Below are positions 1-40,000 of a stretch of DNA of 40,000 bases, one piece after another. Location: positions 95,609-135,608 of the forward strand of contig PFDV01000005.1 in assembly GCA_002772745.1 (NCBI GenBank), written 5' to 3'. The stretch comes from Candidatus Peregrinibacteria bacterium CG10_big_fil_rev_8_21_14_0_10_55_24. Lineage in GTDB: Bacteria > Patescibacteriota > Gracilibacteria > Peribacterales > Peribacteraceae. Made by a program: the position numbers and the translations under genes. The notes under the pieces are model-generated. The model did not search any database and was not told the DNA's origin. It saw only the letters and a program-made list of their open reading frames with translations. Within the stretch, counting starts at the first letter, position 1. Every line of letters starts with the position of its first letter.

Positions 1-1
1 C

Positions 2-958
2 GCGCTGCGCAGTGCATTCGATATCGATCCTGCGGATGCTCAAGCGCGTACCGAGGCTGCGGAAGCTGAGCGCGCCGCATTCCTCCTTTTTCTGCGTGGT
101 CTGCATGCACACAACGCCGCGTGGGATTCCGATTTCTCGGGAGTGTTCCGTCGGCTTCTCACGGTGTCACTCGGTGCGCTGACAGAGCAGGACATGCGTG
201 ACCGGATTCTCGCGCAATCACGCGCGACGTTTCTCTCTCAGCTCCTCACCGCAGGAGAGCGCGTGGAGGAACTCGCAGCAGCGGAAGAGGAACTGGCTGC
301 TCTGCAGGATGCGTACCGCAAACAGCAGAGTGCACTCGCGGTAGTGAGCACAGTGGCATCTACCGTGGGCGGAGATCGCACGGAGGAGATCAAGCAAATC
401 GAAGCCGAAGTCCATGCACAGGTGCTCAAGATGCAGTCGGAGCTCGCGCGCATTGATGCGCGACTCCGCCGTCGTGCCGAGCGTTCACTCATCGACAAGG
501 GGCTCCTTCCGGCGCAGCCGGGAAAGCACACCGACGGCATCGTCGACTTTACGCCGCAGTTCGCGTGGCCCACGTACGGACCCATTTCCGCCGGATTCCT
601 GGATAGCGCGTACCGAGAGCGTTTTGGCGTTCCCCATCGGGGCATGGATATCGTCGTCTCGCAGGGGAGTCCTGTTGCCAGCGCCGCGGAGGGGATTGTT
701 TTCATCACCAAAGATGGAGGAGCTCGGGGGTACTCGTATGTTCTCGTCGGCCATCGCGGAGGGTATGCCACGCTCTACGGACATCTTCTCCACATTGGAG
801 TCTCCGCGGGACAGGAACTGAGTCAGGGCCAGGCCATCGGTGCAAGTGGAGGTGATCCTGGAACACCCGGTTCCGGTCCCATGACCACGGGACCTCACCT
901 GCATTTTGAGGTCATAAAGAACGGCGTGAATATCAATCCGCGTACGGTCCTTCCGTAA
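2..958 (+). CDS. M23/LytM-family metallopeptidase with coiled-coil N-terminal region (5' end off-window)
   Basis: The frame is open from nt 2 with no stop before the GTG at 143 used by the ORF track, so the gene probably starts upstream of the window. The C-terminal half carries the M23 signatures PHRGMDIV (HxxxD) and GPHLHFEV (HxH). The Ala/Glu/Gln-rich N-terminal part resembles EnvC/NlpD-like proteins. Confidence 0.85.
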   Translation, partial: ALRSAFDIDPADAQARTEAAEAERAAFLLFLRGLHAHNAAWDSDFSGVFRRLLTVSLGALTEQDMRDRILAQSRATFLSQLLTAGERVEELAAAEEELAALQDAYRKQQSALAVVSTVASTVGGDRTEEIKQIEAEVHAQVLKMQSELARIDARLRRRAERSLIDKGLLPAQPGKHTDGIVDFTPQFAWPTYGPISAGFLDSAYRERFGVPHRGMDIVVSQGSPVASAAEGIVFITKDGGARGYSYVLVGHRGGYATLYGHLLHIGVSAGQELSQGQAIGASGGDPGTPGSGPMTTGPHLHFEVIKNGVNINPRTVLP

Positions 959-1015
959 CGACTCGCGCACGCACGCGTATTGCGCATCGGTTTTCATCCA
1001 CTATCATTCTGACCA

Positions 1016-1969
1016 GTGCCACTCTTCGCGTCATTCACAGTCCGCCAATTCGCGCTTGCACAGATGCTCCTCGCAGTGGTGCTCGCGAACATGAATCCGG
1101 TGTTCTCCAAACTCCTTTTCAGTCGCGGGTGGACGCCGCTCACCCTCTACTTCACCACCCTTATCATTGTGAGCATCGTTCTCCTGGTGCATGAGTACAT
1201 TGCGCTGGAACGTGGAGCGCGGTGGGGGATGAGTCGGCGCGATGTTTTCGGCGTCGCCGTTTCCACGCTCGCCGCGGGGGTGCTTTCGCCGATCCTCTTC
1301 TTCACCGGCCTCACGTCTGTGGAGGCATCCGAGGCGCTGATCTTGAGTAGTACGCTGCCGCTCTTCGTAGTCTGTTTCGGGGTGCTCCTCCTCAAGGAGC
1401 GCTTCACGGTACAAACCGTGCTGGGAGGTATCCTCCTCCTTGCGGCGATGGGCGTGCTCTTGTGGCCCGATCTCACGGCGTTCCACATGAGTGCGGGTGC
1501 GCCGCTCATTGTCGGTTCCTCCTTCTTCGGTGCCTTTGCCACGATCATCCACAAGAAGTACGTCGTGCACCGACACCTGGATTCCATCGTGCTCGTGCGC
1601 ACACTCGCGAGCCTGCTCGTCGTTGGGATCATCATTCTCGTCACCGATCCTGCAAGCATGCAGAGGCTCACACATCCGGAGAATATCTGGTTGGTGCTTT
1701 CGGTTCCCGTGCTCGTCTTCCTCTTCCCCTTCTTCCTCTTCTTCGGAGCAATCCGCAACGTGAAGGCTGTCGACGTAGGGATTGTGGAGGCGGCGGGGCG
1801 CGTGTTCGCCATCGTCGTTTCCAGCTCCATTCTCCAGGAGGTGCTGACCTCTTACCACATCTGGAGCATGGGGCTTGTGGTCTTCGGTGTGGTCTTCATC
1901 AATGTTCCGCTCACACGCTGGCGTATCGTACCGTCACGATTGCTCGAAATCGGTCCGCTGAGGAAGTAG
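1016..1969 (+). CDS. EamA/DMT-superfamily permease (about 10 TM helices)
   Basis: 317-aa ORF with a GTG start at 1016 (alternative ATG at 1064). It is almost entirely hydrophobic, with helices arranged in two similar halves. The family call rests on overall pattern only. Confidence 0.7.
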   Translation: MPLFASFTVRQFALAQMLLAVVLANMNPVFSKLLFSRGWTPLTLYFTTLIIVSIVLLVHEYIALERGARWGMSRRDVFGVAVSTLAAGVLSPILFFTGLTSVEASEALILSSTLPLFVVCFGVLLLKERFTVQTVLGGILLLAAMGVLLWPDLTAFHMSAGAPLIVGSSFFGAFATIIHKKYVVHRHLDSIVLVRTLASLLVVGIIILVTDPASMQRLTHPENIWLVLSVPVLVFLFPFFLFFGAIRNVKAVDVGIVEAAGRVFAIVVSSSILQEVLTSYHIWSMGLVVFGVVFINVPLTRWRIVPSRLLEIGPLRK

Positions 1970-2074
1970 CCCGGCTTCGCTGCGCCACGCCGTGGCTCAC
2001 AGGATTGGGGTTGGAGCTGGGGATCGGCGGAATTGTTCTTGCATGGGGCTGCGTTCGGTATAGATAGGCCGCCT

Positions 2075-2251
2075 ATGTCCGAAACGCCCTCATCTCCAAC
2101 GCCAGAGTGCATCAATCCTTTTGATGAAGTGTTTGCGGAAGATGAGGTCGTAGAGGGCACGCGTGGCAATGGCACTGCGTTGCGGAATCCTTATGAAGCG
2201 AACCCCGAAACGTTTCTGCAGTCATTATCGCCGGCAGAACGTGCGCGATAG
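2075..2251 (+). CDS. small acidic hypothetical protein (58 aa)
   Basis: The only forward ORF in the 1970-2382 gap, taken from ATG 2075 inside track ORF 2033-2251. No motif recognised; weak call. Confidence 0.2.
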   Translation: MSETPSSPTPECINPFDEVFAEDEVVEGTRGNGTALRNPYEANPETFLQSLSPAERAR

Positions 2252-2382
2252 TACCATCTTGTTGCAGGTCACCAGCAGCAAGCAATCCCCAAAGCTGCGG
2301 ATGAAGGAGGTGAGGAGGAGCCGCAACAGGCTCCGTCTCCTCTTTTAGAGGAAGCTCCTTCGGGCGCGGGGAGCAAGCACGC

Positions 2383-3123
2383 TTAAGCGGTGGCGGCACC
2401 CCTATACGGTTTGGGGAAGCAACTTAGGTGCACGGAAAGCGCTGTCTGGAGTGCAGTGCGGTTTCCGCGTACTTGCGCAGTGAGCTCGTGGAGAGTGGCG
2501 ATTTCCTCCGCAAGGTTCCGGTGCGAAATGATGCCAATGCCCGGTCGGTCATCCTCCTCCTCCGGGCGCGGGCTGAAGAGCACGTCGCCGATCATGGTAT
2601 TTACCCGGTACACTGCTGGTTCCACTGTTTCGCGTATGCGGAAGCGTGTGCGCAGGAGCTCCTGGAGCGGCTCGCCTGAAAGTTGTTCCCATCCTCCGTC
2701 CTGCAGGAAAGGATCGAGGGGTACGCCGAAAGAATCTCCTTTTGTGGGGAAAAGAATGATTCCCTGCTGCATCAGGGGGGATGAGTGCTCCACGCTGCGT
2801 TCATCCCGCGAAGCGGCGTCGAACCTCGATGTACGGACGGTCGGGCCGAATGCCCTATTGAACGCCTGGAAGAATTGGTCCGAGCTGCAAGCGGAGGGGA
2901 AGCGCAGTCCGTAGCGGTCAAACGTAGTTTCGTACCGCGGTCCCTCCGGTCCGTCGGGCAGTTGCTTGTAGTACTTTTCCCCTTCGACAGAAACGCGTGC
3001 GCTCACCCCCGGTTCCGACGGGAACGTGATGCTGAATGGTTCGAATCCAGGATGGTCTGCAGGGGCTTCTTCCATAGGAAGAATATCCTCCGTTCCCATA
3101 TGGATAGTGTCAACTGCTTCCAC
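2383..3123 (-). CDS. hypothetical protein (246 aa, acidic/Pro-rich)
   Basis: Longest ORF in the region. Its start overlaps the rsmI stop by 14 nt (alternative ATG at 3099), which suggests co-transcription with rsmI. No recognisable motif. Confidence 0.55.
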   Translation of the reverse strand: MEAVDTIHMGTEDILPMEEAPADHPGFEPFSITFPSEPGVSARVSVEGEKYYKQLPDGPEGPRYETTFDRYGLRFPSACSSDQFFQAFNRAFGPTVRTSRFDAASRDERSVEHSSPLMQQGIILFPTKGDSFGVPLDPFLQDGGWEQLSGEPLQELLRTRFRIRETVEPAVYRVNTMIGDVLFSPRPEEEDDRPGIGIISHRNLAEEIATLHELTAQVRGNRTALQTALSVHLSCFPKPYRGAATA

Positions 3124-3802
3124 CCCGATCTTGGACTGGTCCGAGTACGACGACGAACTCTCCTTTCTTCGTTAAGGATTTCGCAACCTCCGGCAGGTCT
3201 GCAACAGTCGTGCGCCGTACTTCCTCATGGAGCTTGGTGAGCTCCCGTGCGATGACAACAGGACGGGTGGGTTGTTCTATCAGAGCGGCTGCCAATTCTG
3301 TGAGTGTCTTTTCAATCCGGTGCACCGATTCGTAGAAGACGATTGTGAGTTCTTCATCTTTCAATGATTGTAGAAGTGTTTTGCGTCCTTTCTTCAGCGG
3401 TAGAAAGCCTATGTAGAAGAATTGGTTGATTGGCAGACCGCTTGCGCTGAGCGCGGCCAGAAATGCCGCCGGGCCGGGGATAACCTCTACGGAAAAATTG
3501 CGGTCGCGCACGCGGCTGATGAGTTTGTATCCGGGATCGGAGATACCGGGGGTTCCCGCGTCGCTCACGAGCGCGATATTCTCTCCCTCTTCCAGGCGTT
3601 TGAGTATCCACTCCACCTTCGCGTCGTCCGTAAAACTCGTCAGGCTCACGAGCTCCTTTTTGGGAATTTTGAGGTGGTGGAGGAGCGCTCCTGTCACCCG
3701 CGTATCCTCACACACCACCGCGTCTGCGGTGGTGAGGGTTTCTAGGGCACGCAGCGTGATGTCGCCGAGATTGCCGATAGGTGTCGCAACAATTGAGAGC
3801 AT
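3110..3802 (-). CDS. rsmI: 16S rRNA (cytidine1402-2'-O)-methyltransferase RsmI
   Basis: N-terminus [27 protein letters not shown] matches the characteristic RsmI/tetrapyrrole-methylase-fold start. The 230-aa length is typical. Confidence 0.9.
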   Translation of the reverse strand: MLSIVATPIGNLGDITLRALETLTTADAVVCEDTRVTGALLHHLKIPKKELVSLTSFTDDAKVEWILKRLEEGENIALVSDAGTPGISDPGYKLISRVRDRNFSVEVIPGPAAFLAALSASGLPINQFFYIGFLPLKKGRKTLLQSLKDEELTIVFYESVHRIEKTLTELAAALIEQPTRPVVIARELTKLHEEVRRTTVADLPEVAKSLTKKGEFVVVLGPVQDRGGSS

Positions 3803-4013
3803 TTCACTTGGAGTGTGACGTGGGGTGGCACGAGGCCCTGAGCGTCATCGAAGGGCCGATAGGAGTGGCTACAATCGAGAGCACCACATTAGGGTAGCAC
3901 AGGGGCTTGGTAGGCTCTCCATGCAAAGAGCGTCATTTTCTGGCTGGCTGCCCCTTCCTTCCGCTGGAGAAATCGGTATCATTCTTGAGACCGCCTTTTC
4001 TGCTTGTTTTTCT

Positions 4014-7000
4014 ATGGCAAACGATCCGCACGACGACGATATCCAGGAATCCCTTCCCTTCGATGAGGAGGGGGATGACGAAACGCCGGCTCAAAGTACT
4101 GACGAAGGCTCCCCTGCCAAGCAGCATAACGGTGTCGTTGCGCCACCGCCGCTTGCCGAGGGCGGAGAGACTCTGGCAGGTATCGGGCGGGTGGCGCCAC
4201 GTGCCATTGTTACAGAAATGGAGGAGAGCTATCTCTCCTATGCCATGAGCGTTATCGTCGCGCGTGCTCTTCCAGATGCCCGTGACGGCCTAAAACCCGT
4301 ACACCGCAGAATCCTCTTTTCCATGCATGAATTGGGCTTGAGGAGTACTGCAAAGTTCCGCAAGTGCGCACTGGTCGTCGGCGATGTGCTGGGAAAGTAC
4401 CATCCCCACGGAGATTTGGCCGTGTACGAGGCACTCGTGCGCATGGCTCAGAATTTCTCCATGCGCTACCCCCTTATTCGGGGGCAGGGGAACTTTGGTT
4501 CCATTGACGGTGATGGTGCGGCGGCCATGCGCTACACCGAGTCGAAAATGGAGAAGGTCACAGACGAGATGCTGCAGGACATCGAGAAGAATACCGTTGA
4601 CTTCCATCCCAACTACGATGCCAGTCGCAGGGAGCCTTCGGTGCTTCCTGCCAAAGTGCCGAGTCTGCTTCTCAACGGTACGGTCGGCATCGCAGTCGGC
4701 ATGGCGACGAACATCCCGCCGCACAATCTTCCCGAACTCATCGATGCCACGGTGCACCTCATCAGCAACCCAACCTCCACCGTGGAAGATCTGCTGCAGT
4801 TCATCAAGGGGCCGGATTTCCCGACAGGGGGCATTGTGTACAACCAGGAAGCGCTCCACCAGGCGTACCTTACGGGTCGCGGTTCCGTGATTGTGCGCGG
4901 CAAAGCAGTCATTGAGGAGGGCAAAGGAGGGCGCTACCACATCCGTATCTCGGAGATTCCCTACCAGGTGAACAAGTCCACTATGATCGAAAAGATGGCG
5001 AAACTGGTCCAGGACAAGGTTATTCAGGGCATCTCGGATATCCGTGACGAGTCTGATCGCGAGGGTATCCGCATCATCATTGAACTGAAAAAGGACAGCT
5101 ATCCGCAGAAGGTTTTAAACCAGCTCTTCAAGCACACCGATCTCCAGTCGAGTTTTGGCTACAACGTCATCGCTCTCGCGGACGGTATCCAACCAAGGCT
5201 CCTCAATCTCCAGGAACTCCTGAGTATTTTCGTGGGTCACCGACGCGTGGTTGTGCGCCGTCGGGTTACCTTTGATCGTGATAGGGCCAGAGAGCGTTCG
5301 CACATCCTGGAGGGCCTTGTTCTGGCGCTCCATGATATCGACAAGGTGATTGAAACGATTAAGAGGAGCGCGGACAAGGATATTGCCAAGGTGAATTTGA
5401 TGACAAAATTCAAGCTCTCCGATCTTCAGGCCGATGCCATTCTCCAGATGCGCTTGCAGACGCTTGCTGGTCTGGAGCGCCAGAAGATTGAAGACGAGCT
5501 TGAGGAGAAGCGCAAGTTCATTGCCGAGTGCGAAGCGATTCTCAAAGATGCCAAGAGAATCGACAAGATTATCGTTGATGAGCTGGAGGAGCTCAAGAAG
5601 CAGTACGGTGATGAGAGACGCACGACGATCGTCAAACATCCCGTTGGCGAGTTCAGCGCCAAAGACACCATTCCCAATGCGCCGATGATTGTGGCACTCA
5701 CGCGGACGGGGTACGTCAAGCGCTTGAGTCCTATGCAGTTTAGGGCGCAGAACCGCGGCGGCAAGGGAGTGAAAGGAATGATGATGAAAGATGATGACGA
5801 AATCATGACGCTCCTGCATGTGATGAACCACGACGATCTTCTGTTCTTCACGAATACCGGTCGCGTGTTCAAGCTGCCCACGTTCGAGCTCCCGCAGGGT
5901 ACGCGGATTGCGAAGGGGCAAGCGATTGTCAATCTCTTGCAGCTCCAGCCTGAGGAGCGTGTGACAGCGATCCTCAAGGCAGATCCCGACGGCAAGAAGC
6001 ACCTCTTTATGGCGACACGAAAGGGCACGGTAAAGCGTACCGATCTCTCTGAGTTCGAAAATATCCGTCGCAGCGGTCTCATCGCACAGAAGATGCCCTC
6101 CGGTGATGAGCTTTGCTGGGTACTGGCTACCAGTGGCGCGAATGAGATCTTCCTCCTGACGCATAAGGGCAAGGCCATTCGTTTCGAGGAGGGCGATGTC
6201 CGCTCCATGGGCCGTGCTGCTGCTGGAGTGCGCGGCGTTCGCTTGGGGCAGGGTGACCACGTGGTGGAGGCGGCGGCCATCGACGATCCGGATCACAGCA
6301 AGCTCCTCATCGTTATGGAGAATGGATTGGGGAAAATGACCCCCGTGACGGAATACCGTTTCCAGGGGAGGGGAGGGACGGGTGTCAAAGCTGCACAACT
6401 CACGGCGAAGACGGGTGACGTGGTAGGAGCCTGCGTTCTTAAAGAGGGCGATCAAGGGGATCTGTTGTGCTTGAGCAAGCAGGGGCAGGCGATCCGTATG
6501 CAGCTGAGTGATATTCCCTCGCGTGGTCGCGCAACGCAGGGGGTGATCGTCATGCGCCTCAAAGCACGCGACAAGGTTGCCTCCATGAGCGTTGTCATGG
6601 AGGACAAGGAAGGGGAAGAAGCCGTGCAGGAGGCGGCGGCCGAGACGCGTACGGAGGAAGTAGAAGAGATCAAGCGCGAAGAGCGCCGCGTGAAGCGCGC
6701 CGCGAAGGCCATGGTTCCCGTGGCGGTTGGTGCTCCTGTTGCGAAGAAGGTTGCTGCTGCTCCCATCAAAGCTCCCCGTGTCTCGACACCGGTATCTAAG
6801 GCAGCGTCGGCACCCAAGAAGGTCACGAAGAAACCCGCGAAGAACGCACCGGCGAAGTCGAAGAAGCAGGTGAAGAAAACAGTCAAGAAGCCGGCGAAGA
6901 AGCCTGCGAAGAAACCAGCGAAGAGACTGGTGAAGAAAGCACCCAAGAAGTCCGTGAAAAAACCGGTGAAGAAGTCCGTGAAGAAACCGGTGAAGAAGGC

Positions 7001-7028
7001 TCCGAAGAAGAAAGCGCGTAAGCGCTAG
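4014..7028 (+). CDS. gyrA: DNA gyrase subunit A with acidic N-terminal extension and Lys-rich C-terminal tail
   Basis: Canonical blocks are present: [42 protein letters not shown], and the catalytic-Tyr context AAMRYTE. The C-terminal domain has repeated beta-pinwheel-like segments. I moved the start to ATG 4014 (MANDPHDDD) because the 63 upstream codons of the track ORF are Arg/Gly/Ser-rich filler lying in the divergent rsmI/gyrA intergenic region. Confidence 0.95.
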
Positions 7029-7090
7029 AGGAAGAGTTTCGACAGGAAATCCTTGCAATCACGCTCTTGCTCCCTACAATCGCTCCGCCT

Positions 7091-7303
7091 ATGAAACAGG
7101 GTATCCATCCGCAGGTTCACGGCAACGCCAAGGCTACGTGCAGCACGTGTGGCGCCGTCTTCGTTATTCCCAGTACCATGAAAGAAATCACCGTGGAAAC
7201 CTGCAGCAAGTGTCATCCCGTGTACACCGGAGAGCAGCGCAAGGAGCTCAAGGGTGGTCGTGTCGAGCGGTTCCGCAAGAGGATGGCGAAGAGCAAGAAG
7301 TAG
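7091..7303 (+). CDS. rpmE: 50S ribosomal protein L31 (Zn-binding CxxC type)
   Basis: MKQGIHPQ...CSTCG...CSKCHPVYTG is the classical L31 sequence. Start set at ATG 7091. Confidence 0.9.
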   Translation: MKQGIHPQVHGNAKATCSTCGAVFVIPSTMKEITVETCSKCHPVYTGEQRKELKGGRVERFRKRMAKSKK

Positions 7304-7321
7304 ATTCAACAATACGTACCC

Positions 7322-7660
7322 ATGTCTCTCGACGAACCTCCTTTTCGCACAAACCTCGAACCGACGAGCAGGGGGGCAGCCAGGATTGCACTTCTCCTCT
7401 TTCGTGAGGGAAGAGAATGTCCGGTTCGCGCGGATGATATTGCCGATCGTCTTTTTCTTGCGCTCTGTACCGTCCGTGATGCGTGCGACGTTCTTGTAAG
7501 CCATGGCATCCTCGTTCGTGATGGGGCAGGGCTCAATGAAAGTTTCCGCTATCGTCTTCGCCCGTCTGGTGTGGCGGCAGATGCACAGGTGCTCCTGGAG
7601 TGCCACCTCGTGGACATGATGCCCGAGGAATTCCCATCCGAGTCCTTGGATCTCTGGTGA
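7322..7660 (+). CDS. hypothetical protein, possible winged-helix DNA-binding fold
   Basis: 112-aa ORF directly after rpmE. The segment VRADDIADRLFLALCTVRDACDVLVSHGILVRDG looks like a helix-turn-helix plus wing. A competing antisense ORF (7025-7606) overlaps rpmE and was rejected. Confidence 0.4.
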   Translation: MSLDEPPFRTNLEPTSRGAARIALLLFREGRECPVRADDIADRLFLALCTVRDACDVLVSHGILVRDGAGLNESFRYRLRPSGVAADAQVLLECHLVDMMPEEFPSESLDLW

Positions 7661-7690
7661 AGCGTCCTTGTGACGTTTACCGTGCCGTCC

Positions 7691-7993
7691 TCAGCGCAGC
7701 TTCTGCTCTTTCACATTCCTTTGCTGTGAGCGTTCTGCAGCAGAAGCGGAATCCTGTGCGCCAGAATAACTGTTGGCCGCTGATGAAAGCGGAGAAGCAA
7801 TATGGATGCGGTTCGAGTGTCCCTGCGCAGCTTCGTAGACTCCGTGGGTGATGGTGTGGATGACGCCTTCTCGTGCTATACGACGCTTCAATTCCTCATC
7901 GGTTTCCCCCGTCCGTGGTGGTTCTGTTACATCGGCGGTTGCCGGCAACATCAATTCCCTATGCAGCGCATCGATGGCGTCGAAATATCCCAT
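7691..7993 (-). CDS. hypothetical protein (100 aa)
   Basis: ORF divergent from hrcA. No motif recognised. Confidence 0.3.
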   Translation of the reverse strand: MGYFDAIDALHRELMLPATADVTEPPRTGETDEELKRRIAREGVIHTITHGVYEAAQGHSNRIHIASPLSSAANSYSGAQDSASAAERSQQRNVKEQKLR

Positions 7994-8021
7994 AGGGCAT
8001 TGGTGAGGTAAGGGCGAGAGA

Positions 8022-8048
8022 ATAGCACTCCGGGGCAGAGAGTGCTAT
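8022..8048 (+). promoter_or_regulatory. CIRCE operator (HrcA binding site)
   Basis: ATAGCACTC-N9-GAGTGCTAT is a perfect 9-bp inverted repeat with a 9-nt spacer. It matches the CIRCE consensus TTAGCACTC-N9-GAGTGCTAA at 7 of 9 positions per arm. It ends 9 nt upstream of the hrcA ATG. Confidence 0.9.
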
Positions 8049-8057
8049 ACTTCTCCT

Positions 8058-8771
8058 ATGAACGATCGTCAGAGCAAGCTGCTCATCGCCATCATCGACC
8101 AGTTCATCGATACGGCAATTCCGATCGGTTCTAAAAAACTCCTGGAATCCGGCGAGTTTGTCTGCTCATCGGCGACCATTCGTAACGAAATGGCGCTCTT
8201 GGAGGATGAGGGATTTTTGGAGCAACCGCACGTGTCCTCAGGCCGAGTCCCCACTGCGTTGGGGTATCGGATGTACGTACAGCAATACATGGAGCCATCG
8301 GCGCAGGAACACGCCGTTCGCCGGCGTTTCGATGCGCTTAAGGAGCAGTACATGCAGCGCAAGGATCAAGAGCGAGTCTACGAGTCCGTTGCGCTCCTCT
8401 CACGCATGATTCCCAACGTCGCTTTCGCTACGGTGCCCCATAAGGATCGGGTGTACTACCTGGGGCTGAGTAACGCTCTTAAACAACCGGAATTTCAACA
8501 GGACCCACTGTTGGCAAGCGGTGTTGCAGAGCTCCTGGAGGAGCGGCTCGATCATCTTCTCAAACATGTCGCTACCGACGAAAAAGTGCGCTACTACATC
8601 GGCGATCAGAACATTCTGGGCTCAGTGCAGAGCTGTAGCATGGTGGTGAAGGAGTACTGCGTGCGTTCCGAACAAGGGGTCATCGGCATCCTCGGTCCGA
8701 TGCGCATGGACTACGCGTACAACACGGTCGCGCTCGATCTTGTCGCTGATCTCCTCCACTCCTACCGTTAG
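8058..8771 (+). CDS. hrcA: heat-inducible transcription repressor HrcA (short, 237 aa)
   Basis: N-terminus ...IIDQFIDTAIPIGSKKLL....SSATIRNEMALLEDEGFLEQPHVSSGRVPTALGYRMYV matches the HrcA winged-helix region. A CIRCE element lies immediately upstream. Confidence 0.8.
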   Translation: MNDRQSKLLIAIIDQFIDTAIPIGSKKLLESGEFVCSSATIRNEMALLEDEGFLEQPHVSSGRVPTALGYRMYVQQYMEPSAQEHAVRRRFDALKEQYMQRKDQERVYESVALLSRMIPNVAFATVPHKDRVYYLGLSNALKQPEFQQDPLLASGVAELLEERLDHLLKHVATDEKVRYYIGDQNILGSVQSCSMVVKEYCVRSEQGVIGILGPMRMDYAYNTVALDLVADLLHSYR

Positions 8772-8831
8772 CCATTTTTTCGTGGGTGCGTCCGTTGATT
8801 CCACGATTTTCTCCCTCATGCTTCTGTCTCC

Positions 8832-11510
8832 ATGACACAGACACTCCTACGCATCCGGGCTGGCAAAGAGAATGAACGCGGTCCTCTGTACATGGAGCCT
8901 GCGATTGCCGCATTGCATTCTCTCCATGGAAAGGATCAACAGATGGGCTTAGAAATCGGCATGGCGCGCGACGGCAAAGTGGCGTTTTTCGTCCGCGGTT
9001 CCAAGCGGGCAGCCCGTTTGGCGGAGAGTCAGCTCTATGCGCAGTATCCGGACATGGATATTGAGCCTATTCTTGAGGATCCTTTCCTTGCTCAGGAGGA
9101 CGAGGAAATCTACACGATGGATCTGGTACTCAAGGGTCCCGAGGTGTTCCCCATCAAGCGGCATCCCCAATTTGATGATCTTCTCACGCGGGTGAACGTC
9201 GATCCCATTGCGGGCATCACCTCGACGCTCGCGCACCCGACTATTCCGGGCATGCGCGGACATGTGCAAATTGTTTTTAGACCCATGGGCGGCAGCTTCC
9301 GCAAGCGCGCCGTGCGGTTCCTTCCCCTGCTTGGCCGAGGATTTTCTTCTCTTTCCGATCATTACGCCCACTTTTTCACGCGGATGCAGCTTGCCCGTGG
9401 CTGGAGGCGTATGGTTTGCCTTCCTGTGGCGATTTTCCTGGGAGGATTTCGTGCATGGCCGGGATTCAGCGTGTATTTCACCAGCCCCATATCCATCACT
9501 ACGGGGGAAATCCAGATATCCAGTGATCACGATGAAGAGGAGCGCAATCGTGCGAGTTCCCGTTCTCATGATCGGGAGAATGCACTTGCAGCCGCACTCG
9601 ATAAGATGAATCGGCTTATTTTTCTCTGCAATGTTCGCATTAGCGTGATTGTGCCCAAGGGCAATCAGGAGGAGGCAGAGGCAAAGTTGGAGGAAATTTC
9701 GGGAAGTTTTCGGCAATTTGCTTTGCCGAACTGCAACGTATTCACTACCAAGAGTGTTCGGCAATCCCAGGCGATGTGGTTCGATTTTCGCGTTCCCCCC
9801 TACATCCTCTCCGTTGAGGAGATCGCCACACTCTGGCACCTGCCGACGATTCTTGTGCAGACCCCCAACATCGATTGGGTCTTAAGCCGTAAGCTGGAAC
9901 CTCCCATCAATCTTCCTACAGCTCCCGAATCCGATATCACCATTCTGGGAGACGCGACGTTCCGCGGCAAACGGACGCAATTCGGTATTCGTCCCGACGA
10001 TCGCCGCCGTCACGTGTACATCATCGGTAAGACCGGCATGGGAAAATCCACCCTCCTTGAGAACATGGTGTTCAGTGATATCCTCGCGGGGAAAGGAGTC
10101 GGTGTCATTGATCCTCACGGTGATTTGATTGATGCCATTGTTCAATTCCTTCCGCGCAATCGGATCAATGATGTCGTTCTCTTCGATCCAGCCGATCGCG
10201 ATTTCCCCCTCTCCTTCAACATGTTGGAGTCGCGTGATCCCGACCAGAACGCCATCGTCACTTCGGGGCTCATGGGGGTTTTTACCAAACTGTGGCCCGA
10301 TGCCTGGAGCGAGCGCATGAAACATATTCTCAGAAATACGCTCCTTGCTCTTCTGGAGTACCAGGGGTCTTCCATGCTGGGGATCATGCGAATGTTTGCG
10401 GATAAGGCTTATCGGGCCAAAGTCGTTGAACGTGTCTCCGATCCACTTGTGAAGAGCTTCTGGCAGGATGAGTACGATCAGTGGTCGGAAAAATACCGTA
10501 CCGAGGCGATCTCTGCCATTCAGAACAAAGTGGGGCAACTCCTCTCCACGCCGGTGATTCGTAATATTGTTGGGCAGGTAAAGAGCACCCTGGATCTGCG
10601 TCATGCCATGGACACAGGCAAAATTATTCTCGTGAACCTGAGCAAAGGGAAACTCGGCGAAGACGTTTCTGCGTTCCTCGGTTCTATGCTCGTGACCAAG
10701 TTCCAGATTGATGCCATGAGTCGTGCGGATATTCCCGAAGCGGAGCGTCGTGATTTCTACCTCTACGTCGATGAGTTCCAGAACTTCGCCACTGAAGCCT
10801 TTGCCACCATTCTCTCCGAGGCACGTAAGTACCGCTTGTCACTCACCATGGCCAACCAATACGTTGCACAGCTCCTGATCGGCGACGGTAACACGTCGCT
10901 GCGAGATGCGGTGTTCGGTAACGTCGGTTCTCTTGTCAGCTTTCAGGTCGGCAGTGATGATGCCGAGATGCTCAGTCTGCAGTTTGAAGAGGCAGTAACG
11001 CCCAAGGACATTCTGAGTCTTCCCAAGTATCACGCGTACGCTCGTCTGATGATTGACGGCGTGCCTTCCAAGCCGTTCTCCATCCATACGCTGCCTCCGC
11101 CTCTCTCCGAGCAGGATGCGAGGAAGATCGAGAACATACGCAAAATGTCGCGGCAACGTTACAGCGCCAAGCGAACAGAAGTGGAGCAGAAGATCTCCAA
11201 GTGGGCCGCTTCCGCCGCGCAGGCCAAGAAGCAGGAAAAGAATGTTGTCAAAGCCAAGGGGAAAGAAGAGGAAGAGCTTAAGCGTGCGAAGAAGAAGGGC
11301 ATGACGCTGGAGACATATCGTGCTTGGCGCGATCGAGAGATGTGGCTCAATGATTTCAACATGCTCAGGAAGAAGGAGTTTGCAGGGGAAGAGCTCACCG
11401 ATGCAGAGAAGAAGAGCATGAGCGATCTCTCCAGTAAGCTAGAGAAGAGCGGGGGGGTGCCGCCTCCGAGTAAGGCAATGCAGGAGCTCAAGGCGAAGAG
11501 GAAACGGTAA
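8832..11510 (+). CDS. P-loop ATPase of the TraD/VirD4 (TrwB-like coupling protein)/HerA-FtsK type, copy 1, with ~380-aa N-terminal domain and Lys/Glu-rich tail
   Basis: Walker A GKTGMGKST is at 10026-10052, followed by VIDPHGDL. Walker B FYLYVDEFQNF is near 10755-10787. Also present: EARKYRLSLTMANQY and FGNVGSLVSFQVG. It is a clear paralog of the ORF at 37596-39833. One hydrophobic stretch (MVCLPVAIFLGGF) lies in the N-terminal domain. The exact family cannot be fixed without an HMM search. Confidence 0.85.
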   Translation: MTQTLLRIRAGKENERGPLYMEPAIAALHSLHGKDQQMGLEIGMARDGKVAFFVRGSKRAARLAESQLYAQYPDMDIEPILEDPFLAQEDEEIYTMDLVLKGPEVFPIKRHPQFDDLLTRVNVDPIAGITSTLAHPTIPGMRGHVQIVFRPMGGSFRKRAVRFLPLLGRGFSSLSDHYAHFFTRMQLARGWRRMVCLPVAIFLGGFRAWPGFSVYFTSPISITTGEIQISSDHDEEERNRASSRSHDRENALAAALDKMNRLIFLCNVRISVIVPKGNQEEAEAKLEEISGSFRQFALPNCNVFTTKSVRQSQAMWFDFRVPPYILSVEEIATLWHLPTILVQTPNIDWVLSRKLEPPINLPTAPESDITILGDATFRGKRTQFGIRPDDRRRHVYIIGKTGMGKSTLLENMVFSDILAGKGVGVIDPHGDLIDAIVQFLPRNRINDVVLFDPADRDFPLSFNMLESRDPDQNAIVTSGLMGVFTKLWPDAWSERMKHILRNTLLALLEYQGSSMLGIMRMFADKAYRAKVVERVSDPLVKSFWQDEYDQWSEKYRTEAISAIQNKVGQLLSTPVIRNIVGQVKSTLDLRHAMDTGKIILVNLSKGKLGEDVSAFLGSMLVTKFQIDAMSRADIPEAERRDFYLYVDEFQNFATEAFATILSEARKYRLSLTMANQYVAQLLIGDGNTSLRDAVFGNVGSLVSFQVGSDDAEMLSLQFEEAVTPKDILSLPKYHAYARLMIDGVPSKPFSIHTLPPPLSEQDARKIENIRKMSRQRYSAKRTEVEQKISKWAASAAQAKKQEKNVVKAKGKEEEELKRAKKKGMTLETYRAWRDREMWLNDFNMLRKKEFAGEELTDAEKKSMSDLSSKLEKSGGVPPPSKAMQELKAKRKR

Positions 11511-11524
11511 GAGAAGAGGGATTT

Positions 11525-11564
11525 GAATACTTGAATACTTGAGTACGTGAGTACGTGAGTACTT
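11525..11564 (+). repeat. tandem 8-mers GAATACTT x2, GAGTACGT x2, GAGTACTT (related to the B-type intergenic elements of the array)
   Basis: Read directly from the sequence, starting 15 nt after the ATPase-1 stop codon. Confidence 0.8.
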
Positions 11565-11597
11565 GGGGTTGGGTGGTGGTGTAGCGTCGAATGTTGC

Positions 11598-11637
11598 AAA
11601 AAAGACCAGAAGTAACCTCTGGTCTTTTTTGTTTTTG
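11598..11637 (+). terminator. rho-independent terminator
   Basis: Perfect 8-bp stem AGACCAGA / TCTGGTCT (11603-11610 and 11618-11625) with a 7-nt loop, followed by TTTTTTGTTTTTG and preceded by an A-run. Confidence 0.85.
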
Positions 11638-12368
11638 TGTCTCGCTTCCTCGACTATCAGTACCGCAATGGGATACTCAGCCGTTTGGGGTGGGAAGCTG
11701 ACTGAGGGGAGGAGCCCTCGAATCTCTGCCTTGCTCTGGTTTCTTGTTTCTCCTCGCAACCGGACGAGGTCCCCGTGCCAGGTACTCAAGACATCGCACA
11801 AGGGCGAAGGAGACCATGGGGAGTCAATGTGCATGCCGTAAAGCAACCTCTCATCAACGGCACGACATCGCAGAGCAGAGAGGATGGTAGCCGGTCCTTT
11901 TTTTGGTTCAAGAATCCTATAGCGTAACCTGTTCCTCAGCAGGGACAAGAAGGGATGTGTGACTGAGCGGACGCTGGAATTCCTGAGGGGGAGGGCTACC
12001 CTCCTCTGCTTCTCTGTAGGTGATCGATGGTGTGAAGGGGCGGGGGAGAGAGCGCCCGTCCACGTCATCTTAAGCTGACGTGGGGGGGCGACTCGTGTGT
12101 GTTTGTGTGGCGTCTTTGTATCTGTTTTCTTTTGTGTGGAATGAACGAGGGGGCTGATGGCCAATGATCTGCACTGGGCAAATCTTGGCATTGTACGAAT
12201 GCGCCATGTCTCGTGCAACTTTTCGCCCTAGCGTCAGGGTTTCATTCGTTTTATGAATATAAAATGTGTTCAAGAGCGTACACTCAGTTTTTTGTTTTAG
12301 GATAGGTAAAAATGAGTCGCTTGGATGTGAAATTTCGTTGAGTGTATTTCCACAATTGACTATAGTCC

Positions 12369-12902
12369 TTAATAGGTTCTGCTTTGCCCTTGGCGCTTGC
12401 GCAGCTCATAGGCGGCGAGTTCGATATCAAGACGCGCGATCTCGGTGTCGAGCAGGGCTTCCAGGTAGTCGATTTGCTTATCAAAGTACGTTTTCTGGGC
12501 TTTGCGTTCCTTCTTGATGGCATCGGTGCGTGCCTTGGCCACATCGATGACTCCCTTATCCGCTTTATCGTTCTTTAGGTCATCCTGCGCGTTCTTGGCC
12601 CGTTCCTCTTGGCTCTCGAGGGAACGATCCCGGTCATCGCGTTCCTGTTCTACATCGCGAATCCAGCGGTCGTAGCGATTTTCTATATCATCGCGCTGCG
12701 TCTGCTGACTCTCCTTGAATGCCGCTATCGCTTCCTTGATCTCCTGATCTTCCTCTTTGAGCGTGCAAGCCTCGTACGCGGAATGGCCATCTTCCTCCTT
12801 TACGGTTGAACAATCCGTCCGTGCCGAAGTCGAGGGAAGGAGTGCAAGGAGAAGGGCAACGATGGTGGAGACGGTGCGTGACAGAGGAGGGGAATTGTCC
12901 AT
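12369..12902 (-). CDS. secreted coiled-coil protein (hypothetical)
   Basis: N-terminal signal-like segment TVSTIVALLLALLPSTSA, followed by a highly charged Glu/Lys/Asp/Arg heptad-like sequence. No family recognised. Confidence 0.6.
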   Translation of the reverse strand: MDNSPPLSRTVSTIVALLLALLPSTSARTDCSTVKEEDGHSAYEACTLKEEDQEIKEAIAAFKESQQTQRDDIENRYDRWIRDVEQERDDRDRSLESQEERAKNAQDDLKNDKADKGVIDVAKARTDAIKKERKAQKTYFDKQIDYLEALLDTEIARLDIELAAYELRKRQGQSRTY

Positions 12903-12972
12903 TCCTCATGCATAGATTTCAACTGACAGGAGAGCGTTCCTATTTTCTTATCGTGTCGCGGAGTTGTCTGTT

Positions 12973-13191
12973 TCAGTCGTTGAAGACTTCCCATTCCTCC
13001 TGACGGGCCTGTTCCACGATTTCCGGAGGGACAGACTGGCCGCGTGCTTCTAAGCAATGGACTTCTTCGTACGGGTCGAACGGGCCTTCGTGCACGGTAG
13101 TGCCTCCTGTGGGCATACCCGCAAGCTGAGAGTCCAGGCCGCCATCGGGGCCGAATATGTTTTCATCATCTGGTAGGTTCAATGGGTCCAT
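12973..13191 (-). CDS. small acidic hypothetical protein (72 aa)
   Basis: Only plausible ORF between the coiled-coil gene and glyA, on the same strand as its neighbours. No motif. Confidence 0.35.
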   Translation of the reverse strand: MDPLNLPDDENIFGPDGGLDSQLAGMPTGGTTVHEGPFDPYEEVHCLEARGQSVPPEIVEQARQEEWEVFND

Positions 13192-13348
13192 AGCTGAGTG
13201 AGAGGGAAAGAAGTTTTGTGCACTTTATGAGGAATGGGGGGAGAGGTCAACGAAGATCACATGTATTCGATCCCCAGCATCTACTAGCCAAAAAATGTAC
13301 ATGAGGAGACCTGGTGGCATTCCAGTCTTGCTTGCAGAACTTCGCTGC

Positions 13349-14617
13349 CTACGCCCAGTGCTTGGGGTCGATACCCGGGCAGGGGAAGCTCTGGCAGAGC
13401 TCGCGGACTTCTCCAGCGATGCGTGCGAGCACCTTGGCATCGTCCGCATGTTCAATGACCTCACTCATCCAGTCGCCAAGTTTACGCATCTCTGGCTCTT
13501 TCATGCCGCGCGATGTGATGGCCGGGGTTCCGATGCGTACGCCGGAGGGTTTAAACGGCGGATTGGGGTCGAAGGGCACGGTATTGCAGTTCGTGACGAT
13601 GCCTGCCGCATCGAGTGCCTTGGCAGCCTCGCGGCCACCAATGCCTTTGCTCTTCTGTACCTCGAAGAGAATCAGGTGGTTATCCGTGCCGCCGGAGACG
13701 AGGCGGAACCCGTGCGTGAGCAGCTGGTCGGCAAGAGCCTTGGCGTTCGCAACGATCTGCTTTGCATAGGCCTTAAACTCCGGAGTCGTCGCCTCCTTGA
13801 GCGCCACAGCAATGGCCGCAGTCGTGTGATTGTGCGGTCCCCCCTGGAGTCCTGGCATAATCGCTTTATCCACTTTCTCGGCGAATTGAGCTTTGCAGAG
13901 AATCATAGCTCCACGTGGGCCTCGCAGCGATTTGTGGGTGGTCGTGATGCCCGTATCGGCGATGGGGAACGGATTAGGATGCACGCCGCCGACGATGAGC
14001 CCCGTGATGTGCGACGTATCGGCGTGGAAGAACGCTCCCACTTCGTCACAGATTTCCCGGAACTTTTCCCATTCGATGGTGCGCGGGTATGCGGTGTACC
14101 CCGCGATAATTACCTTGGGTCTTACCTGCAGCGCTTGTTCGCGGATCTTGTCAAAGTTGAGCCGCTCGGTTTGAGGATCGAGTTCGTAGGGCACGGAGCG
14201 GTAGAGTTTTCCAGAGAAATTCACCTTCCACCCATGCGTCAGGTGTCCGCCGTGCGGCAGCGCAAGTCCCATGATGGCGTCGCCCGGTTCCAGCACGGCG
14301 TGATAGACAGCCATGTTCGCGGGGCTCCCTGAATAGGGTTGCACGTTGGCGTGTTCCACACCGAAGAGCTTCTTTGCCCGCTCGATGGCCAGGGTTTCCA
14401 CGATGTCTGTGATCTGCTGCCCCTCGTAGTAACGTTTTCCGGGGTACCCTTCTGAGTACTTGTTCGTGAGCACGCTTCCCGATGCCTCCAGCACCGCGGT
14501 GGATGCATAGTTCTCCGAAGGTATCAGGCGGATCTTATCCCACTCGCGTTTTTCCTCGGCGATGATGAGGTCGCGGATTTCGGGGTCCGTATCCTTGAGA
14601 GCGGGAAGGTACGTCAT
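13349..14617 (-). CDS. glyA: serine hydroxymethyltransferase
   Basis: LIPSENYAS..VLEA.GSVLTNKYSEGYPGKRYY and the PLP-lysine context TTTHKSLRGPRG. Start set at ATG 14617 (MTYLPALKDTDPEI). The 79 upstream codons of the track ORF do not resemble SHMT. Confidence 0.95.
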   Translation of the reverse strand: MTYLPALKDTDPEIRDLIIAEEKREWDKIRLIPSENYASTAVLEASGSVLTNKYSEGYPGKRYYEGQQITDIVETLAIERAKKLFGVEHANVQPYSGSPANMAVYHAVLEPGDAIMGLALPHGGHLTHGWKVNFSGKLYRSVPYELDPQTERLNFDKIREQALQVRPKVIIAGYTAYPRTIEWEKFREICDEVGAFFHADTSHITGLIVGGVHPNPFPIADTGITTTHKSLRGPRGAMILCKAQFAEKVDKAIMPGLQGGPHNHTTAAIAVALKEATTPEFKAYAKQIVANAKALADQLLTHGFRLVSGGTDNHLILFEVQKSKGIGGREAAKALDAAGIVTNCNTVPFDPNPPFKPSGVRIGTPAITSRGMKEPEMRKLGDWMSEVIEHADDAKVLARIAGEVRELCQSFPCPGIDPKHWA

Positions 14618-14900
14618 GGGAGCGGGGGAACGGGAAGAAGAGCGGTGGCGCACGGGAGTTGCGAGAGGCATGGAGGTAAGGGGAGTGGTTCGATCATAAC
14701 CAATCTGCCCTCGGGGTGCGAGGTACATGACTACATTCGTTACTCTTGGCGTTGCCGCGTATCGACGCGGAGTATCCTCCTGTGGCAGGATGGAAGTGTA
14801 TTCCACATCTTCCATGACTCTCTTCATCAGTCTCTTTCTCCTGGCGGCGTTCATCTTCCTGGCAGTGATCTACTTCAACAACGAGTGAGGAATTCCCAGT

Positions 14901-15488
14901 TTACTTGTTGCTCTCAACGTTGAGGATTCCTCTTGGTGTGGCGATGATGTCCATGCGCTCATCGTGTGTTTCCGTGGGCACTTCGTGCACGTTTTGACAG
15001 TCGAAAGCTATTCCAATCATGCGCGTTTTGGGGTTCGTCTTGCGCTGGTGATGTATCCACATGTCGAAACCGCCGTTCCCCCGACCCAGACGATTACCCC
15101 GATGATCGAACGCGCGACCGGGCACAAGGGCAATCGTGCACTGCATAGGGTCGAGTTCCTCGGCATCGTGAGGTGGTTCTAAGATGCCCAAGGGACCGGG
15201 GAGAAGAGTTGCGAGTTCCTCGCTGCGTCGGAACTGCAGTCCTCCGCGTTCCGAACAAGGCAGGAAGACCGCATCACCGCGCAGGATGAGTTCCTTGAGG
15301 AGCGGGCGAATATCAGGCTCGGTAGGCAGAGGTACGTACGCGCACACGGTTGCGCCTGGCGGGATGACAGGCAGGAGACGTCGGCAGAGCGATCGGCTCT
15401 CAGCTGCACGGCTCTGTGCATTCATGTGCTGCAGCCGTTCTTCCATTGCCAGGCGCAGATGCCGTTTTTGGTCTGCGGCGTGTGCCAT
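14901..15488 (-). CDS. 5-formyltetrahydrofolate cyclo-ligase
   Basis: Size and motifs fit MTHFS: YVPLPTEPD..., ALVPGRAFDHRGNRLGRGNGGFD. It sits in a folate context next to glyA. Start set at ATG 15488, 7 nt after the dnaX stop. Confidence 0.75.
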   Translation of the reverse strand: MAHAADQKRHLRLAMEERLQHMNAQSRAAESRSLCRRLLPVIPPGATVCAYVPLPTEPDIRPLLKELILRGDAVFLPCSERGGLQFRRSEELATLLPGPLGILEPPHDAEELDPMQCTIALVPGRAFDHRGNRLGRGNGGFDMWIHHQRKTNPKTRMIGIAFDCQNVHEVPTETHDERMDIIATPRGILNVESNK

Positions 15489-15495
15489 GCATGTC

Positions 15496-17007
15496 CTAGA
15501 AAATCTCCGCGGCAGCATCGACCAAATCAACTGCCTGCCCCGAAGGGGCCATGGTTTCTGTTTCCTTATCCCCTACGGTGCAATGAAGGCGCAAATTGCG
15601 CTTGAAGATGCGCTCGAGGATCTGCTCGATGGATCGGCTTGCTTCTGGGTGCTCCACCTTATCCTTATGGAAGGCAGAGGAGAACGCGAGTGTGATGATC
15701 TTCTCATCCAGTCCGATGAGGCGCCCGTTCTTCAGGGACATCTTCACGGAGGCGGGAGTCGTTTCCCCGATGACCTGCTGCCATACTCCCCGCAGTGCAT
15801 CCAAAGAGAGTTCCGGGGCTTCAACACTTGCAGAGCGTAATTCCTCTTTGGTTTCTTCCTCCTCTTGTGCCGCGGAGGCATCGTCCTTCTCATGCTCCTC
15901 CGGTGTTTTCTCCTCTTCTCCCTTCTTCTTTGTTAGTTCCTTTTTCGCTGCTTCCTTCTTCGCAGGCTCTTTCTCACTTGTTCCAGCGACTGTACCCAGA
16001 GAGCTTTGTGTAACGAAAGAGAGGAGCGCTGCTTCCAGCGTCAGTCCCGGCACCGGGGCTGAGCGCATGGCTCGCACAGTATCGAGTGTACTCAAAAGAA
16101 GGTACTGCAGGGCTCCGATCTCCTTTCCCTCAGCGATGGCCATATGCAGGTTCTGCCGCATGCGCCTGAGGAGCGTATGGAGGAATGCTTCCAGCGAGAT
16201 GCCGTTCTCCTCCATGTCCCGAACGGTATCGATGACCTTCTGCGCGTCCCTGGCGTCTATCGCTTCCAGAATCGGGTCCACGTATTCATTGCCATCCTTG
16301 CCCATGCGCTCCTCCACATCGGTGACGGAGATCTTGGGCAGTGAGCGCAGTTGGTCGAGCAGGGAGATTGCATCGCGCATGCCGCCCTGTACGTGTCGGG
16401 CGATCAGGCGGAGTGCCTCGCGTTCCACGGTGATGCGTTCCTGGTCGGCAATAAATTGCAGGCGCCGCACGATGTCCTCCTCCGGAACCGGTCGGAAATG
16501 GAAGCACTGGCATCGCGATTGGATAGTAGAGGGAATCTTGGTGAACTCGGTGGTGGCCAAGATGAAGAAAGCGTACGCGGGCGGCTCCTCGAGGGTCTTT
16601 AAGAGTGCGTTGAACGCTTCCTTGGTGAGCATGTGTACCTCATCAATGATGTACACCTTCGCGCAGGCGACGACCGGGGAGAACTGGATTTTCTCAATCA
16701 GATCGCGCACATCATCAATCCCGCGGTTACTGGCCGCGTCAATCTCCAGAAGATCCACGACGTTTCCATCCTCCACCCCCTTAATGATCTGCTTCTGGAG
16801 CGTTTCATCCGCAATGTCCTTGGTCATGAGAATCTTCGCCAAAATACGTGCTACAGAGGTTTTCCCCGTACCGCGGCTCCCTGCAAAGAGGAAGGCATGC
16901 GCCAACTTATCCTGCTTGGCCGCCTGCTCCAGCGTTGTCACAACGGCATCCTGCCCAACGACGTCGGCGAAGCTCTGCGGACGGTAGAGGCGGTAGAGGG
17001 ATGCCAT
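15496..17007 (-). CDS. dnaX: DNA polymerase III subunit gamma/tau
   Basis: MASLYRLYRPQSFADVVGQD...HAFLFAGSRGTGKTS (Walker A), IDEVHML and SRCQ.F.F are classical DnaX blocks. Confidence 0.95.
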   Translation of the reverse strand: MASLYRLYRPQSFADVVGQDAVVTTLEQAAKQDKLAHAFLFAGSRGTGKTSVARILAKILMTKDIADETLQKQIIKGVEDGNVVDLLEIDAASNRGIDDVRDLIEKIQFSPVVACAKVYIIDEVHMLTKEAFNALLKTLEEPPAYAFFILATTEFTKIPSTIQSRCQCFHFRPVPEEDIVRRLQFIADQERITVEREALRLIARHVQGGMRDAISLLDQLRSLPKISVTDVEERMGKDGNEYVDPILEAIDARDAQKVIDTVRDMEENGISLEAFLHTLLRRMRQNLHMAIAEGKEIGALQYLLLSTLDTVRAMRSAPVPGLTLEAALLSFVTQSSLGTVAGTSEKEPAKKEAAKKELTKKKGEEEKTPEEHEKDDASAAQEEEETKEELRSASVEAPELSLDALRGVWQQVIGETTPASVKMSLKNGRLIGLDEKIITLAFSSAFHKDKVEHPEASRSIEQILERIFKRNLRLHCTVGDKETETMAPSGQAVDLVDAAAEIF

Positions 17008-17027
17008 GGGGAGAGAAGGATACCGCT

Positions 17028-17064
17028 CTTCTCAGGCGAGTGCTACTCGAAAGAAGTGTACTGA
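17028..17064 (+). pseudogene. orphan 3'-terminal fragment of an array paralog (..GECYSKEVY stop)
   Basis: ggcgagtgctactcgaaagaagtgtacTGA is near-identical to the last 30 nt of intact paralogs (gaggagtgctacctgaaagaagtgtacTGA). No gene body precedes it; the dnaX start codon lies only 20 nt upstream on the other strand. Confidence 0.7.
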
Positions 17065-17128
17065 GAATGAATGATGAATTATGAAGAATGAATAATGAAC
17101 ACATAATTCATCATTCACCATTCAAGCT
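17065..17128 (+). repeat. A-type heptamer-repeat hairpin (GAATGAT/GAATTAT units), copy A1
   Basis: Perfect 15-bp stem: GAATGATGAATTATG (17069-17083) pairs with CATAATTCATCATTC (17102-17116). It is followed by the conserved leader CATGGTTCATACTTTTCCC-ATG. Confidence 0.8.
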
Positions 17129-17148
17129 TCATGGTTCATACTTTTCCC

Positions 17149-18879
17149 ATGCAGCAGACCAGCCTTCACCAAGGTTCCGGCCGGCAAGCCTGTAGCCAAT
17201 GCCAAGCGGCGTTCGAGAATACCGAGGATGACTTCACGTTCTACGAGTCTCTTGGCGTGCCCCCTCCGCGTCTCTGTCCCGAGTGCCGCTTCGTGCGGCG
17301 TCTCAACGAGCGCAACGCACGAGTGCTCTACAAGCGGAACTGCGATCTCACCGGACGTGAGATCATCTCGCCGTACCACCGGAACCATCCGTTCCCCGTG
17401 TACGCGGCCGACGTCTGGTGGGGAGACGAGTGGGATGAGCTCAGTTACGGACGGGACTTCGATTTCTCCCGGCCGTTCTTCGAACAGTTTGCAGAACTCC
17501 TCTCCGTGGTTCCGCACCAGGCGACGTTCGTCATCACGGGTACATTGCAGAACAGCGACTACACGAACTGCACGGGATACTGCAAAAACTGCTACCTGAT
17601 TGCGGAGGCGGATCACAACGAGGACTGCTACTACGGCAATCGTCTGTTCTTCAATACGAGCATGGTGGACTGTTCCAACTGCTACGAGAGCGAGCTTTGC
17701 TACGAGACGATCAACTGCATCAAGTGCTTCAATGTGCGGTTCTCAGAGTACTGCCAAACGTGCAGCGACAGCGCATTCCTCAAGAACTGCATCGGCTGCA
17801 AGAACTGCATCGGCTGCATCAACCAGCGCCAGAAGCAGTACATGATCTTCAACGAGCAGCTCGCGCAGTCCGAATTTGAAAAGCGTCTTGGTGAGATGAA
17901 GCTCGATACACAGAGTGGCATCGTCCGCATGCGTGAGCAGGTAGATGCGTTCTTCCTCACCCAGCCGCAGCGTGTGCTCCAGAACGAGCACAACCAGAAT
18001 TCCACCGGCAACCATCTCTACGATTCCAAGAATTCCGCGGAGTGCTTCGACTGCAAGGATCTGGAGGACTGCAAGTGGTGTGCCAAGGTCTTCTCGGTGC
18101 GTTCTTCGCGCGATTACACCTCATGGGGGGATACGGCGGAACTCATGTACCAGTGCGCGGCGTGCGGGGATCACTCGTACGGGCTCAAGTTCTGTTCGAC
18201 GTGCACCACGAACAACGCCAATCTGGAGTACTGCGCGCACTCTACGGGAAGTAAGGACTGCTTTGGCTGCGTAGGGCTTCGGCACAAGCAGCACTGCATC
18301 TTCAACAAGCAGTACTCGGAAGAGGAGTACAAGGAACTCAAGGCAAGGATCATCGAGCACATGCGTTCAGCCACCCTTTGCTCCTCAGGAGCTACGGAGG
18401 GGCAGGCAGGCGAATACGGGGAGTACTTCCCCAAGGAACTTTGTCCCTATGCCTACAACGAGACCATTGCCATGGAGTACTTTCCTCTTACAAAGGAGGA
18501 AGCACTTGCCAAGGGGTATCGCTGGCAGGAGCCGATTGATGAGATGCCGGATGTAGAAAAAACTGTCCCGGCTGATCGTCTCCCCGAGACCATTGCCCAG
18601 GTGCCCGACGATATCCTCAACTGGGCGGTAACGTGTCAGGAGACCAAGAGACCCTATCGCATCATGAAACGCGAGCTCGAGTTCTACCGCCAGCAGAATC
18701 TCCCTATCCCACGGCTCCATCCGGACGTGCGCCACGATCGCCGGCAGAGCAGGCGTGCGGGTGCGCATCTTTTCTCTCGAACCTGCGCCAAGTGTGGCAA
18801 GGAGATGCAGACGTCGTTCGCTCCCGATTGGCCAGAGATTGTGTACTGTGAGGAGTGCTACCTGAAAGAAGTGTACTGA
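17149..18879 (+). CDS. Cys-rich multi-zinc-ribbon protein, array paralog P1 (function unknown)
   Basis: Collinear with the other array members. Start chosen at the second ATG (MQQTSLHQGSGRQACSQC) because the upstream ATG of the track ORF (17131) is ATA in the homologous leader at 39921. The N-proximal second ribbon is degenerate (CDLTG...VYAADVWW). The C-terminus is CAKCGKEMQTSFAPDWPEIVYCEECYLKEVY, followed by a double stop TGATGA. Confidence 0.9.
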   Translation: MQQTSLHQGSGRQACSQCQAAFENTEDDFTFYESLGVPPPRLCPECRFVRRLNERNARVLYKRNCDLTGREIISPYHRNHPFPVYAADVWWGDEWDELSYGRDFDFSRPFFEQFAELLSVVPHQATFVITGTLQNSDYTNCTGYCKNCYLIAEADHNEDCYYGNRLFFNTSMVDCSNCYESELCYETINCIKCFNVRFSEYCQTCSDSAFLKNCIGCKNCIGCINQRQKQYMIFNEQLAQSEFEKRLGEMKLDTQSGIVRMREQVDAFFLTQPQRVLQNEHNQNSTGNHLYDSKNSAECFDCKDLEDCKWCAKVFSVRSSRDYTSWGDTAELMYQCAACGDHSYGLKFCSTCTTNNANLEYCAHSTGSKDCFGCVGLRHKQHCIFNKQYSEEEYKELKARIIEHMRSATLCSSGATEGQAGEYGEYFPKELCPYAYNETIAMEYFPLTKEEALAKGYRWQEPIDEMPDVEKTVPADRLPETIAQVPDDILNWAVTCQETKRPYRIMKRELEFYRQQNLPIPRLHPDVRHDRRQSRRAGAHLFSRTCAKCGKEMQTSFAPDWPEIVYCEECYLKEVY

Positions 18880-18947
18880 TGAAAGTATCGAGTATTCAGT
18901 ATCGAGTATTCAGGGATTCCCTTCATACGTAATACTCTATATACTAG
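18880..18947 (+). repeat. B-type heptamer-repeat hairpin (GTATCGA/GTATTCA units), copy B2
   Basis: AGTATCGAGTATTCAGTATCGAGTATTCAGGGA is followed by TCCCTTCATACGTAATACTCTATATACT. The arms are imperfectly complementary (GAGTATT pairs with AATACTC). Confidence 0.75.
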
Positions 18948-18952
18948 CTCCT

Positions 18953-20629
18953 GTGCAACAGACCTGTGCACAGTGCGGCTCGAACTTTGAGATCACGGAT
19001 GAGGATCTCCAATTCTACGACAAGATATCGCCTTCCTTCAATGGCAAGAAAATCACAATTACTCCTCCAACTCACTGCCCGGATTGTCGTCAGCAACGCA
19101 GAATTGCATGGAGAAATGAAAGAAAGCTATACGAACGACCTTGCGATCTTTGCAAGAAATCAATGATTGCAGCATTCAATAATGACAGCCCATATACCGT
19201 TTATTGCCATGATTGCTGGTGGTCTAATAAGTGGGATCCAACTGAGTACGGACAGGAGTATGACTTCAGCCGTACGTTCTTCGAACAATTTCAGGAACTC
19301 ATGCACAAGACTCCTAAGGCAGGGGTTTTTCAGTTAAACAATGAAAATTGCAAATACAATCAGCTTCTGGCTTTCAGTAAAAATACATACTTAAGCCCCG
19401 GCAGTTACTTGATGGAAAATTGCATTTATGTTCGAAAAGGGCAGTACTGTCGTGATTGCATTAACAGCAACGCACTCAATAAATGTGAACTTGTTGCAGA
19501 CAGTTCGAACTGTGATGGATGTAACACTGCACATCACTTAACGAATTGCCGCAGCTGCTCCTTCTCCAGCTATCTTCAGGATTGTTCTGGTTTGCAGAAT
19601 TGCTGCATGTGTTGTGGTCTAAAGAGCAAACAATATTGTTTTAAGAATGAGCAATACTCAAAAGATGAATACGAAGACATCGTGAAAGATTTAGAGAGAA
19701 AGAACACAGATGAGTTATTGAATGAATTTCTTGAATTCTGCATAACAATCCCCAAAAAAGCTCAAATTCAACTTAATAGTGAAAATTCGTCTGGCGACTA
19801 TCTTTATAATTGCCACAACGCAGCAGAATGTTTTGATTGCTTTGAGGTTGAAGATTCGAAATATATATTTGAATGCGAAGGGGTAAAAGATTCAATGGAC
19901 ATGTCTAGCCACGATAAAGATGTCGAACTCTGTTACGAGATGTCATCAGGTGGAGAAAAGAATTATCAAACGAAGTTTTGCCTTTGCTCTATCGCATCAC
20001 CAAGATCTGCATATCTGTATTCTTGCTTTTATCTGAGCGATAGCTTTGGATGTGATGGCTTTCACGAACGTGGCCAGTATTGCATCCTCAATAAACAATA
20101 CTCGAAAGAAGAATACGAAGAGCTAGTACCAAAGATCATCGAACATATGAAAAACACAGGAGAATGGGGCGAATTCTTCCCTATAACTCTCAGTCCATTT
20201 GCATACAACGAAACAATTGCACAGGACAATTTCCCAATGACAAAACAAGAAGTAAAAGCAAAGGGATGGAGATGGCTGGATGAAAAAGATGAGATATCAC
20301 AAGTGGATAAAATCATTCCTGCGGAGAAACTCCCTGATTCCATTGAGGATATTCCAGATGACATTTTGAACTGGGCCATTGAATGCAAATCAACGAAACG
20401 ACCTTACAGAGTCATCAAACAAGAACTTGAGTTCTATCGCCGGATGAAATTGCCTGTTCCAAAATTCCATCCCGATGAACGTCATCGCAGGAGGATGGAA
20501 CTGCGCAATCCCCGTAAGCTCTGGGACAGAAAATGCGACAAGTGTGGAAAAGAGATTCAGACAACGTATAGTCCGGACAGACCAGAGGTTGTCTATTGCG
20601 AAGAGTGTTATCTGAAAGAAGTGTACTGA
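18953..20629 (+). CDS. Cys-rich multi-zinc-ribbon protein, array paralog P2 (AT-rich copy)
   Basis: GTG start (MQQTCAQCGS). Both CxxC-x17-CxxC ribbons are intact (CDLC-17-CHDC and CDKC-17-CEEC). It ends CYLKEVY. GC content is much lower than in P1 or P3. Confidence 0.9.
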   Translation: MQQTCAQCGSNFEITDEDLQFYDKISPSFNGKKITITPPTHCPDCRQQRRIAWRNERKLYERPCDLCKKSMIAAFNNDSPYTVYCHDCWWSNKWDPTEYGQEYDFSRTFFEQFQELMHKTPKAGVFQLNNENCKYNQLLAFSKNTYLSPGSYLMENCIYVRKGQYCRDCINSNALNKCELVADSSNCDGCNTAHHLTNCRSCSFSSYLQDCSGLQNCCMCCGLKSKQYCFKNEQYSKDEYEDIVKDLERKNTDELLNEFLEFCITIPKKAQIQLNSENSSGDYLYNCHNAAECFDCFEVEDSKYIFECEGVKDSMDMSSHDKDVELCYEMSSGGEKNYQTKFCLCSIASPRSAYLYSCFYLSDSFGCDGFHERGQYCILNKQYSKEEYEELVPKIIEHMKNTGEWGEFFPITLSPFAYNETIAQDNFPMTKQEVKAKGWRWLDEKDEISQVDKIIPAEKLPDSIEDIPDDILNWAIECKSTKRPYRVIKQELEFYRRMKLPVPKFHPDERHRRRMELRNPRKLWDRKCDKCGKEIQTTYSPDRPEVVYCEECYLKEVY

Positions 20630-20723
20630 CGTAGTATCGAGTATGAAGTATCTGGTATCGAGTATTTGGTATAATAAGTATTTGGGGAGAGGAGTTACTT
20701 CCATACCAAATACTCTATACTAG
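20630..20723 (+). repeat. B-type hairpin, copy B3
   Basis: GGTATCGAGTATTTGGTAT (20654-20672) pairs with ATACCAAATACTCTATACT (20703-20721). The conserved leader AATACTCTATACTAGCCCCT-GTG follows. Confidence 0.75.
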
Positions 20724-20728
20724 CCCCT

Positions 20729-22420
20729 GTGCAACAGACCTGTGCACAGTGCGGCTCGAGCTTTGAGATCACGGATGATGATCTGAAGTTCTACGAGCAT
20801 GTGTCGCCTGTGTTCGGTGGGAAGAGATACTCAATCCCGTCACCCACTCGGTGCCCCGATTGTCGGCAGCAGCGACGGCTGGCAATTTGCAACGAGTTCA
20901 ATCTCTATCCAGGGAAGTGCGATCTCTGTGGCAAGGAGACCATCGTGCAATTCGAGCCGAGCGATACGCGTACCATCTACTGTCGTGATTGTTGGCATAG
21001 CGACAAATGGAATGCGTGTGATTTCGGAAGAGATATTGATTTTACTCGGCCGTTCTTTGAGCAATTCAAGGAGCTCCGTGACAGCCTCCCAGCGCAGGGG
21101 CTTGATATGCAAGGGAACGTCGTAAATTGCGATTACATTCACTACGCGGGCTCCTCAAAAAACTGCTACCTCATCATGCACGCTGATTTTTGCGAAGATT
21201 GCTACTACGGTTACGGATTCAAGAAGAACACATCCTGTGTTGACGGGTTTTACAATCTCCATTGCGAACTTAGCTACGACTGCGTCGATTGTCACAAGTG
21301 CTACCACCTTGTTGGGTCGCAGGAGTGCCTTAACTGCAATACAGGAGCTTTCCTGCGTGACTGCATTGGGTGTAACAACTGTTTTCTCTGCGTTGGCCTG
21401 CGCGAGAAGGAGTTCTGTTTTGAAAATGAGCAGCTAACGAAGGATGAGTACAAGAAGCGCATTGCCGAGATCGATTTGCGTTCGTATGCGCAGTACCAAG
21501 TGTGCAAGAAGAAACGGAGAGAGCTCGAACTTACGCATACGTTCAAGGAATTCCAGGGACATAACCTTGAGAACTGTTTAGGTAATCACCTCTACAACTG
21601 CAAGAATCTTCGGGAAAGCTTTGATTGCGAGGATGTGGAGGATGGAAAATGTTGCTACCAGGTCGTGCTTGCCGCCAAGGATGTCCACGACATCTATCAG
21701 TACGGTTCCAATCTGCAGGCTTCGTACGAGTGTGCCATTTCGGGGGAAGACAGTTTTCATCTCCGTTTCAGCTTCGGTTGTCATATGGGGTGCAGTGAAC
21801 TCATGTACTGCTTCTACATGGAGGCAAGTAGGGACTGCTTCGGGTGCGCGTACATGCAGAAGAATCACCACTGCGTCTTCAACAAGCAGTACACGAAGGA
21901 GGAGTACGATGCGCTTGTCCTCCGTTTGATTGAGCACATGAAACAAACCGGTGAGTGGGGAGAGTTCTTCCCCATGTCGCTCTCGCAATTCGGGTACAAC
22001 AAGACGTCCGCCCAGATGTATTACCCCCTAGAGAAGGATGGAGCGATGAAAATCAGTGCGGCATGGTCGGATTATGAACCGCCACCTCCCCAGGTCGCCA
22101 AAGTCATTCCTGCAGACAAATTGCCAGATAACTCCAAGGACATTCCCGATGATGTTCTCCATTGGGCAATCCAGTGTGAGGTGACAGGGAAACCGTTCAA
22201 AATCACACCGCAGGAACTCCGGTTCTACCGTCAGATGGCACTTCCTCTTCCGCGCCGTTCTTGGTACCAACGGCACCTCGATCGGTTCCACCAGCGCAAT
22301 CCCCGTACGTTGTGGGACAGAAAATGCGCCAAATGCTCTGCGTCCATCCAAACGACCTACGCTCCCGATCGTCCCGAAATTGTCTACTGTGAGGATTGTT
22401 ACCAAAAGGAAGTATACTGA
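20729..22420 (+). CDS. Cys-rich multi-zinc-ribbon protein, array paralog P3
   Basis: GTG start. The first 57 nt differ from P2 at only 3 positions. Ribbons are intact. C-terminus is CEDCYQKEVY. Confidence 0.9.
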   Translation: MQQTCAQCGSSFEITDDDLKFYEHVSPVFGGKRYSIPSPTRCPDCRQQRRLAICNEFNLYPGKCDLCGKETIVQFEPSDTRTIYCRDCWHSDKWNACDFGRDIDFTRPFFEQFKELRDSLPAQGLDMQGNVVNCDYIHYAGSSKNCYLIMHADFCEDCYYGYGFKKNTSCVDGFYNLHCELSYDCVDCHKCYHLVGSQECLNCNTGAFLRDCIGCNNCFLCVGLREKEFCFENEQLTKDEYKKRIAEIDLRSYAQYQVCKKKRRELELTHTFKEFQGHNLENCLGNHLYNCKNLRESFDCEDVEDGKCCYQVVLAAKDVHDIYQYGSNLQASYECAISGEDSFHLRFSFGCHMGCSELMYCFYMEASRDCFGCAYMQKNHHCVFNKQYTKEEYDALVLRLIEHMKQTGEWGEFFPMSLSQFGYNKTSAQMYYPLEKDGAMKISAAWSDYEPPPPQVAKVIPADKLPDNSKDIPDDVLHWAIQCEVTGKPFKITPQELRFYRQMALPLPRRSWYQRHLDRFHQRNPRTLWDRKCAKCSASIQTTYAPDRPEIVYCEDCYQKEVY

Positions 22421-22426
22421 CCCCCA

Positions 22427-24106
22427 ATGCAGAAGACCTGTACCCACTGCGGCAACATATTCGAGATAACTAATGAGGATCTCGCTTTTTACGACAAAGT
22501 GTCACCAGTGTTTCAGGGGAAAAAATATCAGGTTCCTCCACCCACCCATTGTCCAGAGTGCAGGCAGCAGCGCCGGGTTGCTCAGGCGAACCAAATTACA
22601 CTGCACGAACGAACATGCGATTTAACCGGGGCAACCATTATTTCGAATCATCGATCTGACTCACCGTTCAAAGTGTATCAACAGTCAGTATGGTTTTCGG
22701 ATCAGTGGGATCCTATGGAATATGGCAGAGATTTCGATTTCAATCGATCGTTCTTCGATCAACTTAAAGAGTTATCGTTCGTGGTTCCTCGGTATGCTGT
22801 ACAACGAGGATATGACTTCGATGAGAATGCAGACTACACAAACTATGCAGGGAAAAATAAGAATTGTTACCTTATTTTCGATTCCGATCACTGTCGAGAT
22901 TGCTATTACTCTTACAGCATAAATAGCTGCGAGAGTTGTATGGAGAGTTATCGTTTGCGCCAGTGCGAACTGTGTTACGAGTGTATTGACTGCGTTGATT
23001 GCTATAACTGTGCATTTACACAAGACAGTGAAAACTGCTCGGAGAGCACCTTCCTCAAGAACTGTATTGGATGCAAACACTGTCTCATGTGCAGCAATCT
23101 GCGCAACAAAGAATACTACGTAGAGAATAAACCTGTGACGAAAGAGCAATTCGCACAATTTCGTTCACTTCTCTCCTCGTACAGCCGCCTGCAGAATGCT
23201 CGTGAGCGTTTCGATAAGCTGAAGATTGAATATCCACAGAAATTCATGCACGGGACGCAGAATGAGAACGTGATCGGAGATTACCTCACGAACTGCAAGA
23301 ATGTGGAGCAGTGCTTCGATTGCTCAGATCTATGGGATTGCAAGTACGCGTACCAGGCATTCGATCCCCTGAAAGATGTGATGGACATTCAGGAGTGTGG
23401 TGAGGCTGAGCGGCTCTATGAGGATGCATTCGTAGGGTACAACGCTCATAACGTTCTCTTCACCACACATACGTTGGGACAAATCTCAGATATCTATTAC
23501 TCAAGTCATTCTCCCTATAATAAGAATCTTTTCGGCTGTATTGGCCTGCGTCATAAAGAGTTCTGTGTCTTAAATAAGCAGTACAGCAAAGACGACTACG
23601 AGATACTGGTTGCTAGGATCATTGAACACATGCAGAAAACGAACGAATGGGGGGAATTTTTCCCCATTGATTTTTCGTTATTCCCTTATAACGAAACAAT
23701 GGCACAGGATTACTTTCCTCTCACACAAGAGGAAGCGCAGAAGCAGGGGTTGTGGTGGGCAGAGAAGGAAGAGAGCATCTATAAGGGGCAGATTGTAAAA
23801 GAAGGGCTGCCGGATGATGTACGAGACTTTCCAGAAACGTTATGTGAAAAAATCCTTCAGTGCAAAAAAACAGGAAGGTCCTACAAAATCATTCCACAGG
23901 AACTTATCCTGTATCGCCAACTCAATCTTCCGCTCCCCAGACTCTGTTTTCAAGAACGCCACAGGAACAGAATGCTGCTGCGCAATGCGCGCGTGTTCTA
24001 CGACCGAACGTGTGACAAATGCGGTGTGAAGTTTAAGACCACCTATGCACCAGATAGACCGGAGAAGATATACTGTGAATCCTGTTATCAGACATCATTC
24101 GCATAA
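22427..24106 (+). CDS. Cys-rich multi-zinc-ribbon protein, array paralog P4 (AT-rich copy)
   Basis: ATG lies 6 nt after the P3 stop. Second ribbon is degenerate (CDLTG...VYQQSVWF). The C-terminus is divergent (CESCYQTSFA). Its stop overlaps the P5 start (TAATG). Confidence 0.9.
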   Translation: MQKTCTHCGNIFEITNEDLAFYDKVSPVFQGKKYQVPPPTHCPECRQQRRVAQANQITLHERTCDLTGATIISNHRSDSPFKVYQQSVWFSDQWDPMEYGRDFDFNRSFFDQLKELSFVVPRYAVQRGYDFDENADYTNYAGKNKNCYLIFDSDHCRDCYYSYSINSCESCMESYRLRQCELCYECIDCVDCYNCAFTQDSENCSESTFLKNCIGCKHCLMCSNLRNKEYYVENKPVTKEQFAQFRSLLSSYSRLQNARERFDKLKIEYPQKFMHGTQNENVIGDYLTNCKNVEQCFDCSDLWDCKYAYQAFDPLKDVMDIQECGEAERLYEDAFVGYNAHNVLFTTHTLGQISDIYYSSHSPYNKNLFGCIGLRHKEFCVLNKQYSKDDYEILVARIIEHMQKTNEWGEFFPIDFSLFPYNETMAQDYFPLTQEEAQKQGLWWAEKEESIYKGQIVKEGLPDDVRDFPETLCEKILQCKKTGRSYKIIPQELILYRQLNLPLPRLCFQERHRNRMLLRNARVFYDRTCDKCGVKFKTTYAPDRPEKIYCESCYQTSFA

Positions 24107-25770
24107 TGCAGAAAACCTGCGCGCAGTGTTCGGCAGCATTCGAGGTCACGGCTGACGACCAAGAATTCTACCGTAAGCTCCAGGTTCCCGAACCAACGTG
24201 GTGTCCGCAGTGCAGAGAGATGCGACGGATGGCATGGTACACCGAGCGGTATCTCTATCCCGGTCAGTGTGCGCTGTGCAAGAAGGATGTGATCTCGCAG
24301 TTTGCTCCGGGGAATCCGCGAACAAAGAACCAGTACTGCTTAGACTGCTGGTGGAGCGAGAAGTGGGATCCGCTTTCCTACGGACGCGACTACGATCCGA
24401 ACAGATCATTTCTGGAGCAGTTCCATGAACTTGAGCTTGCAGTGCCCTATGCATGTACCACGAATGACACCGTGCTGCAGAACTGCGATTACACGCACCA
24501 GACGGGCCACAGCAAGAATTGCTACCTTGTTTTCCACACGTCGTTGTGTGAGGACTGCTACTACGGTTACGGTGTGAAGAAGAGCAAGAACTGCATTGAT
24601 GTGCACTACTGCCACGAGTCGGAGCTGTGTTACGAATGCGTCGATGTCGTGAGGTGCTACGGTCTCTCTTGGTGTCAGGATTGCCACAACTGTTCCGACA
24701 GTAGATTCATCCGCGATTGCATTGGTTGCATTGAATGCTTTCTCTGTGTTGGTCTGCGCAACAAGAAGCACTGTTTCCTTAATGAGCAGTTATCACCCAA
24801 GGAGTACAAGGAGCGCATGGCTGAAGTGTCGACAGGTTCATGGTCGATGACGCAGTTGATGCTCAAGAAGTACAAGGAATTGCAACTCAAACACCACTGG
24901 AAGTGTCTGCAGACGGAAATGACTCAAAACTCAACGGGTAACTACCTCTACCGTGCGCGCGATGCACAACAGTGCTTTGATTGCAGTGACATTGAGTACT
25001 CGCAGTACTGCAGCCAGTTGCAACTCGGCACGCGGTTCTGCCGCGACATCTTCCAGTTCGGTATCGAAATTGATCTCTGCTATGACTCGACCTCAATCGG
25101 ATACAACAGCTACGACCTCGCATTCTGTCTGTCGTGCATGGAAAGCGCCGCAAGGCTCCGGTACTGCATGTACTGTTTTGGAGGAACGTCCGACTGCTTC
25201 GGGTGCGTTCAACTGCAGCGTGGGAAGTTTTGCATATTGAACAAGCAGTACAAGGAAAGCGAGTACCATGCTCTCCGCGAGAAGATCATCGAGAAGATGA
25301 CGGCAGATGGCGAGTATGGCGAGTTCTTCCCGATACGCTACTGTGCGAGCGGGTACAACGAGTCGACGGCGCAGTGGTGGTATCCGAAAACGAAAGAGGA
25401 GGCTCTGCGCAACGGCTGGCCCTGGGAGGACAACCTGCCGCGTACGGAGGGAAAGGAGACATTGGATATCGTCCCGGATCGTATCGAAGACGTTCCTGAC
25501 GATGTCATTGGAAAAATTCTGCGTTGCGAGAAGTGTTCAAGGAATTACAAAATCATTGCGCAAGAACTCGACTTCTATCGGAAGTGTTCCATTCCGCTGC
25601 CACGTCGCTGCTTCGACTGCCGTCGCATGGATCGCTTTGATCTGCGTAATCCTCGCAAGCTCTTTTCGCGTCCCTGTGCTAAATGCGGCAAGGAAATGCA
25701 GACGACCTACCAGCCTTCGCGGCCGGAGATTGTGTACTGTGAGGAGTGCTACTTGAAAGAAGTGTACTGA
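24106..25770 (+). CDS. Cys-rich multi-zinc-ribbon protein, array paralog P5
   Basis: MQKTCAQCSAAFEVTADDQEFY. Ribbons are intact, with x19 spacing in the N-proximal one. It ends CEECYLKEVY. Confidence 0.9.
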   Translation: MQKTCAQCSAAFEVTADDQEFYRKLQVPEPTWCPQCREMRRMAWYTERYLYPGQCALCKKDVISQFAPGNPRTKNQYCLDCWWSEKWDPLSYGRDYDPNRSFLEQFHELELAVPYACTTNDTVLQNCDYTHQTGHSKNCYLVFHTSLCEDCYYGYGVKKSKNCIDVHYCHESELCYECVDVVRCYGLSWCQDCHNCSDSRFIRDCIGCIECFLCVGLRNKKHCFLNEQLSPKEYKERMAEVSTGSWSMTQLMLKKYKELQLKHHWKCLQTEMTQNSTGNYLYRARDAQQCFDCSDIEYSQYCSQLQLGTRFCRDIFQFGIEIDLCYDSTSIGYNSYDLAFCLSCMESAARLRYCMYCFGGTSDCFGCVQLQRGKFCILNKQYKESEYHALREKIIEKMTADGEYGEFFPIRYCASGYNESTAQWWYPKTKEEALRNGWPWEDNLPRTEGKETLDIVPDRIEDVPDDVIGKILRCEKCSRNYKIIAQELDFYRKCSIPLPRRCFDCRRMDRFDLRNPRKLFSRPCAKCGKEMQTTYQPSRPEIVYCEECYLKEVY

Positions 25771-25836
25771 GGAGAGTATCGAGTATTCAGTATCGAGTAT
25801 TAAGGGATTCCCTTGATACGTAATACTCTATACTAG
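25771..25836 (+). repeat. B-type hairpin, copy B4
   Basis: GAGTATCGAGTATTCAGTATCGAGTATTAAGGGATTCCCTTGATACGTAATACTCTATACT is nearly identical to copy B2. Confidence 0.75.
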
Positions 25837-25841
25837 CCCCT

Positions 25842-27524
25842 GTGCAACAGATCTGTGCCAACTCCTGGTGTCAAGAGCCCTTTCTCGTTGAGAAGGAGGA
25901 TGAGGAGTTCTTTGGAAAACTGCGCAGGGCTGCGCCCGAGCTTAGAGACATTCCTCCTCCCGTGCGATGCCCCGACTGCCGCCAGCAGCGCCGGCTCGCT
26001 CGGCGCAATGAGCGCGCGTTCTACCGGCGTACCTGCTCAATGTGCAACCGCGACATTCTTGCGATGTACCCCGCCGATGCGCCGTTCCCCGTGTACTGCT
26101 CCGCGTGCTGGTGGGGGGACAAGTGGGATCCACTCTCCCTTGGGAAGACGTTCGATCCGAAGCGCCCATTCCTCGAGCAGTTTGCTGAGCTCCAGCGCCA
26201 GGTTCCGCGGTTGGCGCTCTTCGGGAAGAACAATGAGAATTGCGAGTACATCAACCATTCGGAGAATGCAAAAAACTGCTACCTCTGCGTGGATGTCGTC
26301 GCACAGGACACGTACTACTCCAAGTGGATGATCAATTGCAGGGATTGCTGCGACTGCTACCAATTGGAGAAGAGCGATTTGTGTTACGAGTCCCAGTACT
26401 CCGTGGGCATGAACAACGATATCTACGCATTCCTCAGTGACCAATCCTGCAATCTCCTCTTCTGCTACGACTGCGAGGGGTGCAACGATTGTCTGCTCTG
26501 CACGCACCTACGGCACAAGAGGTTCTGCATCATGAATGAGCAATTCACCGAAGAGGAGTACCGCAAGCGGCTTACGGAGATTGATCGGGGGTCCTACAAG
26601 ACATTCTCGGTGCTCCTGGAACGCTACCACGATCTCTGGAGGACAACGTTCCATCGGCAGCACCAGGCTTTGGTGAATGCGACACAGTGCAGCGGGGATC
26701 TCTTCTACAACTGCCAGAACGTCCGGCACTCGTTCGGCGTTATCGAGTCGCGTGATTGCGCGTACTGCTACGACGCGGGACACATGCAGGATTGCCAAGA
26801 TGCGTATGAACCTGCGTTCAATTGCGAACTTCAGTACGACTGTCATGCATGCAATCGTGGCAAGCGCATTGCAGCGTGTTCCGTGTGCTACGACGTCGTC
26901 GGGTGTGCGTATTGCGACATGTGCCACAATGCAAGCCATCTCTTCGGTTGTATCAGTCTCAAGCACAAGGAGTACTGCATCCTCAACAAGCAGTACACCA
27001 AAGAGGAATACCTTGCGCTCCTTCCTGCGGTCATTGGGCGCATGCAGAGTGACGGAACGTGGGGGGAATTTTTCCCTGCATCACTCTTGCCCTTTGCCTA
27101 CAACGAGACCGTAGCCCAGGAGTACTACCCGCTCGATCGAGCGTCTGCAGAAGAGAGGGGATGGCGGTGGAAAGAGGAGGAGCACGCGCCGCCGAATTCC
27201 AAGAAGGTCATTTCCGCTGCTCAGCTTCCCGACCACATCAAGGATACTCCCGATGATGTCCTCAACTGGGCTATCCGGTGCGAGGCAACCGGAAAGCTCT
27301 TTCGCATCGTGAAGCAGGAACTCCTTTACTATCGCAAGATGGGCTTACCCCTGCCCAGGCTCCATCCCGATGAGCGCTACCGGCAGCGCATGGCGTTCAC
27401 GAATTCGCGCAAGCTCTTTGAGCGCACCTGCGCCAAATGCTCTAAGACCATGGAAACGACGTACGCCCCCGACCGACCGGAAATTGTGTACTGTGAGGAT
27501 TGCTACCTGAAAGAAGTGTACTGA
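25842..27524 (+). CDS. Cys-rich multi-zinc-ribbon protein, array paralog P6
   Basis: GTG start. The N-terminal knuckle is CANSWC (Cx4C variant). Second ribbon is intact. It ends CEDCYLKEVY. Confidence 0.9.
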   Translation: MQQICANSWCQEPFLVEKEDEEFFGKLRRAAPELRDIPPPVRCPDCRQQRRLARRNERAFYRRTCSMCNRDILAMYPADAPFPVYCSACWWGDKWDPLSLGKTFDPKRPFLEQFAELQRQVPRLALFGKNNENCEYINHSENAKNCYLCVDVVAQDTYYSKWMINCRDCCDCYQLEKSDLCYESQYSVGMNNDIYAFLSDQSCNLLFCYDCEGCNDCLLCTHLRHKRFCIMNEQFTEEEYRKRLTEIDRGSYKTFSVLLERYHDLWRTTFHRQHQALVNATQCSGDLFYNCQNVRHSFGVIESRDCAYCYDAGHMQDCQDAYEPAFNCELQYDCHACNRGKRIAACSVCYDVVGCAYCDMCHNASHLFGCISLKHKEYCILNKQYTKEEYLALLPAVIGRMQSDGTWGEFFPASLLPFAYNETVAQEYYPLDRASAEERGWRWKEEEHAPPNSKKVISAAQLPDHIKDTPDDVLNWAIRCEATGKLFRIVKQELLYYRKMGLPLPRLHPDERYRQRMAFTNSRKLFERTCAKCSKTMETTYAPDRPEIVYCEDCYLKEVY

Positions 27525-27597
27525 GCATGAATGATGAATTATGAATGGTGAATGATGAACCCATAATTCATAATTCACCATTCACCATTCAGGCTCC
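27525..27597 (+). repeat. A-type hairpin, copy A2
   Basis: Left arm GAATGATGAATTATGAATGGTGAATGATG faces CATAATTCATAATTCACCATTCACCATTCA. The conserved leader CATGGTTCATACTTTTCCC-ATG follows. Confidence 0.8.
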
Positions 27598-27615
27598 ATG
27601 GTTCATACTTTTCCC

Positions 27616-29286
27616 ATGCAGCAAATCTGCGCAAATGCGTGGTGTAAGCAGAGCTTCGAGAGCACGGACGAAGATCTCGCGTTCTACCGGAAGATCTCTC
27701 CGACGTTCGCAGGGGAGACGTTTGCGATTCCACCTCCCACTCAGTGTTTCTCCTGCCGCCAAGCCCGTCGCTTGGCGTACCGCAACGAGCGGCATCTGTA
27801 CCACCGATCCTGCGATCTAACGAGGAAGGACATTCTCTCCATCTACTCTCCTGATAAGCCCACGAAGGTCTACGAGCACAGTGCATGGTGGAGCGACAAG
27901 TGGGATCCGCTCTCCTATGGCCGGGACTTCGACTTCTCCCGTCCGTTCTTTGAGCAGTTTTTTGAGCTCCAAACAGCGGTACCGCGTATCAACGTGAACA
28001 ACATGGACTGCGAGAACAGCGACTTCTGCAACTTCTCCGTTCAAAATCGCAACTGCTACCTGCTCTTCGGAGCTCTTGAGAACCAGGATTCCTTCTACTC
28101 CAACCGCATTCTCTACTGTAAGGACTGTTGCGATTGCTCCGGCATCGAGAAGTGTGAACTCTGCTATGAGTGTAACGACAGTCAGCGCTGCTACCAGTGC
28201 AGGGATTTGCAGAACTGTAGTCACTGCACCGATTGCCAGCTGGGGTACAACCTCCACAGCTGCAAGAATTGCTTCGGCTGCGTCAATCTGCAGAATGCGT
28301 CGTTCTGCATCGAGAACGTTGCGTACTCCGAGCAGGAGTACAAGGAACTTCTGGAGAAGAAGCTTTCTTCGTATGAGCAGGAGCGCAAGAACTTCCAGCA
28401 GAGGAAACTCTCGGCTCCGCGCAAGTACATGGATGCCATCAACACCGAGCACTGTACGGGGAATGCGATCATCAACAGCAAGAACGCGCTGGATTGCTAC
28501 GAGGTGATGGACCTGGAGGATTGCCGGTACCTGGCGAATGCCACGTTCATGAGAGATGCGTACGATACGACTCATGACGATCACTCCGAGCTTGTCTACG
28601 AAGCCATAGGAAGCGAAACAAACTTCATGCACCTCTTCTGTGACATCTGCTGGTACGATCGTGAGCTTCTGTACTGCAGCATGTGCTTCAACTCCCAGAA
28701 CCTCTTCGGCTGCTGTGGTATGCGCAAGAGCAAGTACTGTATCCTCAACAAGCAGTATTCCAAGGAAGAGTACGAGAAGCTCGTTGCGAAGATCATCAAG
28801 TACATGCAAGAGACCGGAGAATGGGGAGAGTTCTTCCCCGTGTGCTTCTCGCCGTTTGCGTACAACGAAACCCTTGCCCAGGAGCATTCCCCATTATCCA
28901 AGGATGCAGTGGAGGAACGGGGGTGGAATTGGAAAGACGAAGAGGATGACATGCCGGATGTCGAGAAAGTCATCGAAGGGTCGCGTCTGCCAGCGGACAT
29001 TGCGGCAATTCCCGACGATATCCTCAACTGGGCCATCCGCTGCGAGGTGACGCAACGGCCATTCCGTATTATGAAGCAGGAACTCGCGTTCTACAGAAAA
29101 TTCCACATCCCCGTGCCCCATCTTCACCCTGATGAGCGGCACCGCAGACGCATGGTGCTCAGGAACCCCCGCAAGCTCTGGGATAGGCAGTGCGGCAAGT
29201 GCTCTAAAGAGATACGGACGAGTTATGCGCCGGAGAGGCCGGAAATCGTCTACTGTGAGGACTGCTACTTGAAGGAGGTGTACTAA
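27616..29286 (+). CDS. Cys-rich multi-zinc-ribbon protein, array paralog P7
   Basis: MQQICANAWCKQSF. Second ribbon is degenerate (CDLTR...VYEHSAWW). It ends CEDCYLKEVY with TAA. Its stop overlaps the stop of the convergent TrmB-like gene by 4 nt. Confidence 0.9.
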   Translation: MQQICANAWCKQSFESTDEDLAFYRKISPTFAGETFAIPPPTQCFSCRQARRLAYRNERHLYHRSCDLTRKDILSIYSPDKPTKVYEHSAWWSDKWDPLSYGRDFDFSRPFFEQFFELQTAVPRINVNNMDCENSDFCNFSVQNRNCYLLFGALENQDSFYSNRILYCKDCCDCSGIEKCELCYECNDSQRCYQCRDLQNCSHCTDCQLGYNLHSCKNCFGCVNLQNASFCIENVAYSEQEYKELLEKKLSSYEQERKNFQQRKLSAPRKYMDAINTEHCTGNAIINSKNALDCYEVMDLEDCRYLANATFMRDAYDTTHDDHSELVYEAIGSETNFMHLFCDICWYDRELLYCSMCFNSQNLFGCCGMRKSKYCILNKQYSKEEYEKLVAKIIKYMQETGEWGEFFPVCFSPFAYNETLAQEHSPLSKDAVEERGWNWKDEEDDMPDVEKVIEGSRLPADIAAIPDDILNWAIRCEVTQRPFRIMKQELAFYRKFHIPVPHLHPDERHRRRMVLRNPRKLWDRQCGKCSKEIRTSYAPERPEIVYCEDCYLKEVY

Positions 29287-30062
29287 GCAGTCACTTCTCT
29301 GCTGATACCCCAGAGCGCGGTGTGCCATGCGCGAAACGCATCCGCAAGCAGCGGATTTTCGATGCGGATGATCGTCGGCTCTTCCGAGAAGGTAAACATG
29401 GAGATTTCGTTCTCGAAGATAATGACATCGGCGTCGAACGCAACGCTCTTGGGCAGCAGGCGTATCCGGTACTCCTTGTGCGGCGGAACGTTCGCGATGT
29501 ACCGGCGCGTGGCGGCATTGTCTACGAGCAGCTCTCTCCCGCGCAGTATTGCCCCTTTGCCAAAGAGCTGGATGGCGATGTTCCCGCCGAACGTCTCCCA
29601 GTCCACCTTAGGATTGAAGAACGCTACGAATGGCCTGGCAAGGACGTCCCTGTACACTTGTTTGATGCCCTCCAAACCGTGCGCGACCGTCACCCGCGGT
29701 TCGCCGACCTTGCGGGGCGTCATGGAGGTGAAGTACGGCATCATGCCCTTGGTGAGTGCTTCGAGCTCATGGATTTCCTGCTCGCGGTTCTGCAGGTAAT
29801 TGAGGAGTCGCTCCGGTGCTTCAGTCACGAAGTGGATGATCTTGCCCTTCTCCACTTCGGAGACCAAACCCTTCTCCGTCAAACTGCGCAGGATCAAGTA
29901 CGTGTGACTGCGCGATTGGTGCGCGGCCCTTGCAATCTGTGTTGCTTTTCCCGTCTTCATGGCAAGGAGTGCCAAGTAAACGTCGACTTCACGATCATCC
30001 AAGCCAATGCGCTGAAGGAGGGGACGCACGGCGCGGTTACTCAACTGGTGGTGCTTTCTCAT
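29283..30062 (-). CDS. TrmB-family winged-helix transcriptional regulator, copy T1
   Basis: N-terminus LLQRIGLDDREVDVYLALLAMKTGKATQIARAAHQSRSHTYLILRSLTEKGLV is the TrmB-type HTH. A coiled segment and a C-terminal domain follow. It is a paralog of T2 and T3. Confidence 0.8.
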   Translation of the reverse strand: MRKHHQLSNRAVRPLLQRIGLDDREVDVYLALLAMKTGKATQIARAAHQSRSHTYLILRSLTEKGLVSEVEKGKIIHFVTEAPERLLNYLQNREQEIHELEALTKGMMPYFTSMTPRKVGEPRVTVAHGLEGIKQVYRDVLARPFVAFFNPKVDWETFGGNIAIQLFGKGAILRGRELLVDNAATRRYIANVPPHKEYRIRLLPKSVAFDADVIIFENEISMFTFSEEPTIIRIENPLLADAFRAWHTALWGISREVTA

Positions 30063-30082
30063 AGGCTCATAGTACCACAGTG

Positions 30083-30102
30083 TTGTCTATAATAGTAGAC
30101 AA
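30083..30102. promoter_or_regulatory. perfect palindrome TTGTCTA-N6-TAGACAA in the T1/P8 divergent intergenic region (candidate operator)
   Basis: Read directly from the sequence. A second palindrome, CTCTAA-TC-TTAGAG, lies at 30114-30127. The region is AT-rich, with a TTGACA hexamer at 30162-30167. Confidence 0.4.
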
Positions 30103-30197
30103 ATTGAATTTATCTCTAATCTTAGAGCTTATAGAAGGCATATTTCCTTGTTTCAAATAATTTGACAATTTATGGCGTATCCTGTCAATATTGTCCC

Positions 30198-31868
30198 ATG
30201 CAACGCAACTGCATCGTTTGTGGCTCTGCCTTCGAACACACGCAGGATGAGCAGGATTTTCTCGGGAGAATTTCGCCGGTTTTCCGGGGAAAGAAATACG
30301 AGATACCTCCGCCGACCTGTTGCGCAGACTGCCGGCTTCAGCGTCGCTTGGCGTACCGCAATGAGAAGACTCTTTTCCGTCGAACGTGCGATCGCACTGG
30401 TAAGGACATCATCTCGGTGCATGCTCCCGGAACGGGGTTTTCCATATATGCGAAGGAAGAGTGGTGGAGCGATCAGTGGGATCCACTGGAGTATGGACGT
30501 GACTACGATTTCAATCGCCCGTTTTTTGAACAGTTTGCTTCGTTGCAGAAGGCTGTGCCGCGAATGGCACTGCAGCAGGAACACAACGAGAACAGCGACT
30601 ACACCAATAACGTTTCGTATTTGAAGAATTGCTACCTCCTCTTCTCAGCCGACTACAGCAGGGATTGTTGTTACGGTATCTGGATTGAACGCAGTCGTGA
30701 CTGTCTCGACAATTTCATCATTGATGAATGTGAGATGGCGTACGAATGCATTTTTTCGAACAAAATCTACAACTCGTGTTTCATTTACTCCTCTTCGCAA
30801 TGCCGTGACAGCGCGTTTCTGCGTGATTGCCGCGGCTGCTCCGATTGCTTCATGTGTTGGGGGCTAAGGGGAAAACAGTACTGCATTGCAAACGTGCAGT
30901 ATTCCAAAGATGAGTACGTTGCGAAGCGTGCAGGATTTCCTCTCTCGTCGTACAAGAATCTCCAGGCGTGCAAGCAGCGCTTCGATGCTCTCCTCAAAGA
31001 TGCTGTCCAACCAGCTATGCGTAAGCATGGTAGGGTAATTGATTCCACTGGCGATTTCTTAGCCGATACACAGAACTGCAGTAACTGCTACGAACTCCGC
31101 TTTGCGAAGGATTGCAGGAATTCCGTTGGATTCCAGGTCAAGGACGCATACGACTGTACGTACGTGAGCGGGGAGTTTGCGTACGAGAGCTGTGAGTGTT
31201 TCCCAACACCGTCACATTCCGCATTCAACTTGAATAGCTACACGGGGAACAGTCTCTTCTACTGCGACCTGTGCATGAACAACTGCCAGGATCTCTTTGG
31301 ATGCGTTGGCATGAAGAAAGCGCAGTACTGCATCCTCAACAAGCAATATACCAAAGAGGAGTACGAAGAACTCGTCCCCAAGGTCATCGACCACATGCGT
31401 TCAACGGGGGAGTGGGGAGAGTTCTTCCCGATTGCGCTTTCTACGTTCGGTTACAACATCTCGGAGGCCAACCAGTATTTCTCTCTGAGGAAAGAGCAGG
31501 TGACTCGTAATGGTTGGAGGTGGCAAGAAGAGGTGGAGAGCAGGAAGCCGGATGTCACAACCAAAGAAATTGCCGATGATATTCATGACGTAGCAGATTC
31601 CCTCTGCGACCACGTTTTTGCGTGTGACGTCACCGGAAAGCCGTATAAAATTATTCCGCAGGAGCTAAAGTTCTACCGTGCAATGGGATTGCCGATTCCC
31701 CGCCGATGTCCCGATCAGCGGCATTCGGATCGGTTAGCACTCAGGAACCCCCGCAAGCTCTGGGATCGCGCATGTGCCAAATGCAGTAAGCCGATCCAGA
31801 CGACGTACCAGCCTTCGCGGCCAGAGGTTGTGTACTGCGAAGAGTGTTACTTGAAAGAAGTGTACTGA
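30198..31868 (+). CDS. Cys-rich multi-zinc-ribbon protein, array paralog P8
   Basis: Start set at ATG 30198 (MQRNCIVCGSAFEHTQDEQDF) by alignment with the other copies; the track start at 30162 is the TTG of a TTGACA hexamer. Second ribbon is degenerate. It ends CEECYLKEVY. Confidence 0.9.
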   Translation: MQRNCIVCGSAFEHTQDEQDFLGRISPVFRGKKYEIPPPTCCADCRLQRRLAYRNEKTLFRRTCDRTGKDIISVHAPGTGFSIYAKEEWWSDQWDPLEYGRDYDFNRPFFEQFASLQKAVPRMALQQEHNENSDYTNNVSYLKNCYLLFSADYSRDCCYGIWIERSRDCLDNFIIDECEMAYECIFSNKIYNSCFIYSSSQCRDSAFLRDCRGCSDCFMCWGLRGKQYCIANVQYSKDEYVAKRAGFPLSSYKNLQACKQRFDALLKDAVQPAMRKHGRVIDSTGDFLADTQNCSNCYELRFAKDCRNSVGFQVKDAYDCTYVSGEFAYESCECFPTPSHSAFNLNSYTGNSLFYCDLCMNNCQDLFGCVGMKKAQYCILNKQYTKEEYEELVPKVIDHMRSTGEWGEFFPIALSTFGYNISEANQYFSLRKEQVTRNGWRWQEEVESRKPDVTTKEIADDIHDVADSLCDHVFACDVTGKPYKIIPQELKFYRAMGLPIPRRCPDQRHSDRLALRNPRKLWDRACAKCSKPIQTTYQPSRPEVVYCEECYLKEVY

Positions 31869-31957
31869 GGATGAATGATGAATTATGAATGATGAATGAT
31901 GGTACGTTTTTTTCATCATGCATTCTCTACCATTCATTCTTCATCATTCATAATTCA
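31869..31957 (+). repeat. A-type hairpin, copy A3 (T7 run at the apex)
   Basis: GAATTATGAATGATG (31880-31894) pairs perfectly with CATCATTCATAATTC (31942-31956). Confidence 0.8.
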
Positions 31958-31991
31958 CACTGCCTGCTCGCATCCCGAAGAGGTGTACTGA
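31958..31991 (+). pseudogene. decayed paralog 3'-end-like fragment (..GAAGAGGTGTACTGA)
   Basis: catcccgaagaggtgtacTGA resembles ctacctgaaagaagtgtacTGA of intact copies. A homologous segment (25 of 35 nt identical by hand alignment) lies at 34849-34882. Confidence 0.45.
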
Positions 31992-31997
31992 TATTCC

Positions 31998-32135
31998 ATG
32001 CAACGTACCAGCCTCCACCAAGGTTCCGGCCGGCAAGCCTGTGCCAGGTGCAATCAGGGAACGCAGGCCGCGTTTGGTTCCGATTGGCCGGAAATCGTGT
32101 ATTGTGAGGAGTGCTCCCTGCAAACGGTTAATTGA
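31998..32135 (+). pseudogene. internally deleted P1-like paralog (45-codon mini-ORF: leader fused to C-terminal zinc ribbon)
   Basis: It translates to MQRTSLHQGSGRQACARCNQGTQAAFGSDWPEIVYCEECSLQTVN. The first 15 codons match the P1 N-terminus (MQQTSLHQGSGRQAC). The remainder matches the P1 C-terminus (CAKCGKEMQTSFAPDWPEIVYCEEC), including the P1-specific DW. Confidence 0.75.
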
Positions 32136-32159
32136 CTAATATTTGTTTCATATTATAAT
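32132..32159 (+). promoter_or_regulatory. sigma70-like promoter TTGACT-N16-TATAAT
   Basis: Hexamers lie at 32132-32137 and 32154-32159. The -10 hexamer ends 8 nt before the GTG start of T2 (32168), which implies a leaderless or near-leaderless mRNA. Confidence 0.55.
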
Positions 32160-32167
32160 TTACTCCT

Positions 32168-32959
32168 GTGCAACAGCGTCTTCGTGATCTCCTGCGGCGT
32201 GTCGGCCTCCGAGAGGAGGAAATTGCCTTGTATGTACACCTCCTTCGCCTGAAGCACGCAACCGCCACGCAGCTGATTGCAGCAAGCGGCCTCAACACGA
32301 TGACGGTGTATCGCACAATCAAGCGCCTCCGAGACCGGGGTCTTCTCCAAGCGCAGTCCATCAACAACAAGCAGTCGCTCTTCGCACCGCTTCCCCTAAG
32401 TGCAATCATTCAGAAGCTCGGTACAGAACAGATGGTGCTGCGCAAACTCCAGCTTGCTCTCAAAGATCTCGATCCTCTCCTTCCGTACCTTGATGTTGCT
32501 CAGCAGTTGGAGGAGGAAGCCCAGCCCATTGAACTGCGCGAGGGGCTCGATGCCTTCCGCGAGGAGTACATGAAGCTCCCCGATCTCTGCACCGACGAAT
32601 ACCTCTGCATGGGTTCCATGCAGAATTACTGGAAGGTCGCGGCAATGTCCGATGAGTCGCCGGAAGAGCTCGCGTTCCGTCACAAGCGCTATGGGCACGG
32701 TATTTCCTGCCGCGTGTTCAACACGCACTCTGTGGAATCCGAGAGCTTTGCGAAGCGCGATTCCAAGGAGATGCGCACCACCCGCCTTGTCGACGTCATT
32801 CCCATCCGCAATGATTACGTGGGGTACACGGCAACGCAGATTGCACACTTCATCTGCGACGAGGCGCACCCCCGAGTGATCGTTATTCGACATCCTGAGC
32901 TTTGCACTCTCTACCGTCAGCAGTTCAATGACCTGTGGCGTTCCGGGGTGGGAGCATGA
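32168..32959 (+). CDS. TrmB-family winged-helix transcriptional regulator, copy T2
   Basis: LLRRVGLREEEIALYVHLLRLKHATATQLIAASGLNTMTVYRTIKRLRDRGLL is a TrmB-type HTH. The architecture matches T1 and T3. Confidence 0.75.
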   Translation: MQQRLRDLLRRVGLREEEIALYVHLLRLKHATATQLIAASGLNTMTVYRTIKRLRDRGLLQAQSINNKQSLFAPLPLSAIIQKLGTEQMVLRKLQLALKDLDPLLPYLDVAQQLEEEAQPIELREGLDAFREEYMKLPDLCTDEYLCMGSMQNYWKVAAMSDESPEELAFRHKRYGHGISCRVFNTHSVESESFAKRDSKEMRTTRLVDVIPIRNDYVGYTATQIAHFICDEAHPRVIVIRHPELCTLYRQQFNDLWRSGVGA

Positions 32960-33089
32960 GCGTTTCTCCACAGGACCCTGTGAAGATTTTCCCTGAAGAA
33001 TATGCATCAGGAAGCCATTTTCATGTGTTGAAACGGGTATGTGTTGCGTGTTTTTTTCCACAGAAGCACTTGCTGTGTAGCATAGGCGC

Positions 33090-34778
33090 ATGCAGAAGAC
33101 CTGCCGAAACTCATGGTGCAAGGCGACATTCGAGATCACGGATGAGGATCTTAAGTTCTATGAGCAAGTGTCACCCGTGTTTGGTGGGCGGAAGTACATG
33201 ATTCCACCTCCTTCACTCTGCCCTGACTGTCGCCAGCAGCGCAGGCTCCTGTGGCGCAATGAGCGCAGTCTCTACCGTCGGACATGTGATCTCTGCAAGA
33301 AATCCATCGTTTCCATGTATCCTCAGAGAAGTACGTTCCCCATCTACTGCTCGGAGTGCTGGTGGTCGGATCGTTGGGATCCCCGGGATTTTGGACGGGA
33401 GGTGGATTTCACCCGGCCGTTTCTCGCACAGATGGAGGAACTTCAGCATGTGGTGCCGCGTCTTGCGCTCAACGTGGTGAATAACGAGAACTCGGAATTC
33501 ATCAATCATTCCGGCTCGAACAAGAATTGCTACCTCATCTTCGCGGCGGAATTCAACGAGGATTGCCTGTACGGTTACCAGGTCATCAAGTCCACCGGTT
33601 GCACGGATACGTTCGATTGTACCGAGTCTCACTACTGCTACGACGTGATCGATGTAGATAAATGCCATTTGCTCTTCTTCTCGCAGAATTGTACCAATTG
33701 TTCCTCAAGCGCCTTCCTTTTTGACTGTAAGGGTTGTTCGGAATGTTTGCTTTCCACGAATCTTCGCAACAAGCGTTATTACATCAGGAATCGTGAATAC
33801 TCCGAAGAAGAGTATCGACGGATCAAGCAGGACATCATGGAGAAGTTGGCTCAGGGCAAGCTCGAAGATCTCCTGCAGGAATTTGCGCAGGTGAAAGAGC
33901 AAGCGGCTCACCGTGCGCGAGAGGTGGTGAGCTGCGAGAACGTTACGGGCGATTACCTCAAGAATTCCCGCAATCTCCGGTACTGTTTCGATGTGTCCTA
34001 CGGAGAGGATTGCGCGTACATCTTCACGGGGTTCCAGATCAAAGATCTGATGGATGTGTGTCACACCACCGACGCACAGCTTGGATACGATTCCCTTAGT
34101 CTTGGTTATGGTTCGTACAACACGATCTTCACCCACAGTTCGTGGGGGTCGAGCAATCTCCTCTACTGTGATCTCATCCAGTCGGGATCGAACATGTGCG
34201 GATGTGTGTGCATGAAACCTGCCAAGTACTGCATTCTCAACAAGGAGTACTCGCAGGAGGAGTACGAAGCTCTCGTTCCCAAGGTCATTGAGCTCATGCA
34301 GAAAACCGGCGAGTGGGGGGAATTCTTTCCTGCAGGTTTCTCACCCTTTGCGTACAACGAAACGACAGCACAGATGTACTTTCCGCTCACGGCAGCCGAA
34401 GCACGCGAGAGGGGATTCCCTTGGCGGGATGGGCAGGACGAAGTGCTCAATGTGACGAAGACCATTCCGGCGAAGAAATTGCCCCCCGCCATTGCCGATA
34501 TTCCCAATGATGTTCTCAACTGGGCGGTGACGAGCGAATTCTCCGGTCGGCCATTCAGGATTGTAAAACGGGAACTGGAGTTTTACCGTTCCCACCGCCT
34601 TCCTGTGCCGCACGCGCATCCTGATGAGCGGCATTTTCGGCGTATGGCGCAGAAGAACCCCCGCAAGCTGTGGAGTCGTACATGCAGTACATGTGGCAAA
34701 GAGATGCAGACAACGTATAGGTCTGATAGACCGGAAATTGTCTTCTGTGAGGAGTGTTACTTGAAAGAAGTGTACTGA
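33090..34778 (+). CDS. Cys-rich multi-zinc-ribbon protein, array paralog P9
   Basis: MQKTCRNSWCKATFEITDEDLKFY. Second ribbon is intact (CDLC-17-CSEC). It ends CEECYLKEVY. Confidence 0.9.
   Translation: MQKTCRNSWCKATFEITDEDLKFYEQVSPVFGGRKYMIPPPSLCPDCRQQRRLLWRNERSLYRRTCDLCKKSIVSMYPQRSTFPIYCSECWWSDRWDPRDFGREVDFTRPFLAQMEELQHVVPRLALNVVNNENSEFINHSGSNKNCYLIFAAEFNEDCLYGYQVIKSTGCTDTFDCTESHYCYDVIDVDKCHLLFFSQNCTNCSSSAFLFDCKGCSECLLSTNLRNKRYYIRNREYSEEEYRRIKQDIMEKLAQGKLEDLLQEFAQVKEQAAHRAREVVSCENVTGDYLKNSRNLRYCFDVSYGEDCAYIFTGFQIKDLMDVCHTTDAQLGYDSLSLGYGSYNTIFTHSSWGSSNLLYCDLIQSGSNMCGCVCMKPAKYCILNKEYSQEEYEALVPKVIELMQKTGEWGEFFPAGFSPFAYNETTAQMYFPLTAAEARERGFPWRDGQDEVLNVTKTIPAKKLPPAIADIPNDVLNWAVTSEFSGRPFRIVKRELEFYRSHRLPVPHAHPDERHFRRMAQKNPRKLWSRTCSTCGKEMQTTYRSDRPEIVFCEECYLKEVY

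Positions 34779-40000: not shown

Follow-up and report, generated by a model that had tools for sequence, protein, structure and literature searches.

Beetle antifreeze proteins (i.e., TmAFP, PDB 1EZG, and its counterparts DcAFP and DhbAFP) form a right-handed β-helix of 12-residue coils with the consensus TCTxSxNCxxAx. In the solved 12-residue β-helix of TmAFP, coil positions 2, 5, 8, and 11 point inward (PMC8038014), and the very thin core is filled with Cys, Ser, and Ala. The 12-residue repeat sequence is absent from fish, plant, fungal, and bacterial antifreeze proteins (PMC8038014). Until now, a Cys-cored 12-residue β-helix was considered particular to the beetle antifreeze proteins. Cysteines at every third residue also occur in phage proteins of the (C-x-[DENKG])n type, i.e., phrog_15341, NVP1238B_69 of Vibrio phage 1.238.B (annotated as 'insect antifreeze protein', IPR016133), and Campylobacter phage vB_CjeM_WX1_0155.

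A literature search turned up no account of Cys-every-third-residue repeats, of Cys ladders in solenoids, or of the family described here in Gracilibacteria or Peregrinibacteria. The Cys-rich proteins reported for Ca. Peribacter (PMC4736985) are a different set, being mostly large, mostly equipped with a predicted signal peptide, and carrying pappalysin-like or other unrelated annotations. Here, we analyzed a Cys-rich block encoded within a 40,000-nucleotide stretch (the window) of Candidatus Peregrinibacteria bacterium CG10_big_fil_rev_8_21_14_0_10_55_24.

Cysteine register in P4 and its paralogs

The block resides in P4, a 559-aa protein (22427..24106, + strand) that the ORF list and the paralog alignment identify as one of ten tandem paralogs. 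Counted from the N of the NCYLIF motif (from P4 residue 146 on), Cys residues are found at positions 2, 11, 14, 23, 26, 35, 38, 41, 44, 47, 50, 59, 68, 71, 74, and 77. An earlier note on this DNA had listed these 16 positions, all of the form 3n+2, and both the list and the span proved exact, with nucleotides 22865..23092 (+ strand) running from the codon of C147 through that of C222. The probability that 16 Cys among 77 positions share one class modulo 3 by chance is 9e-10, and the Fourier power of the Cys positions at period 3 ranged from 6.4 to 21 across all ten paralogs (with ~1 expected). Since Tandem Repeats Finder detected no tandem repeat at the DNA level, the 36-nt spacing of TGY codons follows from the pattern in the protein, and recent nucleotide expansion is ruled out as its source.

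The same note had also described a 12-residue CxxC-x8 recurrence. This recurrence is indeed present in P4, but period-12 Cys power reached only 0.2–3.2 in the paralogs and the CxxC pairs are not conserved. Of 124 close homologues, 103 have Asn at block position 11, and most have Ser at positions 35 and 50. The CxxC-x8 arrangement is a peculiarity of P4, while a 12-residue structural period is real.

The other paralogs are all encoded on the + strand. Every block Cys is in register in P1 (582 aa, 17131..18879; 13 Cys), P3 (563 aa, 20729..22420; 15/15), P5 (554 aa, 24106..25770; 16/16), P9 (562 aa, 33090..34778; 11/11), and P10 (567 aa, 35727..37430; 17/17). One or two Cys fall off the register in each of P2 (558 aa, 18953..20629; 12 of 14 in register), P7 (562 aa, 27598..29286; 16 of 17), and P8 (568 aa, 30162..31868; 11 of 13). 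In P6 (560 aa, 25842..27524), the loss of one residue near the start of the block displaces the native numbering, although the alignment keeps its Cys in register. The Cys counts of the earlier note for P3 and P10 could be reproduced as well: the 15 of P3 lie within 90 residues from NCY (14 in the 77-residue block, plus position 86), and P10 has 17 over the same 90 residues, 16 of them in the 77-residue block. For P1, the register held, but the 3-residue insertion invoked to preserve it turned out to be needless, as its sequence aligns to the block free of gaps.

Three TrmB-family HTH regulator genes lie within the array, i.e., at 29283..30062 (- strand; Pfam PF01978, E 1e-12), 32168..32959 (+ strand; PF01978, E 2e-10), and 34883..35644 (- strand; PF01978, E 1e-14). 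Such regulator genes are interleaved with the paralogs in other genomes too, and arrays of about ten paralogs occur in Peregrinibacteria-type (Candidate Phyla Radiation) genomes.

Conservation of the register across the family

At 50% identity, the family falls into more than 5600 clusters, and its core is not covered by any Pfam model. When P4, its paralogs, and the block by itself were scanned against Pfam, NCBIfam, and PADLOC, nothing matched the block and only weak matches to the C-terminal zinc ribbon emerged. Searches of PDB sequences with profiles of the whole protein and of the block returned nothing beyond LIM-like matches at the C-terminus and non-significant CXXC/TNFR matches.

Alignment of 276 homologues bore out the register, with 98.3% of 3834 block Cys in phase, and with 100% in phase in 224 of the 276 sequences. 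Fourier analysis of the family Cys-frequency profile did not extend this to a 12-residue spacing of the Cys themselves (period-12 power of 0–2.5). The every-third-residue pattern is real, but which register positions carry Cys is not conserved. Cys makes up 0.49 of the residues in register (i.e., a mean occupancy of 0.49), followed by Ser (0.18), Leu (0.08), and Val (0.05), and then by Ile, Gly, Thr, Ala, and Asn, and it swaps with Ser, Ala, Gly, Thr, Val, Ile, Leu, and Asn at these positions. No block Cys is invariant. The +1 phase is rich in Tyr, Glu, and Phe and the +2 phase in Asp and Asn, with Thr not enriched in either flanking phase. Entropy amounts to 1.95 bits in register versus 2.81 and 2.39 bits out of register, and no part of the protein varies more than the predicted outward positions of the block.

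Covariation and predicted structure of the block

Mutual information (MI-APC) was computed on the alignment, without a structure predictor and over all residue types rather than Cys only. Separation 12 accounted for 15 of the top 60 pairs in the module containing the block (module 1), against 3 for the next commonest separation. In a second, homologous module (module 2, see below), couplings at separations 12 and 13 occurred 9 and 8 times, respectively. Cys occupancy itself covaried with sign: positions six residues apart were negatively correlated (mean phi -0.162, z -6.9) and positions twelve residues apart positively (mean phi +0.118, z +4.7), with non-significant values at all other separations (e.g., 0.027 at 3, -0.015 at 15, and -0.034 at 18). 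The strongest single pairs (i.e., 207–213, 204–210, 189–195, and 201–207) were all negative and all at separation 6. Residues i and i+6 typically combine Cys with Ser or with an aliphatic residue, and pairs with neither Cys are depleted. These alignment signals support compensation across a core for i/i+6 and stacking for i/i+12.

The full-length AlphaFold2 (AF2) model of P4 (pLDDT 85.7, pTM 0.89) shows DSSP bridges spaced 12 apart in the block, where pLDDT is only 61–72. Modeled alone, the block became a near-continuous strand (E) with pLDDT 85–91 over residues 146–205. No significant structural neighbor was retrieved from PDB or BFVD, and the weak Foldseek matches were all solenoids or β-helices. 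Taken together with the covariation, the models support a solenoid, the fold itself being an AF2 prediction, and we consider it reasonably probable that the block is a thin solenoid of 12 residues per turn with the Cys register as its inward core. Of the two options raised in the earlier note (a tight solenoid or a ladder of zinc knuckles), it is the former that is backed by the AF2 model, the separation-12 coevolution, the i/i+6 and i/i+12 covariation, and the in/out pattern shared with TmAFP, whereas a conserved zinc ladder is not. Prediction of the block yielded a β-solenoid, but Cys4 sites formed by CxxC pairs of adjacent repeats are unsupported as a conserved feature.

P4 is organized as a zinc-ribbon module, solenoid module 1, helices, solenoid module 2, a conserved region, and a second zinc-ribbon module. 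Module 1 (~residues 121–235; 22787..23131, + strand) is delineated by DSSP, the AF2 model of the block, MI-APC, and Cys phi, and is predicted to consist of 12-residue coils with the 3n positions (P4 numbering) in the core. Module 2 (~residues 270–400; 23234..23626, + strand), supported by hhalign, AF2, and couplings, is homologous to module 1 (hhalign probability 99.6%, E 1e-24, over 126 columns) and is predicted more confidently (pLDDT 83–98). Because module 2 is Cys-poor in P4, the Cys appear dispensable for the fold. Module 1 ends in a conserved motif (SNLRNKEYYVENK...) that, with the start of the next helix, spans 23093..23176 (+ strand) and includes the near-invariant L225, K228, and N234. 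Module 2 ends in the same motif, GLRHKEFCVLNKQY, and the copy after module 1 probably serves as a cap.

The N-terminal zinc-ribbon module (C5, C8, C42, C45, and C64; 22427..22696, + strand) was recognized by hhalign and Cys conservation; P4 has a degenerate version of the second zinc site of this module, and C67, C85, and C88 are lost in concert. It is related to the C-terminal zinc-ribbon/treble-clef module (C479, and C529, C532, C550, and C553; 23849..24103, + strand) with an hhalign probability of 99.3% (E 4e-20). The latter is assigned from Cys conservation (97–99%) and from PF23477 (zf_Tbcl_2; 19.8 bits for P4, 30.6 for P1, and 17.5 for P10, against a Pfam cut-off of 27) and TIGR04272 (CxxC-x17-CxxC; 16–23 bits against a cut-off of 36). 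No transmembrane segment, hydrophobic stretch, or signal peptide was found in any of the ten paralogs (19-residue Kyte-Doolittle maximum ≤1.37), whose N-terminus is a zinc ribbon.

We therefore propose the following model, in which the block would be the first of two homologous β-solenoid modules in a cytoplasmic protein of ~560 aa. The chain would run in tight 12-residue coils with four sides of three residues, so that every third side chain would face a narrow core. This core would admit only small or slim side chains, of which the family favors Cys and then Ser. Residues i and i+6 would sit on opposite sides of the core and compensate for one another, most often with a Cys on one side and a Ser or aliphatic residue on the other, and residues i and i+12 would be stacked as ladders. 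The Cys register would then be a packing signature rather than a conserved set of metal ligands, with the core thiols presumably reduced, and the module would probably act as a thin, rigid rod between the conserved zinc-ribbon modules.

Several features of this proposed solenoid appear to be shared with TmAFP, namely the 12-residue period (cf. MI-APC, Cys phi, and the AF2 bridges), the confinement of Cys to one class modulo 3, the inward small residues at every third position, and the very thin core. Core residues are also alike (i.e., Cys, Ser, and Ala in TmAFP; Cys, Ser, Ala, Gly, Thr, and aliphatics in the block). In contrast to TmAFP, the block lacks the TCT/TxT ice-binding face and has Tyr/Phe/Glu and Asp/Asn in its out-of-register phases, its proteins lack a TmAFP-type secretion signal, and the module occurs in two copies within a bacterial multidomain protein of 560 aa. 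Homology to TmAFP was considered and rejected: hhalign (A3 versus the 1EZG sequence) returned a probability of 14%, and 1EZG was absent from the PDB sequence matches of the block profile. Foldseek did not retrieve 1EZG either.

The phage repeat proteins share with the block both Cys at every third residue and Asp, Glu, or Asn in the +2 phase. The phrog_15341 HMM matched P4 (E 5.3e-6, residues 145–232) and P5 (E 2.4e-6, residues 126–225), matches to which composition may contribute. A tblastn match between phage proteins and the block (E 3e-5) and an hhalign match of the block to a phage member-like protein (probability 94.6%, E 6.6e-8, 42 columns) may likewise be partly compositional. The phage proteins differ in their small size (124 and 186 aa), in repeating almost perfectly, with virtually all positions of the register taken by Cys, and in being devoid of zinc-ribbon modules.

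Metal binding as an alternative

The inward Cys of successive coils could instead bind a row of metal ions as a metal-thiolate ladder, either in Fe-S or Cu(I) clusters or in Zn(Cys)4 sites made up of the CxxC pairs of neighboring coils or of one turn that is all Cys, in a module for storage, sensing, or redox chemistry. We consider this unlikely, even though a number of observations favor it. Cys density in the block is very high, at least one Cys is kept in most i/i+6 pairs, and the proteins are presumably cytoplasmic and bear true zinc ribbons. All-Cys turns are frequent, with all four Cys present at 213/216/219/222 in 84 of 157 sequences and at 183/186/189/192 in 36 of 157; each Cys of the former (last) turn is conserved at 76–92%. 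There is also an apparent ligand swap, in that sequences with Leu at 213 usually have Cys at 207 (26/37), and the related phage proteins are pure (C-x-D/E/N)n repeats with four Cys per putative coil.

Against such a ladder stands the lack of a conserved ligand set: Cys reaches at least 90% at only 2 of 26 register positions, a block holds 7–20 Cys and a coil 0–4, and candidate Cys quartets are complete in only 14–84 of 157 sequences. The zinc-ribbon Cys of the same proteins provide a positive control, being either 97–99% conserved or gained and lost jointly with phi values of 0.87–1.0, whereas the block shows a mean phi near zero for residues 3 or 15 apart and below zero for residues 6 apart. 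Moreover, the homologous but Cys-poor module 2 is the one predicted with more confidence, and no zinc-finger or Fe-S family of Pfam, NCBIfam, or PDB matched the block. CxxC zinc knuckles, ribbons, and treble clefs (e.g., PF23477 zf_Tbcl_2, TIGR04272, and LIM) do share the CxxC spacing, and such modules sit at both ends of the protein, but the block Cys differ in being neither conserved nor covarying as quartets. The block of P4, with its CxxCxxCxxC spacing and no Pro, also lacks the spacing of ferredoxin-type 4Fe-4S sites (CxxCxxCxxxCP), and no Fe-S family was found in the Pfam and NCBIfam scans. A zinc-knuckle ladder is not supported as a conserved feature.

Nevertheless, Cys is strongly favored in the core over the similarly sized Ser and Ala. 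This preference, together with the depletion of pairs with neither Cys, means that pure packing explains only part of the pattern and leaves room for chemistry (metal or redox). One or both of the all-Cys turns, at 213/216/219/222 and 183/186/189/192, may hold a structural metal. A bolder proposal, which we consider improbable, is that the lumen is a functional thiol channel in which stacked Cys hold an axial row of metal ions or Fe-S/Cu-thiolate units, with four such Cys to a turn both in the phage (CxD)n proteins and in the block's central and last turns. If true, this would be a protein-encased metal wire or a redox/metal sensor of a kind undescribed for any β-solenoid, and the array of paralogs and TrmB genes would provide Peregrinibacteria-type bacteria with a set of tunable sensors.

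Other readings of the block

It is quite improbable that the block has some architecture other than a solenoid (e.g., a row of small Cys knuckles that fold independently, or a disordered region that depends on metal and resembles metallothionein), with the AF2 solenoid being a repeat artefact. AF2 is known to over-predict solenoids on repeats, giving confident yet unrealistic β-solenoids for repeat sequences (PMC11795689), and the moderate pLDDT of the block in the full-length model and the lack of a significant structural neighbor in PDB or BFVD would fit such an artefact. However, the block is an imperfect repeat that is not underlain by a DNA repeat, the predictor-free coevolution over all residue types peaks at separation 12, the signed pattern at separations 6 and 12 fits a 12-residue coil, and module 2 is modeled at high pLDDT.

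A disulfide-stapled β-helix of the TmAFP type would have one i/i+6 cross-core disulfide per coil, implying an oxidizing location, and we regard it as highly improbable. The coil length and the in/out pattern are as in TmAFP, and P4 contains several i/i+6 Cys pairs (i.e., 180–186, 183–189, 186–192, 189–195, 213–219, and 216–222). These pairs overlap, however, and therefore cannot all be disulfides. Whereas TmAFP has a conserved Cys2–Cys8 disulfide per coil, i/i+6 Cys occupancy in the block is anticorrelated rather than paired, and the proteins have zinc ribbons at both ends and no signal peptide or transmembrane segment. The hhalign probability against TmAFP is as low as given above. One phage relative carries the 'insect antifreeze protein' annotation and another matches 1EZG (E 3e-5), but this match is almost wholly compositional (with bias accounting for 25.7 of 26.4 bits).

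Left-handed β-helices (LpxA, GlmU, and γ-carbonic anhydrase) were the best, albeit non-significant, Foldseek matches of the full-length model (E 0.037 or worse, TM 0.22 or less, rmsd 11–19 Å). Their coils are triangular and 18 residues long. This fold was rejected on coil length, as the covariation mode is 12 and not 18, and the scans of P4 and the block gave no Pfam hexapeptide match for the [LIV]-G-x4 signature. A collagen- or PPII-type period-3 structure was set aside, since AF2 predicts strand and the register is filled by Cys, Ser, and aliphatic residues instead of Gly.

Implications

Returning to the proposed thin 12-residue solenoid with Cys in its core, the same geometry as that of the beetle proteins has apparently arisen by convergence in a cytoplasmic bacterial family and in small phage proteins. 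The signed covariation of Cys occupancy offers a usable rule for distinguishing, in a single protein, Cys that pack a core from Cys that bind metal. For the organism, a rod with a variable outer face that is held between zinc ribbons would give the tandem paralogs the appearance of binding or recognition proteins that have diversified, and the expansion of these paralogs in small genomes suggests that the family likely matters to the biology of its hosts.

A strict cysteine register across a large protein family

The Cys-rich block is contained in P4, a 559-aa ORF (22427–24106, + strand) belonging to a tandem array of ten paralogs, 554–582 aa each, that spans 17.1–37.4 kb of the window. The block runs from the C147 codon to the C222 codon (22865–23092, + strand), with the first residue of the NCYLIF motif at residue 146, and its Cys residues were confirmed at positions 2, 11, 14, 23, 26, 35, 38, 41, 44, 47, 50, 59, 68, 71, 74 and 77 (counted from Asn146), as originally claimed. 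The probability that 16 Cys in a stretch of 77 would share a single class modulo 3 (i.e., the register) is 9e-10, and the period-3 Fourier power of the Cys indicator was 6.4–21 in 10/10 paralogs (expectation ~1). Identity of the paralogs to P4 is 36–43%, with a Cys content of 5.7–8.8%. Since no DNA-level tandem repeat was found in the block and the paralogs are only ~40% identical, the Cys pattern is maintained by selection at the protein level.

The closest database entry to P4 is a hypothetical protein from a Candidatus Peregrinibacteria MAG. This entry, NCBI protein COU80_02655 (388 aa), is 100% identical over 69% of P4 and begins at Met172, inside the Cys block (22427–22942 covering the stretch from the P4 start to Met172). 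Since homologues align with the 559-aa ORF over its entire length, this database start is probably wrong and the annotation truncated. GC content falls from ~0.55–0.57 to ~0.47 across P2–P4 (18000–24000) and then rises again.

The register extends well beyond the array. Among 124 close homologues, each column of residues 147–231 in which Cys reaches an appreciable frequency falls in register. In a 276-sequence alignment, to which clusters at 50% identity contributed 147 representatives (median identity to P4, 40%), 3770 of the 3834 block Cys (98.3%) do so, with 224/276 sequences keeping 100% of their block Cys in register. With an E cut-off of 1e-3 the family comprises 5611 clusters, and with one of 1e-30 it comprises 2417. 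The register is thus real and highly non-random, but two further details of the earlier note did not hold: P1 aligns to the block without the supposed 3-residue insertion, and the recurrence of CxxC every 12 residues is specific to P4 rather than a general motif (period-12 power of Cys occupancy of 0.2–3.2 in the paralogs). Block positions 11, 35 and 50, which are Cys in P4, are mostly Asn or Ser across the family, while positions 29 and 56, which are Ser in P4, are mostly Cys.

Register positions resemble a buried core

When the 26 register positions were profiled over 157 diverse sequences, Cys made up 49%, Ser 18% and Leu 8%, with Val, Ile, Gly, Thr, Ala and Asn coming next, and only 2/26 positions were at least 90% Cys. 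The number of Cys varies from 7 to 20 per block and from 0 to 4 per 12-residue turn. Tyr, Phe and Glu abound in the phase following the register and Asp, Asn and Gly in the third phase, with variability being lowest in the register phase (1.95 bits vs. 2.81 and 2.39 bits for the other phases). Judged from these sequence profiles, the register positions behave as a buried core that takes side chains of any kind provided they are small or slim, Cys being clearly favoured.

Covariation and structure prediction point to a 12-residue coil

Mutual information (MI) with APC over all residue types at residues 121–240 yielded separation 12 in 15 of the top 60 pairs, the runner-up separation accounting for only 3 pairs; in the second putative solenoid (module 2) separations 12 and 13 dominated (9 and 8 pairs). 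Cys occupancy considered alone was anticorrelated at separation 6 (mean phi –0.162, z = –6.9) and positively correlated at separation 12 (mean phi +0.118, z = +4.7), as judged against 5000 permutations of the column order; separations 3, 9, 15 and 18 gave no significant value in the same test. The four strongest single associations (207–213, 204–210, 189–195 and 201–207) were all negative and at separation 6. The usual i/i+6 pairs combine Cys with Ser, Leu or Val, and pairs in which neither residue is Cys are depleted; such swaps are visible in P4 itself (Ser at 29/56, Cys at 35/50). In a 12-residue coil with four three-residue sides, each third side chain would point inside, with residue i opposite i+6 and under i+12, a geometry that would explain both the period of three and the signs of the Cys covariation.

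AlphaFold2 modelled full-length P4 (124-sequence alignment) with a pTM of 0.89, the block showing isolated bridges 12 residues apart (150/153, 162/165, 174/177, etc.; pLDDT 61–72). The block alone (residues 106–250, 39 sequences) reached a pLDDT of 85–91 over residues 146–205 with almost continuous strand, which in this model is read as the signature of stacked coils. Structural searches returned no significant neighbour for either the full-length model (weak ones being LpxA, GlmU and gamma-carbonic anhydrase; best E 0.037) or the block model (tailspike-like beta-helix, fungal antifreeze beta-helix, Qnr, CAP/TBCC and LRR; E above 3), and all these weak neighbours are solenoids. The only neighbour of the block model with a TM above 0.5 is BFVD A0A5B8IEK9 (Mimiviridae sp. 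ChoanoV1, "TNFR-Cys domain-containing protein"; TM 0.52/0.54, rmsd 4.7 Å, 111 columns, E 3.8), which may represent a further Cys-rich solenoid, encoded by a giant virus.

Because AlphaFold2 is documented to give confident but unrealistic solenoids on repeat sequences (PMC11795689), the case for the 12-residue coil was rested mainly on coevolution, for which no structure predictor was used and whose basis was only some 160 effective sequences. Although single phi values can be inflated by phylogenetic non-independence, this cannot yield a sign pattern specific to separation. Together, the MI couplings at separation 12, the signed phi values at 6 and 12 and the AlphaFold2 prediction support the tight solenoid proposed in the earlier note.

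A duplicated architecture with a Cys-poor second copy of the predicted solenoid

The putative solenoid containing the Cys block (module 1, ~121–250) is homologous to module 2 (~270–400; hhalign probability 99.6%, E 1e-24, 126 columns), the alignment taking in the motif that closes each module, C-x-x-L-R-x-K-E-[YF]-[CY]-[VI]-x-N-K, as well as the helix after it. At its register-aligned positions, module 2 of P4 carries V, C, C, L, C, A, A, L, V, I, C, A, L, D, V and A. Since this Cys-poor homologous copy is better predicted (pLDDT 83–98), the fold can be specified without Cys. Likewise, the N-terminal 90 and C-terminal 85 residues are homologous zinc-ribbon modules (probability 99.3%, E 4e-20), giving the protein an A-B-B'-A' architecture. 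Neither a hydrophobic segment nor a signal peptide was found in any of the ten paralogs, and P4-type proteins are therefore predicted to be cytoplasmic.

Several of the strongest MI-APC couplings join P4 residues 130–178 to 300–351 (164–310, 152–323, 130–326, 164–351 and 178–300) and suggest that both solenoids pack side by side, although near-invariant columns may have produced some of these couplings artefactually. The zinc-ribbon modules and residues 381–445 are the best-conserved regions, the solenoids and inter-module helices the least conserved. Residues 381–445 (23567–23761) form the most conserved stretch outside the zinc ribbons, with motifs NKQY, EWGEFFP and YNET.AQ and near-invariant N383, Y386, Y391, G409, Y421, N422 and W444; they matched no family model and may constitute a functional site.

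Probable packing residues rather than conserved zinc ligands

The same proteins provide a positive control for zinc binding, as the C-terminal treble-clef Cys 529, 532, 550 and 553 are conserved at 97–99%, and optional zinc sites are gained or lost as units (phi of 1.00 for 67/88, 0.97 for 67/85, 0.94 for 482/510 and 0.87 for 8/45). In the N-terminal ribbon, the second zinc site (C67, C85, C88; phi 0.97–1.0) occurs in only 36–38% of the family and has been lost by P4 (residues 64–88; 22616–22690). Among block Cys, by contrast, the largest positive phi was 0.45, and candidate quartets were complete in only 14–84 of 157 sequences. The stacked zinc-knuckle ladder envisaged earlier is thus not supported as a conserved feature, and this weak conservation and covariation relative to the control likewise argue against a single conserved i/i+6 disulfide per coil.

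A functional metal-thiolate core nevertheless retains a minor share of our belief, unlikely as we consider it, because of all-Cys turns, one exchange and the Cys preference itself. The last turn (213/216/219/222) is all-Cys in 84/157 sequences and the central one (183/186/189/192) in 36/157, which is compatible with metal at single all-Cys turns; the 207/213 exchange (Ser+Cys vs. Cys+Leu) could reflect relocation of a ligand; and packing does not wholly account for how strongly Cys is favoured over Ser or Ala.

Likeness to insect antifreeze protein and phage relatives

The beetle antifreeze protein TmAFP (1EZG), the analogue whose structure has been solved, is a right-handed beta-helix of 12-residue coils with consensus TCTxSxNCxxAx, in which C2 and C8 are disulfide-bonded (PMC8038014). 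The P4 block shares the period of 12, the in/out pattern and even the 2/5/8/11 numbering, but it has no detectable homology (hhalign probability 14%) and no Thr-rich face, P4-type proteins lack a signal peptide, and i/i+6 Cys are anticorrelated in the block family rather than paired. By analogy, the block would work like a TmAFP-type coil while standing outside the TmAFP family.

Beyond the family itself, the closest relatives by sequence are small phage proteins built from (C-x-[DENKG])n repeats, with phrog_15341 matching the block at E 5e-6 and a Campylobacter phage protein matching its profile at an hhalign probability of 94.6%. Vibrio phage 1.238.B NVP1238B_69 (2914–3288 of locus L085; annotated "insect antifreeze protein" via IPR016133) and Campylobacter phage vB_CjeM_WX1_0155 (1381–1941 of locus L086) consist almost wholly of C-x-[D/E/N/K/G] triplets, with Cys at each third residue over about 25–45 triplets. 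The match of the Campylobacter phage protein to 1EZG (E 3e-5) was discarded as almost wholly compositional bias. Identity with the Cys-rich proteins reported for Ca. Peribacter was also rejected, those being mostly large proteins, with annotations such as pappalysin-like, and most having a predicted signal peptide. Our literature search found no paper on this family or on a bacterial solenoid with Cys at every third residue. As modelled, the block would extend the 12-residue Cys-cored beta-helix to bacteria and phages in a novel form, carried by a family that is very large and uncharacterised.

Distribution, genomic neighbours and possible role

Family members occur in Peribacteria/Peregrinibacteria, Gracilibacteria, SR1, Abawacabacteria and some other Patescibacteria, with at least 592 loci among species-representative genomes. 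A full-length member with 43% identity lies on DUGF01000091.1 (L064), labelled Candidatus Micrarchaeota archaeon UBA10214, which could reflect mis-binning or horizontal transfer.

VirD4/TraG/TrwB-like coupling-protein ATPases are encoded about 5.6 kb upstream of the array (8832–11510, + strand, 892 aa) and directly downstream of it (37458–39833, + strand, 791 aa), the latter also matching the PADLOC model "mad8" (E 5e-13). A GyrA-like ORF (3825–7028, + strand) carries a long C-terminal Lys/Ala/Pro-rich repeat tail (KKPAKK, VKKPVKK) resembling a histone H1-like basic tail. Interleaved with the last paralogs are three TrmB-family HTH regulators (29283–30062, – strand; 32168–32959, + strand; 34883–35644, – strand) of ~250–260 aa, in which the Pfam match is confined to the N-terminal HTH. 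Family genes of ~550–580 aa are interleaved with TrmB genes in two other genomes too (L001, L003), and a third has a single family copy with no TrmB gene among its called neighbours.

We infer that the solenoids would serve as rigid scaffolds displaying variable outer faces, and that the paralog arrays may represent diversified cytoplasmic binding or recognition proteins, whose expression the recurrent TrmB neighbours may control. If the Cys core does bind metals, the finding would be of greater interest.
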